From Deltaproteobacteria bacterium (GTDB taxonomy: Bacteria > UBA10199 > JACPAL01 > JAHFST01), in NCBI GenBank assembly GCA_023265625.1, contig JAHFST010000004.1:129709-193708 (forward strand): DNA of 64,000 bases, given 5' to 3'. Below are positions 1 to 64,000 of the stretch, piece after piece. Every line of letters starts with the position of its first letter. The stretch's first letter is position 1. Below the pieces are notes generated by a model. That model was not told the DNA's origin. It ran no database searches and saw only the letters and a program-made list of their open reading frames with translations. The position numbers and the translations under genes were made by a program.

Positions 1-120
1 TCCATGACGTTGATTTTCCAATTTGGCTTGGAACCAAGCGCAAACTTTGTAATCGTCCTCTCACAATCTGATGCTCTCAAAAATCAGTCTCCCCTGGCTT
101 TTGCCATGGTTTCATTTACC

Positions 121-166
121 CACAAAAAGAAAAAAGCACCGAGCCGACTTGACTAAGTGCTTGATT
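121..166 (-). terminator. Putative rho-independent terminator downstream of tRNA-Gly
   Basis: On the minus strand there is a short GC stem (AGCAC...GUGCU) followed by the T-tract TTTTTTCTTTTT, immediately 3' of the tRNA. The stem is weak. Confidence 0.3.
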
Positions 167-173
167 CTAAATG

Positions 174-245
174 AGCGGGAGACGGGGGTTGAACCCGCGA
201 CCCTTAGCTTGGGAAGCTAATGCTCTACCACTGAGCTACTCCCGC
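174..245 (-). tRNA. tRNA-Gly (anticodon CCC)
   Basis: The reverse complement folds as a cloverleaf: acceptor stem GCGGGAG/CTCCCGC, D-arm GCTC-AGTGGTA-GAGC, anticodon stem TTAGC/GCTAA with loop TTCCCAA (anticodon CCC), T-arm GCGGG-TTCAACC-CCCGT, discriminator U. It is 72 nt with no encoded CCA. Confidence 0.85.
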
Positions 246-427
246 AGTTTTCCAACGCCGAAGGACTTTAACCACACAACTCTCGAATATCAATATGAAA
301 TTAACATATGAAATAAACCGATTTCACTTTGGCAATTGGAATGGGTCCAAAAGTCATTGTGAGGTCATTATCGGGTCAATTTCGTCTCTTTCGTGGGAGC
401 ATTGTGGAAAAGAATTTAAGGGGTGAA

Positions 428-712
428 TTATCTAAGGCTAATCTCGACCCGTCGTCCCACAACAGAAGCAAACTTGATGAGGGTATCCAATTCGATATTG
501 GCTTCGGGATCACTGATGAGCCTTTCCACCTGTGATTTGCTGGTTCCCATTAGGGTCGCCACCTTCCTGATGGACAGGTGGGACCGTGTCATGGCTCCCC
601 GTAGTCTTTCCGCCAGCCTCAAACGTTCCTTTTCCTTCTTGAACAAGACCTCAAATTTTGGACTTTTCAAGTCCATTGCGAGGTCTTTGTGAAAATCTCC
701 GCTGGTTTTCAT
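428..712 (-). CDS. HTH XRE-family antitoxin (HigA-like)
   Basis: 94 aa. A helix-turn-helix segment (SIRKVATLMGTSKSQVERL) is visible. It lies 13 bp downstream of a RelE/HigB-like toxin on the same strand. Confidence 0.7.
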   Translation of the reverse strand: MKTSGDFHKDLAMDLKSPKFEVLFKKEKERLRLAERLRGAMTRSHLSIRKVATLMGTSKSQVERLISDPEANIELDTLIKFASVVGRRVEISLR

Positions 713-725
713 AATTAACCCTCCT

Positions 726-1043
726 TTACGAGTTCATTCGGTTGCAAGCCGTCTCAATCTCCCGCTGCGGTGTCTTATCCGACTTCTTCCGAAAGGCGTG
801 AAGCAACACGACCCTTCCCTCATGGTAACAGTAAAAAACCCGATGGTTTCCGGGTCGTAATTCATAGAGGCCGGGGTAACCAGAAATCTTCTTGGCATGA
901 GGTTCATTCAGGACCACCTTCTCCGAAAGATAATCAATCAGGGCCTTCACCTTGGCTCGTTCCTTATCGGGAAGTGAGTCGATATAACCCCGTACCGGCT
1001 GATCTCCACGCACTGTCTCAAAGTAGGTAACCTTGATGCCCAC
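726..1043 (-). CDS. RelE/HigB (Gp49-like) type II toxin
   Basis: 105 aa. The C-terminal signature GLYELRPGNHRVFYCYHEGRVVLLHAFRKKSDKTPQREIE is typical of HigB/Gp49 (DUF891) mRNA interferases. It sits upstream of the HTH antitoxin. Confidence 0.7.
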   Translation of the reverse strand: MGIKVTYFETVRGDQPVRGYIDSLPDKERAKVKALIDYLSEKVVLNEPHAKKISGYPGLYELRPGNHRVFYCYHEGRVVLLHAFRKKSDKTPQREIETACNRMNS

Positions 1044-1055
1044 TAATAAGAAGTG

Positions 1056-1071
1056 TACCTATAAATAGGGA
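1056..1071. promoter_or_regulatory. NarL/NarP-like 7-2-7 heptamer pair (TACCTAT-AA-ATAGGGA)
   Basis: The inverted heptamers match the TACYYMT consensus (second half has one mismatch). The site is about 190 bp upstream of the porin/nnrS/nar cluster. This is sequence-only support. Confidence 0.3.
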
Positions 1072-1194
1072 CATTGTCAAAGTAAGGTTTGCTGGGTGAA
1101 ATATGCTACGTGGTTACGAACTTATGTAAAACTGACCTGATAAGAATCATATCGTCTCCTGTTTCCCATCATTGGCCTATCCACAAATAAAATT

Positions 1195-1236
1195 AATGTG
1201 GTTTCATATTTCATAAATATTATCTAAGACCACATT
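1195..1236. promoter_or_regulatory. Perfect 8-bp inverted repeat AATGTGGT-N26-ACCACATT in the porin leader
   Basis: Read directly from the sequence. It lies 23-64 bp upstream of the ATG at 1259 and has an AT-rich spacer. Confidence 0.3.
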
Positions 1237-1258
1237 TCACTAACTTAGGGGGATTCTT

Positions 1259-2455
1259 ATGCGTAAAAAGATTCAATGGTGGGTCACTACCGCTCTCATG
1301 ATCGTGGTCACGCAACTCTTGCCCACCGGTTCGGCGCAGGCGACCATCGAGGGCGGATATAAGGACGGCCTTTACCTCCAAACGGACGACGGGAATTACC
1401 AGGTTAAAACGAATTTCTTTCTGCAGTTTCAGCATCAGTTCTTGAACATCGAGGGGCAAGGCAAGACAAACGGGCTGCAGATTCGGCGCAGTCGGGTGGT
1501 TTTTTCCGGCAACGCCTTTTCACCCGAATTGACCTACAAGTTTGAATTGGAACTCGGGAGCGGCCTGACCAATAATGTTTCCCGGGCCGTTGCCGAGACG
1601 GGTCCGAATCTGCGTGATGCATGGATCAATTATGACGTTAAAAACGGCATCGAAATCAGGGCGGGGCAATTCAAGGTCCCTTTCAACCTGGCCGAACTGA
1701 TCCCCGACCACAAGCAACAGTTTATCGATCGTTCCACGGTCAATGACGCCTTGGGTTACAGTCGCGACATGGGGATTGATGTGCACGGGCGCGTGATTGA
1801 TAAAAAATTGGAATATCATGTCTACGTATTTAATGAAGGCTTGAACAGCAACAAGTTCAACAACACCAACGATATGCTGTTTGGCGGCCGCTTAGGTTAC
1901 AATTTTCTCGGCGACCACGGCTACACCTCCAGTGACGTGGAGGATTCCGAAGACCCCCAGCTCATGGCGGGAGTTGCCACCACCGTCAATCGTGTCAATC
2001 CAGCCGGAGCGAAACAAACCCTCATCGCCACCACGGGGGATGTGGCCTTTCGCTATAAGGGATTTTCCACCATCGGTTCGGGCTATTATCTGCGCAATCA
2101 GACCGGCAAGACGAACACCTATGCCTTGGAGGGGCAAGCCGGTTATTTCGTTATTCCAAAACATCTGGAAGTCATCGCCCGCTACAGTGGCGTCATTCCA
2201 ACGGCAGGCGGTGTTACCAACGGGCATGAAGTCGGCGGCGGCTTGAATTACACCTTCTACGGGCATCGCCTCAAACTCATGATGGACTATGCCATTTTGA
2301 TCAATAGTCCGCTGGTGCTGGGCAACACGACGGTGGTGCCAGCCATCGCCGCCGTGGCCGGCCCCAAGGCCATTATTGTGACCGGAGGCGCACCGGCCTT
2401 CATTCAAAATCAGAACGATCACCGCGTCAGAACCCAATTGCAGGTATTTTTCTGA
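1259..2455 (+). CDS. Outer-membrane beta-barrel porin, probably the anion-selective OprO/OprP (phosphate porin) family
   Basis: 398 aa. The signal peptide is MRKKIQWWVTTALMIVVTQLLPTGSAQA. The protein has alternating beta-strand character and a C-terminal aromatic residue (..LQVFF), and is preceded by the RBS AGGGGGA. Confidence 0.6.
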   Translation: MRKKIQWWVTTALMIVVTQLLPTGSAQATIEGGYKDGLYLQTDDGNYQVKTNFFLQFQHQFLNIEGQGKTNGLQIRRSRVVFSGNAFSPELTYKFELELGSGLTNNVSRAVAETGPNLRDAWINYDVKNGIEIRAGQFKVPFNLAELIPDHKQQFIDRSTVNDALGYSRDMGIDVHGRVIDKKLEYHVYVFNEGLNSNKFNNTNDMLFGGRLGYNFLGDHGYTSSDVEDSEDPQLMAGVATTVNRVNPAGAKQTLIATTGDVAFRYKGFSTIGSGYYLRNQTGKTNTYALEGQAGYFVIPKHLEVIARYSGVIPTAGGVTNGHEVGGGLNYTFYGHRLKLMMDYAILINSPLVLGNTTVVPAIAAVAGPKAIIVTGGAPAFIQNQNDHRVRTQLQVFF

Positions 2456-2511
2456 CGATCGAACGGCCGCGCTCCCTAAATCCTTATCAGATCTGGTTTC
2501 CGATCGGATGG

Positions 2512-3636
2512 TTGTTTGGGATGGTGGGAGTGTCTCTCTGGCTTTTTCTCGTCACCGGGACCATTTCCTTTTACCCTAGAGAAATACACGCCGATATCAT
2601 GATGGGTGGTTTTCTCTTTCTCTTCTCAGCCGGATTTCTGATGACGGCCTTGCCCCAATTCACGGCAAGTTTTCCAATGGTCACCCATGAGTGGATTATT
2701 TTTGGCCTGTTGACCCTCTTTTTATCCGTAACCGCTCTCTTGCAAGATCGCTTTCCATTTCATTTCACTCTTGCCTTAAGTTTTACATTCCTGATCCGTT
2801 TTTTTATTTGGCGGATTTTCAAACGGACGGCCATGCCGCCTCCGCCTCTTTGGTTTGCATTAATTGGCCTCTTTGTTGGTTTGGCGGGAATTACACTGAT
2901 CGCGGTTTATGAGAAAACGGGACAAACTGAGGTATTGCTGTCCTTGGGAAGACTCTTTTTTTACCAGGGCATGCAACTTTTTCTGGTCTTGGGCGTTGGT
3001 CTCTTCTTGATTCCGAATCTCTTGGGAAATTTTTCTTGTTCGCCCCCGATGGGCTTTGGAAATTCCCAGCCTGCTTACCTGGCATCGATTCCCAAACCAT
3101 TTTGGACCATTGCGACATTGCTGATCGCTTCGTTCATTTTAGAGGCTCACTCCTGTCCGATACTCGGTCGCATGATTCGAGCGATGCTATTTTCTTTAGT
3201 GGCGTTTCATGACTGGAAAATGATGCGTCTCCCACGCGTGCGCTCGACCCTATCCATCGGCCTATGGATCTCCTGCTGGTTTTTAATCGGAGGTCTTTGG
3301 TTGCAGGTCATGGCTCCCAACACGGATCTCCATGTGAGACACCTCACCTATATCGGAGGTTTTAGTCTGATGACACTCATGATCGCCACACGTGTCACCT
3401 TGGCTCATGGCGGACATGACTTGAGGATTGAAAAGGATTCTCTGCTGCTAAAAATAACTCTCGGTTTGATCGTATTGGCTGCATTGACCAGGGCCAGCGC
3501 CCGTTTTCTTCCGGAGGCATTTTACTGGCAGCACCTGGGTTATTCCGCCCTGGCCTGGATGGGTGCCTCATTTCTGTGGGCGTGGCTGTGTCTCCCCAAA
3601 ATACCCGCGCTCGTCACCCCCGATGGAAACACCTGA
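2512..3636 (+). CDS. nnrS: NnrS-like haem-copper membrane protein (NO-response family)
   Basis: 374 aa with about 12 predicted TM helices and conserved His residues. Its size and context (porin upstream, nar operon downstream) fit NnrS. The family assignment is from memory and of moderate confidence. Confidence 0.45.
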   Translation: MFGMVGVSLWLFLVTGTISFYPREIHADIMMGGFLFLFSAGFLMTALPQFTASFPMVTHEWIIFGLLTLFLSVTALLQDRFPFHFTLALSFTFLIRFFIWRIFKRTAMPPPPLWFALIGLFVGLAGITLIAVYEKTGQTEVLLSLGRLFFYQGMQLFLVLGVGLFLIPNLLGNFSCSPPMGFGNSQPAYLASIPKPFWTIATLLIASFILEAHSCPILGRMIRAMLFSLVAFHDWKMMRLPRVRSTLSIGLWISCWFLIGGLWLQVMAPNTDLHVRHLTYIGGFSLMTLMIATRVTLAHGGHDLRIEKDSLLLKITLGLIVLAALTRASARFLPEAFYWQHLGYSALAWMGASFLWAWLCLPKIPALVTPDGNT

Positions 3637-3654
3637 TAAAGATCATGCGGTTCG

Positions 3655-3668
3655 TTGATCCTGATCAT
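3655..3668. promoter_or_regulatory. FNR/CRP-family box TTGAT-CCTG-ATCAT
   Basis: One mismatch to the TTGAT-N4-ATCAA consensus. It is about 40 bp upstream of the dihaem cytochrome gene that heads the nar operon. Confidence 0.35.
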
Positions 3669-3704
3669 ACCTCTTGCAACGTTTTTTAGTCATTATCTTC
3701 CGTA

Positions 3705-4511
3705 ATGAAAAAGTTCGTCCTGTTTCTTTTCGCCTTCGCCCCCCTGGTTGTATTTAGCAATAATATCCACGCCTTCGATGCACCCGCGTATTTTACAAAA
3801 AACTGTAGCAGCTGCCACACCGTTGGCGGGGGTGACGACGTGGGTCCGGATCTCAAGGGGATTTCGGACCGGCGCAGCAAGGAATGGCTAACGACTTGGA
3901 TCCCATCTTCGCAATCCATGATCGAGAAAGGTGACCCCATCGGTGTTGAGCTCTTCAATAAATTTAAAAGGAAGAAGATGCCTGATCAAGATCTCAACCC
4001 GGAAGAAGTGGCGGCCCTGCTCGCTTTCATCAAGGCGGGCGGACCGGCGGAGGCTCCGATAGACAGTCGGCCGGCCTCCAGCGCCACTGAGGCAGACATT
4101 GCGAAGGGGCGAGAACTTTTTCTCGGAAAAATTCCTCTCAGCCATGGCGCTCCTGCCTGCATCTCCTGTCACGGGGCCGGTGGTGTCGGGATGTTGGGTG
4201 GCGGCACCTTCGCCCCCAACCTGACGCAGGCCTATTCCAAATATGAAGATAAGGGGCTCTCAAAGTCCCTCGCCAAACCGGGCTTTCGGGTGATGAAAGA
4301 GGTATTTGCCGACAAGCCGCTGACCGCCGACGAGGCCTTTGCCCTCAAGGCCTTCCTCTATCAGACTGACAAGGCAGGATATCAAGGCGGCGATGAGCAG
4401 AAAAAGTTTATTTTCCTGGGGATGGGCGGCTGCGCCGTTCTTCTTGGGGTGACGGACTTTATCTGGAGAAAACGCCGTCGCAAATCAACCAAACCGTGGG
4501 CGAAAGGTTAA
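3705..4511 (+). CDS. Membrane-anchored dihaem cytochrome c
   Basis: 268 aa. Features are an N-terminal signal peptide, two CxxCH motifs (CSSCH, CISCH), and a C-terminal TM helix followed by RKRRRK. Confidence 0.8.
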
Positions 4512-4513
4512 TT

Positions 4514-7500
4514 ATGCCGGAGAAAAAGAGAAATTGGATCGACGATCTTGTCTCCCCTGAAACACGGGACTGGGAAGAATTTTATCGCAATCGTTGGCAA
4601 TACGACAAGGTCGTCCGCAGCTCGCATGGGGTAAATTGCACCGGTGGCTGCTCCTGGAACATCCATGTGAAAGACGGGATTGTCACCTGGGAGATGCAGG
4701 CCCTCGATTATCCCCTGTTGGAAAAATCGCTGCCGGCTTACGAGCCCCGAGGTTGCCAACGCGGCATCTCGTTTTCCTGGTATCTCTACAGCCCGATTCG
4801 CGTGAAATATCCCTATATCCGGGGGGCCCTGCTCGATCTCTGGCAGGACATGAAGGCGAAGTACGGTGATCCGGTGGAGGCCTGGAAGGCGATTCAAGAC
4901 AATCCGGACCTGCGCGAACGCTATCAACGGGCCCGTGGCAAGGGCGGATTTCGTCGGATCGTGTGGGAGGAGGCCCTCGAGCTGATTTCCGCCGCCAACA
5001 TTCACACGGTCAAGAAATACGGTCCGGATCGTTTGACCGGGTTCTCGCCCATCCCCGCCATGTCGATGATCAGCTACGCCTCGGGGGCGCGTTTTCTCCA
5101 GTTGATGGGGGGCGTATGTCTCAGTTTTTACGATTGGTACTGCGACCTGCCACCGGCGTCACCGGAAATTTGGGGCGAACAAACGGATGTGGCCGAAAGT
5201 GCCGATTGGTTTAATTCAAAATTTCTCGCCGTGATGGGAGCCAATCTCAATATGACCCGTACGCCCGACTGCCACTTTGCCGCTGAGGCGCGGCACAACG
5301 GCACCAAGATGGTCGTTTTTGCCCCCGACTTCAATCAAGTGGCCAAGTATGCCGATCAATGGATTCCCATCCACGCCGGCCAGGACGGGGCCTTTTGGAT
5401 GTCGGTGGGACACGTCATCCTCAAGGAATACCATCACGAAAAGAAGATCCCTTATTTTCTGGAATACACCAAGCGGTACACGGATTGCCCTTTTCTGGTG
5501 GAACTTGTGAAAAAGGGAAATCATTACGAGCCCGGGAAATTCTTGCGCGCCAATCGACTGAAAAAATATGAAAAGACCGAGTTGGGGGACTGGAAATTTA
5601 TTGTCCTGGATGAAAAATCAGGCCAGCCCTTCTGTCCGAAGGGGAGCGTGGGCCATCGCTGGCAGGAAAAGCCGGGACAATGGAATCTGGAATGGAAGGA
5701 CAGTGTGGATGATACGGCGTTTGAACCCAGACTCTCACTCCTGGAGAACTCTCACGACATACTTCAAGTTCAGTTTCGGGAGTTTGGTAACGACACCGAA
5801 GGGCTGCGCGGCGTCCCGATCCAATATCTGGAAACCAATGAGGGTAAGGTAGCTGTCACCACCGTCTATGATTTGTTGATGGGTCAATACGGGGTCGCGC
5901 GCGGGCTTGCCGGCGACTATCCGACAGACTACGACGTTGAAGAGGCCGGCTACACCCCCGCGTGGCAGGAAAAATTCACCGGGGTCGGGAAGAAAACGTT
6001 GCTGCAATTCGCCCGCTCTTGGGCAGAGACAGCGGAAAAAACCGGTGGAAAATGTTCCATCATCATCGGCGCCGGCATTGATCATTGGTATCACAATAAC
6101 CTGATCTATCGCGCCGGCATCAATGCCCTGATGTTTTGCGGATGCATCGGTGTCAACGGCGGCGGTCTCAATCATTATGTCGGGCAGGAAAAATTGGCGC
6201 CCCAGGCGCCCTGGAGCTCCATTGCCTTCGCCAAAGACTGGCATGCGCCGTCACGGCTGCAAAACGCCCCTTCGTGGCACTATCTGCATTCCGACCAATG
6301 GCGTTATGAGGGGGAATTCAGCGAGTACCACAAGTGTCCGGACGATCCGCTGACCCGAGGACATACAGCGGATTTCAACATCCGGGCGGTCAAGAATGGT
6401 TGGCTCCCCTTCTATCCCCAGTACAACAAGAGCAATCTCGAGCTCTGCGCGGAGGCGACTAAGAATGGGGCCAAGAATGACGCCGAGATCGCCGCCTATG
6501 TTTTGGCGCAGGTAAAGGCAAAAAAGATTGAGCACTCGGTCGAAAACCCCGATGCCCAGGAAAACTGGCCCCGTGTCTGGTACATCTGGCGCGGCAATGC
6601 CTTGATGTCCTCTGCCAAGGGACATGAGTATTTTTTAAAACATTATTTGGGAACTCACACCAACACCATAGCCGATGAACTCGCCAAGGATAGTGTCAAG
6701 GAAATCAAATGGTGGGAACACGCCCCGCGCGGAAAAATGGACCTGATTGTGGACCTGAACTTCCGGATGGACACGTCGGCCCTCTACTCCGACATCATCC
6801 TGCCAGCGGCCACTTGGTATGAAAAAGCCGATCTCAATACCACCGATATGCATTCGTATATTCACCCACTTTCGAAGGCGATTACACCTGCCTGGGAATC
6901 ACGGAGTGACTGGGATATCTTTCGGTCTATTGCCAAGAAAACAAGTGAATTGGCAGAAAAGTACCTCCCCAACCCGGTGAAGGATGTCGTGACTCTCCCC
7001 TTAATGCACGATTCACCGGATGAAATGGCCCAGAAGCAGGTCCTCGATTGGAGCAAGGGAGAGTGCGATCCGATCCCGGGAAAATCCATGTACAAGTTTG
7101 CCGTGGTCGAGCGTGACTACACACAGATTTACCACAAATTTATTTCACTGGGTCCGCTCGCGCGCTCCGGCCTTGGGGCCCATGGGGTCAAATACGACAG
7201 CTCCGATTTTTACGATCAAATGATGAAGGATCTACCGACCATCGAGTGGGGCGGAAATAAATATCCCTCGATCAAAGAAGACATCGAGGCGGCGAATGCC
7301 GTCCTGCAACTGGCGCCAGAGACCAATGGAGAATTGGCCTATCGGGCCTATGAACACGTCGAAAAAAGGGTCGGACTGAAGCTGACTGATCTTGCCGCCG
7401 GTAGCCGTAACATCAGGACCAGCTATGCGGATCTTCAAGCCCAACCCCGTCGTCTCTTGAACAGCCCGATCTGGTCCGGACTCATGACGGATGGGCGGGC

Positions 7501-8143
7501 TTATTCAGCCTACACTTACAATATCGAAAAATTGGTTCCGTGGCGGACACTCACGGGACGACAGAGTTTCTACCTGGATCACGAGGCCTATATTGCCTTC
7601 GGCGAAAATCTGCCCGTCTACAAACCCTCGCCATCACCGGAGATGTACGGCGACCTGAAAAAGACCAAGATCGACGGCAAGGTGAAGGAAAAACGACTGA
7701 ACTATCTCACACCCCACGGCAAATGGCACATCCACTCCACTTACGGCGATACGCTGCGCATGCTCACCCTGTCGCGCGGGGCGGAGCCTTTCTGGATGAG
7801 CGAGACGGATGCGGCCGAACTTGAGATCAACGACAATGATTACGTCGAGGTACACAACGATCACGGCGTTGTGGTGACGCGCGCCTGCGTCAGTGCCCGT
7901 ATCCCCAAGGGAGTGTGCATCATCTACCACTCTCCCGAGCGCACCTACTCCGTGCCAAAATCACCGCTGCGCGGCAACCGGCGCGCCGGCGGGCATAACA
8001 GCCTGACGCGTGTCCGACTCAAACCAAATCTGATGGTGGGCGGCTATGCCCAATTTACTTATCATTTTAATTATTGGGGTCCGACGGGTTGCAACCGCGA
8101 TACCCATGTGCTGGTGAGAAAGTTGGATAAATTAATTTGGTAG
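4514..8143 (+). CDS. narG: Respiratory nitrate reductase alpha subunit NarG (a cytoplasmic NxrA-type enzyme cannot be excluded)
   Basis: About 1209 aa. The N-terminus [25 protein letters not shown] is the hallmark NarG Fe-S/Mo-bisPGD motif, and there is no Tat signal. The start was set at ATG (MPEKKRN) a few codons inside the ORF-track start. Confidence 0.93.
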
Positions 8144-8152
8144 GGAGACATC

Positions 8153-9643
8153 ATGGATATCCGTTCACAAATTGGCGTCGTCTTTCATCTTGATAAATGC
8201 ATCGGCTGTCATACCTGCTCGATCGCCTGCAAGAATGTCTGGACCGATCGAAAAGGCGCTGAATACATGTGGTGGAACAATGTCGAGACCAAGCCAGGCA
8301 CCGGTTACCCCACACAATGGGAAAATCAAGAAGAGTACAAGGGCGGCTGGGAGAAGAAGGGAAATAGCATCGTCCTGCGCGGGGCCGGAAAGCTCAAGGG
8401 GCTCAAGAATATTTTTCACAACCCAAATCTCCCAACCATCGACGACTATTACGAGCCGTGGACGTATCGCTACGAAGACCTGTTTACGGCCCCGGAAGGC
8501 AACGATCAGCCGACGGCGCGGCCGGTCTCCCTGATTACGGGCGAACCGATCGAGGTAAAGTCGGGTCCCAACTGGGATGACGACCTGTCCGGATCCCCCG
8601 ATTATGCCCGCAAGGATCCAAATTTTAAGAATCTCTCCGCCACCGAGCAGGAGGCGATGTTTCAAGTGGAAAAGATGGTGATGTTTTATCTCCCGCGGAT
8701 CTGCAACCACTGCCTGAATCCGGCCTGTGTCGCCGCTTGCCCGTCGGGGGCCATTTACAAGCGGGGCGAGGACGGTGTTGTCCTGATCAACCAGAATAAA
8801 TGCCGCGCCTGGCGGATGTGCGTAACGGCCTGTCCCTACAAAAAAACTTACTTCAATTGGTCCACCGGAAAATCGGAAAAATGCATCCTGTGTTACCCGC
8901 GCCTTGAGACGGGCCAGGCCCCCGCCTGCATGCATTCCTGCGTCGGACGGATCCGTTATCTCGGCGTTCTCCTCTACGACGCCGACCGGATCCACGAGGT
9001 GGCGTCCACCGAAGAGTCGCAATTGGTCGATTGGCAGCGTGACATGATCTTGGATCCCAACGATCCCAAGGTGATTGAGGAGGCCGTAAAAAATGGGGTT
9101 CATTTCTCGATCATCGAGGCCGCTCAGAAATCACCCGTGTACCGCTTCGTGAAGGAATGGAAGCTTGCCCTTCCCCTGCACCCCGAATATCGCACGCTGC
9201 CCATGCTGTTTTACGTGCCGCCGCTCTTGCCGATTTTAGGGACAACGGATGACGATATCTACGACACAACGACCGAAGGTCTCTTCTCCACCATCGAAAA
9301 AACCCGCCTGCCCATTCAATACTTAGCCAGCCTCTTCACCGCCGGCAATGAGGGAAAGATTCGCGAGGTCTTGAAAAAAATGATGGCCGTTCGGCTGCAT
9401 CGTCGCCACATCACCGTGGGCGACATGGACCCTGTGCTGGTGAGGAACGCCCTGCAGGAGGTTCAGACACCGCCGGACATGGCGGATGCGATCTATCGCC
9501 TCACGTCGCTCGCTAATTTCGAGGACCGATTTGTCATTCCGATGGCGCATCGTGAAGAGGCCATTGAGATGCTGGAATCCGTCTTCGAAGAAAAAGGCGC
9601 CACCGGGTTTGGCTTCCGCATGGCCCCAGAAAGGGGGCTCTGA
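8153..9643 (+). CDS. narH: Nitrate reductase beta subunit NarH
   Basis: 496 aa. It has four Cys clusters (CIGCHTCSIAC, CNHCLNPACVAACP etc.) typical of the NarH Fe-S subunit. Confidence 0.93.
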   Translation: MDIRSQIGVVFHLDKCIGCHTCSIACKNVWTDRKGAEYMWWNNVETKPGTGYPTQWENQEEYKGGWEKKGNSIVLRGAGKLKGLKNIFHNPNLPTIDDYYEPWTYRYEDLFTAPEGNDQPTARPVSLITGEPIEVKSGPNWDDDLSGSPDYARKDPNFKNLSATEQEAMFQVEKMVMFYLPRICNHCLNPACVAACPSGAIYKRGEDGVVLINQNKCRAWRMCVTACPYKKTYFNWSTGKSEKCILCYPRLETGQAPACMHSCVGRIRYLGVLLYDADRIHEVASTEESQLVDWQRDMILDPNDPKVIEEAVKNGVHFSIIEAAQKSPVYRFVKEWKLALPLHPEYRTLPMLFYVPPLLPILGTTDDDIYDTTTEGLFSTIEKTRLPIQYLASLFTAGNEGKIREVLKKMMAVRLHRRHITVGDMDPVLVRNALQEVQTPPDMADAIYRLTSLANFEDRFVIPMAHREEAIEMLESVFEEKGATGFGFRMAPERGL

Positions 9644-10236
9644 TGCAAACCGACTACCCTTTCTTGGCCGATCTTTTAAAATATCCGACCGGCCAATTAA
9701 GAGTTCGATTGGCAGACTGTCAAAACGAGACTTTGTCTCCGTTGATCGATTACGTGCGCAGCGTCTCCGACACGGAATGGGAGGAACTCTACATCCGCAC
9801 CTTTGATATTCAGGCCATCTGCTATCTGGAGATCGGCTACGTCCTGTTCGGAGAGGATTACAAGCGTGGCCACTTTCTCGTCAAGTTGCAGGGCCTGCAA
9901 CGCGCCCATGACAATGACTGTGGCACGGAATTATCGGATCATCTGATCAACATCCTGACCCTCCTGCCCAAAATGCAGGATCGGGAAGAGGCGCGTGACA
10001 TGGTAGAGCGGCTCATCCTGCCCGCCATGCAAAAGATGCTGCAGGGTTTCTCCAAAGGGGGAAACGTCTATCAGGCGGTGTTGCAGACCATCGTGGCAGT
10101 CCTCAAAAAAGACTACGATTGTACCGACCCCATTGATGAAAAGCCCGGTCGCGATTTTAGCCACTACGACGCCTCGCTCGAATTGCCTTCTTACAACCCC
10201 AGCACGAATCCCTGGGATATTTGGAGGGAACCGTGA
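9643..10236 (+). CDS. narJ: Nitrate reductase assembly chaperone NarJ
   Basis: 197 aa in the NarJ/TorD family. It lies between narH and narI and overlaps the narH stop. Confidence 0.85.
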   Translation: MQTDYPFLADLLKYPTGQLRVRLADCQNETLSPLIDYVRSVSDTEWEELYIRTFDIQAICYLEIGYVLFGEDYKRGHFLVKLQGLQRAHDNDCGTELSDHLINILTLLPKMQDREEARDMVERLILPAMQKMLQGFSKGGNVYQAVLQTIVAVLKKDYDCTDPIDEKPGRDFSHYDASLELPSYNPSTNPWDIWREP

Positions 10237-10940
10237 AAGACTACCTATTATTTGGAGTCGCTCCCTATGTTGCCGTGACGCTGCTCTTGTCGGTCTCCCT
10301 CTGGCGTTTCTTTTTCACGCGTTACAAGTTTTCCAGTCTCTCCTCTGAATTTCTTGAGAGTAAGGACCTCTTTTGGGGATCGGTACCGTGGCACTACGGC
10401 ATTTTGGTGCTTTTTTTGGGGCATTTGATCGGGTTTCTGTTTCCGCGTGAAGTGACCCTTTGGAACAGCATTCCGATCCGTCTGATTATTTTGGAGGCCA
10501 CCGCCCTAACTTTCGGACTCCTAGCCTTGGTGGGCCTGGTGCTGCTGATCAAACGTCGTATGACTCATCCTCGTATTCGTGTCGTCACCTCCTGGATGGA
10601 TATTGTCGTCCTGGTCCTGTTACTAATCCAGGTCGTTTCAGGATTGAGCACGGCCATCATCGATCGGTGGGGATCGTCGTGGTATGTGGCCACATTGGTT
10701 CCTTACGTTCGGTCCGTATTGTCTCTAGCCCCGAATGTCGAACTGATCTCGGGGATGTCGTGGCTGGTCAAAACACACGTCTTGGGGGCCATTGTCATCA
10801 TTGGCATCCTGCCGTTTACCCGACTCGTCCATTTTCTCGTTCCCCCGGTTTCTTACCTTTGGCGTCCGTACCAGTTGGTCATTTGGAACTGGGATCGAAG
10901 GACAATTCGAGTTCCGTCAACGAAAAAAAAGGCGCATTGA
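10221..10940 (+). CDS. narI: Nitrate reductase gamma subunit NarI (dihaem b)
   Basis: 239 aa with 5 TM helices and conserved His ligands. Its stop overlaps the narK1 ATG by 1 nt. Confidence 0.9.
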   Translation: MEGTVKDYLLFGVAPYVAVTLLLSVSLWRFFFTRYKFSSLSSEFLESKDLFWGSVPWHYGILVLFLGHLIGFLFPREVTLWNSIPIRLIILEATALTFGLLALVGLVLLIKRRMTHPRIRVVTSWMDIVVLVLLLIQVVSGLSTAIIDRWGSSWYVATLVPYVRSVLSLAPNVELISGMSWLVKTHVLGAIVIIGILPFTRLVHFLVPPVSYLWRPYQLVIWNWDRRTIRVPSTKKKAH

Positions 10941-12436
10941 TGATTGGCGAAAAACAACAAGCGGTTACCGCCCTATTTTTCAGCACACTGGCCTTCACGG
11001 TCTGCTTTGCCTGCTGGATGATGAACGGCGTGCTCGTGACCTTTCTCGTCGACAATGGCGCTTATGGTTGGAACAAGGCGCAGATCGGCTGGTTGATCGG
11101 GATTCCGGTGCTGACAGGCTCCATCATGCGTCTCCCGTTGGGAATGCTGACCGATAAATATGGCGGCAAGATTATCCTGACACTACTCATGATCGTCTCG
11201 GCCCTTCCGATGTATCTGATGAGTCGCGCCGATAGTTATGCTCAATTCATTTTAGGTAGCCTGGGTTTTGGACTGGTAGGGGCCTCTTTCTCTGTGGGGA
11301 TCGCCTACACCTCGGTCTGGTTCCCCAAAGAAAAACAGGGAACCGCACTCGGGATCTTTGGTATGGGCAACGCGGGGTCCGCCCTGACCAGTCTCGGTGC
11401 GCCGCTGATCCTGAAACATTTGACGAATAATGCCGCTGCCATCGAGGGCTGGCGGAATCTTCCCAAGATTTATGCGGCCATTCTTTTGGGAATGGCCGCT
11501 CTTTTTTTTCTAGCAACACATGCAAGAAAGGTTGCCTCTGAGGGCAAGACCCTTGTCCAGCAATTGGCTCCCTTGAAAGAAATCCGTGTTTGGCGTTTCG
11601 GCCTGTATTATTTTCTGGTCTTCGGCGGTTTCGTGGCCCTCGCCCAGTGGCTGATCCCCTACTACGTGAATGTCTACACCATGTCGATTGCGATGGCCGG
11701 CATGATGGCCTCGATCTTTTCCCTCCCGTCGGGGGTCATTCGCGCCTTTGGCGGATGGCTCTCCGACAAATTCGGCGCGCGTCGCGTGATGTATTGGGTC
11801 TTGGGTTCGTGTTGTGCGGCCTCCCTGCTCCTGATCGTTCCAAGGATGGATATCTACTCTCCAGGCGGTGGTGTCATGGCCCTGTCGGGTGGGACCGTGT
11901 CTGAATTGACGGACCATGAAATTGTCATCAGCGGCATCGTGACCAAAAAATACGCGTTCAAACCTAAAGAAACGGTGCAGGGCTTGGCAGAAGATAGAGA
12001 CATCCTGATTCTGCCCACCTCCCGCTTTTGGCAGGAACCGGCGGTAAAAGTCGGAGACGTTGTCAAAAAGAAACAGCTCTTGGCCAAGGGGCTCACCCAC
12101 GTTTATTTCCAGGCAAACGTCTGGATCTTCACCTTTCTGGTCTTTGTCGTCGGCATCATGATGGGCATTGGCAAGGCCGCGGTCTACAAACACATCCCGG
12201 ATTACTTCCCTCAAGAAGTCGGCGTGGTGGGAGGGATCGTCGGCGTCATTGGCGGGCTGGGTGGATTCATTGGCCCCATTATCTTCGGCTATCTGCTCGA
12301 TTTAACCGGCATCTGGACCACCGCCTGGATGTTCTTTGCCGCCCTGTCGCTCATCAGCCTGCTGTGGATGCATTGGGTCATACAAAAAATGATGCGGCAA
12401 AAGGTGCCGGGACTCATGAACCAGATGGAGACATAA
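10940..12436 (+). CDS. narK: MFS nitrate/nitrite transporter NarK (type 1), with a ~90-aa soluble insertion between TM9 and TM10
   Basis: 498 aa from ATG (MIGEKQQ). It has 12 TM helices and MFS/NarK motifs. The ORF-track N-terminal extension (10460..10939) is in the narI region and was rejected. Confidence 0.85.
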   Translation: MIGEKQQAVTALFFSTLAFTVCFACWMMNGVLVTFLVDNGAYGWNKAQIGWLIGIPVLTGSIMRLPLGMLTDKYGGKIILTLLMIVSALPMYLMSRADSYAQFILGSLGFGLVGASFSVGIAYTSVWFPKEKQGTALGIFGMGNAGSALTSLGAPLILKHLTNNAAAIEGWRNLPKIYAAILLGMAALFFLATHARKVASEGKTLVQQLAPLKEIRVWRFGLYYFLVFGGFVALAQWLIPYYVNVYTMSIAMAGMMASIFSLPSGVIRAFGGWLSDKFGARRVMYWVLGSCCAASLLLIVPRMDIYSPGGGVMALSGGTVSELTDHEIVISGIVTKKYAFKPKETVQGLAEDRDILILPTSRFWQEPAVKVGDVVKKKQLLAKGLTHVYFQANVWIFTFLVFVVGIMMGIGKAAVYKHIPDYFPQEVGVVGGIVGVIGGLGGFIGPIIFGYLLDLTGIWTTAWMFFAALSLISLLWMHWVIQKMMRQKVPGLMNQMET

Positions 12437-12437
12437 T

Positions 12438-13766
12438 ATGGAAAACGATCCAAACATTGCAGAGTGGACCCCGGAGGATCCTGTATTTTGGCAAAAAACC
12501 GGCAGCCGTATCGCGTGGCGCACGCTCATTTTGACCACCATGAGCCTCACGCTCTCTTTTGCCACCTGGTTTGTGATCAGCGCGGTCGTGGTGCGTCTCC
12601 CCAACATCGGATTCAAATTTGACAACATGCAACTCTTCTGGCTCACCGCCATGCCGGGGCTGGCGGGAGGCACGCTGCGCATCATCCATATGTTTTTAGT
12701 CCCCCTCTATGGCACCCGAAAGGTCATCTCCACGGCGACCTTCCTCAAGATCCTTCCCATGTTGGGCCTTGGCTTTGCCGTAATGAACCCCAACACGCCT
12801 TTTTGGGTTTTCATGGTCCTGGCCTTCTTCGCCGGATTTGGTGGCGGTGACTTTTCATCCTTCATGCCCAGCACCAGTATCTTCTTCCCCAAACGCCTGC
12901 AAGGGACGGCCCTGGGGATTCAGGCCGGGATTGGAAATTTTGGCGTCAGCCTCACGCAATTTATCACCCCCTGGATTATCGGGTTTGCCTTTTTGGGAGG
13001 AACCCTGGGTGGGCCCCAAACCTTTACCAAGGGGACGGTCGTCAAATCCCTTTGGCTCCAGAATGCCGCCTTTTGGTACATCCCGTTCCTCCTCGTGATT
13101 GGCCTATTATGCGCGCTCTACTTAAGACGAATTCCCGTCACGGCCACCTTCTCACAACAACTCGACATCTTTAAGGAGAAGCATAATTGGATCATGACCT
13201 CTCTCTACGTGATGACCTTCGGCTCCTTTTCCGGCTACGCCGCGGCATTCCCATTGTTGATCAAATCGGTCTACGGAAAATTTCCCGATGCGCCCGATCC
13301 GCTCCGCTATGCCTTCTATGGCCCTCTGATCGGCTCTACAGTTCGTGTCCTGATGGGGCCACCCTCGGATAAATGGGGCGGGGCGATCATCACACAATGG
13401 AGTGGGATTGGCCTGATCATTTGTGCCCTGATCGTACCCAACTATCTTACCCCAACCTCCATGGAACAATTTCCACATTTCGTCGCCTTGATGCTCGGAC
13501 TTTTTTTCTTTGCCGGAGTGGGCAATGCCTCCACCTTTCGTCAAATCCCCGTGATTTTTCCGCCACGACAGGCCGGGGGCGTATTGGGATGGACGGCCGC
13601 CGTGGCCGCTTACGGACCGTTTATTTTTTCCACCTTGATCGGCGTCGTGATGGCCAAAACCGGTTCCCCCAAAAATTTCTTTTACGGCGCCGCCGTATTC
13701 TACGCCGTCAACGTGGTCATTAACTGGTGGTATTACCAAAGAAAGGGATGTGAGAAACCGTGCTGA
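12438..13766 (+). CDS. narK: MFS nitrate/nitrite antiporter NarK2
   Basis: 442 aa with 12 TM helices and NarK-family signatures (GFGGGDFSSFMP). It is the second of a tandem pair. Confidence 0.85.
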   Translation: MENDPNIAEWTPEDPVFWQKTGSRIAWRTLILTTMSLTLSFATWFVISAVVVRLPNIGFKFDNMQLFWLTAMPGLAGGTLRIIHMFLVPLYGTRKVISTATFLKILPMLGLGFAVMNPNTPFWVFMVLAFFAGFGGGDFSSFMPSTSIFFPKRLQGTALGIQAGIGNFGVSLTQFITPWIIGFAFLGGTLGGPQTFTKGTVVKSLWLQNAAFWYIPFLLVIGLLCALYLRRIPVTATFSQQLDIFKEKHNWIMTSLYVMTFGSFSGYAAAFPLLIKSVYGKFPDAPDPLRYAFYGPLIGSTVRVLMGPPSDKWGGAIITQWSGIGLIICALIVPNYLTPTSMEQFPHFVALMLGLFFFAGVGNASTFRQIPVIFPPRQAGGVLGWTAAVAAYGPFIFSTLIGVVMAKTGSPKNFFYGAAVFYAVNVVINWWYYQRKGCEKPC

Positions 13767-14332
13767 GAAAAGTTTTCATCGGCACGGCACTGCTCGCGAC
13801 GATCATTTTGATCATCTCTTTAATCATTCAGGAATCGCGACGGGTGGGCAGCAATCAGGGTTACGAACCCGACCAGCCGATCGCTTACTCTCACAAGGTT
13901 CACGCCGGGGATAACAAGATCCCCTGCCTCTACTGTCACTTTGGCGCTGAACAGGGCCGCCACGCCGGGATCCCACCGGCCAATGTTTGCATGAACTGTC
14001 ATAGCAAGATTAAAAAAGATTCGCCCGAGATCGTGAAGCTTCGCGAGGCCATTGATAAAAACCAACCCATCGATTGGATCAAGGTGCATCGGTTACCGGA
14101 CTTTGCCTACTTTAATCACAGCCAACATGTGACGGCGAATGTCCCCTGTCAGGAATGTCACGGACCGGTCGAAACCATGACCCGGATGCGCCAAGATCAA
14201 CCGCTCACGATGGGGTGGTGCATCAGCTGTCACCGTGAGCGTGGCATCATGCCACCGGAAGAGCATCAAGACTTGAATCGGGACAAGACAAAGGCAATCG
14301 GCGGGATGGATTGCGCCAAATGTCATTATTGA
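13760..14332 (+). CDS. actA: Alternative complex III subunit ActA (pentahaem cytochrome c)
   Basis: 190 aa. It has an N-terminal TM anchor and five CxxCH motifs (CLYCH, CMNCH, CQECH, CISCH, CAKCH). It is first in a canonical actABCDEF order. Confidence 0.85.
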   Translation: MLRKVFIGTALLATIILIISLIIQESRRVGSNQGYEPDQPIAYSHKVHAGDNKIPCLYCHFGAEQGRHAGIPPANVCMNCHSKIKKDSPEIVKLREAIDKNQPIDWIKVHRLPDFAYFNHSQHVTANVPCQECHGPVETMTRMRQDQPLTMGWCISCHRERGIMPPEEHQDLNRDKTKAIGGMDCAKCHY

Positions 14333-14333
14333 T

Positions 14334-17192
14334 ATGAATAGCGACGATAAAAAATACTGGAAGGGTCTTGAAGAACTTCGTGAAGAACCACAATTTCTCG
14401 AAGTGCGCTCCAAGGAGTTTCCCGAAGAAATCTCCCAGACCACGCGCCGCAATTTTTTAAAACTGATGGGTTTTAGTTTCACGGGTGCCGCCCTGGCCGC
14501 CTGCGCGCGCATGCCTGTCGAAAAGGCCATCCCGTTCCTGATCAAGCCGGAAGAGGTCGTGCCGGGAGTGGCCAATTGGTACGCCACCACCTGCGCGGGC
14601 TGTACGGCCTCCTGCGGCCTTTTGGCAAAGGTCCGAGACGGTCGCCCCATCAAAATCGAGGGCAATGCCGAATCGCCCCTGTTTCAGGGAGGCGCCTGCG
14701 CCGTGGGACAGGCGACGGTGCTCTCGCTCTATGATGATGAACGATTAAAAAAACCTCTTTGGCTCGGAAATGCCGCTTCCTGGGAAGAGATCGATCAATC
14801 CATTGGAAAGGAACTGAAGGACATCGTCAACCGAGGCGGCAAAATAGTCATCCTCTCCGGAACCATCGTCAGCCCGACCACTCGAGCGCTGCTCAACGAG
14901 TGGTGCCAGACATTTACCAATGCTAGGCATGTTGTTTACGATGCGGTCTCCGCTTCCGCAATCCTCTCGGCCAACGAAAAAAGTTTTGGGGTGAAGGCCC
15001 TGCCCCACTATCGGTTCGATTTGGCAAAACTGGTGGTCGGATTGAACGCCGACTTTCTGGGCACCTGGATTTCGCCCGTTGAATTCACCCGAGCCTACAC
15101 CCAGCATCGCATGCCCAGTCATGACATGACGCGACACATCCAGTTCGAGTCCGGCATGTCGCTGACGGGCAGCAATGCCGATCGGCGCATCCCGATCAAC
15201 CCCTCGGAAGAAGGACCCACCGCCCTCACCCTGCTGAAAGAAATTTCCAACCTAAAAAGCGGCGCAGGTTCCAGTAACGAAACAGCCCAGGATCTTTGGA
15301 AACACCGGGGCGAGTCCCTGGTCGTCAGTGGCTCGAACCATGTGGATGTCCAAATCGTCGTCAATGCGATGAATGCCCTGTTGGGTAACATCGGCAAGAC
15401 GGTCGATCTGGACAATGTCTCCTTGCAAAAACAGGGCGTCGACGATGAGATGAACCGCCTCGTGGACGAGATGAACCGGGGAGAAATCCAGGGCCTGATC
15501 CTTTACGGGGTCAATCCGGCTTATGATTTTCCCGATTCAGATCGGTTCATTTCAGGCTTAAAAAAAGTCCCCTGCAGCGTTTCATTCTCGGATCGACTCG
15601 ATGAAACCTCGAGTTTGGTGCAGGCCGTCTGTCCGGATGCCCATTTCCTGGAATCGTGGAATGACGCGGAGCCGGTTCAGGGGGCCTTGAGCCTGACTCA
15701 ACCGGTTTTGCGACCGCTCTTTGCAACCCGATCCGCCCAGGAGAGCTTGCTTACATGGATGGGAAAGAATGTCGATTACTACACCTACCTCAGGGACTAC
15801 TGGCGCGAGAAAATCTACCCCTTGAGTACGGGCCTCTATCTCACCTTCGACAACTTCTGGGATCTCTCGGTGCAAAATGGGGTATTATCTTTACCCGCAC
15901 AAACGCCAACCGAGAGAAATTTTTCAGGCAGCGTCCCGATCGCCTTCCAAAATCCACCCAAGGGTCTTGAAGTGCATCTTTACGAAAAAATCGGCCTCCG
16001 CGACGGCCGTCATGCCAACAATCCCTGGCTTCAGGAGCTCCCGGATCCCGTGACAAAAATCACCTGGGACAACTACGCCGCTCTTTCGCCCAAAACCGCC
16101 TCAGCCCTGGGACTAGAGGAGGGCGATGTCGTTCTTGTGAAAAACGACTATGTCTCTCTGGAACTACCCGTACAGATCCAACCGGGACAAGCCGCCCTGA
16201 CTGTTTCTGTCGCCTTGGGTTATGGACGAACCCATTGCGGTAAGGCGGGAAACAACGTCGGAGTCAATGCCTATCCCCTGATCCCCCACCCAACCGGTTT
16301 TCGCGTGGAAAAGACGGGGCGAAAGGTCGCGCTGGCCGCCACGCAAACCCATCACTCGATGGAAGGACGTCCCATCGTCAAGGAAACGATCCTGGCCGAA
16401 TATATCAACAATCCTTCCGCCGGAAACGAGGAACACGAAAAACTCCTCACCCTGTGGGAGGAATGGCCAAAAGAAGGTCGCGCGTGGGGGATGTCCATCG
16501 ATCTAAACGCCTGCACCGGTTGCTCCGCCTGCATCATCAGTTGCCAGGCGGAGAATAACGTCCCCGTGGTTGGCAAAGACGAAGTGACGCGACGCCGTGA
16601 AATGCATTGGATCCGATTGGATCGTTACTACAGCGGGCCGGAGGAAAATCCCGAAACGGTGCATCAACCCATGATGTGCCAACATTGCGGAAATGCCCCC
16701 TGCGAGACGGTCTGCCCGGTGCTCGCCACGGTGCACAGCACCGACGGCCTGAATCAACAAGTCTATAACCGCTGCGTCGGGACGCGTTATTGCGCGAACA
16801 ATTGTCCCTACAAAGTGCGGCGCTTCAACTGGTTCGATTACGCCCACAATGACCAGTTTGATTACACCATGAACAGCGAGCTGGGCACGATGGTCTTAAA
16901 TCCGGACATCGTGGTCCGTTCCCGCGGCGTGATGGAAAAATGCTCGCTGTGCATCCAACGCATTCAGGAAGGCAAGCTGCAAGCCAAGAGAGAGGGGCGC
17001 CCCTTGAAAGATGGAGAGATCCGGGTGGCCTGCGAGCAATCGTGTCCCGCCCAGGCGATTACATTCGGGGATTTAAATGAGAAAGAAAGCCGTGTGGCCC
17101 AACAAAATCACGACGGACGTTTTTATCATGTCCTGGAGGAACTCAATGTCAGGCCAGTGGTCGGGTATTTAACAAAGGTAAGGAACAAATGA
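14334..17192 (+). CDS. actB: ACIII subunit ActB (Mo-bisPGD-like domain fused to a 4Fe-4S ferredoxin domain, Tat-exported)
   Basis: 952 aa. It has the Tat motif [10 protein letters not shown] and a C-terminal ferredoxin Cys cluster ([28 protein letters not shown]). Confidence 0.88.
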
Positions 17193-18550
17193 TTCATCCC
17201 CCATTGATCGACGGTCGTCCAACCGTACAGCAGGTGACGAAGGACATCTGCCGTCCCTTGCATGCACGACCGGGGCTAGCCTGGATCGCGGCATTTTTGT
17301 GCGCCCTGACGGCCCTCCTCATGGGTGTCGGCCTGGTCACCTATGAAATCAGGACCGGCATCGGGACCTGGGGCTTGAACAAGACCATTGGCTGGGCCTT
17401 TGATATTACCAACTTTGTTTTTTGGGTCGGGATCGGGCATGCCGGGACCTTGATTTCGGCGATCCTGCTGCTCTTCCGGCAAAAATGGCGGACGTCCATC
17501 AACCGGGCCGCCGAGGCGATGACCATCTTTGCCGTGCTTTGTGCGGCCGTCTTTCCCGTGATCCATATGGGGCGGCCCTGGCTGGCCTTCTGGGTTTTTC
17601 CCTATCCCAACACGCGCGGCCCCTTGTGGGTAAATTTTCGTTCGCCGCTCTTGTGGGATGTTTTTGCCATCAGCACCTATTTCACCATCTCGTTGGTCTT
17701 TTGGTACATCGGGATGATCCCGGATCTGGCCACTTTTCGGGATCGCGCCGAAAAAAAATGGCAAAAAGTTGTTTACGGTTTTTTGAGTGTCGGCTGGAAC
17801 GGCTCCAACCGGACGTGGAGTCGTTACGAGACGCTCTGTTTGATTTTGGCGGGATTGGCCACACCCCTGGTCGTCTCCGTCCATACGATTGTGAGCATGG
17901 ATTTTGCCACGTCCGTCATCCCCGGTTGGCATACAACCATCTTCCCGCCCTACTTCGTGGTCGGGGCCGTTTTTTCGGGTTTTGCGATGGTGACGACGCT
18001 GCTCATTGTCACGCGCAAGGTGATGAACCTCGAGAATTACATCACCATGAGACATTTGGAGGCCGTCGCCAAGGTCATCCTCACAACGGGATCCATTGTC
18101 GGCCTCGCCTATCTCACCGAACTCTTTACGTCCTGGTATAGCGGCAGTTCTTACGAACAATTCGCGTTCAAAAATCGCATCATCGGCCCCTATGGCTGGA
18201 CCTACGTCATCATGGTGACCTGCAATGTCATCACCCCGCAATTCCTGTGGGTCAAGAAAATCCGCACAAACATTGTCACGCTCTTCATCATTTCTATCAT
18301 CGTTAATATCGGGATGTGGTTCGAACGCTTTGTCATCATCATGACGTCCCTGCATCGAGATTACCTGCCTTCAAGCTGGGCCATGTACCGACCCACCTTT
18401 GTCGAAGTGGGCACGTTGATCGGCACCTTTGGGCTGTTCTTCACCTGTTTTCTCATTTTTGCGCGGGTCTTACCGGTCATTGCAATGTGGGAGGTAAAAC
18501 CATTGGCGGCAGAACTGATTTCGCCTCATCGGGAGTCTTCTCATGGTTAA
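17189..18550 (+). CDS. actC: ACIII subunit ActC (NrfD/PsrC-like quinol-interacting membrane subunit)
   Basis: 453 aa with about 10 TM helices and NrfD-family character. It overlaps the actB stop by ATGA. Confidence 0.85.
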
Positions 18551-19067
18551 AAATTTTATGGTCGGGGTTTTTTCCGATGAGCAAAAATTGCTGAAAACCG
18601 TCTGCGCCCTGCGCGGGGTAGGATTTCAGATTCACGACGTGTTTACACCCTATGTGGTTCATGGGTTGGACGACGCCATGGGGCTGCGTCGATCACGCTT
18701 GGGCGTCGTCACCTTTCTGGCGGGTCTGACAGGGCTGGCACTGGCCATGGCCTTGCAGTTTTGGACCGCGGTCTTTGACTGGAGGATCAACGTGGGGGGT
18801 AAACCCGACAACTCCACCCTCGCGTTTCTTCCGGTGGCCTTTGAAATCACAGTCTTGATCGGCGGATTGGCCACGGCCCTTGCCTTCTTTCTCCGAAGCC
18901 AACTGTTTCCAGGTTCCAAGCTGAGAATTTTTAACCGGCACATCACCGATCATCTTTTTGCCGTCGTGCTTGAGATAAGGGATGCCTCCATCAATCCGGA
19001 CAAGGCCAGGAAGATTTTTTGGGACATGGGAGTCTTGGAGGTTCGTGAAGAAAGTGTAAACACATGA
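18543..19067 (+). CDS. actD: ACIII subunit ActD (DUF3341-like)
   Basis: 174 aa. It has a small N-terminal soluble domain plus a TM helix, in the expected position. Confidence 0.75.
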
Positions 19068-19630
19068 AATTATCTCCGCTCATTCCTTATATCGCCATCG
19101 CTTGTTCTTTGATGGCCTGTGAACGTAATCCCAAAAAAACGGGATATGAACTCCTGCCGGATATGGCGCATTCCATGCCTTACGACGCCTTTGCGCCAAA
19201 CCCCGTCACCCGGGATGGAAAAACACTCCAACTGCCCCCACCGGGCTCCATTCCGCGCGGTTTTCTGCCGTATCATTACGGCAACACACCCGAAGAAGCG
19301 GAACGCGCCGGCCGCGAAGTGACCAATCCCATTCCGGTGACGCCGGCGTCCCTGGCGCGCGGCAAGAAGGTCTATGAAACTTTTTGCTCCGTCTGTCACG
19401 GCGATCAAGGCAAAGGCGATGGCCCCTTGATCCCCAAGTTCCCGAATCCTCCATCCTACACGTCGAAAAAAGTTCAGGATTATCCGGAAGGACGGCTCTT
19501 TCACATCATCACCCAAGGATCTGGGATGATGGCCTCCTACGCCTCGCAGATTTCCCCGGAAGACCGATGGAAGGTGGTGCAGTACGTCCAGACCTTGCAA
19601 CACCCGCATCCGGTGGAGGTGGCCAAATGA
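19064..19630 (+). CDS. actE: ACIII subunit ActE (lipoprotein monohaem cytochrome c)
   Basis: 188 aa. It has a lipobox (SLMAC) and a single CSVCH haem motif. Confidence 0.85.
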   Translation: MKLSPLIPYIAIACSLMACERNPKKTGYELLPDMAHSMPYDAFAPNPVTRDGKTLQLPPPGSIPRGFLPYHYGNTPEEAERAGREVTNPIPVTPASLARGKKVYETFCSVCHGDQGKGDGPLIPKFPNPPSYTSKKVQDYPEGRLFHIITQGSGMMASYASQISPEDRWKVVQYVQTLQHPHPVEVAK

Positions 19631-20769
19631 ATCAGGAACGCTTTCGCATCTCAAATAAACAGAGAAAGTTTGCCTTCTCTTTGTTGGGGCTGGGCGGCTT
19701 GGCAGTGGCCATTGCCTTTTTTCTGGATCCACAACGCGCCTGGGCCAACATCCTGCTGAATAACGTCTACTTTTTATTCTTGGCCGTTTCCGGACTCGTC
19801 TTTATCGCCATCCATTATTTGACCAGCGCGGGTTGGTGGGTGGGACTGCGTAGGATTCCGGAGGCGATGACCGCGTTCATCCCCGTGGGCGGGGGATTGA
19901 TGCTCCTGCTGTTCTTTGGCCGGCATTCCCTCTATGAATGGACGGATACCGAAACCGTGGCGCACGACGCCGTCTTGTTGGGAAAGGCCGCCTATCTCAA
20001 CACGCCCTTCTTCTTTGCCCGAATGATTGGCATCATCGCCATCTGGAGCCTCTTCGCCATGATGTTGCGAAAAAGATCCATCGAACAAGATCGCACGGGA
20101 GGTTGGTCGGCCCATCAAAACTTATACCGTCTCTCGGCGCTATTCCTCCCCGTCTTCGCCGTGACCCTCACCATCGCCAGTGTGGATTGGTTGATGTCGC
20201 TGGAACCTCACTGGTTCAGCACCATTTTTACGTTCTATACATTTTCAGGGCTTTTCCTGAACGGCATCACTTTCATCACCTTGGCGACCGTCCTGCTAAA
20301 ACAACGCGGTTACTTGCAGAGCTTCCTGAATGATGACCACCTGCATGATCTGGGCAAACTCGTTTTTGCCTTTTCCAGCTTCTGGGCCTACATCTGGGTC
20401 TGTCAATATCTCCTGATCTGGTACAGCAACATCCCCGAAGAGACGGTCTACTACCATCTGCGCACCGACATGAATTGGGGTTGGCTGTTTTTGCTAAACT
20501 TGGCCATGAATTGGGCCATCCCTTTCCTGGTCTTGCTGCCACGCTCTTCCAAGCGGAACCCCGCCGTACTCCAACGCGTCTGCGTTCTTCTTTTGATCGG
20601 GCATTGGCTAGACCTCTATATCATGGGGTTTCCACGTGTCGCCTCACTCCGCAGTATTGGCCCCTTGGAGGTCTTGATCACCATGGGTTATGCCGCTGGG
20701 TTCTTTTTAATCACCGGCCGAGCCTTGAGCCAAGCCCCCCTCGCCCCAAGGAACGACCCCTATCTATGA
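19627..20769 (+). CDS. actF: ACIII subunit ActF (second NrfD-like membrane subunit)
   Basis: 380 aa from ATG (MNQERF) that overlaps the actE stop, with about 10 TM helices. The ORF-track upstream extension was rejected. Confidence 0.8.
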   Translation: MNQERFRISNKQRKFAFSLLGLGGLAVAIAFFLDPQRAWANILLNNVYFLFLAVSGLVFIAIHYLTSAGWWVGLRRIPEAMTAFIPVGGGLMLLLFFGRHSLYEWTDTETVAHDAVLLGKAAYLNTPFFFARMIGIIAIWSLFAMMLRKRSIEQDRTGGWSAHQNLYRLSALFLPVFAVTLTIASVDWLMSLEPHWFSTIFTFYTFSGLFLNGITFITLATVLLKQRGYLQSFLNDDHLHDLGKLVFAFSSFWAYIWVCQYLLIWYSNIPEETVYYHLRTDMNWGWLFLLNLAMNWAIPFLVLLPRSSKRNPAVLQRVCVLLLIGHWLDLYIMGFPRVASLRSIGPLEVLITMGYAAGFFLITGRALSQAPLAPRNDPYL

Positions 20770-20835
20770 CAAAGATCATCTATCACCCTGCCATAAATCA
20801 TTGGCTATTTTCTCAAAAAAACATAACCTTGTCTG

Positions 20836-21516
20836 ATGATTGAGCTTCCCTCTTACAACAACCCTCCCCTGAAACGGCATGTGAACAAAGAGGTGGAGGA
20901 CCTCCCCTCACCCATGGATCCTCCCGAGGCCTATGCGCCTTCCAACGTGGGAGAAATCACTGCGGGCGAACTTTCCGCTCCCCTCCAATCCTTGATCCAG
21001 GATCATGAGGAGTTTCTTAAAATCCTGACGGCCTTTGACCGCGCCTTGGTGGAGCTCAAGGAAAGGGCGTGGAAATTCACGCCCGAGATCAGCGCGGTCT
21101 TGAAACGTTTTTTTCAGTGGACGGACGAAGAGATGCCGCGTCATTCCCGCAAGGAGGAGAAGGCGCTCTTCCCAATTTTAAGCGAAAAGTTTTTGGCCTC
21201 CGGTGAACACAGCCCGGGCGCACAACCGGTGACGCCCGTCGATGTCATGGAGGCGGATCATCGGACCGTCGAGCTTGGTGTCAATCTTGTGTTTAATTTG
21301 TTAGGACTCGCAGCGCGCATCAAGGATGCTGAGGCACGAGACCTGCTCTTTGAGCACGCCTTTCATCAAGGACAGGAAATTGTCGAGGTCATGAAACTGC
21401 ACATTTACAAAGAGAATACCACGCTCTTCCCTCTCGCCCAGAGACTCTTGAGCGCAGAGGAAATGTCCGTGGTGGAGAGAAAAATGAATTTTAATACTCC
21501 AATCCTACAGACCTAA
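20836..21516 (+). CDS. Hemerythrin-like (HHE cation-binding domain) protein, possibly NO/iron-sulfur repair related
   Basis: 226 aa. His/Glu-rich motifs (DHEEF, HSRKEEKALFP, EADH) fit the hemerythrin fold. Confidence 0.5.
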   Translation: MIELPSYNNPPLKRHVNKEVEDLPSPMDPPEAYAPSNVGEITAGELSAPLQSLIQDHEEFLKILTAFDRALVELKERAWKFTPEISAVLKRFFQWTDEEMPRHSRKEEKALFPILSEKFLASGEHSPGAQPVTPVDVMEADHRTVELGVNLVFNLLGLAARIKDAEARDLLFEHAFHQGQEIVEVMKLHIYKENTTLFPLAQRLLSAEEMSVVERKMNFNTPILQT

Positions 21517-21598
21517 ACACCCATAGGTGCATGGCGAGTAGGACGGGGCGGCGCGGGAAACGGCGCCGTCTTCCGAAGTTCCTTCGAGTTTAGAAGGA

Positions 21599-22885
21599 AT
21601 GGAATTGAGAAGGAGAAGAGACGTGATAGCCGCTGCTGAAGCACAGGATCTTATCCTGCGCGAGACAGTTGTCCTTGGTCCCAAAACCATTTCCCTGCGA
21701 GACTCTCTCGGCGGGTATCTTTTTCATCCCGTTATCTCACCTTCGGCCCTGCCACCGTTTGACAACTCGGCGATGGATGGGTTTGCCCTGCGCAGCTCTG
21801 ATACCAAAGGGGCGTCGGGGCATCAGCCCGTTCCTCTCAAAGTGGTGGGGACAACGGCGGCAGGTGACTTGCCCTTGTCCATTCAATCAGATGAAGCCGT
21901 CCGGATTATGACCGGGGCCCCCATTCCGTCAGGCGCCGATACAGTGGTCCCCTTTGAGGAAACGCTGGAGACGCCGGGATGCTGCTTGATTCAGAAGACA
22001 CCGGACATGGGTCAACACATCCGTCGCGCGGGCGAAGATGTGGCGAAGGGATCCGAACTGTTAAAAAGTGGCGATAAAATCACCTCCCGAACCGTGGCCC
22101 TGTTGGCAGCCGTCGGGATCGATAGGGTTGAGGTGTATCAAAAACCCCGTGTATGTGTCCTCTCCACGGGCAGCGAACTGGTTGATGTAGGGGCGGGGTC
22201 TCCCCGCCCAGGCACGGACACCGCCCCCCTACAACCGGGACAAATTTATAATAGCAACGGCCCCGCCCTCGAAATGGCCTTGCAAGAGTTGGGTATTGCG
22301 GCCCAGGTGCTGAAGACGGCCAATGACACGGAAGGGTCGTTGGAAAAATCCCTCCGAGACCATTTGGATGTCGATGTATGGATCACCGTGGGCGGTGTTT
22401 CTGCGGGTGATTTTGATTTGGTTCCCAAGGTGCTGCAAAAACTGGGTACGAAGATTCTCTTTCATAAAGTGGCCATCAAACCTGGGAAACCCCTACTTTT
22501 TGCAACCTATGCAAAGGGCGAACACGGGGGTTCACCCCTACACATCTTTGCACTCCCCGGGAACCCTGTCTCAGCCCTCGTGGTCTTCGATCAGTTTGTC
22601 CGCCCTGCCTTGCTAAAAATGATGGGAAGCAACCTTCCCTATCGTTCCCGTAAAACCGCCGTGGCCATAGAGGACTTGAAGGGAAGTGAAGGTAAAGAGG
22701 ATTATCTTCGCGGCATCGCAACCTACCGGGATGGACGCTATGAAGTACGATCGGCCGGCTCCCAAGGATCCGCCCGGCTGCTCCCGCTCGCGCTGGCCAA
22801 TGTGACGATCATTATCCCGTCATCGGTAAAAAAAGTGACGGCGGGCGAAAAAGTTGAGATCGAATTTTTTCAGGAGAAGTTATGA
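21599..22885 (+). CDS. moeA: Molybdopterin molybdotransferase MoeA
   Basis: 428 aa. Signatures include PFDNSAMDGFALRS and GGVSAGDFD, typical of MoeA. Confidence 0.88.
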   Translation: MELRRRRDVIAAAEAQDLILRETVVLGPKTISLRDSLGGYLFHPVISPSALPPFDNSAMDGFALRSSDTKGASGHQPVPLKVVGTTAAGDLPLSIQSDEAVRIMTGAPIPSGADTVVPFEETLETPGCCLIQKTPDMGQHIRRAGEDVAKGSELLKSGDKITSRTVALLAAVGIDRVEVYQKPRVCVLSTGSELVDVGAGSPRPGTDTAPLQPGQIYNSNGPALEMALQELGIAAQVLKTANDTEGSLEKSLRDHLDVDVWITVGGVSAGDFDLVPKVLQKLGTKILFHKVAIKPGKPLLFATYAKGEHGGSPLHIFALPGNPVSALVVFDQFVRPALLKMMGSNLPYRSRKTAVAIEDLKGSEGKEDYLRGIATYRDGRYEVRSAGSQGSARLLPLALANVTIIIPSSVKKVTAGEKVEIEFFQEKL

Positions 22886-23127
22886 GGGTAAAGCTCCTTT
22901 TTTTTGCGACTATCCGAGATTATTTTCGAACGGGAGAAAGGGAAGTGACGATCAATCTCCCTAAAACCGTTCGGGAGATTTTTATGAGTCTTTTTGAAGA
23001 TAAAACAACGGCCCAGCAATTTCTCTCCTCGGTCCGCTTTGCGATTAATTGCGCCTATGTGTCGCATGAGACACCCGTGAAAGATGGAGATGAGCTAGCC
23101 GTCATTCCACCGGTGAGCGGGGGGTAG
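22882..23127 (+). CDS. moaD: Molybdopterin synthase sulfur-carrier subunit MoaD
   Basis: 81 aa with a ubiquitin-like fold. It ends in GG. Confidence 0.8.
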   Translation: MRVKLLFFATIRDYFRTGEREVTINLPKTVREIFMSLFEDKTTAQQFLSSVRFAINCAYVSHETPVKDGDELAVIPPVSGG

Positions 23128-23128
23128 C

Positions 23129-23515
23129 ATGATCCTGATTGTGGAAGGTCCGATTGATGTCGCCACCGTACTCGCTTCCGTACAAACGGAACGGGCGGGA
23201 GGCGTTGTGCATTTCATCGGCACCGTCCGACAAGATGGAGACATCACGGGACTTCACTATGAATGCTATCCCGAGATGGCCCAACAGAGGATGGCCGATC
23301 TTGCCGAGGCCGCTACGCGGCGCTTGGGACTGGAAAAAGTTTCGGCAGTCCATCGCGTAGGCTGGGTTCCACTGGGAGAAGTGGCGGTTGTCATTGCGGT
23401 TTCTTCGGCGCATCGAGCGGAGGCCTTTGAAGGATGTCGGTGGATGATCGATCAAATTAAACAAGAGGCGCCCATCTGGAAAAAAGATGGGACGGGGTGT
23501 TGCGCATGTTCCTGA
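23129..23515 (+). CDS. moaE: Molybdopterin synthase catalytic subunit MoaE
   Basis: 128 aa in the MoaE family (HRVGWVPLGEVAVVIAVSSAHR). Confidence 0.85.
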   Translation: MILIVEGPIDVATVLASVQTERAGGVVHFIGTVRQDGDITGLHYECYPEMAQQRMADLAEAATRRLGLEKVSAVHRVGWVPLGEVAVVIAVSSAHRAEAFEGCRWMIDQIKQEAPIWKKDGTGCCACS

Positions 23516-24090
23516 AAAAGAGGGCAGACATATTAGGGGTTGTTTTGGCCGGAGGAAGATCGTCACGCTTTGGCAGCAACAAGGCCCTGGCGCTGTTTCA
23601 GGGGGTTTCTTTTGTGGAACGGACACTGAAGGTCATGGATGCCTTGTTTGACGAAGTCGTCGTGGTGACCAATACCCCGGAAACTTACCAATCCTGTCAT
23701 CACCGCATTTTTCAGGACATGATGCCTTATGCCGGCCCGATGGGCGGCCTGGTAACGGCCTTTGAAAAAACTTCTTATGATCGCCTGCTGGTGGTGGCCT
23801 GTGACATGCCCCTGCTCGATACGCAGGGCATTCAAGGCATCATCGCTCAGGATGATGGCGACGCCGTCATTCCGGTTCATGACGGCATCGCTGAATACCT
23901 GATGGCGCTTTATCATCGAGATCTGTTACCAGACTTAAAAACTTCCCTGTCCCAAGAACAAAGATCACTCCGAAAATTTTTCTCGGGAAGACCGGGGGTT
24001 TCTTGGCTGCCCATGGCCGGAAAGACGTGGCTCAATGTCAATACCCGTGAAGCCTTGCAAGATTTGGAGAACGTCCATGCCACTGATTGA
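23497..24090 (+). CDS. mobA: Molybdenum cofactor guanylyltransferase MobA
   Basis: 197 aa with an LAGGRSSRFG nucleotide-binding motif. Confidence 0.85.
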   Translation: MLRMFLKKRADILGVVLAGGRSSRFGSNKALALFQGVSFVERTLKVMDALFDEVVVVTNTPETYQSCHHRIFQDMMPYAGPMGGLVTAFEKTSYDRLLVVACDMPLLDTQGIQGIIAQDDGDAVIPVHDGIAEYLMALYHRDLLPDLKTSLSQEQRSLRKFFSGRPGVSWLPMAGKTWLNVNTREALQDLENVHATD

Positions 24091-25066
24091 TTCGTTTCAA
24101 AGAAAAATTGAATACCTACGTTTTTCAGTGATCGACCAGTGCAATATCCGCTGCCAGTACTGCATGCCGCCCGAGCAGAAGCTGTGGGAAAAACAACCCA
24201 ATCTTTTGACCTTTGATGAGATCTGCCGCATGGTGACCATTCTCGCCTCGCTTGGCGTCAGGCGCGTGCGCATCACCGGCGGGGAACCGTTGGTCCGAAA
24301 GGGGGTCCCCGACCTGATACGGCGGTTGAACGACGTGTCCGATCTTGACGAGGTCCTACTCACCACCAACGGGATTCCCCTACCCACCCTGGCCCGCCCG
24401 CTGCGGGATGCCGGCCTGGAAAAAATTAATATCCACCTCGACACCCTTTCGGCTGAAAAATTTTGCAAAATCACCTATGGCGGAGATATTCGAAAGGTTC
24501 TGACCGGGATTGAAGAATCGCAGCGGGTGGGCTTGCAACCGATCAAGCTCAACGCCGTCCTTCAGAAGGGAATTAACGATGATGAGGTGGAAGACCTGCT
24601 GCGCTTCACCGCCAACCACGGCCTGATTCTGCGCCTGATTGAGATGATGCCGATCGGTCCCGGGCGTGAACTCATGCCTTCCCTGTATATGCCTGTGCGT
24701 CTCATTCGGGAGAAACTTGCGGAAAAATACACCTTGTCACCTACCAATCCCCACCTGGGAGGAGGCCCAGCCGTGTATTACCGCGTGAAAGAACTCAACA
24801 CCGTCATCGGTTTCATCAGCCCTGTTTCCGAACCATTTTGCGGCACTTGCAACCGCATTCGCATCTCCAGTGACGGACGGTTTCAGGATTGCCTGGCCTT
24901 CGACGGGACTTTTTCTTTTCGTGACCTGCTGCGCAATCCGCTGATGACCGATGAGAGAATTGCCGCAAAAGTCCATTGGCTACTCAGCGGCAAGGCTGAG
25001 AGTCACGACGATTTTCAACAAGCAGCAGATATTCGCACCCCATGCATGACTGGAATCGGAGGCTAA
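24077..25066 (+). CDS. moaA: GTP 3',8-cyclase MoaA (radical SAM)
   Basis: About 329 aa from the internal Met (MPLIDSF). It has a CNIRCQYC radical-SAM cluster and a C-terminal second cluster CGTCNRIR. Confidence 0.9.
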   Translation: MPLIDSFQRKIEYLRFSVIDQCNIRCQYCMPPEQKLWEKQPNLLTFDEICRMVTILASLGVRRVRITGGEPLVRKGVPDLIRRLNDVSDLDEVLLTTNGIPLPTLARPLRDAGLEKINIHLDTLSAEKFCKITYGGDIRKVLTGIEESQRVGLQPIKLNAVLQKGINDDEVEDLLRFTANHGLILRLIEMMPIGPGRELMPSLYMPVRLIREKLAEKYTLSPTNPHLGGGPAVYYRVKELNTVIGFISPVSEPFCGTCNRIRISSDGRFQDCLAFDGTFSFRDLLRNPLMTDERIAAKVHWLLSGKAESHDDFQQAADIRTPCMTGIGG

Positions 25067-25972
25067 ATGATCGATATTTCAGAAAAGAAAGAAACACTGC
25101 GAACGGCGCGCGCCGAATCGCGAATCCTGGCCAAAAAAGCCACGATTGACCGTGCGATCACGGGAGATACGCCCAAGGGAGACGTGCTGAATGTCGCCAA
25201 GGCCGTGGCCTGCCTGGCGGCCAAGAAAACCTCCGAGCTTATCCCTTACTGTCATCCGCTGCTCATCGATGCCGTCACATTCACCAGTGAACACAAAGAC
25301 TCGGAATTGATACTACGGGTGGAGGTCAAGACCATTGCCAAAACCGGGGTCGAGATGGAGGCCCTGACGGCGGTTTCTTTGGCCGCCTTGACCGTCTACG
25401 ACATGCTCAAGGGTATCGATAAGGATGTCGTGATCGGTGAAACACGACTCATCGAAAAACAGGGTGGCAAGAGCGATTACGTCGAGACATTTCTGGTGCC
25501 GCTCAAGGCCGCCGTCCTGGTGACGTCTGACAGCGTTTCCGCGGGAAAGAAGCCGGATAAATCGGGAAAAACCATTGTCGAAGAGATGAAGAAATTTCCT
25601 GTCGAGGTGAGGCACTACGAGATTGTTTCCGACGACCAAGAAAAGATTCGCGCCAAAATTCTCGGCTGGCGGGAAGCGGGGATCGACCTCATTCTCACCA
25701 CCGGCGGTACGGGGCTGGGCCCGCGCGATGTGACGGTCGAGGCGGTGAAGGGATTGATCGAGCGAGACATCCCCGGTGTTTCCGAAACGATGCGCGCCTA
25801 CGGCCAGAAGAGGACGCCTTATGCGATGCTGTCGCGGGGGGCGGCCGGATTTATCGGAAAGACCCTCGTCATTACGCTGCCTGGCTCCGCTCGCGGCGCG
25901 AAGGAATGCCTGACGGCCCTGTTCCCAAGCATCCTTCATGTCTTCAACATGGTTGCCGGAGGGGGGCATTGA
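25067..25972 (+). CDS. moaC: Fused cyclic pyranopterin monophosphate synthase MoaC / MogA(MoaB)-type molybdopterin adenylyltransferase
   Basis: 301 aa. The N-terminal half carries MoaC signatures (LIPYCHPLL, TGVEMEALTAVSLAALTVYDM). The C-terminal half is MogA-like (LILTTGGTGLGPRDVT). Confidence 0.85.
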   Translation: MIDISEKKETLRTARAESRILAKKATIDRAITGDTPKGDVLNVAKAVACLAAKKTSELIPYCHPLLIDAVTFTSEHKDSELILRVEVKTIAKTGVEMEALTAVSLAALTVYDMLKGIDKDVVIGETRLIEKQGGKSDYVETFLVPLKAAVLVTSDSVSAGKKPDKSGKTIVEEMKKFPVEVRHYEIVSDDQEKIRAKILGWREAGIDLILTTGGTGLGPRDVTVEAVKGLIERDIPGVSETMRAYGQKRTPYAMLSRGAAGFIGKTLVITLPGSARGAKECLTALFPSILHVFNMVAGGGH

Positions 25973-26730
25973 TGGAACATCTCCCGCTCTTGGCGGCGTT
26001 GTTCTTTGTCGCGGCCCTGGTCTATTCGATGGCGGGGTTGGGGGGCGGCTCCACTTATCTCGCCCTCTTGGCACTTTTTTCCTTTCCTTATTCCTTCATT
26101 CCCAAGGTAGCCCTCTTCTGCAACCTGGCCGTGGTCCTCTCAGGTTTCTGGTTTTTTACCAGGGCCGGGTATTTTTCTCTCAAGCGGGCCTTGCCCTTTG
26201 TCGTGTCCTCAATCCCAATGGCCTATTGGGGAGGTTCCATCTCGATCGACAAAACACTCTTCACCCTCCTCCTGGGACTCTCACTGGCGATTGCCTCACT
26301 CCGGATGTTTTTTGCGGATAAAAGTTTCCAGTCTCGCCCCCCTCTTTTCTGGAAAAATGCCTGGATCGTGGGTTTACCAATGGGGGCTGCGTTGGGTTTT
26401 CTCTCAGGCGTCGTGGGGATCGGTGGGGGAATTTATTTGACGCCGCTCCTCCTGCTGATGGGATGGGCGGATGCGAAGCAAGCCGCCGCGTCGGCAAGTT
26501 TCTTCATCCTGGTAAATTCCATGGCCGGATTGATCGGGCAGTTTTCCAAAAGCGGCTTGCCCTCGGGGAACGAAATATCAGCGCTATGGATTCTCCTGGG
26601 TGCCGCATTTCTGGGAGGGCAAATTGGCAGCCGTCTCGGATCACAAAAGATATCCCCGCTGATTCTCCAACGAATCTCCGCCTCCCTGATTCTTTACGCC
26701 TCGGGAAGATTATTGATTGGATTATGGTAA
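25972..26730 (+). CDS. TSUP (TauE/SafE, DUF81) family membrane transporter
   Basis: 252 aa with about 8 TM helices and a duplicated GxGGG motif (MAGLGGGSTYL; VVGIGGGIYL). Its ATG overlaps the moaC-mogA stop. Confidence 0.7.
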   Translation: MEHLPLLAALFFVAALVYSMAGLGGGSTYLALLALFSFPYSFIPKVALFCNLAVVLSGFWFFTRAGYFSLKRALPFVVSSIPMAYWGGSISIDKTLFTLLLGLSLAIASLRMFFADKSFQSRPPLFWKNAWIVGLPMGAALGFLSGVVGIGGGIYLTPLLLLMGWADAKQAAASASFFILVNSMAGLIGQFSKSGLPSGNEISALWILLGAAFLGGQIGSRLGSQKISPLILQRISASLILYASGRLLIGLW

Positions 26731-26761
26731 AAAACCTTATAAATAGCGTTTCATCTATTTC

Positions 26762-28309
26762 ATGGACAGGACATGTACAAAATTAGGAGTGCAGCAGCAA
26801 GGCACCGGCGTGTTGGGGGCCTTGTTGGCCATTGTCCTCGTTACCATTTACCAATCGTCCATGCGGCATATCGCCGCGAATGGCGGCCCGCCGGTCCTGG
26901 TCATCCTTCCTTGGTTGCCGGAACTCTTTCGTTTCGATCACGTCAATCGCGATTTTTTTGACATATTTTCCATTGTCTCGCTGGTCTTTCTGTTCATGAT
27001 CTCGTGGGAATTTTTGTCCCATCGACTGGAAAAGGGACTTGTCTTGGTATTGGTTTTATTGGGATTGCCCGTTTTGTATTTACTCGCCCAAGGTTCTGCT
27101 TGGTTCTTTGATGGGAATCAACTCACCACCCCCATGCTGAGCTGGGAGTGGACACGCATGGAGATCGGCTTTCTCATCATGGGACTCAGCTTATTACTCC
27201 CATGGATACTGAGGCTATTTCGCGGCTGGAAACAAGGGGCAAGGCCCGTCATGGCCCCTTGGAGATGGGCCTTCACAACCTCCCTACAACGCTGGCTATC
27301 GGGACTATGTTTCTTTACCGTCATTCTTCTGATCATCTTCACACACCCGTTTTATACCAAACCATTTTACGAAAACTGGCGCATCTCCTGCGCCTATCTT
27401 TTTTCCTTTTTTCTCTTCTTGGGATTTCCCTACGCCCTGATCACCAACATCTTCCGCGCCCACCGGGGGGAGGACCAGCGGGATCCATGCTGGGTGCTTT
27501 ACCAGATTTTTCGAGCTACCGGACGCGCGATCATCCGCCAAAATACCGCCGAGGTGATGGCGTTATTACGAGATCCTATCCATCAAAACGTCCTGAGAGA
27601 TCTTTTGGTCAAATTATTTTTTGTCCCGCTGATGATCAGCTTTTTGTTCGGCGAATGCGGTCTCTACTTTCGCAACTCTTCCTTTTTTCTCGAGGGGATC
27701 AACGCCGGCATCCGTTGGCAGGAAAGTTTTAACCGATTTTACGAGGCCGCCTTTCACTCCATCTTTGTGATGGATGTCTCTCTTTCCTTGATTGGCTATG
27801 TGACAACCTCACGCTGGCTGCGTAACAAATCCAAGAGTGTTGAACCCACTGTCTCAGGATGGATGGTGGCCCTGATGTGTTACCCGCCGTTCAACGGCAT
27901 CACCGGCGACTACTTTCCCTATGATCGCATGGGGGGGACACCTTATGCCCTGTTGCAAGACCCCACGCTCAGTATGGTCCTTAAAGCTATCACACTGCTG
28001 CTCTTTGCCATCTACGTCTGGGCCACCATGAGTTTTGGGTTGCGTTTCAGCAATTTGACGAATCGCGGGCTGATTGCCCGCGGTCCCTATGCCGTCATCC
28101 GGCACCCCGCCTATTTCTCTAAAAATCTGGCCTGGTGGACGGAGAGCCTGCACCTCTTCTACTCCCCTTGGCAGTTTGTCTTCCTGTTTTGTTGGAATAT
28201 TGTCTATACACTGCGCGCCTTGACCGAGGAACGTCACCTCAAGCAAGATCCGGACTACCGTTCCTATTGCGATCAGGTCCGCTATCGATTTATCCCCGGG
28301 GTATGGTGA
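26762..28309 (+). CDS. Polytopic membrane protein with a C-terminal isoprenylcysteine carboxyl / phospholipid methyltransferase (ICMT/PEMT) domain
   Basis: Up to 515 aa (start uncertain). The C-terminus (RGPYAVIRHPAYFSKNLAWW...EERHL...YRSYCDQVRYRFIPG) matches the ICMT family signature. It is preceded by about 8 TM helices of unknown family. Confidence 0.6.
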   Translation: MDRTCTKLGVQQQGTGVLGALLAIVLVTIYQSSMRHIAANGGPPVLVILPWLPELFRFDHVNRDFFDIFSIVSLVFLFMISWEFLSHRLEKGLVLVLVLLGLPVLYLLAQGSAWFFDGNQLTTPMLSWEWTRMEIGFLIMGLSLLLPWILRLFRGWKQGARPVMAPWRWAFTTSLQRWLSGLCFFTVILLIIFTHPFYTKPFYENWRISCAYLFSFFLFLGFPYALITNIFRAHRGEDQRDPCWVLYQIFRATGRAIIRQNTAEVMALLRDPIHQNVLRDLLVKLFFVPLMISFLFGECGLYFRNSSFFLEGINAGIRWQESFNRFYEAAFHSIFVMDVSLSLIGYVTTSRWLRNKSKSVEPTVSGWMVALMCYPPFNGITGDYFPYDRMGGTPYALLQDPTLSMVLKAITLLLFAIYVWATMSFGLRFSNLTNRGLIARGPYAVIRHPAYFSKNLAWWTESLHLFYSPWQFVFLFCWNIVYTLRALTEERHLKQDPDYRSYCDQVRYRFIPGVW

Positions 28310-28470
28310 TAAAAAATGGCCTACCAAAAGCAGCAACCACCTGTTGCCACGATGAACCTCCCAATCCAACAACATACCTAGTCTAGACCGGCTGAATCGG
28401 CAGAAACATTCGGGGATGGGCCTTTGAAAAAACCGATCTAAAATAAGATGGATTTGGTATTTTGGCTCTA

Positions 28471-29175
28471 TCAGACATCCATCTTACGCAGCTCGGCATC
28501 GGAAAGACCATCCATGCCCCAATCGCCCCAGCCTGCCATCAGTACGGTCGTGTAACCAAAGATGGTGGTGAGTTGATCGGAAACAGCCTTCCAAAAACCT
28601 CCAGAAGAGCCCATCGTGCTCGTCAGAACAGCGCCTACCACTGGTTCCAGGGCAGCCGCCGCGGCCGAACCGAGGGCATTCCTCAGGGTCTGTTCCACGA
28701 GTACGTTCACCCGGTTTCCTTCATGCGCGGGATTTTTGATGGCATCATAAACCACCCAGGGCTCAATGCCGATAAACAGCTTGGCAAACTGCTCCAAAAC
28801 ACCTCTAAAAGGTGCCAAGACTTCCGGGAAGGAATCAATAGCGCCAAAAACCGCAGAACCGACCGCAAAACTTGCCCCTAACCCCAGGGCCACGCCAATG
28901 ACGTGTCCTCCGCGCCCATGCCATTCCCAGTCCAAATGAACGCCAGGAGTGGGATGCCTTAAGACACTGGCAGTTACGTCAGCAGAGGCACATTGGGCAG
29001 TGATAGCCAAAAAGCTTTCAAAAATATCCAAAACCTGAGTTGATGACATATCCACCTTAGCAGCCCCGATAGCCGTCACCGTCATGGCTAGGGCAAGTGC
29101 AGTTCCCGTTCCTACTCTTTGAGCACCGGGTTCGATAAATGACTTACCTGATGTCGGCGATAAAATTGATAACAT
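28471..29175 (-). CDS. Hypothetical protein (Gly/Ala-rich, no recognised family)
   Basis: A 234-aa ORF in a 1 kb gap, divergent from the DAGK-like gene. It has no recognisable motifs and could be non-coding. Confidence 0.3.
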   Translation of the reverse strand: MLSILSPTSGKSFIEPGAQRVGTGTALALAMTVTAIGAAKVDMSSTQVLDIFESFLAITAQCASADVTASVLRHPTPGVHLDWEWHGRGGHVIGVALGLGASFAVGSAVFGAIDSFPEVLAPFRGVLEQFAKLFIGIEPWVVYDAIKNPAHEGNRVNVLVEQTLRNALGSAAAAALEPVVGAVLTSTMGSSGGFWKAVSDQLTTIFGYTTVLMAGWGDWGMDGLSDAELRKMDV

Positions 29176-29359
29176 ATTTCCCTCCTAATTTTTTGCTCTA
29201 CCAGCAGGACCCATTCCCACCGGCCATCCCATCCCTGAGACACAGACACCTTCGGCACCTGTGCTAGGAAGTTGCGTAAAAAAACACTTTTTTTCAATAG
29301 AAGCCAGGCAACCTTTTCCCCCGCCCAACGATACCCCTAGTGTTTCAACCAGGGGACCC

Positions 29360-31231
29360 ATGAGCTTAGCGCCTTTCAATGCCAGTCTAGTCGCCGCCAG
29401 TCAATTGGCCGGGAGTTCCCTGGCTCATCAGCGGTTTGATCCGGATAACCGGGTGCCGCCGGTGCGGCTGCAAGAGAGCAATGTCGTGATGTGGGTCAAT
29501 CCCGTGGGCGGCGGGGGCCGGGGGAAGAAGATTGCGGCAACGTATGAGCAAGATTTCCGCCGGGCCAAGTTACGGATCTGCCGAGTCAATCCCAAAAACC
29601 CGGAACAGATGATCCATCCATCGACCGGTCACAACGTTTCTGTGCAAGATTATCTGAAGCAAAATACCACCGGAAATGTGTTCATTTTGGAAACTCTCCC
29701 GGGCCGCACCGAACGAACGAACCGACTGGTGCAACTCCTAACCGCCATCCATACCACCATCAGCACACCACCGATCGGACTCCCCATGGGGGGAGACGGA
29801 ACCATCTCCGAATTTATGGAGGCCGCCTGGGAGAGCGTCGGGGTCGGGCCTCAAGACCTGATCCACGCCAGACCTGTGAGCACAGACCAATTGGCCCAAC
29901 TCCCCCTGATGGCCGCACCCACCCAGCGCACCGGTTCCGCGTGTGACTACTCCTCCCAAGCCCTGAGCGGCGGATCACGACCGCCCATCGTCAAGTTTCT
30001 GGAGCAGGCCCTCCCCGTCCCCATGTCTTGCAGCGCCACCTCAATTCCAGGAAAGGCTGGAGAAGATATTTTTTTAACCCCGCACAGCACCGGGTTCGGG
30101 TTTGGCGCCGAGATCTTCCGGCGGGGTGACAAGGCCAAGTTCGGTTGGCTCAAGGGGAGTTCCTGGAATTATAAACTTCGTATCCCGCTCGTCTTGAGTG
30201 GTGGATTGCTCTCTTGGCTCCGCAATCGAGTGTTACACAAGATACCCCTGCTCAACCTCATTCCACCTTTTGATCGCCCCACTGTTAATCCGGCCGCCTC
30301 TTTTATTGTCCAGGTTCAGATCGAGGGACAAGAAGCCTTTGCCGCCCAAGTTCAGGATGTCTTACTAACCGGCCTCCGCTATGTGGGTGGTGGCCTCTAT
30401 GTCCCCAGCACCCCCCTGGATGGCGTTACCTTGTTGCTGACCCGCAATGTGATCGGAGCGGTCCCGGCGGCCGTCGAATCACAGGTACGTGCTAGTATAA
30501 AACAGGCTACGGGGGACGAGGGAGACTCCATTTTTTGGGGAAATCATATTCGCCTCATCCCGAAAGATCACCAAGTCGCCCTCACGCCGGGGCAAAAAGT
30601 CGAACTGTCGTTCTGGAATCTTGATAACGAAACCCTCAGTGAACCCATCCCATTTCAATTCAATGGAGAATTTCGCGAAAAAGTGTCCGAGGCCCGCTTC
30701 ACCGTCACGACCCCCTACCCCAAATTTCTCGTGGCCCCCGGCAGCCGGTTTGACCAATTGCACAATCCCGACCTACGGGCCGCACGACCGGTGGTCCGGC
30801 AAGGGGTTCAGGCCTATGCCGTGACCGAACTCACCAAATACCTGGCCGGCCCCGAGTCACCGCTCGCCTCGCTGGCGATGGCCCTATCCGGCTTAGTCAT
30901 GAGTCGCAAGGCCCCACGGGCAGCGGTCATTGGCCTACTCCTCTCCCCACTGGCCGTGGTCAGTTCCTGGGTGACGACTCAGTTCCAGGAAATACTCGAC
31001 CTCTCAGATCAGGGCCTCGAAGGATTTGTTAAATTCACCTCGGGCTCCCTAGGCACCTATCTGGGACTCGCCATCGCCATTCGCTACCTGGCCCGCAACC
31101 ATCAGCTGCGCAAAATCATTGCGGGTGATTACCAACCAGACGATTCAGACAAAAAATCCGGGCGATTAGCCAGATTTGTTGCCGCGGGATCCTCCCTCTT
31201 ACTCGGAGCCCTCCATTTTTTGAGCTCTTAA
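29360..31231 (+). CDS. Large protein with an N-terminal DAGK_cat (diacylglycerol/lipid kinase, YegS-like) domain and a ~450-aa C-terminal extension ending in two TM helices
   Basis: About 623 aa from the internal Met (MSLAPF). It has an NPVGGGGRGKK glycine loop and a GGDGT catalytic motif. The C-terminal hydrophobic segments are LLLSPLAVVSSWV and LLLGALHFL. Confidence 0.55.
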   Translation: MSLAPFNASLVAASQLAGSSLAHQRFDPDNRVPPVRLQESNVVMWVNPVGGGGRGKKIAATYEQDFRRAKLRICRVNPKNPEQMIHPSTGHNVSVQDYLKQNTTGNVFILETLPGRTERTNRLVQLLTAIHTTISTPPIGLPMGGDGTISEFMEAAWESVGVGPQDLIHARPVSTDQLAQLPLMAAPTQRTGSACDYSSQALSGGSRPPIVKFLEQALPVPMSCSATSIPGKAGEDIFLTPHSTGFGFGAEIFRRGDKAKFGWLKGSSWNYKLRIPLVLSGGLLSWLRNRVLHKIPLLNLIPPFDRPTVNPAASFIVQVQIEGQEAFAAQVQDVLLTGLRYVGGGLYVPSTPLDGVTLLLTRNVIGAVPAAVESQVRASIKQATGDEGDSIFWGNHIRLIPKDHQVALTPGQKVELSFWNLDNETLSEPIPFQFNGEFREKVSEARFTVTTPYPKFLVAPGSRFDQLHNPDLRAARPVVRQGVQAYAVTELTKYLAGPESPLASLAMALSGLVMSRKAPRAAVIGLLLSPLAVVSSWVTTQFQEILDLSDQGLEGFVKFTSGSLGTYLGLAIAIRYLARNHQLRKIIAGDYQPDDSDKKSGRLARFVAAGSSLLLGALHFLSS

Positions 31232-31293
31232 CCGCCAAAAATTGCCACTTGAAATGCATCGCACCCTATGTTCTGTTCCCCCCGATGCACGGC

Positions 31294-31698
31294 ATGAAAA
31301 GAAAATTATTAATAATTTCAATGGTTTGCAATATTGGTTTTTTGGCCAGTTGCGCCAAGACCGGGTCGATCCATGCCAATCGAGCCATTATTCCGCCGCC
31401 GACTTTTATCACGGAGGGGACGGCCTCGTGGTATGGCAAGCAATTCCACGGTCGCAAAACCGCCAGTGGCGAGCGTTTTAACACTTACGCCCTGACCTGT
31501 GCACATCGGACACTGCCCTTTGGGACACGTTTGAAGGTCATTAATGTGAACAATGGCCGGGAAACCATCGTCATCGTGAATGACCGAGGCCCCTTTATTC
31601 GATCACGAGTCCTGGATGTCTCGCTAGCCGCCGCCGAAGAGTTGCAATTTATCGGGCAAGGAACCGCGTTGGTTCGTATTGAACGGATGAATGACTAG
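31294..31698 (+). CDS. rlpA: RlpA-like double-psi beta-barrel lipoprotein (septal lytic transglycosylase family)
   Basis: About 134 aa from MKRKLL with lipobox LASC. The DPBB signature GTASWYGKQFHGRKTASGERF is present. Confidence 0.75.
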   Translation: MKRKLLIISMVCNIGFLASCAKTGSIHANRAIIPPPTFITEGTASWYGKQFHGRKTASGERFNTYALTCAHRTLPFGTRLKVINVNNGRETIVIVNDRGPFIRSRVLDVSLAAAEELQFIGQGTALVRIERMND

Positions 31699-32560
31699 AC
31701 CCTCGCACCCCATTCGCGGCTTCATCACCTCACTGATTCTTTGCACCACCCTGCTTTTTTGTAATGCCCTCCAAATTGCGAGTATATTGGTCAAACCGAT
31801 CGCCCCAACCCTGTTTCGCCGCATCAACCGCGAGATCGTCAATGCCTGGTGGGGACTCTGCGTGATTTGGGCGGAACGCCTTTATGGGATGAAACTCATC
31901 ATCACCGGCGACCCCATTCCGGCTCAAGAAAACGCGATCGTCATCTTGAACCACCAAGCCATGGTGGATATTCCCATCATGCTGGCCTTTGGTTTACGCA
32001 AGGGGCGACTGGGTGATTTGAAGTGGTTTGTCAAGGATGTCATCAAGTACGTCCCGGGAGTGGGCTGGGGGATGTTGTTTATCAACTGTCTCTTCATCAA
32101 GCGCGATTGGACGGCGGACCGTGACTATATCGAATCCGTTTTTGCCAAGATTGTCGACAACCGCATTCCTTCCTGGATTGTCTCGTTCGTGGAAGGCACC
32201 AGGCTCCGCCCCAAAAAACTGGCCTTGAGCCAACAGCACGCGCGAGAACGCGGACTGGTCCCCACCCATCACGTCATGATCCCGCGCACCAAGGGATTCG
32301 TCGCCACCACGCAAGCCCTGCGCAATCACGTCACGGCGGTTTACGATCTGACCATCGGTTACCTGGATGGCCCGCCCACCCTATGGCAATGGGTGCAGGG
32401 GCTCGTGCCCGAGGTCCATCTCCATACCCGCCGTTTCCCCATCGAGACACTCCCCACCGAAGAAAAAGCCCTCTCCGATTGGCTCTTGCAACTTTTTCAA
32501 GAGAAAGACCGGTTACTTGAAAATTTTTATCAGAATAAGAGATTCTCATTTCTTAAATGA
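31691..32560 (+). CDS. 1-acyl-sn-glycerol-3-phosphate (lysophospholipid) acyltransferase
   Basis: 289 aa. It has an N-terminal TM helix, the HX4D motif NHQAMVD and the FVEGTR motif. Confidence 0.75.
   Translation: MTRPSHPIRGFITSLILCTTLLFCNALQIASILVKPIAPTLFRRINREIVNAWWGLCVIWAERLYGMKLIITGDPIPAQENAIVILNHQAMVDIPIMLAFGLRKGRLGDLKWFVKDVIKYVPGVGWGMLFINCLFIKRDWTADRDYIESVFAKIVDNRIPSWIVSFVEGTRLRPKKLALSQQHARERGLVPTHHVMIPRTKGFVATTQALRNHVTAVYDLTIGYLDGPPTLWQWVQGLVPEVHLHTRRFPIETLPTEEKALSDWLLQLFQEKDRLLENFYQNKRFSFLK
32520..32554. repeat. Direct repeat copy A (35 bp, aaaatttttatcagaataagagattctcatttctt)
   Basis: 32 of 35 positions match copy B at 33049..33083. It lies at the 3' end of the acyltransferase gene. 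Confidence 0.7.
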
Positions 32561-33135
32561 TGACCAAATCCCTCTCAGAACTCAACCCCACCGGCCAACT
32601 TCTCCTCTACCAAGCCGAGGATGGCCTGACCAAACTCGAAGTGAAATTGGTGGACGAAACTGTTTGGCTGACTCAGTTGACTATGGCTGAACTATTTCAG
32701 ACGACTAAGCAAAACATCAGTCTGCACCTAAAAAACATACTTGAAGATGGGGAGTTAACTGAAGATCGAGTCGTCAAGGATTACTTGACAACTGCCGTTG
32801 ATGGTAAAAAATATCAGACAAAATTCTATAATCTCGAGGCCATCATCGCAGTAGGTTACCGGGTGCATTCTAAAAGAGGCACGCAATTTCGTCGCTGGGC
32901 CACGGAACGCCTGAACGAATACCTCGTCAAAGGTTTCACGATGGATGATGAGCGTCTGAAGCAAGTTTCCAATATCGGATCGGATTACTTCGATGAAATG
33001 TTGGAACGGATCAAGGATATCCGTTCCAGTGAGAAGCGATTCTACCAAAAAATTTTTATCAGAATAAAGGATTTTCATTTCTTTCCCAAACCGCAAAATC
33101 ATTCCCGGCGGGAAACAACTCTGACTGAGAGCTGA
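32557..33135 (+). CDS. rhuM: RhuM-family virulence/island protein, 3'-truncated fragment
   Basis: 192 aa. The N-terminus (LLLYQAEDGLTKLEVKLVDETVWLTQLTMAELFQTTKQNISLHLKNI) is characteristic of RhuM. Full-length proteins are about 330 aa, and homology ends at RFYQK where repeat copy B begins. The region is AT-rich relative to its flanks. Confidence 0.65.
   Translation: MMTKSLSELNPTGQLLLYQAEDGLTKLEVKLVDETVWLTQLTMAELFQTTKQNISLHLKNILEDGELTEDRVVKDYLTTAVDGKKYQTKFYNLEAIIAVGYRVHSKRGTQFRRWATERLNEYLVKGFTMDDERLKQVSNIGSDYFDEMLERIKDIRSSEKRFYQKIFIRIKDFHFFPKPQNHSRRETTLTES
33049..33083. repeat. Direct repeat copy B
   Basis: It matches copy A. It overlaps the truncated 3' end of rhuM and the 3' end of the minus-strand 610-aa gene. 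Confidence 0.7.
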
Positions 33136-34891
33136 GCAGGATTGGGCTCACATTGTCCAACTGCAAGACCCCGGTAAAAAAAGTTTCGAGGAAGCGCGCC
33201 ATCTGGTTGGAGGGTAGCGAGGGCTCCAACCAAGGCCGGACATTGGAGGGATGTTGCAGGACCAAACGACCGCCCGGGCGCAGGGCGCAAACCGACGCCG
33301 CGACTTGGCTCATATCTTCCGGATAAAACAAATAGACTCGGTCGGCGGTTTTGGCAAAGCGTTCCAAAAATGCCGCCTGCGAGAGCTTCTTGCCACGGAT
33401 CGTAACCCCCTGCCGACTGATATCCAGGTGTTGAACACTCCCACGCCGCCCGGCGGCACACACCCCCGCCTTCATCAGCCGCTTATCAAAACGGGCATCT
33501 CCCACAAAAAACGTCGTGGCATCTTTTCCCCTTGGGTACACGAGGGCCTGGTGAATTCTTGTTTGATCAATCGGTTTGGCCAGACCTTCGCGGAACGTCA
33601 AGGCCGTGGGAAACGTGGCCTTGATCCAATCGATATGCCCTGCAAACATCGCCGGATCCATCGTGGCCAGATGCCGGGGGACCAACCGTACCACCATCTG
33701 GGAAAGCGTCTGCCGGCACAGGGCCTCGCTCTGACTCTGGGAATGAAACTGCAAACATTCGTTGGTCTCCGAGACAATTTTTCCCCATTCCGGTTCCGGG
33801 GGCGGCCATTGGCCCGCCGCATGTCGCAACCAACCGTTGAACGGGACTGTATACCGGCAAAGATAACTGAACGAATGCCGCGCCACGCGCTTGGCCCGGG
33901 TCTGAAACCAGCGTAAAAAAGGGGTCAGCACGCCATGTGAGGAACGTTCCAGTTGCGCGGTGGGCACCACCTCCGTCTCAAGCGCCCGTAACCAAGTGAG
34001 CGGCACAAAGCCTTGCCTCGATTCGAACTCGAGAATTTTTCTTTGCCGATCCGACACTTTTAGAAAAAGCAGGCCCGCCGTGTGAGAGACAGACCGCCGT
34101 TGAAAAATATTAATGACATTGCCGGTCAGGTTGATCAAGGCCCACGGGGTTTGGTACACAGGACGGGTGTCACGAAACTGTCGCTCGATCTTAAAATCGG
34201 CCTCATGTTCGGGAGGGTTGAGTATCTGCAGGAACTGCGGCGAGATATCACCCCGGTCTTGTGTCACGAGAATACCGCCGGGTTTCAACGTGTTAAAAAC
34301 CGTGGTCGCGCTGGAAAGATCGTTGGTGTAAAAAAGGTAGATGACATCAACGGAGTTTTGGTGTTGCCGCATGAACTCTGGATCGGAATAAGAAGTCAGA
34401 TGAAACGTCAATCGTCCCTGACTTACCGATCCCGCAAAATAAGCCTGCAAGGACTGCATCGCCTCGGAATCATGCTCCACCACCAAGACCCGATCGCCAC
34501 GCCCCAGGGCTAGTTCAATGGTGCGATAATCGTATCCTGCCCCTAGAATCATGGTGGTCTTGCGAGAGGCGACACCCTGCAGGGATGACACCGCCCCTTC
34601 CACTTCCGATTGGCCAATACATCTCACTTGAGTCGGTATCATCGGAAACAAACGTCGCAGCGCCGTTTCATATTTTGGAAAATCCGGCTCTAAGGGCAAC
34701 ATCAGGGCCAAACTATCGGCAATGGCATAGGCAAAAGGGGTTAATCGATTGTGATCGATAGGGCCTCCTGATTGGAACACCTCCCATAATTCTTGTTTCA
34801 GCTCCGACCAGGGCACATCCTGCTTAAAAAGCCTCGCTTGTCCGGCTTCAGCGGTAAAGCGGCCCCACAATTTATCAAGTAAACCGAACAT
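33059..34891 (-). CDS. Protein with two tandem Rossmann-fold (class I methyltransferase / spermidine synthase-like) modules
   Basis: 610 aa. Two repeats of a Gly-rich nucleotide-binding motif followed by an (L/V)(K/R)PGG(I/R)LV motif are present: ILGAGYD...LKPGGILV and LRPGGRLVL. No closer family is recognised. Confidence 0.4.
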   Translation of the reverse strand: MFGLLDKLWGRFTAEAGQARLFKQDVPWSELKQELWEVFQSGGPIDHNRLTPFAYAIADSLALMLPLEPDFPKYETALRRLFPMIPTQVRCIGQSEVEGAVSSLQGVASRKTTMILGAGYDYRTIELALGRGDRVLVVEHDSEAMQSLQAYFAGSVSQGRLTFHLTSYSDPEFMRQHQNSVDVIYLFYTNDLSSATTVFNTLKPGGILVTQDRGDISPQFLQILNPPEHEADFKIERQFRDTRPVYQTPWALINLTGNVINIFQRRSVSHTAGLLFLKVSDRQRKILEFESRQGFVPLTWLRALETEVVPTAQLERSSHGVLTPFLRWFQTRAKRVARHSFSYLCRYTVPFNGWLRHAAGQWPPPEPEWGKIVSETNECLQFHSQSQSEALCRQTLSQMVVRLVPRHLATMDPAMFAGHIDWIKATFPTALTFREGLAKPIDQTRIHQALVYPRGKDATTFFVGDARFDKRLMKAGVCAAGRRGSVQHLDISRQGVTIRGKKLSQAAFLERFAKTADRVYLFYPEDMSQVAASVCALRPGGRLVLQHPSNVRPWLEPSLPSNQMARFLETFFTGVLQLDNVSPILLSSQSELFPAGNDFAVWERNENPLF

Positions 34892-35045
34892 TTTTGGATT
34901 CCCCCACCCAATATGACAAAAAAGTAGGCTGCAAACAACGCGCCAAGTTATTTGAGAAAAATCCGTGCCTATTTTTTATTTTTGCGGGGCAAGAACGGGA
35001 AATAATGGGACAATCTTTCCCCCAACAGCAGGAAAAAATCGCCCC

Positions 35046-36185
35046 TTATTTATCGAGTCCGTAGATATCGTTGCGAAATTGCATGACGCCAGCCGCATCC
35101 ACCCAAGCGGTCTGATAATAAAGATAAACGGGCAGGGTATTCGTTAATTTAACAAACTGTTCTGTGCCACGATTGATGGCGGCCTTGATCCTCTCCTCGG
35201 TCCAGGGATTTGGTTCTTGGCCCAAGATCGCCACCGCGAGATCCAAGGGTTTTTGTACCCGAATACACCCATGGCTCAGGGCCCGTGCGCTCCTTTGAAA
35301 GAAACTCTTCGATGGGGTGTCATGCAGGTAGACATCATATTGATTTGGAAAGAGAAATTTGACTCTGCCTAGGGCATTCCCCGCCCCTGAATCCTGATGA
35401 AAGGTATATTGCCGCCACTGGGCGGCATCTTCCCAATCGATCGTCGCCGGATCCACCTCTTGGACCTTGCCATCCTGGTTCGTCAAAACCCTCATCCCCT
35501 TTTTGGCCAGATAATTAGGATCCTTCTTAATATCGGGGATCACCTCTTTGACCGCTATCTTGGTCGGGACATGCCAGCGGGGATTAAACACAATATGGGT
35601 CATCTGGGCATGAAAGATGGGCGTCTGCCAATTCCGCATCCCCACCACCACGCGCATCGTGAGCTGCGGTTTGTCGCCCTCCATCAGGGACAGGGTATAA
35701 TCCGGGATGTTCACGGCTACATAACGCCCTTCCATTAGGCCGGGTCGCTCGCCCCACCGCACCAAATTACGTTCGATTTGGTGAGTGCGCTGTTCCAAGG
35801 AAACATTCAAGGCCACCAAGGTCGATGGGCCAATCGTCCCATCCGGATCAATCCCATGACGTTCTTGAAACCGTTTCACCGCCGCGACCAATGCCTCATC
35901 ATAAAGGTCGGGTTGGCGGGACTTTAATTGTTTGGCACTATCGGTAACCATCAAACGCGCCCGCAAGACAGCGACCCTGGGCCCCTGCTCTCCCGGCTCA
36001 ATCTTGGGCCCGGGCGGAATCGAAGGCCAGCCCCCCTCCTGCTTCTTGGCTAATTTTTGATGGGCCTCTAAGGCACGTTGCAGTTGTTGATAGGCCGGAT
36101 CTTTCGCATCAGACTCCTGCGCAAGCCCAGTCCCCGCACTGAACAGACCAACACACACCGCCATGAAAAGAGAAAGTCGTCTCAC
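35046..36185 (-). CDS. L,D-transpeptidase (YkuD/ErfK family) with a peptidoglycan-binding domain
   Basis: 379 aa. It has a signal peptide, a PG_binding_1-like segment (VKRFQERHGIDPDGTIGPSTL) and the catalytic motif LSHGCIRV. Confidence 0.8.
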   Translation of the reverse strand: MRRLSLFMAVCVGLFSAGTGLAQESDAKDPAYQQLQRALEAHQKLAKKQEGGWPSIPPGPKIEPGEQGPRVAVLRARLMVTDSAKQLKSRQPDLYDEALVAAVKRFQERHGIDPDGTIGPSTLVALNVSLEQRTHQIERNLVRWGERPGLMEGRYVAVNIPDYTLSLMEGDKPQLTMRVVVGMRNWQTPIFHAQMTHIVFNPRWHVPTKIAVKEVIPDIKKDPNYLAKKGMRVLTNQDGKVQEVDPATIDWEDAAQWRQYTFHQDSGAGNALGRVKFLFPNQYDVYLHDTPSKSFFQRSARALSHGCIRVQKPLDLAVAILGQEPNPWTEERIKAAINRGTEQFVKLTNTLPVYLYYQTAWVDAAGVMQFRNDIYGLDK

Positions 36186-36857
36186 CTAGAGCTTTTTCTT
36201 GGAGAAATACCAATCCGTGACTTGAAATTCCTTCATTTGCACGCGCTCGTGGGCCGCCTGTGCCGTGGTCGGTGGCGGGACAATCACATCCTCACCCGGC
36301 CGCCAATTCGCGGGACAGGCCACCGCATGTTTATCCACCGTCTGCAAGGCATCCACTACCCGGACAATTTCGTCAAAATTTCGACCCACATTGAGGGGAT
36401 AATAAATCATCGCCCGCAAGGTGCGTTTGGGATCGATAAAGAAGACACACCGCACCGTCGCCGTCGCGGCACTGGGGGTGTGAACCATGCCATAAAGACG
36501 GGACACCTTTTGATCCAAATCGGCAATGACGGGAAACTTGATCTTCACCCCAAACTTCTCTTCGATATTGCGCGTCCAGGCGATGTGGCTAAAAACACTG
36601 TCGATCGAATTCCCGAGCAAGGCCACATTCTTCTTCTCTAAATCATCGGTGCGCTTGGCGAACTCGATAAATTCGGTGGTACAAACCGGGGTAAAATCGG
36701 CCGGATGGGAAAACAAAATGACCCACTTCCCCTCCTGCCAGGTCGACAACCGCAACGGCCCATGGGTCGAGTTCGCTTCAAAATCCGGGGCCGGACCATT
36801 CAACTCCAGTCGGGGCACGGTCACTTCAACAGCACTTGGATTGGCGATAGCATTCAT
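36186..36857 (-). CDS. 1-Cys peroxiredoxin (Prx6 subfamily)
   Basis: About 223 aa from the internal Met (MNAIANP). It has a peroxidatic Cys in the FTPVCTTE motif within a thioredoxin fold. Confidence 0.8.
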   Translation of the reverse strand: MNAIANPSAVEVTVPRLELNGPAPDFEANSTHGPLRLSTWQEGKWVILFSHPADFTPVCTTEFIEFAKRTDDLEKKNVALLGNSIDSVFSHIAWTRNIEEKFGVKIKFPVIADLDQKVSRLYGMVHTPSAATATVRCVFFIDPKRTLRAMIYYPLNVGRNFDEIVRVVDALQTVDKHAVACPANWRPGEDVIVPPPTTAQAAHERVQMKEFQVTDWYFSKKKL

Positions 36858-37009
36858 AAAAATCTCCTTAATTTGAAACAGCGGAATCTTCCTAACGCCA
36901 TCGAAAGACGACGTCCAGGGCAAAATAAATCCTTGGATCTTATTTTGCCTTCAGTTCTCGCCTCTGTTTTAGTTGAATTTTTTTGATATTTTCTGCAACA
37001 GGAAGACTC

Positions 37010-37711
37010 TCAGGCATGGTCCTTACCGGTAATTCGCTCCCTCCTGATCTTTTCCTCTGTCTGTGTCGCACGAAAAAGATTAGCGGCCAGCTCCGTACTC
37101 CCCATATGATCGAGGATTTGCTCGTTTTTTTTCAACTTCTTCCGATGATGAATATCCTGGGCCGTCATACCACCGTACAACCCCATGTAACCGTGGTTCT
37201 GAAAGATGGCATAGTCGATGGAAGTAATGACACCGGCACGCTTTGCTGTCTCGGCCAGTCGTGTATTGTGAATCTTCATTTCATCCCTGAGAAGAAGTCG
37301 GCGTCCGACCTCGGTCGCCTGATCAGCAATCTCCTGTCGTCTTGTTTGAACAGCAAAATAGGTCTGGCCCAAGGCCACAATCTCTTTTGAAGGATCCGCG
37401 TTTTGAATAACAAGATAGCAACCATACCGGGAAAGGAGCGTTGTCCGAACCTCACGTTGCCCTCCCTTGCCAATTTCGATCATTTCGGTGATATCAACAA
37501 AATGATCCTCGATGCGCTGCCCACTGTTAAAACAGGCCGTTCGGGCCTTTAAGACCACCTGTTCAAAATTTCGGTAATCCGTGTAACCGAGAACCTGGGC
37601 AAAATCTCGACTTGACCAGTATTCATGACCAGCATCGTTAGTACGGCGGATACGTTCGAAGGGGGAAATATTGCCGGGGGTGGCGGGAACTTTTTCAAGA
37701 TCGTTGGTCAT
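37010..37711 (-). CDS. dinD: DNA-damage-inducible protein D (DinD) family
   Basis: 233 aa. The N-terminal region (SPFERIRRTNDAGHEYWSSRDFAQVLGYTDYRNFEQVVLKARTAC) resembles E. coli DinD. Confidence 0.55.
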   Translation of the reverse strand: MTNDLEKVPATPGNISPFERIRRTNDAGHEYWSSRDFAQVLGYTDYRNFEQVVLKARTACFNSGQRIEDHFVDITEMIEIGKGGQREVRTTLLSRYGCYLVIQNADPSKEIVALGQTYFAVQTRRQEIADQATEVGRRLLLRDEMKIHNTRLAETAKRAGVITSIDYAIFQNHGYMGLYGGMTAQDIHHRKKLKKNEQILDHMGSTELAANLFRATQTEEKIRRERITGKDHA

Positions 37712-37782
37712 GGAGCACTTCCTAACCGTTGCAATAAATCATTACTGGAAAATATCCAGCAGAATGTTAATAGCCTCCCCCT

Positions 37783-39225
37783 GTGAACCAACCCACGGCG
37801 ACCAAACTATCCCAATTATTCGGCATCGACCTCCGCTCCCTCGCGCTGTTTCGGATCGGGACCGGGATACTCATCATCGCGGACCTGATTGATCGGAGCC
37901 GGGATCTTTCAGCTCATTACACCGACTTTGGGTTGCTGCCGCGTCATGCCCTGCTGGAAAAATTCGCCAATGTTTGGGACTGGTCGTTGTACAACTGGAG
38001 CGGGACCTTCCAGCTCGAGGCCTTGCTCTTTGTCGTGGCAGGGCTCTGTGCCGCCGCCTTGTTGGTGGGGTATCACACCCGGCTCGCCACTTGGGCCTCT
38101 TGGATCCTGCTGGTGTCCCTCCAGGCCCGCAACCCGATGGTGCTCCAGGCGGGCGATATTTTACTCCGACTCATGCTCTTTTGGGGACTCTTTCTGCCCC
38201 TCGGGGCGCGCTACTCCGTGGATCAATGGCGTCATCCAGACGCTGAGACGGGACCGGGTCTGGTCGTATCCGTCGCCACCATCGCCCTGTTGCTCCAAGT
38301 TTGTTTTGTCTACAGTTTCTCAGCCATTTTGAAGTGGCACCCCATCTGGATCAAAGACGGGACCGCCGTTTATTACGCCCTCAATATTGATCAAATGACC
38401 ACCCCGCTCGGCAACTTTATCCGACAGTTCCCATTATTCATGAAGGGCATGACCTTTGCGACTTATGCGCTGGAGGCCTTAGGCCCCTTCTTGTTTTTCT
38501 TCCCTTGGAAAAATGGCCCGATTCGAACGCTTATGATCGTTATCTTTATTAGTCTCCATCTAGGCTTGGGCCTCTGCCTGGAACTGGGATTGTTTCATTA
38601 TATCGATATGGCGAGCTTGATGGTGTTCCTCCCGGCTTGGTTTTGGGATCGTCGTCACCAAAACCGCCATCCTCCCATTCACCTCGATCTCTCCATTTGG
38701 AAAAACAGCCTGGCCCTCTGCTTCTTGATTTTTATCGTCCTGTGGAACCTGCAGACGGTCAGCGCGAAAAAATTCCCGCTTTCTCAAAAAATAGCCTGGC
38801 TGGGTCCCCTCCTGAAGATCGACCAGATGTGGGGCATGTTTGCGCCTTACCCGTTGATGGAGGATGGCTGGTACGTCATCCCGGGCAATTTACTCAATGG
38901 AAAACAAGTCGACTTGTTTCGCCAGGGACAGCCTGTCGATTGGAACAAACCCAAACTGGCCTCAACCCTGTACAAAAACCAACGCTGGCAAAAATACATG
39001 ATGAACATCTGGGGCGCCAATAACTACCCCTACCGACTCTACTACGGCCAATATCTCTGCCGGGATTGGAATACCCGCCATGAAGGACAGGAACAGGTCG
39101 ACAACTTTGAGATCACCTTCATGCGGGAGGACACCTTACCCAACTACCAGATAAAAGCCCCAGAGAAGGTGGTGATTTGGAAACACTATTGCTTCAAGGT
39201 TCCGGAGACCCTCCCGGTCAGGTAG
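37783..39225 (+). CDS. HTTM-domain (vitamin K-dependent gamma-carboxylase-like) membrane protein
   Basis: 480 aa. The characteristic N-terminus is LFGIDLRSLALFRIGTGILII, with multiple TM helices. Confidence 0.7.
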   Translation: MNQPTATKLSQLFGIDLRSLALFRIGTGILIIADLIDRSRDLSAHYTDFGLLPRHALLEKFANVWDWSLYNWSGTFQLEALLFVVAGLCAAALLVGYHTRLATWASWILLVSLQARNPMVLQAGDILLRLMLFWGLFLPLGARYSVDQWRHPDAETGPGLVVSVATIALLLQVCFVYSFSAILKWHPIWIKDGTAVYYALNIDQMTTPLGNFIRQFPLFMKGMTFATYALEALGPFLFFFPWKNGPIRTLMIVIFISLHLGLGLCLELGLFHYIDMASLMVFLPAWFWDRRHQNRHPPIHLDLSIWKNSLALCFLIFIVLWNLQTVSAKKFPLSQKIAWLGPLLKIDQMWGMFAPYPLMEDGWYVIPGNLLNGKQVDLFRQGQPVDWNKPKLASTLYKNQRWQKYMMNIWGANNYPYRLYYGQYLCRDWNTRHEGQEQVDNFEITFMREDTLPNYQIKAPEKVVIWKHYCFKVPETLPVR

Positions 39226-39245
39226 GGGTTCAAAATTTTGAACCC

Positions 39246-40664
39246 CTACATTTTCCGGGATTGCCCATTAGACAACTGTCCCAACCGATTGGTCAGCGTC
39301 CTCTCAAGTCTCAGCGGTTCCGGGGCCGGCGCGCCGGTCACCTCCTCCCACATCCAGGCCGGTTCCATACTGAGGTAGTGGGGGAATTCGTCGCTCCATG
39401 CGCGTAAGCCATGCCAGACTTGTCGGTACATCTCAATGCGGAGCTTTTTAAAGTAGCGCATCTTGCCATCCGGTGCGGCGATGAAGTCGTCGGCAAAAAT
39501 CTTGGTCTTGGGGAAACGTTGCGTGGCCACCTCCTTGAGGGCTCGATCGAACCGGAGACTTCCAATACTCACCCAGGCAATGCGACGGGGATCCAGTTTG
39601 TCGCTCAGTTGCGCCATCAGGCCTTGGTAGGCCTCCTGCCAACCGTCAAAGTGGATCATCGGATCCAAATGCAAACCGACTGGATAACCCGCCGCCTGAA
39701 TCCGTGCGGCCGCGTCAATCCGCTCCGTAATGGACGCGCATTTAAGCTCCTCCCGCATCGCAATCACTTCAGGCATTAACGACCAAGAAACCACCGTATG
39801 CCCTCGGGAATCGAGTTCAAGCAGATTGCCAATGCGGTCCGATTTTGTCTTCAGCTCCAAGAAGGCATTGGGCAGCCGCGCAAAAAACGGGACCAACTCC
39901 CGGCTGAGGGAAGTAAGATCGTCCAGCGCCAGGGAATCAGACAATTCACCGGTTCCGATGCGAAAAATACGTTCCGGTTCCTCCCGCACCCGCGCTTCGA
40001 TGGCCTGCAAAAAATCATCAATGTTCGCGGCGAGCGTCAGGACCGGATTATTTTTGAGATAGCTTTGCAGGATGCAATAGGTGCATTCCAGGTGGCAATT
40101 GGAGACCGGGTTAAAAACATAATCACCGCAGTTAACCGCGTGGCGAATCTTCGGGAACGGTTTTAAAAACGAGCCGCGATGCCGCACCAGGGCCAAGATC
40201 CGCTTGGCCTCCGTCATCGGGCCCGGCACCTTCCAGGCTCGAAAATCGTCAATTTCCTCCAACGGAATTTTGGGAAATTGAGTGCGGACCCTCACCGCCA
40301 TCGGAGAGGTCACAACCGACCGTTCCACGATCAAACTTTCCGGAGAAAAAGGCTGGAACGAACGAGAGGCCGCATCGATCTTCTCGCCCCACATCCCCCC
40401 CTCCTGTCTCACGCAACTCATCAGGTAGTCGCGAACCTGCCGCCCCAACGCCCGCGGCCCCCGGTTTTTCGATTCAGAACAAGTAAGGGCCGCCGCCTGC
40501 AAAATCGTCCCGGCCGATTGCTCACGCAACCGTGAAACATCTTCCACGGCCTCGAGGATTTCCAAAGAGAGATTCACGCCGACGGGATGATGTTCAAACC
40601 AAGCGGCCAGTCGGCCCCGTTCCCCATCGGGGAAACGCCCCAATTTTCGGGTCATCGTCTTCAT
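39246..40664 (-). CDS. Spore-photoproduct-lyase-like radical SAM protein with a ~150-aa N-terminal extension
   Basis: 472 aa. The Cys triad CHLECTYC is followed by an SPL/DNA-repair-photolyase-like TIM-barrel region. The N-terminal domain is unrecognised. Confidence 0.5.
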   Translation of the reverse strand: MKTMTRKLGRFPDGERGRLAAWFEHHPVGVNLSLEILEAVEDVSRLREQSAGTILQAAALTCSESKNRGPRALGRQVRDYLMSCVRQEGGMWGEKIDAASRSFQPFSPESLIVERSVVTSPMAVRVRTQFPKIPLEEIDDFRAWKVPGPMTEAKRILALVRHRGSFLKPFPKIRHAVNCGDYVFNPVSNCHLECTYCILQSYLKNNPVLTLAANIDDFLQAIEARVREEPERIFRIGTGELSDSLALDDLTSLSRELVPFFARLPNAFLELKTKSDRIGNLLELDSRGHTVVSWSLMPEVIAMREELKCASITERIDAAARIQAAGYPVGLHLDPMIHFDGWQEAYQGLMAQLSDKLDPRRIAWVSIGSLRFDRALKEVATQRFPKTKIFADDFIAAPDGKMRYFKKLRIEMYRQVWHGLRAWSDEFPHYLSMEPAWMWEEVTGAPAPEPLRLERTLTNRLGQLSNGQSRKM

Positions 40665-41251
40665 GCCTTCTGTTGATCCCCCATCTCTTTCAAATGATAA
40701 TCAAAAAACAAAATCCACACGAGCAAGGCGAGTGTCAACAAGGCCCCGCCGAAAAAAGGCGTACTGGCGAGCAAGAAAGGCCAGAGATAAATAACGGGGC
40801 CACGTTGTTTGGCCATACGCACCAGATAAACACCGACATAGGCCCACATCACCACTTCCATCGTTTGAACTTCAAAAGTCGAAATAACCTGCCCCACGCG
40901 CAACGCCTGGTGCAGGACCACCGGCAACAGCCAGAATAACGACAAAAAAATCCACGCACGACCACGGATGTTTGTAGGGGCGACCCGGTGGGTCGCCCCC
41001 GTGATTTGCCAAAGATCCAACAAACTGATCATCGTGATTGGGAGGGCAAACACCTTATCGTAGGTAAGCCAGACAAAATGGGGATTCAGATAAGTCCCCA
41101 ACCAAATGGCGCCCAAAAAACAAACCAACCAATAACTCCCCCGGCGCCAATCTTGGCACAGCACCCAATGGCCGCTCCCGGGCAAGAGAACCCCGACCAA
41201 GTACCCGAGGCCATATTGCAAACGCGTCATTTTTTCGCCGTGGTCATTCAT
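40661..41251 (-). CDS. Hypothetical membrane protein, co-operonic with the SPL-like gene
   Basis: 196 aa with 5-6 TM helices. Its stop overlaps the upstream gene by ATGA-type coupling. Confidence 0.45.
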   Translation of the reverse strand: MNDHGEKMTRLQYGLGYLVGVLLPGSGHWVLCQDWRRGSYWLVCFLGAIWLGTYLNPHFVWLTYDKVFALPITMISLLDLWQITGATHRVAPTNIRGRAWIFLSLFWLLPVVLHQALRVGQVISTFEVQTMEVVMWAYVGVYLVRMAKQRGPVIYLWPFLLASTPFFGGALLTLALLVWILFFDYHLKEMGDQQKA

Positions 41252-41281
41252 CGTGTTTTATGATTCAATAGCCTTCTAATA

Positions 41282-42010
41282 ATGGCTGCTAACATCGACA
41301 AGGAGAAAAAGCAGCTCAACTTTCATTACGCCTTCACTTTACCGCAAAACCAGGTCAAAGAATTTCAGGTAGAACTTGATCCTGACTTGAATCTCATCAA
41401 AAGCCATCACGAGAGTTATCCCGATTGGACCAAACTCACGCATCATCAATGTGACAACTGTCCGCTCAAGCCGGAAGAACACCCTTATTGTCCCGCCGCC
41501 GTCGGCCTCGTCGATGTCATCGCGGCCTTCCAGACATCTACCTCCTTTGAAGAGGTGGATGTCCAGGTCGAATCCAAGGGCCGAACCTATGTCAAACATA
41601 CCTCGTTGCAAAAGGGACTCAGTTCTCTGATTGGGATCTATCTGGCGACCAGCGGGTGCCCCATCCTGGAAAAACTCAAACCGATGGTGCAGTTTCACCT
41701 TCCCTTCGCCACGCCCGATGAAACGATGTATCGCGCCATCTCCATGTACCTCGTGGCGCAATACTTTGTGCATAAACAAGGAAAGGTCCCAGACTGGGAG
41801 TTAGCGCACCTGACGGAACTTTACCAAGAAATCCACCAGGTCAACCGGGGTCTTGCCAAGCGGCTCCGCGAACTCCAACAAGGCGACGCCAATGTCAATG
41901 CCCTGGTCATTCTGGATTGCTTTGCCGAGGTCACCCAATTCTCCCTGAGCAAAAACAAGTTGGATGAGATCAAACGGATTTTTCAGGTGTATTTAGCATG
42001 CCCCGAGTGA
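41282..42010 (+). CDS. Hypothetical Cys-containing protein
   Basis: 242 aa with a HHQCDNCP...HPYCP motif. No family is recognised. It overlaps the trmL start. Confidence 0.4.
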   Translation: MAANIDKEKKQLNFHYAFTLPQNQVKEFQVELDPDLNLIKSHHESYPDWTKLTHHQCDNCPLKPEEHPYCPAAVGLVDVIAAFQTSTSFEEVDVQVESKGRTYVKHTSLQKGLSSLIGIYLATSGCPILEKLKPMVQFHLPFATPDETMYRAISMYLVAQYFVHKQGKVPDWELAHLTELYQEIHQVNRGLAKRLRELQQGDANVNALVILDCFAEVTQFSLSKNKLDEIKRIFQVYLACPE

Positions 42011-42441
42011 TCCTGCACCAACCGGAGATCCCGCAAAACACCGGCAACATCGGGCGGCTCTGCGTCGCCACCAACACCCCGCTCTATCTGGTGGAACCCC
42101 TGGGATTTTTTCTCGACGATGCCCAGATCCGCCGCTCCGGGCTTGACTATTGGCCCCATCTACAATTGCAGGTGGTCCCAAACTTTGCCACGATCAAACA
42201 ACAATTTCCAAAAAATCGTTTTTGGTTTCTCACCACGCGCACCCGGCGCACTTACACGTCCGTCCGTTTTCAACCGGACGATTTTTTGGTGTTTGGCTCC
42301 GAGAGTCGTGGCCTCCCCGAGGCCCTGTGGCGGGATTGCCCCGATGCGGTGATCTCGGTCCCGATGCCAGGACCCGTGCGCAGCCTAAACCTGGCCACCA
42401 CCGTGGGGATTGTGTTATACGAGGCATTGCGACAGCTATGA
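41998..42441 (+). CDS. trmL: tRNA (cytidine/uridine-2'-O)-methyltransferase TrmL (SPOUT)
   Basis: 147 aa. It has the IPQNTGNIGRLC and FGSESRGLP SPOUT motifs. Confidence 0.8.
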   Translation: MPRVILHQPEIPQNTGNIGRLCVATNTPLYLVEPLGFFLDDAQIRRSGLDYWPHLQLQVVPNFATIKQQFPKNRFWFLTTRTRRTYTSVRFQPDDFLVFGSESRGLPEALWRDCPDAVISVPMPGPVRSLNLATTVGIVLYEALRQL

Positions 42442-44372
42442 GCCTTAAAAAATCTAGATACCGACGTTCCCTGACTTCCATCGGCATGGCGTTTGGCATC
42501 GCCGGTATTTTATTAATCCTCTTCTACGCCTTTCCCTCCTCGAGCGGGGCCTGGATCCACCTGATTGAAAATAAAATCTTAGACTCGGAGTTTCGCAACA
42601 TCACACGTCCCCTGCAACCCGATCCCGCCATTGCGATTGTCGTGGTCAATGATACCGCCCTCACCGAGATGGAACCTCAGTATGGCCGCTGGCCGTGGCC
42701 GCGCCGGGCCATGGGGCAAATGGTGGAATATCTCCACCATGTCGGAGCGAGGGCGATGGCGATAGACATCCTCTATCCAGAGGCCCACCACCTCGATGCT
42801 GCCGGGGATCAATTTTTTGTCGATCAAGTCAAGGCCGCCGGTAATGTCGTCCTGGCTGCCGATTTTCCTGAACGCAACCCAAGCGCCGAACCAACCTCGA
42901 TAGATAGCCACGCCCTGACACGCTTTCAATTAAACAGCCTACCCAACACGCCGCTTCAGCTGCCAATCACGACAACACCTTTAATCCCGTTCCCGCAACT
43001 CTTGGCGGCCACCGCACAAATCGGTGGGATTCATTTTAATGCCGATCCTGACGGTCCTACGCGCCGTTACCGGCTGCTCTATTCTGTCAATAATGGCACG
43101 CAAGATTTATGCTTACCCAGCCTCGCTTTGGCCACCGCATTACAACTCAAAGTCCCAATCGATTGGCATCAATTGCTAGAGCCCGATGGCAGCTATTTGA
43201 TGAATTGGTACGGCCCTCATGGGACCTTCCCTTATATAGAGGCCAGTCGCTTGCTCCAAGCCTACCAAGAGTGGAAGCAAGGCGCGTCCGGCTCGCTCGA
43301 TCAAGAGGCTGCCGTTTTTTTTAAGGATAAGATCGTCTTGATCGGGGTGACCGCCACGGGGCTATTCGACCTACGTGCCACTCCCTTTTCGCCCATTTAT
43401 CCCGGAGTCGAGATCCATGCCACGGTGTTGTCAAATCTCATGCAACATCATTTCATCCGCGTCATCCCCCCCGCTGTGGGCATCCTCTATGTCTTGGGCA
43501 TCACGATCATCATGTCCTTAGTCGGCCGCTCGCTGCGCTCCCCGATTAAAGAAACACTCTTTATATTGTTCTTGGTGGGACTCATCATTACTTGTGGCCT
43601 CCTGAGTTTTGCTCACAACCTCTGGATCCCCATCGCCCTCCCCTTGTTGACATTATTTCTCATGGCCACCAGCACCATCTTCTGGAATTACTTCACCACC
43701 GGGCGTGAGAAACGATTCATCCGCGGGGCCTTTGCGCGTTATATCAATGAGGACGTCTTGGATGAGCTTTTGTCCGATCCGGAGAAGTTGGAACTGGGGG
43801 GCGAAAACGCCACCTTGACGGTACTTTTTTCCGACATTCGTGGTTTTACCTCCCTCTCCGAGAAACTCGCCCCCAATGAAGTCGTCGCCTTGCTCAATGA
43901 ATACCTTACGGCCATGGTCGATATCGTCTTTGAGTATCATGGCACCCTCGACAAATTTATTGGCGACGCCGTGATGGCCTTTTGGGGCGCCCCCATTAAA
44001 ACAGCAGACCACGCCGCAAGCGCCGTCCGGGCTGGACTGGCCATGCTCGCCAAGGCGCAAGAACTGCGCACCAAGTGGCTGGCGGAAGGTAAACCGGCCC
44101 TGGAAATCGGCATCGGAATCAACACCGCGGAGATCACGGTAGGGAACATCGGCTCCAGCCGATCCCAAAGCTACACCGTCATCGGCGACGGCGTTAATTT
44201 GGCCTCCCGTTTGGAATCGTTGAATAAGACCTATCACACTCATCTCATTATCAGTGAATTCACGTACGCACAGGTCAGGGATCAGGTAGAAGCGCGACTG
44301 TTGGATGATGTTCAGGTGAAAGGGAAGGAGCAAAGTGTGAAGATTTATGAGGTAACTGGGTGGAGAGGCTAA
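42438..44372 (+). CDS. CHASE2-sensor class III adenylate/guanylate cyclase
   Basis: About 644 aa from ATG (MSLKKSRY). It has a periplasmic CHASE2 region, 3-4 TM helices, and a cyclase homology domain (FSDIRGFTSLSE, FIGDAVMAFWGAP). Confidence 0.8.
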   Translation: MSLKKSRYRRSLTSIGMAFGIAGILLILFYAFPSSSGAWIHLIENKILDSEFRNITRPLQPDPAIAIVVVNDTALTEMEPQYGRWPWPRRAMGQMVEYLHHVGARAMAIDILYPEAHHLDAAGDQFFVDQVKAAGNVVLAADFPERNPSAEPTSIDSHALTRFQLNSLPNTPLQLPITTTPLIPFPQLLAATAQIGGIHFNADPDGPTRRYRLLYSVNNGTQDLCLPSLALATALQLKVPIDWHQLLEPDGSYLMNWYGPHGTFPYIEASRLLQAYQEWKQGASGSLDQEAAVFFKDKIVLIGVTATGLFDLRATPFSPIYPGVEIHATVLSNLMQHHFIRVIPPAVGILYVLGITIIMSLVGRSLRSPIKETLFILFLVGLIITCGLLSFAHNLWIPIALPLLTLFLMATSTIFWNYFTTGREKRFIRGAFARYINEDVLDELLSDPEKLELGGENATLTVLFSDIRGFTSLSEKLAPNEVVALLNEYLTAMVDIVFEYHGTLDKFIGDAVMAFWGAPIKTADHAASAVRAGLAMLAKAQELRTKWLAEGKPALEIGIGINTAEITVGNIGSSRSQSYTVIGDGVNLASRLESLNKTYHTHLIISEFTYAQVRDQVEARLLDDVQVKGKEQSVKIYEVTGWRG

Positions 44373-44374
44373 CA

Positions 44375-45595
44375 TCACCCTACCATTTTCCCCGCAAGCG
44401 GCAACGACTTAATATGCCCTTCAATAATCGCAATGACATGTTTCGATAAAGGCAGATGTTTGCGCTCGCTCCGCCAAACTTGACGAAAGCGTTGCACCGT
44501 TTCTTTGGCGGTATGGATTACCAATGGCTCCGGTAACCCGGCCTTCGCGGCCAAATAGGACAATTGTGACTGGGACAATTCCGCCATGCGCCTGGATTTG
44601 ACAAGCTTGAGCGCCATTTGCTCGTCGGGGATATAGCCGATGGTGGAAACAAAATCATAGCCTGGCGCCAATTTCGCCTTTCTCCGATCAGGATAGATGA
44701 GTGACCAATTTTTAAGGTGCATATCCGCATTGCCGATGAGGGTGTTAAACACCAAACGACGGATAAATTCGACAAGGCCGTCATGACCCGTCTCCTGCCA
44801 AAGCACTTCGGCAATTTTTTTGTAACTCCCCTTGCGGTATTTGTCGTCGGGATAGACGCCAAACACCTGAGCAAAGTCTTCCATGTGTACGGGACCGCTG
44901 CCGGTGCGGTCAAAACGACGCACCGCCAAAGCTGGTCCGTGCATGTCCCCGATATTCTCTGGCAAACCGGATATTCCATCCATATCAACCAGTCGCAGCT
45001 CCGGTATGTCCATGCCCATGTGCCGTGCCAGGGTCATCATAGAATATTCGTTTTCCGGCACCCCCACGAAGCGCGCGGATGGAAACTTCACAATCCACGA
45101 ACCACCCACCCCTTCGGCTGGAACCGTCAAACCCCCTTTGGCCTCCATGACAGCCGAAAATTTGAGCTGCACCCCCGCCAGCGAAAAACGCAGCACATTT
45201 TTGCGCGCGAGGGACACGCCGTCGGTCACGGCCGGGGGCCAAGTCGTGCCATCTGAAGGCTCAATCGTAACCGCCCCGGGCAAATCCCGCCCCAAGACCC
45301 ACAGTAGAAAAAATTCGCGACGGACATTGACCCCAGCACGGGCCGCCAAATAATCCCGTAAGTGTCCTTCGGGCAATAAATTGGAAAAAAAGGCCGGTAG
45401 TCTCATGCGAGTCGGCTGGATGTCGGTAATCAACCCACCCAAACGATCCTGAAAAGAAAGACTCAAGACCGGCCGCCGGGGATTGTCTTGGTAAGACTGG
45501 CTAAAGCTAAAGATCGTCTGCTCCCCCGGCAGGAAGGTCAATACCCCCAGGATTTCGCCATGCAACAAAACGTTTAGCGAGTGAATATCCGGCAT
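44375..45595 (-). CDS. hipA: HipA-family Ser/Thr kinase toxin
   Basis: 406 aa with HipA N- and C-terminal domain character. It lies directly downstream of an HTH protein. Confidence 0.7.
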   Translation of the reverse strand: MPDIHSLNVLLHGEILGVLTFLPGEQTIFSFSQSYQDNPRRPVLSLSFQDRLGGLITDIQPTRMRLPAFFSNLLPEGHLRDYLAARAGVNVRREFFLLWVLGRDLPGAVTIEPSDGTTWPPAVTDGVSLARKNVLRFSLAGVQLKFSAVMEAKGGLTVPAEGVGGSWIVKFPSARFVGVPENEYSMMTLARHMGMDIPELRLVDMDGISGLPENIGDMHGPALAVRRFDRTGSGPVHMEDFAQVFGVYPDDKYRKGSYKKIAEVLWQETGHDGLVEFIRRLVFNTLIGNADMHLKNWSLIYPDRRKAKLAPGYDFVSTIGYIPDEQMALKLVKSRRMAELSQSQLSYLAAKAGLPEPLVIHTAKETVQRFRQVWRSERKHLPLSKHVIAIIEGHIKSLPLAGKMVG

Positions 45596-45597
45596 CC

Positions 45598-45906
45598 TCA
45601 GACCTCGTCCTGCGACTCGTCATCCAGGGTGTAGGCGGGGCCGACGGCATAATCACGAGTGTCTTTGGCGGTCATCAATCCCTTCACCAACGCAATGTGC
45701 TGACGAGGCACCAACAGGACCTCCAACTCCAACATTCGCGTCATTTCAACAAAACTGCCCAACGTCACATTCACACGACCCGCCTCAATCTTGGATAGAT
45801 GGCTCTGAGGTATGCCGAGCTGACCTGCCAGTTCCCTTTGGGTCAACCCTTGTGCCACACGGGCTGCTTTGAGTTCTTGGATAAGTTGTTGGATGTTTAG
45901 ATTCAT
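45598..45906 (-). CDS. hipB: HipB-like HTH XRE antitoxin
   Basis: 102 aa with the helix-turn-helix segment QGLTQRELAGQLGIPQSHLSKIE. It is 3 bp upstream of hipA. Confidence 0.7.
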   Translation of the reverse strand: MNLNIQQLIQELKAARVAQGLTQRELAGQLGIPQSHLSKIEAGRVNVTLGSFVEMTRMLELEVLLVPRQHIALVKGLMTAKDTRDYAVGPAYTLDDESQDEV

Positions 45907-45972
45907 CTACTATATGTTAAAATATATAAATACTTTATAATATATACTGAAACATATCAAGAAGAAAGAGCC

Positions 45973-45986
45973 ATGTCAAATGACAT
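45973..45986. promoter_or_regulatory. Perfect palindrome ATGTCA-AA-TGACAT in the hipB/46068 divergent intergenic region
   Basis: Read directly from the sequence. It lies in an AT-rich promoter region. Confidence 0.3.
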
Positions 45987-46067
45987 CTCATCTCACTCCC
46001 CTGTCCGATAATGAACCTCAAATTTTTCATTGAGAATTTAACAGAACTATGATCCTCTCGCCCGCTC

Positions 46068-46370
46068 ATGAACAAAAAGTCTATTTTTTTCCCCAAAAGT
46101 TTTTTTCTGGCGGGCCTGTTTTTGGCCCTTCCCGTGTTGCAATCTGACGCCTTCGCCACCGGGAAAAAAGGCCTCTTTAGTTCCAGTTCGCGCGACCTCT
46201 CCGGCACCGCTGGAGTTCGCGGTGGCGATGTGATGGGAGATGCCATCAAGGAGGCCGCGCCAAATCCAAACGCCGTAAGAGCCATGGAGGCGCGGCGCGT
46301 CCCGACTGCTCAGTTGGAATCCTTTCAGCGTCAGGGTAAAGTGGGACATTTTGCGCGAGGGGGTTCATGA
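46068..46370 (+). CDS. Small secreted hypothetical protein
   Basis: 100 aa with a signal peptide. It is translationally coupled to the M48 peptidase gene. Confidence 0.45.
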   Translation: MNKKSIFFPKSFFLAGLFLALPVLQSDAFATGKKGLFSSSSRDLSGTAGVRGGDVMGDAIKEAAPNPNAVRAMEARRVPTAQLESFQRQGKVGHFARGGS

Positions 46371-47224
46371 GATTATTACACCGCAAAGTGGGCTTCGCCC
46401 TGCTGCTCGCTTCTTTGCCCTTGGCCAACGCCCATGCCTTCGGTTTTGACGTGATTGGGGCCGTTGGGACGATGGGAAAGATGGCGAAGGGGGCCACAAA
46501 GGTCGACTTGCAAGAAGAGCTCGCCATGGGACGGCAATTCTCCGGAATGATCCTCGGGGCCTTTGCCCCTAGCCACAATGCGGCCCTGAACACTTATGTC
46601 TCTCAGATAGGCCTGACCGTCGCGCAGGCGAGTGTCCGTCCCGATATGGACTACCATTTTCAAGTCATCTCAGCCCGCGACTCGTCGGGGGCCCCAATTG
46701 TCAATGCCTTCTCGACCCCAGGGGGTTTCATTTTTATCACGGAGGGTTTAATCAAGAGCCTTAACTCCGAGGCGGCGTTAGCCGGGGTATTAGCCCACGA
46801 AGTGGCTCACGTGGCGGAAAAACATGTCATCAAAGAGATTCATCGAAATAATGTTAAATCAGGCCTGCTAGAATTGGGTGGCAATGTGGCCTCCTCCGCA
46901 GGAGGCGTTGCAGGGGAGATCTCATCCGTATTGAGTTCCGCCCTGGTCAGCAACCTCTTTGAAAAGGGGCTCGACAAGGGGGATGAGTATCGTGCCGATG
47001 CAGCCGCGGTGGCATACGTCAGCAAGGCGGGCTATGACCCTCGTGGTTTGGTGATATTTCTCCAAACTATTGAAGCCAAAGAGGGTAAAAATTACAGCAC
47101 CCTACTTCGTACCCACCCCAAACCTCAGGACCGTATCGCCCGAATTGAAAAATTGATTAAGGATAAAAAAATATCATCAGAAGGTAAACAAACCTTGGCG
47201 GATCGTTGGAAAAGAAGCTCGTGA
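46367..47224 (+). CDS. M48-family zinc metallopeptidase (BepA/LoiP-like)
   Basis: 285 aa. It has a signal peptide and the HEVAHV zinc motif. Confidence 0.8.
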   Translation: MRLLHRKVGFALLLASLPLANAHAFGFDVIGAVGTMGKMAKGATKVDLQEELAMGRQFSGMILGAFAPSHNAALNTYVSQIGLTVAQASVRPDMDYHFQVISARDSSGAPIVNAFSTPGGFIFITEGLIKSLNSEAALAGVLAHEVAHVAEKHVIKEIHRNNVKSGLLELGGNVASSAGGVAGEISSVLSSALVSNLFEKGLDKGDEYRADAAAVAYVSKAGYDPRGLVIFLQTIEAKEGKNYSTLLRTHPKPQDRIARIEKLIKDKKISSEGKQTLADRWKRSS

Positions 47225-48555
47225 AAAAATTAATTCTTTTAACCTGTCTCCTGACCCTGACGCTTCCTCACGTCTCCCTGGCAGCGGACAACCATGGCAA
47301 GGCCGAGATCGCCTTCTCAGAAGGCCTGTTGCTCCACCACAAGAAGGACTTTAAGGGGGCGGAACAACGTTTTGCCAAGGCCGTGCAACTCGATCCTCGG
47401 CACAAGAATGCCACCTACTTTTTAGGCCTGTCTCAATCAGAACAGGAAAAATATGAGGCGGCCATCAAATCCTTCACGTCGGTGATCGCTTTGCAGACAG
47501 AAGAACCGGAGCCTTATTTTTATCGGGCCCTGGCTTACTACCATTTAAAAAAATCCCCAGAGGCCCTGGCTGATTTTCAAAAGGCACAAAAGCTGGCCCC
47601 TACCGGGCAGGTGAAGGATCTGGCAACGAGTTACATCCGCAGCATGACGCAGAAAGAAACCCCTCTGATCACGAGTTCCCCGAGTCAGGGCAGTTCACAT
47701 CGTTGGTTTGCCAATGGCAGTTTGACCACTCAATTCGACACCAATGTAACCCTAAATCCCGACGCCTCCTCTGCCGCAACCTTGCCGACGGATAAGAATG
47801 ATTTACAATTCGCCATGCGCGGGGGTGGCGGCTATCACATTATTCGCAAGGGGCACTACCGCCTCACTACCGAAGGCTCTTACTACCAGTCCATTTACAC
47901 AGACCTCGATCGCTTCAATTATGGCCTGTTGCACCTGGAGGCGAACAACCAGTTTAAGTTTGGCAATTTTTCCATCCGTACGCCCACCGGTTATGAATTT
48001 TCCCTTTTGGGTCGGGACAAGTACCTGGGCGCCTTTTTTATGAAGCCTACCTTCAGCTACTTGTTAGCCAATCGTTTACTCACGCAATTTTCGCCCCGAT
48101 TGCGTTACGAGGGATTTTTCCAGACCTTAACCAACCAGGCGCAGAATCGAGACGCATGGAATATTCAATTGGAAATCGACGAGTTTTTGATGGGAGAAGA
48201 TCAGAAACATTATCTCAAACTTTCCTACATCTATGAAAAGAACGCCGCCAAGGGCAACGATTGGGATTACCACGCGCACCGAATGGGGCTGGCCTTCCTG
48301 ACGCCGATTCCATGGGGGATTGACTTTGACATCCATACGGAATTTACGATTGATCGTAAGTTTGCGCATGTGGATTCCATCATTGGGACGCAACGAGATG
48401 ATTTTGGCCAGGCCTTTGGTTTGAGTCTATCACGTAAGCTCATGGATCATTTGTCGGTGCGAGGACATTATGACTTTTTCCGGAACACCTCAAACCAGTC
48501 GTTCTTCACCTATGGACGCCATATCGCGGGGGTTACTTTTGCGACATCTTTCTAA
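47206..48555 (+). CDS. TPR-repeat outer-membrane beta-barrel protein
   Basis: 449 aa. It has a signal peptide, N-terminal TPR repeats, and C-terminal amphipathic beta strands ending in ..TFATSF. Confidence 0.6.
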   Translation: MEKKLVKKLILLTCLLTLTLPHVSLAADNHGKAEIAFSEGLLLHHKKDFKGAEQRFAKAVQLDPRHKNATYFLGLSQSEQEKYEAAIKSFTSVIALQTEEPEPYFYRALAYYHLKKSPEALADFQKAQKLAPTGQVKDLATSYIRSMTQKETPLITSSPSQGSSHRWFANGSLTTQFDTNVTLNPDASSAATLPTDKNDLQFAMRGGGGYHIIRKGHYRLTTEGSYYQSIYTDLDRFNYGLLHLEANNQFKFGNFSIRTPTGYEFSLLGRDKYLGAFFMKPTFSYLLANRLLTQFSPRLRYEGFFQTLTNQAQNRDAWNIQLEIDEFLMGEDQKHYLKLSYIYEKNAAKGNDWDYHAHRMGLAFLTPIPWGIDFDIHTEFTIDRKFAHVDSIIGTQRDDFGQAFGLSLSRKLMDHLSVRGHYDFFRNTSNQSFFTYGRHIAGVTFATSF

Positions 48556-49672
48556 AAAAATCCTCAGCGCGGCTTGGTTGTTTTTAATCCCTGGGTCCGT
48601 GCAGGCGGCCGAGGTGATCGGTGAAGTGGTCTTTGTCAAGGGGGATGCCTCTGTCTTACGGTTGGACACCCCCAAGTCGAATCCGTTGGCATTTGGCGAG
48701 GCTATCTATCCAATGGATACCCTGCAAACCGGGACAGGGGAACTCAAGATCCTGTTTCACGACAAGACGATGCTCAGTTTGGGGGCGTCTTCCAAGGTGT
48801 TGCTCACGGAATATGTCTATAATCCAAAAAAGTCAGAGCGTCGTTCGATCTTGGATATCCTGAAGGGCACGGTGCGAACCATTGTGGATCAACCAACCGC
48901 CGCCCTGAAAATCAACGACGTTCGATTGCAAACACCCACAGCCGTTGCCGGCATTCGAGGCACCGATGTGGGAATTCACGTCGCCGCCAATGGCGCCAGC
49001 TCGCAGATCAGTTGTTTTTCAGGACTCATTGAAACTTACCTCAAAAGCAATCCGGAGCAGAGGCTCATGGTGCAGGCTGGTAATTCTATCGATATCCGTG
49101 GTGCCACGCTCCCACCCAGCCCAACAGCCATTCCAGAAAGTGTGACAAAACAATTTTCCAGTCAGGTGCAGGGACCGCCGCTTCGTGATGTCCTCAATCA
49201 GTCAGGGGGCGGATTCCGTGAATCGGAGAGGCAAACACCGCCACCACCCCCTCCGCCGCCGCCACCCAATCAACGATCGTCATCACAGTCCCCTCCTCCT
49301 CCACCTCAGCGACTCGAAGCTCGCGATCCAGAGCCGGATTCACCGCCACCTCCTCAAGAAGGACAAGAAGGACCGGATACATTTGATCCTCAGTCTAATC
49401 CGGAATCAGGCCCACCACCTCCACCCCCGCCACCTCCTATTGTGCCAGGTGGGGAAGATAGTACCCCAAACGAACTGGGGCCAGATTCTGGTGATACAAC
49501 TTCGGATGGTGGCACCACGACAGGAGGAACAACCTCCAGCCCAATCGATGTCCCGATTAGCTTTCCCTCCCCCCCTGAAACTATCAGCGGAGGAACAACC
49601 GGTGGAGGAACATCCTCCACACCACCCGTCATCAACGTCCCTGTCAGTTTTCCTGGAGGAACCAACACATGA
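48512..49672 (+). CDS. FecR-domain protein with a Pro-rich low-complexity C-terminus
   Basis: About 386 aa from MDAISRG. It has a signal peptide, a FecR-like beta-sandwich region, and a polyPro tail with the repeated motif (I/V)(D/N)VP(I/V)SFP. Confidence 0.6.
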   Translation: MDAISRGLLLRHLSKKILSAAWLFLIPGSVQAAEVIGEVVFVKGDASVLRLDTPKSNPLAFGEAIYPMDTLQTGTGELKILFHDKTMLSLGASSKVLLTEYVYNPKKSERRSILDILKGTVRTIVDQPTAALKINDVRLQTPTAVAGIRGTDVGIHVAANGASSQISCFSGLIETYLKSNPEQRLMVQAGNSIDIRGATLPPSPTAIPESVTKQFSSQVQGPPLRDVLNQSGGGFRESERQTPPPPPPPPPPNQRSSSQSPPPPPQRLEARDPEPDSPPPPQEGQEGPDTFDPQSNPESGPPPPPPPPPIVPGGEDSTPNELGPDSGDTTSDGGTTTGGTTSSPIDVPISFPSPPETISGGTTGGGTSSTPPVINVPVSFPGGTNT

Positions 49673-50679
49673 AGATTATGAATAAAACGATCAATCTGAC
49701 TGGCCTTGCCTGTCTCATGCTTTTTTGGCTTGGATGCCAAGCTGCCGAACAAACCTCTTTGCCAAGGGAGCAAGTTATCACCCCCATTAGGATCGAGTTT
49801 GGTGCCTTAACCACCAACGTTCCAAGCAATGTGACTAAGATCAATTTAACGGTGACCGGTGGAACCGATTTTACGCCGATTTCAGACACAATCAGCATTT
49901 CTAGTTCACAGCAGGCCTCTTTCTCTAAAAGCATCCAAGTCGGCAGCCAAAGAGTCTTCACGGTGATCGCCAATGATTCAACGGACCCAAAGATTGGCTA
50001 CAAGGGAGTGTCCACGTTGGACATAGACTCGTCTTCCAGCTCAGTCCCGGTGTCTCTCCAGTACGTAAATTTTGCCCACGATTCCACCGGTGATGTGGGC
50101 GGCAGCGGCTTGGATATTATTGGCGTCAGCTTGAGCACGTCTGACAATGGAACCGCCACCGTTACTTCAGATGATATCTACCTTATCGCATTAACCATGG
50201 CGCAACCCATTCAGCCGGGGAGTTTCGTCGCCTTCATTGAATTTGATACCGATGAAGACCCTGATACGGGCAGGACTCAAACCAAAATTGACGCCCTGAG
50301 CGGCAGTGTAACCACCGGATTCAATTCTGGTTCGGAGTTTTATATGGTTTTACAAGATTTTGGGTCAGTATCATCTGCTTATAGTGTCAGTCTCTTTGAT
50401 AGGAACGATAACTCGGTGGACGTACCACAAACCGCCAACCTGGCTGCGGTCGCGAATGGTCCGAATATCATCCATTTGGCTATCAACTCCAGCGCCTTTG
50501 CCTCATTGATTGATGCCGACCAAGTCGGGGGGCTCAATGTGTTGGTTGGGGCGAAGAGCCCGCAGACGAGTCTGCTCCCTCCCAACTTTACCGCCTTCAC
50601 GCCAAGCGATGTGATGTTGGATCTGGATACCATTAGCACAATTCATTATGATCCAAGTTTTGATACGTCCGGTCTCTAA
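49669..50679 (+). CDS. Hypothetical lipoprotein
   Basis: 336 aa. It has a lipobox (WLGC) and a Ser/Thr/Asp-rich mature region. Confidence 0.5.
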   Translation: MKIMNKTINLTGLACLMLFWLGCQAAEQTSLPREQVITPIRIEFGALTTNVPSNVTKINLTVTGGTDFTPISDTISISSSQQASFSKSIQVGSQRVFTVIANDSTDPKIGYKGVSTLDIDSSSSSVPVSLQYVNFAHDSTGDVGGSGLDIIGVSLSTSDNGTATVTSDDIYLIALTMAQPIQPGSFVAFIEFDTDEDPDTGRTQTKIDALSGSVTTGFNSGSEFYMVLQDFGSVSSAYSVSLFDRNDNSVDVPQTANLAAVANGPNIIHLAINSSAFASLIDADQVGGLNVLVGAKSPQTSLLPPNFTAFTPSDVMLDLDTISTIHYDPSFDTSGL

Positions 50680-50700
50680 ACGTGTTATACTCTAGACCCT

Positions 50701-51564
50701 ATGAAAATACGCTTCTGGGGGGTTCGCGGTTCTATCGCTTCGCCGGGTTCAGACACCGCCCACTTCGGTGGTAACACCTCCTGCGTTCAAGTCATTGACC
50801 AGGGAGCGATGCTGGTCCTGGATGCGGGCACTGGGGCTCGTGGTCTCGGGGATTATTTAATCACTTCCAAGGCTCATTCTCTCAAAGATGTCCATGTCCT
50901 CTTGTCTCATTTTCATACCGATCATATCTGCGGGCTGCCATTTTTTGCCCCGCTCTATCAGGCAAAGGTCAATCTTCATCTCTACGGCCCCAAAGGATTT
51001 CGACGGCAACCCAGTGCCATTTTGGCCTCATTTTTTGCCGAGGAATTTTTCCCGATCGCCGTCACAAAACTCCCGGCCCAACTGGATTTTCATCCCCTGG
51101 GAAACGAGACGTTTGAGATCAACCCGTTTCAAATCACTTCGTTTTATGTCAACCATCCCGGCAGTGCCCTAGGGTACGTCATCCAGAGCAAACAATGCCG
51201 CATCGCCTATCTCAGCGACCATGAACCGATGAAGCAATACCAACACATCAAACAATCAACTCTCTTACATTATGAAAAGCTCCTTTTGGAGCACCTGGGG
51301 GGCGTCGATCTGCTCATCCACGATGCCCATTTTACCGATGCGGAGTATCCCAACTATCGCGGTTGGGGGCACTCCCCCTGGAGCGAAGCCGTTGCCCTGG
51401 CCGTCTCCTGCCGTGTCAAACACCTCGTGCTGTTTCACCACGCCCCCACCCACAGTGATGCGATGCTCAAGAAAAACCTACGCCAACTTCAGGCCCAGTT
51501 AAAAAAGAAAAAATCCCCCCTCAAGGTCTCGCTGGCCCGTGAGGGGACAACCATCACCTTGTGA
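50701..51564 (+). CDS. MBL-fold metallo-hydrolase (candidate class II-like cyclic-nucleotide phosphodiesterase)
   Basis: 287 aa with an HFHTDH metal-binding motif. The N-terminus is IRFWGVRGS. Confidence 0.6.
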   Translation: MKIRFWGVRGSIASPGSDTAHFGGNTSCVQVIDQGAMLVLDAGTGARGLGDYLITSKAHSLKDVHVLLSHFHTDHICGLPFFAPLYQAKVNLHLYGPKGFRRQPSAILASFFAEEFFPIAVTKLPAQLDFHPLGNETFEINPFQITSFYVNHPGSALGYVIQSKQCRIAYLSDHEPMKQYQHIKQSTLLHYEKLLLEHLGGVDLLIHDAHFTDAEYPNYRGWGHSPWSEAVALAVSCRVKHLVLFHHAPTHSDAMLKKNLRQLQAQLKKKKSPLKVSLAREGTTITL

Positions 51565-53471
51565 AGAAATTCCTTCTCGCATTTATTCCCGCCTTCTTCT
51601 TCTGCCTGGTTTTGTTGTTGGATCTTCCCCTCACGCGTTGGTTGGAACTGCGTTCCATTGATTGGCGCTTTGCCTGGCGCGGATCCATCCCCGCCACGGG
51701 CGAGGTGGTCATCGTCGCGATTGATGAAAAAAGTTTAAATGCGGAGGGCCGTTGGCCTTGGCCCAGGAAAAAAATTGGGGAATTGATTGACCAGATCAAT
51801 AGTCACCAACCTAATCTGCTGGAAATGGACATTATCTTCGCGGAACCGGATCAGGACGATCCAAGCCTAGCCGCCGCCTTACACCGCAGTGCCAATACCA
51901 TTTTGGGTTATTTCTTCTTCCAAAGTGAAAAAGAAGTATCGGACGCCGCCATCTCGCCAGAGAAGGTCGAGAGAAGTTTTCAATCCGTCCTCCCCACGGC
52001 CTTCCCAGAAATTACCGGCTTACAAGAAACCCTCCCCAATATGGGGGGATTGATTGCCAATACACCTCAGATAGCCGCCGCCACTTCGTCACAGGGTTAC
52101 TTTAATGCCTTTCCAGATGCGGATGGAACCATCCGACGTTTCCCCGTGATGATCCAGTTTCGTCACAAGATCTTTCCCTCCATGGGATTAGAAACGATGG
52201 TCCATCGAGAGGGAGGATTTTCCCCCATCCCGGTCCAAGACGGCGATGGCATCCTGCAAGGCATGAGCCTGGGGAGTCGATTCATCCCTACGAGTTCACG
52301 CGGCGAGGTTTTGATCAATTACCGGGGCGGGGAAGATCGATTTAACATCTACTCGGCCACCGATATCTTGCATGGCCTGGTCCCCTCCGAAGCCCTGCGA
52401 GGCAAAACTATCCTCGTAGGGGCTACCGCCATCGGCATCTACGACCTCCGCGTCACGCCCATTTCTCCCAACCTGCCCGGGGTGTTGGCTCAAGGTAATT
52501 TGCTGGACAATCTTTATCGTGGTGATTTTTTAGTCCAGAATTTTTCCACCAAACTTATTTCGCTGGGGGCCTTGATCGTCATGTCCCTCGTCCTCTCTTG
52601 GTCACTCTACCGGCTCAGCCTCCTGCTGGGGTTACTCCTCACCGTTGTCATCATTGGGAGCTATGGCCTCATCGTGCAATGGTGCTTTCAACACGGCTGG
52701 GTATTGTTCCTAGTCACCCCGATCCTTGCCGCCGTCACGCTCTACATGATCATCACCATTTACCGGGGCCTGACCGAAGAACGACAAAAGCGCGAACTCC
52801 GCAAGGCGTTTCGTTCGTATTTGCACCCCGACATTGTGGAAGAAATTATCAAAGACCCGACGGCCTTGAAACTCGGGGGGCAGCGCGCCGAGTGCACCAT
52901 CCTCTTTTCGGACGTCCGCAATTTCACCACCATCTCTGAACAGATGGCGCCGGAGACGCTCGTGCAAATGATGAATGAATATTTTGATCCCATCTCGCGG
53001 GAGATCATTGCCGCCGGGGGCTACATCGATAAATTTATCGGGGATGCCGTCATGGCCATCTTTGGCGCCCCCAAGAGCACCCCGGACCACCCCTTCCAGG
53101 CCTGCCAAGCCGCCCTCGCCATGCAGCGCAAGGTGAATGAGCTGGCCCCTCACTTTCGGGAAAAATTCGGCATCCCGGAATTCAAGATCGGCATCGGCCT
53201 CCACACCGGCCCGGTCATCATCGGCAACATGGGCACCAGCGAACGCCTCAACTACACCGTCATGGGCGACTCGGTCAACCAAGCCGCCCGCCTGGAGTCC
53301 TCCACCAAAGGGCTCGGGGTCACGATCCTCATGAGTGAACAAACCCAATCCAAACTACCCCCGGCGATAAAAAGTCGATTCATCGAAGAAATTAGCGTGA
53401 AGGGGAAGGCGGATAAGATCCGGGTCTACGAACTACTCGCCACTAATTCTCTGGATTCCTCGGAAACTTAA
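51561..53471 (+). CDS. CHASE2-sensor class III adenylate/guanylate cyclase (second copy)
   Basis: 636 aa with CHASE2 region, TM helices and a cyclase domain (FSDVRNFTTISE, FIGDAVMAIFGAP). Confidence 0.8.
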   Translation: MKKFLLAFIPAFFFCLVLLLDLPLTRWLELRSIDWRFAWRGSIPATGEVVIVAIDEKSLNAEGRWPWPRKKIGELIDQINSHQPNLLEMDIIFAEPDQDDPSLAAALHRSANTILGYFFFQSEKEVSDAAISPEKVERSFQSVLPTAFPEITGLQETLPNMGGLIANTPQIAAATSSQGYFNAFPDADGTIRRFPVMIQFRHKIFPSMGLETMVHREGGFSPIPVQDGDGILQGMSLGSRFIPTSSRGEVLINYRGGEDRFNIYSATDILHGLVPSEALRGKTILVGATAIGIYDLRVTPISPNLPGVLAQGNLLDNLYRGDFLVQNFSTKLISLGALIVMSLVLSWSLYRLSLLLGLLLTVVIIGSYGLIVQWCFQHGWVLFLVTPILAAVTLYMIITIYRGLTEERQKRELRKAFRSYLHPDIVEEIIKDPTALKLGGQRAECTILFSDVRNFTTISEQMAPETLVQMMNEYFDPISREIIAAGGYIDKFIGDAVMAIFGAPKSTPDHPFQACQAALAMQRKVNELAPHFREKFGIPEFKIGIGLHTGPVIIGNMGTSERLNYTVMGDSVNQAARLESSTKGLGVTILMSEQTQSKLPPAIKSRFIEEISVKGKADKIRVYELLATNSLDSSET

Positions 53472-54936
53472 AGAACGGCAACCGAACATTGTTGATCAAC
53501 AACTGATCCGCCCGGATCGCTTCGGGGGGTTCGTAGCCGACGAGGCCGCCGGCGGTCACGTAGTCATCCTGTTCCACACCGTCACCGGAGACGCCCAGGC
53601 CGCCGACCAAGACCATCTGGCCAGCCACGTCGGGTTTGTAGAGAGGGGAACTGCCGGGGAAGAAGACGATGCCGTTTTGGTTGGCGTTGGCCGGCTGGCG
53701 ACCCTGGGTGCAGGGGTTGGCGTCGTCAAAATTAAAGATGTCGCGAAACGGGCCCGGGCTCGTGCCGTCAATCCCGGAAGGAAAAAAGGGTTGGGAACCG
53801 AACCCGATAGTGCGATTGGTGATCGCGGTTCCCAGCGGAATGCCGGGGATCTGGTCGGCGGCGGCTACCGAGGTGCCACTAAAATAGGTCACATTGCGCG
53901 CCTTGGCCACCGCCACATCGATACTGAAAACCGTGCTATCCACCATGCGGTTAAGCCCCAAGACATTCCCCGCCAAGTCCGTCACGGCGATCACCATCTT
54001 GGCGCGTTGGCTGAGCGGGAGACGAATGGCCGCTCGGGTGAGATTGGCACGGGCGATGGCCTGGTCAATGATGGTTCGCACATCGGTCGCCAATAACTTG
54101 GGGCTGTCCGCTGTCGGGCTGTCGATCGGTGTCACCAAATCCCCATCCGGGGCAATGCCACCCGCAATCGGGACGACATTATAAACGCCATTGTCACTCC
54201 CCGCATTCGAACCGTCGGGTCGTGTCATCTGCTCCACAAACGGCAGTGCCACTCCATCAATAAAAATAACCCCAGGATCTGCCGGAGTGGGTGGAAAGAG
54301 CGCAAGCCCCTGCACCGCCGCAAACTCGGCCCGATCCGTTGAGACACCGGCCACGCCTAAGCCTCCCACCAATCGCCCCCCTTGAAATAAAGGTACCCCA
54401 CCCGGTGTCACGGTAATTCCATTTCCGGGCGAAACCCCATCCAAGGCCGTCGCCGGAGCGATCACCTTCCCGGCCGCAAAAACGGTATTGAACGAACAAC
54501 CGCGATTGGTGTGTTCAATACCAAACAAGGCCCCGGAGGCCGTATTCATAATCCCCGGGGGGAAATGTTCGCGACTAATGGAGTTCACCGTCCGGCTGGA
54601 GAGCGGGGCCTGGTCATTGGAAAAAAAAGCCCCGGTACGTGCCAAAGAAAGGGCCACCTCTTGATCAGCGGCCACGGCCCCTGGTTTGCTATAAACCGCC
54701 AAGGGCGTCCCGGCCCGGTCCACCACCGCAATGGTCTGGGTCGCATCATCCAAGGCCAGAGCCGCGGCTTGCACCACCGACGTCACATCCACCGCCGTCA
54801 GCGGGATGGGCGGCACGGAGATGGTTAAATCAACCGGAATGGCCGCTTTTTCCTGACAGGAAATCCCCGTAAGAAAGATCGCTATTAAGGAGACTAAATG
54901 CTTTTTTTTCCTATGCATTCGTTGTATGCCCGTCAT
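53443..54936 (-). CDS. Lipoprotein with two GlcG/HbpS-like (DUF336) domains
   Basis: 497 aa with lipobox LTGISC. There are two copies of a ...PLFQGGRLVGGLGVAGVS... / ...MVLVGGLGVSGDGVEQDD... type motif. Confidence 0.45.
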   Translation of the reverse strand: MTGIQRMHRKKKHLVSLIAIFLTGISCQEKAAIPVDLTISVPPIPLTAVDVTSVVQAAALALDDATQTIAVVDRAGTPLAVYSKPGAVAADQEVALSLARTGAFFSNDQAPLSSRTVNSISREHFPPGIMNTASGALFGIEHTNRGCSFNTVFAAGKVIAPATALDGVSPGNGITVTPGGVPLFQGGRLVGGLGVAGVSTDRAEFAAVQGLALFPPTPADPGVIFIDGVALPFVEQMTRPDGSNAGSDNGVYNVVPIAGGIAPDGDLVTPIDSPTADSPKLLATDVRTIIDQAIARANLTRAAIRLPLSQRAKMVIAVTDLAGNVLGLNRMVDSTVFSIDVAVAKARNVTYFSGTSVAAADQIPGIPLGTAITNRTIGFGSQPFFPSGIDGTSPGPFRDIFNFDDANPCTQGRQPANANQNGIVFFPGSSPLYKPDVAGQMVLVGGLGVSGDGVEQDDYVTAGGLVGYEPPEAIRADQLLINNVRLPFFKFPRNPEN

Positions 54937-54973
54937 ACCTAAACTCGTTTATTTTCACAATGGATAAGGAAAC

Positions 54974-56674
54974 TTGAGGACAATTTCTTTCGTTCTGTTG
55001 ATACTCCTCCTGACCTGCCAGGTCTGGCCCCACCATGCCTCGGCCCAGGTACTGCATCGCCGTCCCGTCACAAAAATGGTGAAACATCCCGAGACGCTCC
55101 CAAGTGAATCCGGTGATTTTCACCTGGGCTCAGAACCTATCCCGGACCGGTGGCAAATCAAGCCCCCACCCTATTCGGTCAATCAACCGGGTCATCTCTA
55201 CGACCCTTATAATCAAAATATCCTCAAGGGCGATTACCCGATCCTGGGACAAAATACCTTCCTGATCCTGACAGGTACCAGCGAGACCGTCATCGAAGCA
55301 AAAAAACTCCCGATCCCCAGCGGGGCTAGCGCGGCGGGTGCGGGCCGATTTAATTTTTTCGGCAATGGCAACCTCCTCGAGGTCAATCAACGGTTCAAAC
55401 CCACATTCCAACTCTACCACGGCAACACGGCTTTTAAGCCGCGCGATTGGGAGCTCCGCATCACCCCAGTGTTCAATCTCAACGCCTTGAACTCCCGCCA
55501 GCGCGGCGTGGTCAACGTCAATGTGCAAAATGGCACGAGTCGATTCCAATTTGATATCGCCCTACAGGAGGCCTTTGCCGAGTACCATCTCGTCAATGTC
55601 TCTCCTTACTATGATTTCATCTCGATCCGCGGGGGGATCCAACCCTTCACGAGCGATTTTCGTGGGTTCATCTTCAGTGATACCAACCTCGGCGGAAGGA
55701 TCTTTGGCAATTTATCCAACAATCGCTACCAGTGGAATTTGGCCGCCTTTGACATGCTGGAAAAAAGCACCAACAGCGAACTCAACACCTTTGCCCGCCG
55801 CGACCAGGAAGTCTTGATTGCCAATCTATACGCCCAAGATTTTTTTGGGCTGCTCGGTTGGACCAATCAATTCAGCGTCCATTGGAATCATGACCAGGGC
55901 TCCACGCATTATGACATCAACGGTGTCTTGACGCGCCCCGCCCCCATTGGGGCCGCTGTCCCACACAGGATTGATGCGGTCTACTTAGGCTGGACCAGTG
56001 ATGGTAAGATTGGGCGCGTCAACATCAACCACGCCCTCTATTTTGCGTTGGGGGAAGACAACTTGAATCTGATCGCCCAGCGTCGCACCAAAATCAACGG
56101 AACCATGTTTGCGCTAGAACTCTCTTATGATCGTGATTGGTATCGGCTTAAGAGCTCCTTCCTGTATGCCTCCGGCGATTCTAAACCACAAAATGGCACC
56201 GCCACTGGTTTTGATTCCATCCTCGACCTGCAAAAATTTGCCGGGTCGGAAAACAGTTTCTTCAACCACCAAGCCATTCGTTTGCTCGGGGTCAACCTGG
56301 TCCAAAAAAATAGCCTCCTCCCCAGCCTGCGCAGCAGTAAGATCGAAGGACAGTCTAATTTCGTGAACCCGGGGCTTTGGCTCTACAGCGTCGGAAGCGA
56401 TCTGGAATTGCGACCGGATCTGCGGGCGTTTGTAAACGTCAACTATCTCCGGTTTGACAATACCGCCTCTCTGCAATTGCTGCTCAATCAGGGAAATATC
56501 CGAAAAGACATCGGGGTCGATTACAGCCTGGGCTTGCAATACCGTCCGTGGCTGAATAACAATGTGATCGTGAATCTCTCCCAGGCGGTGTTTCAACCAC
56601 TGGGCGGGTTTCGGGATATTTTGACGTCTAATGTTTTGTATTCAACGACGATGAATGTGGTGGTGACGTTTTGA
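54974..56674 (+). CDS. Outer-membrane beta-barrel protein (candidate porin partner of the downstream cytochrome)
   Basis: 566 aa. It has a signal peptide (ASAQ), alternating hydrophobic beta-strand pattern, and a C-terminal ..NVVVTF. Its stop overlaps the next ATG. Confidence 0.6.
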   Translation: MRTISFVLLILLLTCQVWPHHASAQVLHRRPVTKMVKHPETLPSESGDFHLGSEPIPDRWQIKPPPYSVNQPGHLYDPYNQNILKGDYPILGQNTFLILTGTSETVIEAKKLPIPSGASAAGAGRFNFFGNGNLLEVNQRFKPTFQLYHGNTAFKPRDWELRITPVFNLNALNSRQRGVVNVNVQNGTSRFQFDIALQEAFAEYHLVNVSPYYDFISIRGGIQPFTSDFRGFIFSDTNLGGRIFGNLSNNRYQWNLAAFDMLEKSTNSELNTFARRDQEVLIANLYAQDFFGLLGWTNQFSVHWNHDQGSTHYDINGVLTRPAPIGAAVPHRIDAVYLGWTSDGKIGRVNINHALYFALGEDNLNLIAQRRTKINGTMFALELSYDRDWYRLKSSFLYASGDSKPQNGTATGFDSILDLQKFAGSENSFFNHQAIRLLGVNLVQKNSLLPSLRSSKIEGQSNFVNPGLWLYSVGSDLELRPDLRAFVNVNYLRFDNTASLQLLLNQGNIRKDIGVDYSLGLQYRPWLNNNVIVNLSQAVFQPLGGFRDILTSNVLYSTTMNVVVTF

Positions 56675-59600
56675 TACCAATGGACAAGGACGGGCGCAAT
56701 AAATTGCGCCCCTACAGGAATCCTGTGCGACAAAAATTATTGCTGATTACTTCCCTCGTCATCATTGCGGCGCCCCTGTTTTCTCTCGACCGCCGAGACG
56801 ATCCCCTGCTCCGCCAAACCCCCGCGGAGGAAAAAGTTAAGAGCGCCGGTTGCCTCACCTGTCACACCGATATTGAACCCATGCACGCCTCGCCCAACGT
56901 GCGACTCGGCTGTACCGACTGCCATGGCGGCCATGAAAATATTGAGCTGCCCGCCGGGGCGCAAAAAGGCGGCCCGGAGTATGAGCGCGTCAAACAGCAG
57001 GCCCATCCTAAACCCACTTACCCAAAACGTTGGCCCAGTGCCGCCAATCCGGTACGTCCCTACAGCCTGACTTTGAAAGAAAACAAAGAATGGATTCGTT
57101 TTGTCAACCCGGGCGATTTCCGGGTCGTCGACCAAACCTGCGGCCGCTGTCATACCTCGGAGGCGTATCGATCCCCGCGCAGCGTCATGACTCATGTGGC
57201 CCCCTTCTGGGGGGCGGCCGCCTACAACAATGGGATCGTGGCCCCGAAACTGCCGTTCTTAGGAGAAAGCTATTCTCCCGAGGGCATTGCCCGCAAGCTT
57301 ACGACGGTGCCGCCACCTTCTGCGGCTGAGACGAAGCGAGGGATCATTCCCGTGACGGTTCCCCTGCCCCGCTGGAATATCACCCAACCGGGGGATATTG
57401 CCATTCGCTCTTTTGAGCGGGGTGGGCGTGTCAGCCGAATTGATCCCAGTGAGATCGGCAATCCAAACCTGTCTGAATTAGACGATCCGGGGCGCCCCGA
57501 TATGAAGCTCTCCGACCGAGGGCTCGGGACCCAATTGTTGATCAGTTCGCCGGTGTTGAATATTCACAAGACACGGCTCAACGACCCTCACCTGTCGCTC
57601 TTCGGCACCAATGACCATGCGGGTGATTACCGCTCGAGCGGGTGTACGGCCTGTCATGTGATTTACGGCAACGACCGCGATCCGGAACACTCCGGGCCCT
57701 ACGCCAAGTATGGCCATAACGGGACAAGTTCCAGTAAGGATCCAACGATCCCCAAAAACGAATCAGGGCATCCCATCCAGCACCGTCTCACCAACGCGAT
57801 CCCGACCAGTCAATGCATGGTCTGCCACATGCATCAGCCCAATGCCTTCGTGAATACCTACCTGGGCTATCAGATGTGGGATTATGAATCCGACGGGGAA
57901 TTTTTCTACCCGAAAAAACAACAACAACTCACCCCAAAGGAACGGACTGAAGCCTTGGAGTCAAACCCGGAAGGGGCCGTGATTCGTGGCCTCTGGAACG
58001 ATCCAAAATTTTTAAACCACGTCTCGGAACTCAATCCAAAATTAAAGACCACGCAATTTGCCGACTACCACGGCCATGGTTGGAATTTCCGCGCGGTCTT
58101 CAACAAGGATCGACGCGGTAACCTCTTGGATGCCAGCGGCCACAAGGTCTCCGACACCGATCCGGCCAAATTTAAAAAAGCGGTGCACCTCAAAGACATC
58201 CATCTCGAAAAGGGCATGCACTGCGTGGATTGCCACTTTAACCAAGACGCCCATGGGGACGGCAAGCTCTACGGGGCCTATGCCGATGCCGTGGCCATTT
58301 CCTGCGTGGATTGCCATGGCACCTTTCGGGAACGCGCCAAGATAGAGGCCACCGGCCCTGCCGGTCAGGGGTCCTTGGCCGACACCGTCACTACGTTTGG
58401 CAAGCGACGCTTTGTCTGGCGCGGCGGTGAACTCATCCAGCGTTCCTCGCTGTATGCGGACAAGGAATGGGCCGTGCCACAGGTGGTAGATTCCATCACG
58501 CCCGGTTCGACACACTTTAATCCCAAGGCGTACCGCGCCAAGACCATTGTGGCCTCAGACGGTCATCAGGTCGCACACGACTACGATAAGATGACTTGCT
58601 ATACCTGCCACACCAGCTTTGTGACCAACTGCTTTGGTTGCCACCTGCCGCAAAAGGCCAACGAGAAGCGCGAGATGAAACATTTTGAAGGAGAGACCTC
58701 GCGTAACTGGACCTCCTACAACCCTCAGGTCCTCCGTGATGAAGGCTATATGCTCGGGAAATGGGGACCCAGCAAGGGTGGGAAGATAGCCCCCGTGCGT
58801 TCCTCAAGCGCGCTGCTCATCAGCTCGATGAACGCCAATCGGGAACAGATCTATTTTGAACAGGCCCCAATCTCAACGCCTGGATATTCTTCCCAGGCCT
58901 TCAATCCGCATTATCCCCATGCCGTGCGCAAGACTGAGACGAAGACGTGCACCGATTGCCACATCTCGGATAAGAATGACAACAACGCCTGGATGTCCCA
59001 ACTCCTGCTATTCGGCACCAACATGGTCAATTTCATGGGACGCTACGCCTATGTTGGATTGGCGGGTGAAGGCTATGAAGCCGTCAAGGTCATCGAGACC
59101 GAGGAACCGCAGGCCGTCATCGGGAGTTATCTCCAGTCCCTGGCCTACCCGGCCGATTATCAAAAACATCTTGAGAAAAAATCCATCTTACAGACCGGTT
59201 ACCATCATCACGGCGACACCATTAACTGCCTACAACTCCGCGGGGAATACCTCTATGCGGCGAATGGCCAGGATGGTTTGCGGGTTTACGATGTGGCGAA
59301 TGTCGACAACAAAGGTTTTTCCGAACGTACCGTCACCTCCCCGGTTTCACCACTCGGCCAGCAAACCCATGTGGCAAGTAAAGAGGCCACCTGTGTCGCC
59401 CTGCCAACCAACATGCCGATCGATCCCACCCGCAAGGTCGCCGCGGAAAATCAGGAACAAGCCTGGCATCCCCTCTACCACTATGCCTACGTCTCCGATC
59501 GGGAAGAGGGTCTCATTGTGGTGAATGTGGATACCTTGGCCGATGGCAACCCACGAAACAATTTCCTCAAACGGGCCCTGACCTACAATCCCGATAACTT

Positions 59601-60330
59601 ATTCCATGGGGCGCGTTATCTCACCGTCGCCGGAGATTATCTCTATCTCATCGCTGATTCCGGCTTGAGCATCCTCAGTATCGATAATCCGTTGCAACCT
59701 AAGATCATCAAGACCTTTGGGGCCCCCTTTCTCAACGATCCGCGGGTAGTGGCCATTCAGTTCCGTTATGCCTTCGTGGGAGATGCCGATGGTCTCAAGG
59801 TGATCGACATCACGATGCCGGAAAAACCCACGCCCGTCACCGGCGTGGTGGTACCGGTCAAGGATCTCCACGATCTGTACCTGGCACGCACCGACGCCTA
59901 TGTGGCCGCCGGTCCGGAAGGGATCTTAATCATCGATATCACGCGACCGACCGCCCCCAAGTTGGCTCAAAAATTTTCCGCCGAAGGCCAAATCAACGAT
60001 GCCCGCTCGGTCCGGGTGGCCGCGACCAACGCCAGCTTCTTTGCTTATGTGGCCGATGGAAAAAATGGTCTGCGCGTCATCCAACTCACCTCCCCCAAGA
60101 CCCCCGGTTACTATGGTTTTGCGCCCATTCCACAACCCAAACTGATCGCCACCTACCCGACCAAGGGCCCGGCCATCGCCCTGTCCAAGGGGCTCGACCG
60201 TGATCGGGCGGTGGATGAGAGCGGTCACCAAGTAAGCATCTTTGGCCGCATGGGCTCTCGCCCGTTTACCTTGGAAGAGATGCGCCAACTCTTCATGAAA
60301 AATGGGCATATTTATACCGTGCATGATTGA
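56671..60330 (+). CDS. Decahaem c-type cytochrome fused to a C-terminal six-blade LVIVD-repeat beta-propeller
   Basis: 1219 aa with an N-terminal signal/anchor and ten CxxCH motifs. There are six repeats of about 40 aa of the form Y(L/A)Y(V/L)AxGxxGLx(V/I)(I/V)D(I/V)xxPxxPK. Confidence 0.85.
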   Translation: MIPMDKDGRNKLRPYRNPVRQKLLLITSLVIIAAPLFSLDRRDDPLLRQTPAEEKVKSAGCLTCHTDIEPMHASPNVRLGCTDCHGGHENIELPAGAQKGGPEYERVKQQAHPKPTYPKRWPSAANPVRPYSLTLKENKEWIRFVNPGDFRVVDQTCGRCHTSEAYRSPRSVMTHVAPFWGAAAYNNGIVAPKLPFLGESYSPEGIARKLTTVPPPSAAETKRGIIPVTVPLPRWNITQPGDIAIRSFERGGRVSRIDPSEIGNPNLSELDDPGRPDMKLSDRGLGTQLLISSPVLNIHKTRLNDPHLSLFGTNDHAGDYRSSGCTACHVIYGNDRDPEHSGPYAKYGHNGTSSSKDPTIPKNESGHPIQHRLTNAIPTSQCMVCHMHQPNAFVNTYLGYQMWDYESDGEFFYPKKQQQLTPKERTEALESNPEGAVIRGLWNDPKFLNHVSELNPKLKTTQFADYHGHGWNFRAVFNKDRRGNLLDASGHKVSDTDPAKFKKAVHLKDIHLEKGMHCVDCHFNQDAHGDGKLYGAYADAVAISCVDCHGTFRERAKIEATGPAGQGSLADTVTTFGKRRFVWRGGELIQRSSLYADKEWAVPQVVDSITPGSTHFNPKAYRAKTIVASDGHQVAHDYDKMTCYTCHTSFVTNCFGCHLPQKANEKREMKHFEGETSRNWTSYNPQVLRDEGYMLGKWGPSKGGKIAPVRSSSALLISSMNANREQIYFEQAPISTPGYSSQAFNPHYPHAVRKTETKTCTDCHISDKNDNNAWMSQLLLFGTNMVNFMGRYAYVGLAGEGYEAVKVIETEEPQAVIGSYLQSLAYPADYQKHLEKKSILQTGYHHHGDTINCLQLRGEYLYAANGQDGLRVYDVANVDNKGFSERTVTSPVSPLGQQTHVASKEATCVALPTNMPIDPTRKVAAENQEQAWHPLYHYAYVSDREEGLIVVNVDTLADGNPRNNFLKRALTYNPDNLFHGARYLTVAGDYLYLIADSGLSILSIDNPLQPKIIKTFGAPFLNDPRVVAIQFRYAFVGDADGLKVIDITMPEKPTPVTGVVVPVKDLHDLYLARTDAYVAAGPEGILIIDITRPTAPKLAQKFSAEGQINDARSVRVAATNASFFAYVADGKNGLRVIQLTSPKTPGYYGFAPIPQPKLIATYPTKGPAIALSKGLDRDRAVDESGHQVSIFGRMGSRPFTLEEMRQLFMKNGHIYTVHD

Positions 60331-60365
60331 GGAAAAAATGAGAATAAGGGCAAAGGGAGAAAAGT

Positions 60366-61214
60366 ATGTCGGCTGATGAAAGCTTTTTAGCAGAGGTGCC
60401 GTTTTTTAAGCTCCTCGATTTGGACGAGACCAGGGCCCTGGCCGCTGTCATGCATGAGGTTCATTTCAGCCCTGAGCAGATGTTGTTTCATTTTGGGGAT
60501 CGAGGGGATTGCCTTTACATTGTCAAGCGCGGCAAGGTTGAACTGTTCGTCAAGGATCATTCGGGTGAAAAGATCGTGTTACGGGTGGCCAACCCGGGGG
60601 ACTTGTTTGGCGAACTCGCCATGTTGGATAACGGCCCGCGGACCGCGTCGGCCGTTGCGGTGGAAGACACCGACCTGCTTATCTTGCACCAACAAGACCT
60701 CCTAAAATTCCTCCACAAAAAACCCGATGCCGCCCTGGACCTCTTGGCGGTGTTGGGAGGCAGGCTGCGAAAAACCAACGACCTCCTCAGGGGACGCGTG
60801 ACCCGGAATGCCAATGAGGAGATCAAGCAAGATTTAAGCTGGGGTCAAAGACTGGCCAACTTCATTGCCGAGTTCAGCGGCAGTATGCCTTTTCTGTTTA
60901 TCAACGCCGCCATGTTTGCCGTCTGGATCTTGCTCAACGTCAACATCATCCCCGGCTTTGTCCCCTTCGACCCCTACCCCTTCGGCTTCCTGACCATGGC
61001 CGTCTCCCTGGAGGCCATCTTCCTCAGCATCTTCGTCCTGCTGGCCCAAAACCTGATCGCCGCCAAAGACCGCATCCGCGCCGACATCGAATACGAAATC
61101 AACCTCAAGGCCGAACTAGAAATCGCCTACCTCCACGAAAAATTCGATCACATGAATGCGGAGATGCTGGGGCAATTGGAGCAGATTAAGAAGTTAGTAA
61201 AAGATAAATCGTAA
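60366..61214 (+). CDS. Cyclic-nucleotide-binding domain protein fused to a DUF1003-like two-TM membrane domain
   Basis: 282 aa. The cNMP-binding (CAP effector) signature is FGELAMLDNGPRTASAVAVEDTDLL. The C-terminus has 2 TM helices with a DPYPFGFLT motif. Confidence 0.65.
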   Translation: MSADESFLAEVPFFKLLDLDETRALAAVMHEVHFSPEQMLFHFGDRGDCLYIVKRGKVELFVKDHSGEKIVLRVANPGDLFGELAMLDNGPRTASAVAVEDTDLLILHQQDLLKFLHKKPDAALDLLAVLGGRLRKTNDLLRGRVTRNANEEIKQDLSWGQRLANFIAEFSGSMPFLFINAAMFAVWILLNVNIIPGFVPFDPYPFGFLTMAVSLEAIFLSIFVLLAQNLIAAKDRIRADIEYEINLKAELEIAYLHEKFDHMNAEMLGQLEQIKKLVKDKS

Positions 61215-61224
61215 AGCGGCACCG

Positions 61225-61968
61225 CTAATCAAACTTCTCCTGATCCTCACTCTTCCCCGTCCCCTCTTTGGTGTATCCCTCAATCGTCAACCGATCCGAA
61301 TAAAACCAATCATACATATCCCGCCTCAGCTTGGCCATCCAGCTCTGCCCTTGTTCCTTGCGCTTGAGGTTGTAAAAAACCACCCCCTCCGCCATGACCT
61401 TCGTATCAAGGCCCAGCTTGGAGGCCCGCTTGGTGAAGAATCGTGAGAACAGGCCGGTCTGGAACCAGCTGCTCCAATTGTCAAAGGTGCGGTCATGCTC
61501 GTGGAAGGAGCGGTATTGGAGATCTTTGATGGCTTTTTCAAAGGGATACCATTCATGAAAATCCAACTGGTAGGGATTCCCCTGGACCTTGGGCCCGATC
61601 AGCTCGCCGACCTGCTCCCCATTCTCCTTCACATAGCCCTTGTCCAACGAGCGGAAAATCCCCTCCATGATGAAGGTCTTACCGTGCATGATCTGCAACG
61701 GGTCGATGATGTTTTTCCTATTTTGCACCTCCAACAGGCGACCTTTTTCCAGCAAAATTTTGATGTTGGTCCCGTCCAATTTCTCAACCGCGATGGTCTC
61801 GGGATCCTCAAAGACCCACTCATAGCCGGGATTGACCTGGTCAATCACCAGATAGACCTCCGGCACCCGCAACTTGAGGCTGGAACCGTGCTGCTTAAAC
61901 TGTTCCCGATTGACCGGGAAGGTCTGGCGCAACAGAGGACATTGGATCTTTGGAAAATCGGTCATCAT
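61225..61968 (-). CDS. ATP-dependent RNA/DNA-ligase-like nucleotidyltransferase (KxDGxN motif I)
   Basis: 247 aa. The motif VEKLDGTNIKI matches covalent nucleotidyltransferase motif I (Rnl2/DNA-ligase superfamily). It is small, so only the adenylyltransferase domain is present. Confidence 0.5.
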   Translation of the reverse strand: MMTDFPKIQCPLLRQTFPVNREQFKQHGSSLKLRVPEVYLVIDQVNPGYEWVFEDPETIAVEKLDGTNIKILLEKGRLLEVQNRKNIIDPLQIMHGKTFIMEGIFRSLDKGYVKENGEQVGELIGPKVQGNPYQLDFHEWYPFEKAIKDLQYRSFHEHDRTFDNWSSWFQTGLFSRFFTKRASKLGLDTKVMAEGVVFYNLKRKEQGQSWMAKLRRDMYDWFYSDRLTIEGYTKEGTGKSEDQEKFD

Positions 61969-61971
61969 AAA

Positions 61972-62274
61972 TTAAGCCGCCTTCTTTTTGTCAATAAACG
62001 TAATTCTCAATTCGACGCCTAGGGCGTCACATGCCCTCTGGATCCACTCCATGGAGGTATTTTTTCCCGTAAACTTCTCATACACAGCCTGACGGGAAAT
62101 ATTCATGCGACGGGCCAGTTCATTTTTGTTAATCTTCTTTTCCGTCATAACGCGAAATAATCCACCAAGCAAGTCTTGGAATTTTAAGAAATTTCTATCT
62201 TCTGGATCATTGGGATCCAAACCCAAAAGTTCGGTAACTGTTATTTTTCTTTTCCCTTTAAAAATCTTTTCCAT
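61972..62274 (-). CDS. HTH XRE-family antitoxin
   Basis: 100 aa with the HTH segment INKNELARRMNISRQAVYEKF. It overlaps the toxin gene. Confidence 0.65.
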   Translation of the reverse strand: MEKIFKGKRKITVTELLGLDPNDPEDRNFLKFQDLLGGLFRVMTEKKINKNELARRMNISRQAVYEKFTGKNTSMEWIQRACDALGVELRITFIDKKKAA

Positions 62275-62642
62275 CGCTTCACCCCTCGATTGACCGCTTG
62301 GCTCATGCCCCCTTTACTCTTGTGAACAGCGGCCACAATGATTAAATTCGGCTCCCTCATCGCAAAAATGATTCGTTCTCCCCTTCCTTCCGCTCTAACC
62401 TCCCAGAGATTCAGTTCCAGCGCTTCCTTTTGACGCTGTAACTTCTTCAACAAGCATTGCTCGATTAACGGAGCGTAAGATCTTCCCTCTTGGAGGGCTT
62501 TTGCCAAAAACTCCAAACTCTGAAATAGAGTTTTTCTCTCCTGTTTGCCAATTTCGAATTGTTGACAATCCTTGAGTAGGACATTTTGCCCATCCTCTTC
62601 TAAAACCCAAATACCGGGCTTCACTTCTATGATATCGATCAT
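62241..62642 (-). CDS. HigB/RelE (Gp49-like) type II toxin
   Basis: 133 aa. The C-terminus (LWEVRAEGRGERIIFAMREPNLIIVAAVHKSK...A..R...F) parallels the toxin at 726..1043. Confidence 0.6.
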   Translation of the reverse strand: MIDIIEVKPGIWVLEEDGQNVLLKDCQQFEIGKQERKTLFQSLEFLAKALQEGRSYAPLIEQCLLKKLQRQKEALELNLWEVRAEGRGERIIFAMREPNLIIVAAVHKSKGGMSQAVNRGVKRWKRFLKGKEK

Positions 62643-62649
62643 AATTACA

Positions 62650-62671
62650 ATGTCAAGTTATATCTTGACAT
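62650..62671. promoter_or_regulatory. Perfect inverted repeat ATGTCAAG-ttatat-CTTGACAT immediately upstream of the toxin start
   Basis: Read directly from the sequence. It is positioned as a TA autoregulatory operator. Confidence 0.5.
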
Positions 62672-62826
62672 ATCCTATTTTCACTTTTGGATTGATCCAT
62701 GACGATAGCCCTCAATAAGCAATATCGAGGCCAACTAAGACAATGAAGAAAAACGAGTACTTATTAGACTGGAAAATATGAAAACCGACCGATTTTCGGA
62801 CGGTGGCGTCCGAAAATCGGACTACA

Positions 62827-63996
62827 TTACGGTTGTGCAACCATTTTATGCAATTGCTCCATCCCCGCCGCGAAGACTTTGGGATTGTAACGCGCTGGAT
62901 CTTTGACATCGAGCAGGTCGTAGAGTTTTCTGACTTGCTGGAGTACCGCCGGACGGCCCACTTTTTGGCCGGCGGCCGACAAGGTCAGGGCGTCGACGGC
63001 CATGAGCCCCTGCTCGGCAACGCGGAAGCCGCCCTTTTGATAGGCCTCCTGATCGCCGCTGATCTGCTGGACCAGGGCCTCAACCAAGGCGGGCTGAAAA
63101 CCAAAAGAATCGATCTTGGCTACCAAATCCTTCATCTGGCCCGCCACCTGATTCGCCGCCTGGGTGACCCCTGGGAGATCGGGCTGATCGCTCCGAAAGG
63201 CGGCATCGATCGTCTCGATCGACCCGGCCAATTCCTTGTCTTGCTCCGGAAAGGCCTGTTGGAGGAAGTGACGGAAGATGGCGTAGTGTGAGGCATTCCA
63301 GAGCGCCTTGCCGGGGACTTGCGGGTTCAGCGGCCAATTCACATCGTAGATATTGTGATGACACGAAAAACAGTTGCGATCCGCTTCATCAAGGCGCTTG
63401 CGCTCGCCAGTTCGTTTCGCCAAAACCTCCATGGAACGTTGCAAGGCCAGCGCCTGCCCCACCGCCCAAGACTTGGCCCCGGCCCAAGGTTGTTTTTCCT
63501 TCCAGTGTTTGGGCATCACGGCGCTGAAGGTGTCCAATTCAAACACGAGATCAGGATGTCCCGCGGACAAGAGACCATGATCGATCCCCGAGTGGCAACG
63601 CAGGCAACCATCCGCACGCTTCGCCAAATCACGATTGTCATACATCCCTAGCTTCAGAGACTCGGCGTAGGTCCACCCCTTACGGGTATGGGGTTCGAGC
63701 CAGGCCCCGGCCCGACCGTGGCAGCCCTCGCAACTTACCCCATCATCGCGATCATACTTAGGCCCACGCTGCCCGGCTTCAGCGGTCACCCCATGACACG
63801 TCAAACAGGTCTCCGACTCATGGGCCGGGGTTTTTAAACCGAGCACCCGCGCCATCGTTTGAGATCGTGGATTAAACAAGACGCCATAAGCCTTGGCATG
63901 CTTGTCCTCCGTGGCCCAGGTGGTGAATTGATCCTTCCCGGTCTGTGTCCCGCCATGGCAATTACTGGAACTACAACTCGTGGCACCCATCATCAA
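62827..63996 (-). CDS. Multihaem c-type cytochrome, 5' end probably beyond the window
   Basis: At least 389 aa. It has four CxxCH motifs (CLTCH, CEGCH, CLRCH, CFSCH) plus a CSSSNCH (CX4CH) motif. The reading frame stays open to the window edge and no signal peptide is seen. Confidence 0.7.
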   Translation of the reverse strand: MMMGATSCSSSNCHGGTQTGKDQFTTWATEDKHAKAYGVLFNPRSQTMARVLGLKTPAHESETCLTCHGVTAEAGQRGPKYDRDDGVSCEGCHGRAGAWLEPHTRKGWTYAESLKLGMYDNRDLAKRADGCLRCHSGIDHGLLSAGHPDLVFELDTFSAVMPKHWKEKQPWAGAKSWAVGQALALQRSMEVLAKRTGERKRLDEADRNCFSCHHNIYDVNWPLNPQVPGKALWNASHYAIFRHFLQQAFPEQDKELAGSIETIDAAFRSDQPDLPGVTQAANQVAGQMKDLVAKIDSFGFQPALVEALVQQISGDQEAYQKGGFRVAEQGLMAVDALTLSAAGQKVGRPAVLQQVRKLYDLLDVKDPARYNPKVFAAGMEQLHKMVAQP

Positions 63997-64000
63997 CGGA

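What the first reader, a model, noticed from the sequence alone, without database searches (positions are those of the whole stretch)
54974..60330. Translationally coupled outer-membrane beta-barrel plus decahaem cytochrome with an LVIVD beta-propeller: candidate new porin-cytochrome electron conduit
A 566-aa signal-peptide protein has outer-membrane beta-barrel character and a C-terminal ..VVTF. Its stop overlaps the ATG of a 1219-aa protein carrying ten CxxCH haem motifs. That protein ends in six LVIVD-type repeats of consensus YxY(V/L)AxGxxGLx(V/I)(I/V)D(I/V)xxPxxPK, which should form a beta-propeller. Paired genes for a porin and a decahaem cytochrome are the logic of the MtrAB/PioAB/Pcc extracellular electron transfer modules. 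No described conduit, to my knowledge, fuses a decahaem unit to an LVIVD propeller. A divergently transcribed tandem haem-binding-like (GlcG/HbpS) lipoprotein and a second multihaem cytochrome nearby add to the redox theme.
Basis: partly seen in the sequence, partly recalled or inferred. Interest (0 to 1): 0.8.

Follow-up and report, generated by a model that had tools for sequence, protein, structure and literature searches.

The report
Conserved outer-membrane barrel plus decahaem-propeller cytochrome
The barrel gene and the ten-haem, propeller-tailed cytochrome gene are real and sit next to each other in hundreds of bacterial species, inside an unnamed gene cluster that looks like an electron path from the cytoplasm to the outer membrane, but the barrel is a small substrate channel, not the wide sheath of known mineral-respiring conduits.

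Summary
A 566-aa signal-peptide outer-membrane barrel is followed at once by a 1216/1219-aa exported protein with ten CxxCH motifs and six LVIVD repeats.

The pair is not a chance neighbourhood:
- Each family has thousands of members, all called 'hypothetical', at 50-60% identity across more than 10 phyla.
- The barrel lies directly upstream of the cytochrome in 76 of 76 informative genome loci.
- The cytochrome lies directly downstream of the barrel in 72 of 80 metagenome loci. All but one of the other eight are cut contigs or insertions.

The pair sits in a larger conserved cluster:
- a tandem HbpS/GlcG-like (lipo)protein;
- a c554-like cytochrome;
- an inner-membrane module, made of a FAD/NAD(P)H plus cNMP plus 4Fe-4S protein, a membrane protein with four conserved His that looks like a dihaem b cytochrome, and a membrane-anchored decahaem.

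Best reading: a periplasmic terminal decahaem oxidoreductase docked to a substrate channel, at the end of an NAD(P)H-fed electron-export chain.

The closest described system is the uncharacterised ptd operon. I rate it a new variant of a known kind; its function is unknown.

The parts
54974..56674 (+). Outer-membrane beta-barrel, 566 aa. It has a signal peptide (res 1-25) and a conserved periplasmic N-terminal motif, DRW..PPY..DPYNQN.LKGDYP (res 55-94, nt 55136-55255). About 18 strands span res 95-565. A long, highly conserved loop L7 covers res 400-467 (nt 56171-56374). The protein ends in the OMP-type C-terminus VVTF.
56671..60330 (+). Exported decahaem c-type cytochrome fused to an LVIVD beta-propeller (1219 aa from TTG 56671; 1216 aa from ATG 56680). 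Signal peptide res ~1-39. Haem domain from C61 to H764 (nt 56851-58962). Propeller res ~792-1173 (nt 59044-60189), with six LVIVD repeats at res 868-1160.
   Evidence: Ten CxxCH motifs. Pfam LVIVD 59 bits. Six repeats. AF2 propeller confident, haem domain poorly modelled. Generic propeller matches only. NCBIfam ExtM 94 bits against a cut-off of 800. Weak TvNiR/NrfA hits. Family of >7900 clusters.
53443..54936 (-). Tandem HbpS/GlcG-like (DUF336) exported protein, 497 aa, divergently transcribed from the barrel. It is a conserved member of the cluster and is a lipoprotein in most other lineages.
   Evidence: Pfam PF03928, two stretches. Found next to the barrel in 61 of 80 genome loci, upstream of the cytochrome in 60 of them, and in 58 of 80 metagenome loci. 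No conserved His and two conserved Cys. Lipoboxes in homologues.
62827..64000 (-). Cytochrome c554-like multihaem cytochrome with 4 CxxCH plus a conserved N-terminal CX4CH. The signal-peptide N-terminus lies beyond the window end. In most other genomes this gene sits directly downstream of the decahaem-propeller gene.
   Evidence: Pfam Cytochrome_C554. Full gene seen in L001. Directly downstream of cytB in 36 of 80 loci and present in 55 of 80. CX4CH conserved in 36 of 37. Family profile hits Nitrosomonas c554 at E 3e-9.
51561..53471 (+). CHASE2-domain adenylate/guanylate cyclase, a possible regulator. It could supply the cyclic nucleotide sensed by the cNMP-binding Fe-S protein of the cluster. 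Association is tentative.
   Evidence: Pfam CHASE2 + Guanylate_cyc. Homologues lie within 10 kb of the pair in 6 of the 80 genome loci (family c12, sequence).
60366..61214 (+). cNMP-binding + DUF1003 membrane protein directly downstream of the cytochrome. It is a lineage-specific neighbour and a possible regulator. Association is tentative.
   Evidence: Pfam annotation. In other loci only its cNMP-binding domain finds matches, in the cluster's Fe-S proteins.

Best explanation
The barrel and the decahaem-propeller protein are the outer-membrane end of a conserved, unnamed trans-envelope electron-transfer system.

Electron path. Electrons enter in the cytoplasm at a FAD/NAD(P)H plus cNMP-binding plus 4Fe-4S protein. 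In this genome the version is cNMP/PilZ/4Fe-4S. They cross the inner membrane through a 5-helix protein with four invariant His, which looks like a dihaem b cytochrome of the ferric-reductase/b561 kind. They then pass to a membrane-anchored periplasmic decahaem, which in many lineages carries a cytoplasmic FHA domain. A c554-like cytochrome probably carries them on to the ~1200-aa decahaem-propeller protein.

Location and role. The decahaem-propeller protein sits in the periplasm and docks onto the periplasmic face of the 18-strand AlgE/OprD-class barrel. The barrel does not sheath a haem wire. It lets a soluble substrate or product cross the outer membrane to or from the cytochrome, which acts as the terminal oxidoreductase. 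This is Cyc2-like or 'enzyme plus dedicated porin' logic, not MtrAB logic.

Shown: gene anatomy, conservation, synteny, barrel class, and the domain make-up of all parts.
Inferred: physical docking, direction of electron flow (outward, non-energy-conserving), periplasmic location, and catalytic rather than wire function.
Unknown: the substrate.
For: - Obligate pairing in both directions: 76/76 genome loci and 72/80 metagenome loci.
- Extended synteny of FAD/cNMP/Fe-S, 5-TM protein, decahaem, HbpS-like, barrel, cytB and c554-like cytochrome.
- The 5-TM protein has invariant H81/H95 and H272/H286 on two helices. Some members carry PF01292, and one has the UniRef name 'ferric reductase like transmembrane component'.
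- NAD(P)H-type flavoproteins recur, either fused or adjacent: Pyr_redox_2, and sequences I read as NuoEF-like and SthA-like.
- The cytochrome has a type-I signal peptide in 113 of 120 homologues.
- One homologue has an in-frame C-terminal AMIN + STN/N0 extension. Six of 136 have a C-terminal hydrophobic helix plus an Arg-rich tail. One barrel has an N-terminal AMIN domain. All of these are periplasm-side features.
- About 70 aa per haem, and uniformly high conservation of the haem domain and the propeller. At 50% identity clustering, few full-length representatives appear among the best 150 hits. This is typical of an enzyme rather than a surface wire.
- Weak colinear similarity to octahaem nitrite reductase/NrfA haem motifs and to Geobacter ExtM.
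- In the sister ptd operon, the terminal cytochrome PtdA is NrfA-COG, is predicted periplasmic, and is paired with a porin.
Against: - No catalytic signature was found. All ten motifs are CxxCH, there is no hit to NrfA/HAO/OTR Pfam families, and the PDB similarity is marginal (E 0.002).
- The haem domain could not be modelled (pLDDT <50 over 505 residues). Open haem coordination and docking are therefore untested.
- No substrate is indicated by the gene context.
- The AMIN/STN fusion is seen in a single MAG and could be an assembly artefact. The C-terminal helix plus basic tail could be a sorting signal rather than an inner-membrane anchor.
- 7 of 120 homologues have a lipobox and could be surface lipoproteins like MtrC.
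- The nominally extracellular loops of the barrel are as conserved as the rest. This is unusual for a simple porin and could mean a partner binds on the outside.
- The inner-membrane module is in the same locus in only 36-41 of 80 loci, and it also occurs without this pair.
Confidence: 0.45

Rival explanations
1. True porin-cytochrome conduit. Part of the decahaem protein, for example its N-terminal haems, inserts into the barrel. It carries electrons across the outer membrane to or from insoluble or extracellular partners such as Fe(III)/Mn(IV) minerals, humics or other cells. The propeller would serve as the docking or binding module.
For: - Strict barrel-cytochrome adjacency, as in mtrAB/pioAB.
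- A complete upstream chain that could deliver electrons from the cytoplasm.
- A weak MtrC/MtrF domain II/IV Pfam match at residues 56-170 (29 bits against a cut-off of 30).
- Beta-propeller proteins are co-encoded with multihaem cytochromes and barrels in other extracellular electron transfer clusters (Uet in Tenderiales; OmcE nanowire clusters).
- 7 of 120 homologues are lipoproteins.
- Both faces of the barrel are conserved.
- The authors of the sister ptd operon also propose a porin-cytochrome complex.
Against: - The barrel is an 18-strand AlgE/OprD-class barrel with a long conserved loop, not a 26-strand MtrB-type.
- The haem domain is bulky, about 70 aa per haem.
- C-terminal AMIN/STN and membrane-anchor variants put the propeller end in the periplasm.
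- There is no lipoprotein multihaem partner for the outer face. The HbpS-like lipoprotein has no CxxCH and no conserved His.
- Carriers are mostly aerobes: nitrite oxidisers, methanotrophs, Halieaceae and soil Acidobacteriota.
- The very high sequence conservation is unlike surface cytochromes.
Confidence: 0.25
2. The barrel is an export or mounting device rather than a substrate channel. It secretes or anchors the cytochrome, or some other product. This would resemble AlgE-type exporters, or the 'porin-mounted' model proposed for OmcS/OmcE nanowires.
For: - The closest fold is the alginate exporter AlgE.
- OmcE/OmcS clusters pair a large barrel with propeller lipoproteins, and a porin-mounting model has been proposed for them.
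- The barrel has a conserved periplasmic N-terminal motif that could receive a partner.
Against: - An 18-strand lumen cannot pass a folded ~130-kDa haem protein.
- No polysaccharide synthesis genes or secretion ATPase genes are in the conserved cluster.
- The cytochrome shows no polymerising-subunit features.
- C-terminal periplasmic anchors occur in variants.
Confidence: 0.08
3. The assembly is mainly a redox sensor or signalling device. The multihaem proteins would sense periplasmic or extracellular redox state and report it inward through the FHA, PP2C, Ser/Thr-kinase and cNMP/PilZ components, rather than carrying a metabolic electron flux.
For: - The signalling content is unusually dense. 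It includes cNMP-binding and PilZ domains on the Fe-S protein and FHA on the membrane decahaem. PP2C phosphatase, FHA proteins and a Ser/Thr kinase lie in many loci. CHASE2 cyclases lie nearby.
- HbpS is a redox-stress sensor accessory in Streptomyces (family name; role from my own knowledge).
Against: - About 25 haems, Fe-S clusters and a flavoprotein are a heavy investment for a sensor.
- NAD(P)H-type flavoprotein domains point to flux.
- A dedicated outer-membrane channel is not needed for sensing.
- The regulatory parts are less conserved in position than the redox parts.
Confidence: 0.07

Closest known systems
ptdABCDEFG operon (putative porin-cytochrome complex of marine Alphaproteobacteria UBA11136 and others; bioRxiv 10.1101/2023.11.21.568154; function unknown)
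   Same: The inner part shares the same logic and apparently the same families:
- a FAD/NAD(P) oxidoreductase (PtdC) and a cNMP-binding 2x4Fe-4S protein (PtdE), which are fused in most loci here;
- a ferric-reductase-like membrane protein (PtdF, the 5-TM four-His protein here);
- a decahaem (PtdG, the membrane-anchored decahaem here);
- a tetrahaem (PtdD, likely the c554-like cytochrome here).
Both systems end in a multihaem cytochrome paired with a porin gene. Both are reported in Alpha- and Gammaproteobacteria, Nitrospirales and Planctomycetes.
   Different: - The terminal module differs. [quoted passage not shown] Here it is a ~1200-aa decahaem with an LVIVD propeller, an AlgE-like barrel and a tandem HbpS-like protein.
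- No Ptd-type pentahaem was found in any of the 80 genome loci.
- The mapping of the shared parts rests on the paper's domain descriptions, not on alignments.
MtrCAB / PioAB / MtoAB porin-cytochrome conduits
   Same: Adjacent, co-oriented genes for an outer-membrane barrel and a ten-haem c-type cytochrome with a type-I signal peptide.
   Different: - There is no MtrB_PioB Pfam hit.
- The cytochrome is 1216 aa with ~70 aa per haem and a propeller, where MtrA is a compact wire of ~330 aa (my own knowledge).
- The cytochrome does not match the DmsE/MtrA NCBIfam family at all at E <= 0.1.
- There is no MtrC-type lipoprotein cytochrome.
Cyc2 fused cytochrome-porin of iron oxidisers
   Same: A small barrel (16 strands there, 18 here) with a haem protein at its periplasmic side. 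The substrate would come to the haem through the pore, rather than a wire crossing the membrane. This is the working logic I favour.
   Different: - Cyc2 is a single polypeptide with one haem. Here there are two genes and ten haems.
- The barrel here has no CxxCH.
- No sequence relationship was detected.
AlgE / OprD(Occ)-class 18-strand outer-membrane channels (Pfam Alginate_exp PF13372)
   Different: - There is no alginate or other exopolysaccharide gene context.
- The window protein itself has no Pfam hit at E 0.01.
- It has a conserved ~40-residue periplasmic N-terminal motif and an obligate cytochrome partner.
Octahaem nitrite reductase (TvNiR) / NrfA superfamily, and Geobacter ExtM
   Same: - Colinear weak matches of haem 1-2 and haem 6-7 motifs to TvNiR/NrfA (E 0.002-0.04).
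- Residues 508-765 match NCBIfam ExtM (E 5e-27).
   Different: - There is no CxxCK catalytic motif and no Pfam NrfA/HAO hit.
- The ExtM score is 94 bits against a cut-off of 800.
- The middle third (res 300-520), with the invariant DYHGHGW motif, matches nothing.
- The LVIVD propeller is absent from those families.
FHA-nonahaem / transmembrane protein / 4Fe-4S trio of Ferrigenium straubiae (bioRxiv 10.64898/2026.01.22.701106)
   Same: By description, it is the same inner-membrane sub-module. It was reported as novel and of unknown function.
   Different: There the trio is described next to nirK and an SHP-like gene, and no barrel or decahaem-propeller pair is mentioned. This shows that the inner module can serve other periplasmic partners.

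Membership tests
MtrAB/PioAB-type porin-cytochrome conduit | MtrB/PioB-family barrel of ~26 strands, wide enough to sheath a decahaem | tested here: not met
   [not shown]
MtrAB/PioAB-type porin-cytochrome conduit | Compact MtrA/DmsE-family periplasmic decahaem (~300-350 aa) | tested here: not met
   1216 aa with ~70 aa per haem. The NCBIfam decahem_SO family does not match this protein at E <= 0.1.
MtrAB/PioAB-type porin-cytochrome conduit | Barrel and cytochrome genes adjacent and co-inherited | tested here: met
   76/76 genome loci and 72/80 metagenome loci. There is one genome where the pair is split ~110 kb apart.
MtrAB/PioAB-type porin-cytochrome conduit | Haem chain physically spans the outer membrane; surface exposure | not testable with these tools
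   No complex prediction with haems was available. Indirect clues (AMIN/STN fusion, C-terminal anchors) point to a periplasmic C-terminus.
AlgE/Alginate_exp-class outer-membrane channel | 18-strand barrel with the AlgE fold | tested here: met
   [not shown]
AlgE/Alginate_exp-class outer-membrane channel | Sequence match to Pfam PF13372 | tested here: inconclusive
   The window protein has no hit at E 0.01. One homologue, P0195 (52% identical), carries PF13372.
AlgE/Alginate_exp-class outer-membrane channel | Exopolysaccharide synthesis/export gene context | tested here: not met
   The conserved neighbours are redox and signalling proteins only.
LVIVD-repeat beta-propeller (PF08309) | Repeated LVIVD motif matching the Pfam model and folding as a propeller | tested here: met
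   59.4 bits against a cut-off of 20.2. Six repeats. Confident AF2 propeller with generic propeller matches.
NrfA / octahaem nitrite reductase superfamily | Catalytic CxxCK haem (or the equivalent Lys/Tyr active site) and a family-level sequence match | tested here: not met
   No CxxCK. No Pfam family hit. Only E 0.002 motif-level matches in the PDB. Active-site geometry is not testable because the haem domain is unmodelled.
Geobacter ExtM (NF040943) | Score above the NCBIfam equivalog cut-off | tested here: not met
   94.5 bits against 800, covering residues 508-765 only.
ptd operon (penta/tetra/deca-haem cluster) | PtdC/E/F/G/D-type inner module (FAD/NAD(P), cNMP + 4Fe-4S, ferric-reductase-like TM protein, decahaem, tetrahaem) | tested here: met
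   By domain content, not by alignment. See against the paper's description. In this genome the module lies just past the window end (L001 17447-21448).
ptd operon (penta/tetra/deca-haem cluster) | PtdA pentahaem with a beta-sandwich, plus the PtdB porin, as the terminal module | tested here: not met
   No such pentahaem in the 80 genome loci. The terminal protein here is a decahaem with an LVIVD propeller. PtdB-barrel homology was not tested.

The most novel reading that the evidence does not exclude
The pair would be the terminal module of a previously unrecognised, very widespread, two-membrane-spanning electron-export machine of mostly aerobic bacteria. Carriers include soil Acidobacteriota, Nitrospira/Nitrospina, methanotrophs, marine Halieaceae and Rhodospirillaceae, Bacteroidota and KSB1. 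The machine would take electrons from cytoplasmic NAD(P)H through Fe-S clusters and a dihaem b membrane protein to about 25 c-type haems. It would deliver them at the outer membrane to a new kind of decahaem-propeller oxidoreductase served by its own AlgE-like channel. The whole would be gated by cyclic nucleotides and Ser/Thr phosphorylation: a bacterial, envelope-spanning counterpart of NOX/ferric-reductase systems acting on an unknown extracellular or periplasmic substrate.
Probability: 0.4. Interest if true: 0.85.

Novelty: new variant of a known kind. Interest (0 to 1): 0.7.

Why it matters
Porin-cytochrome modules are the textbook way for bacteria to move electrons across the outer membrane. 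So far they are tied to a few metal-respiring or iron-oxidising groups.

This pair is different in three ways:
- It is extremely conserved.
- It is present in at least ~590 species-level genomes and thousands of metagenomic clusters.
- Its carriers include abundant soil and ocean aerobes, nitrite oxidisers and methanotrophs.

Yet every member is annotated 'hypothetical'. No Pfam or NCBIfam family, structure or paper describes it.

Together with the sister ptd operon, which is highly transcribed in an ocean oxygen-deficient zone, it points to a large, unexplored class of NAD(P)H-fed periplasmic or extracellular redox systems.

Cultured carriers exist (Parahaliea maris, Spectribacter spp., Fontimonas sp.), so the question is directly testable.

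Tried and rejected
1. Structure-based classification of the haem domain. The AlphaFold2 model was poor there (pLDDT <50 for 505 residues), so Foldseek returned only generic propellers. No conclusion can be drawn about the haem fold.

2. Pfam on three sub-segments at E <= 5. It gave only generic c3/c7/MtrC-domain motif hits and nothing for residues 300-520.

3. Methylococcus capsulatus surface cytochromes (MCA0338 and others) as possible homologues. They belong to the c553o/PKD family and are unrelated.

4. Apparent HbpS-barrel and barrel-cytochrome 'fusions' in high-GC loci (L040, L052, L053, L066). These are artefacts of my crude ORF caller reading through stop-poor frames. Only the L030 C-terminal AMIN/STN extension and the L055 N-terminal AMIN/SH3 extension have real domain hits.

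5. HbpS-like protein as a haem-carrying outer partner. It has no conserved His and no CxxCH, so this is unsupported.

6. cyt389 as the PtdA homologue. The family profile matches Nitrosomonas c554 (E 3e-9) much better than the T. tepidum pentahaem c552 (E 5e-5, motif level). I therefore map it to the tetrahaem PtdD instead.

7. A profile search of the 1.84-billion representative library with alignment A2 failed because the profile exceeded 1200 positions. The single-sequence search was used instead.

8. Literature searches on LVIVD + cytochrome, decahaem + propeller + porin, alginate export + multihaem, and FHA + multihaem found no description of this protein pair.

Full report
WHAT IS IN THE WINDOW

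ORF 54974-56674 (+) encodes a 566-aa protein. It has a cleavable signal peptide, a single Cys, no CxxCH, and the outer-membrane-protein ending ...VVTF.

ORF 56671-60330 (+) starts at a TTG that overlaps the barrel's TGA. An ATG follows 5 nt after the stop, and the public gene call uses it (1216 aa). The protein has a signal peptide and exactly ten CxxCH motifs between residues 61 and 764.

The divergent gene 53443-54936 (-) has two HbpS/GlcG-like halves. The gene at 62827-64000 (-) is a c554-like cytochrome whose N-terminus lies beyond the window end.

FAMILY SIZE AND CONSERVATION

- The cytochrome finds at least 7988 clusters (90% identity) in the 5.8-billion-protein collection. The listed hits (best 120) are 1095-1340 aa, carry LVIVD, are 55-77% identical over nearly the full length, and are named 'hypothetical protein' or unnamed.
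They span Nitrospirota, Nitrospinota, Acidobacteriota, Bacteroidota/Ignavibacteria, Planctomycetota, Bdellovibrionota, Myxococcota, Binatia and Alpha-, Beta- and Gammaproteobacteria. The list includes the isolates Parahaliea maris, Fontimonas sp. and two Spectribacter species, and Methylobacter, Methylococcus, Nitrospira and Nitrospina MAGs.
- KSB1, Calditrichota and NC10 appear in source names.
- The barrel family is of similar size (at least 6639 clusters) and is 50-72% identical.
- At 50% clustering, few full-length representatives appear among the best 150 hits. This is a very tight family.
- Neither protein reaches the threshold of any Pfam or NCBIfam family other than LVIVD and the generic Cytochrom_c3_2 motif family. 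Neither has a solved relative.

SYNTENY

In the 80 genome loci, a barrel homologue lies directly upstream on the same strand in all 76 that contain upstream DNA. The nominal intergenic distance has a median of 13 nt.

The reciprocal test used 80 metagenome loci retrieved with the barrel:
- 72 have the cytochrome directly downstream.
- 4 are cut by the contig end.
- 3 have the cytochrome about 0.9-1.1 kb further downstream. In L147 the inserted gene looks like an IS200/RAYT-type transposase by eye.
- 1 is a broken locus with a truncated barrel.

The only intact exception seen is the closest complete genome, CP064976.1. There the HbpS-like gene and the barrel lie ~110 kb from the cytochrome, with toxin-antitoxin and AbiE genes at the break points.

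Clustering all ORFs of the loci shows a larger conserved order:
1. a FAD/NAD(P) Pyr_redox_2 + 2 cNMP-binding + 4Fe-4S protein, ~800 aa;
2. a 5-TM protein, ~280 aa;
3. an FHA-TM-decahaem protein;
4. the HbpS-like (lipo)protein;
5. the barrel;
6. the decahaem-LVIVD protein;
7. the c554-like cytochrome.

A PP2C phosphatase, an FHA protein and a Ser/Thr kinase often follow. In this window's genome the inner module lies just beyond the window end (L001 17447-21448). It comprises a cNMP/PilZ/4Fe-4S protein, a 293-aa TM protein and a TM-anchored decahaem.

THE BARREL

AlphaFold2 (pLDDT 82) gives 18 long strands, a disordered N-terminal region (low model confidence over residues 17-52 and 80-86), and a 68-residue loop between strands 13 and 14.

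- Foldseek ranks AlgE first (E 1.4e-17), followed by MOMP, OprD/Occ channels and chitoporins.
- One homologue carries Pfam Alginate_exp.
- Conservation is high everywhere. This includes the N-terminal motif DRW..PPY..DPYNQN.LKGDYP and loop L7.

This is a substrate-channel class of barrel. It is not the 26-strand sheath of MtrB.

THE CYTOCHROME

- The haem domain is large, about 70 residues per haem, and strongly conserved. It contains haem-free invariant motifs such as DYHGHGW.
- It could not be modelled. The propeller was modelled confidently but resembles only generic propellers.
- Sequence links to known proteins are weak:
  - NCBIfam ExtM of the Geobacter selenite/tellurite operon over residues 508-765 (94 bits against 800).
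  - A sub-threshold MtrC/MtrF domain hit.
  - Colinear motif-level matches to octahaem nitrite reductase and NrfA (E 0.002-0.04).
- There is no CxxCK, and no NrfA/HAO family match.

WHERE THE CYTOCHROME SITS

- 113 of 120 homologues have a plain signal peptide, and 7 have a lipobox.
- One Vicinamibacteria homologue continues in frame into an AMIN domain and a secretin-type STN/N0 domain. Both are periplasmic modules.
- 6 of 136 end in a Pro/Thr-rich linker, a hydrophobic helix and an Arg-rich tail. This is the form of an inner-membrane anchor.
- One barrel has an N-terminal AMIN + SH3 extension.

These rare variants are consistent with the C-terminal, propeller end being periplasmic. They argue against a surface-exposed propeller. 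They are few, and one may be an assembly artefact, so this is a lead rather than proof.

THE ELECTRON SOURCE

The 5-TM protein has four invariant His, paired 14 residues apart on two helices (H81/H95 and H272/H286). Some members carry the cytochrome b561/Ni_hydr_CYTB Pfam family, and one has the UniRef name 'ferric reductase like transmembrane component'. From this I infer two b haems that carry electrons across the inner membrane.

- On the cytoplasmic side sits a 4Fe-4S protein with cNMP-binding domains, usually fused to a NAD(P)H-type flavoprotein domain. In Acidobacteriota it is accompanied by flavoproteins that I read as NuoEF-like and SthA-like.
- On the periplasmic side sits a TM-anchored decahaem.

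Outward flow from NAD(P)H would dissipate rather than build membrane potential. I therefore infer a reductive, non-respiratory role, analogous to NOX/ferric reductases. The reverse direction is thermodynamically unattractive but is not excluded.

LITERATURE

No paper in the searchable library links LVIVD to multihaem cytochromes in this sense, and other keyword combinations found nothing. Three papers bear on the finding:

- A 2023/24 preprint names a sister operon, ptdABCDEFG. It consists of a pentahaem (NrfA COG), a porin, a FAD/NAD(P) oxidoreductase, a tetrahaem, a cNMP/2x4Fe-4S protein, a ferric-reductase-like TM protein and a decahaem. The operon is transcribed in an ocean oxygen-deficient zone. 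The authors call it a putative porin-cytochrome complex of completely unknown function.
- A 2026 preprint on Ferrigenium describes the FHA-multihaem/TM/4Fe-4S trio as novel.
- Beta-propeller proteins are co-encoded with cytochromes and barrels, as separate genes, in the Uet and OmcE clusters.

The cluster here shares the inner module with ptd but has a different terminal module. No Ptd-type pentahaem occurs in the 80 genome loci. Whether PtdB is homologous to this barrel could not be tested.

HOW IT MOST LIKELY WORKS

I favour (0.45) a periplasmic terminal decahaem-propeller oxidoreductase docked under an AlgE-class channel that admits or releases a soluble substrate. It would be fed by the NAD(P)H -> Fe-S -> haem b -> decahaem -> c554-like chain.

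The rivals are:
Strict pairing and the existence of the chain favour it. The barrel class, the haem-domain bulk and the C-terminal variants count against it.
- An export or mounting role for the barrel (0.08).
- A mainly sensory role (0.07).
- The remainder is unassigned.

The substrate is unknown. The weak NrfA/ONR and ExtM links, and the presence in nitrite oxidisers, make N-oxides and chalcogen oxyanions reasonable first candidates. This is speculation.

NOVELTY AND VERDICT

The pair is a real, very widespread and wholly unannotated module. It is a new variant within the broad kind 'porin plus multihaem cytochrome'. It is a sister to the recently noticed, uncharacterised ptd system, and it is not a member of the Mtr/Pio/Pcc or Cyc2 families.

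The claim of an Mtr-like threaded conduit does not.

Interest is 0.7. A specialist would be surprised by the breadth and conservation of an unnamed trans-envelope redox system in aerobes, and cultured carriers make it testable. However, the function is unknown, and part of the system has already been noted in two preprints.

Noticed in passing
L001 17447-21448 (same contig as the window; window position = L001 position + 46679, i.e. just past window base 64000): The inner-membrane electron-transfer module of this genome lies here. It has a cNMP-binding/PilZ/4Fe-4S protein (636 aa), a 293-aa 5-TM protein with four invariant His, and a TM-anchored decahaem (403 aa, no FHA domain). It is divergently transcribed from the c554-like cytochrome. 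One public gene call reads this stretch on the wrong strand.
   Followed up: yes
window 62827-64000 (-) and homologues in L007-L081: The c554-like cytochrome family has a conserved N-terminal CX4CH motif besides four CxxCH (36 of 37 members), so it is probably a pentahaem. Its C-terminal ~250 residues are helical and match no family.
   Followed up: partly
window 61225-62642 (-): An RNA-ligase-like gene, an HTH gene and a 133-aa gene (which may form a toxin-antitoxin-like pair) lie between the decahaem-propeller gene and the c554-like cytochrome. In most other genomes those two cytochrome genes are adjacent, so this looks like a lineage-specific insertion.
   Followed up: partly
window 4496-9643 (+), 10460-12436 (+), 14334-18550 (+): There is a NarG/NarH-like molybdopterin oxidoreductase pair (nitrate reductase or nitrite oxidoreductase type) and an MFS transporter. 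There is also a 952-aa protein with molybdopterin-oxidoreductase Fe4S4, Molydop_binding and 4Fe-4S domains, which I read as ActB-like (alternative complex III type), followed by a 453-aa ORF. These hint at nitrogen-oxide respiration in this organism.
   Followed up: no
window 42150-44372 (+) and 47206-53471 (+): Two CHASE2-domain nucleotide cyclases are present. They are accompanied by a TPR + barrel-like protein, a FecR-domain protein with a Pro-rich tail, a 336-aa exported protein and a metallo-beta-lactamase-fold protein. CHASE2 cyclases recur near the cytochrome cluster in a few other genomes, which fits the cNMP-binding Fe-S protein.
   Followed up: partly
L030 13600-14581; L134, L154, L148, L080, L147, L122 (3' ends of the cytochrome genes): Rare C-terminal variants of the decahaem-propeller protein. 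One has an in-frame AMIN + STN/N0 extension. Six have a linker, a hydrophobic helix and an Arg-rich tail. The L055 barrel has an N-terminal AMIN + SH3 extension.
   Followed up: yes
L162 and L163 (CP064976.1, 1.19 Mb and 1.30 Mb): In the closest complete genome, the HbpS-like/barrel pair and the cytochrome are ~110 kb apart. ParE/antitoxin and AbiEii genes lie at the break points. The cytochrome there looks N-terminally truncated or frameshifted: a 72-aa ORF overlaps its start.
   Followed up: partly
L147 7790-8431: A 213-aa gene that looks like an IS200/RAYT-type transposase (judged by eye; no family search was run) is inserted between the barrel and the cytochrome. L154 has a gap of similar size that I did not inspect.
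   Followed up: partly
L026, L032, L043, L049, L051, L054, L057, L070 (Acidobacteriota loci): Flavoproteins that look NuoE/NuoF-like (~557 aa) and SthA/dihydrolipoamide-dehydrogenase-like (~472 aa) lie next to the inner module. This was read from the sequences; no family search was run. It reinforces a pyridine-nucleotide link. A protein that looks like a GH63-type glycosidase also recurs there, unexplained.
   Followed up: no
window 54937-54973: Only 37 nt separate the divergent start codons of the HbpS-like gene and the barrel gene. That is too short for two ordinary promoters, so one start may be mis-assigned or the transcripts may overlap.
   Followed up: no
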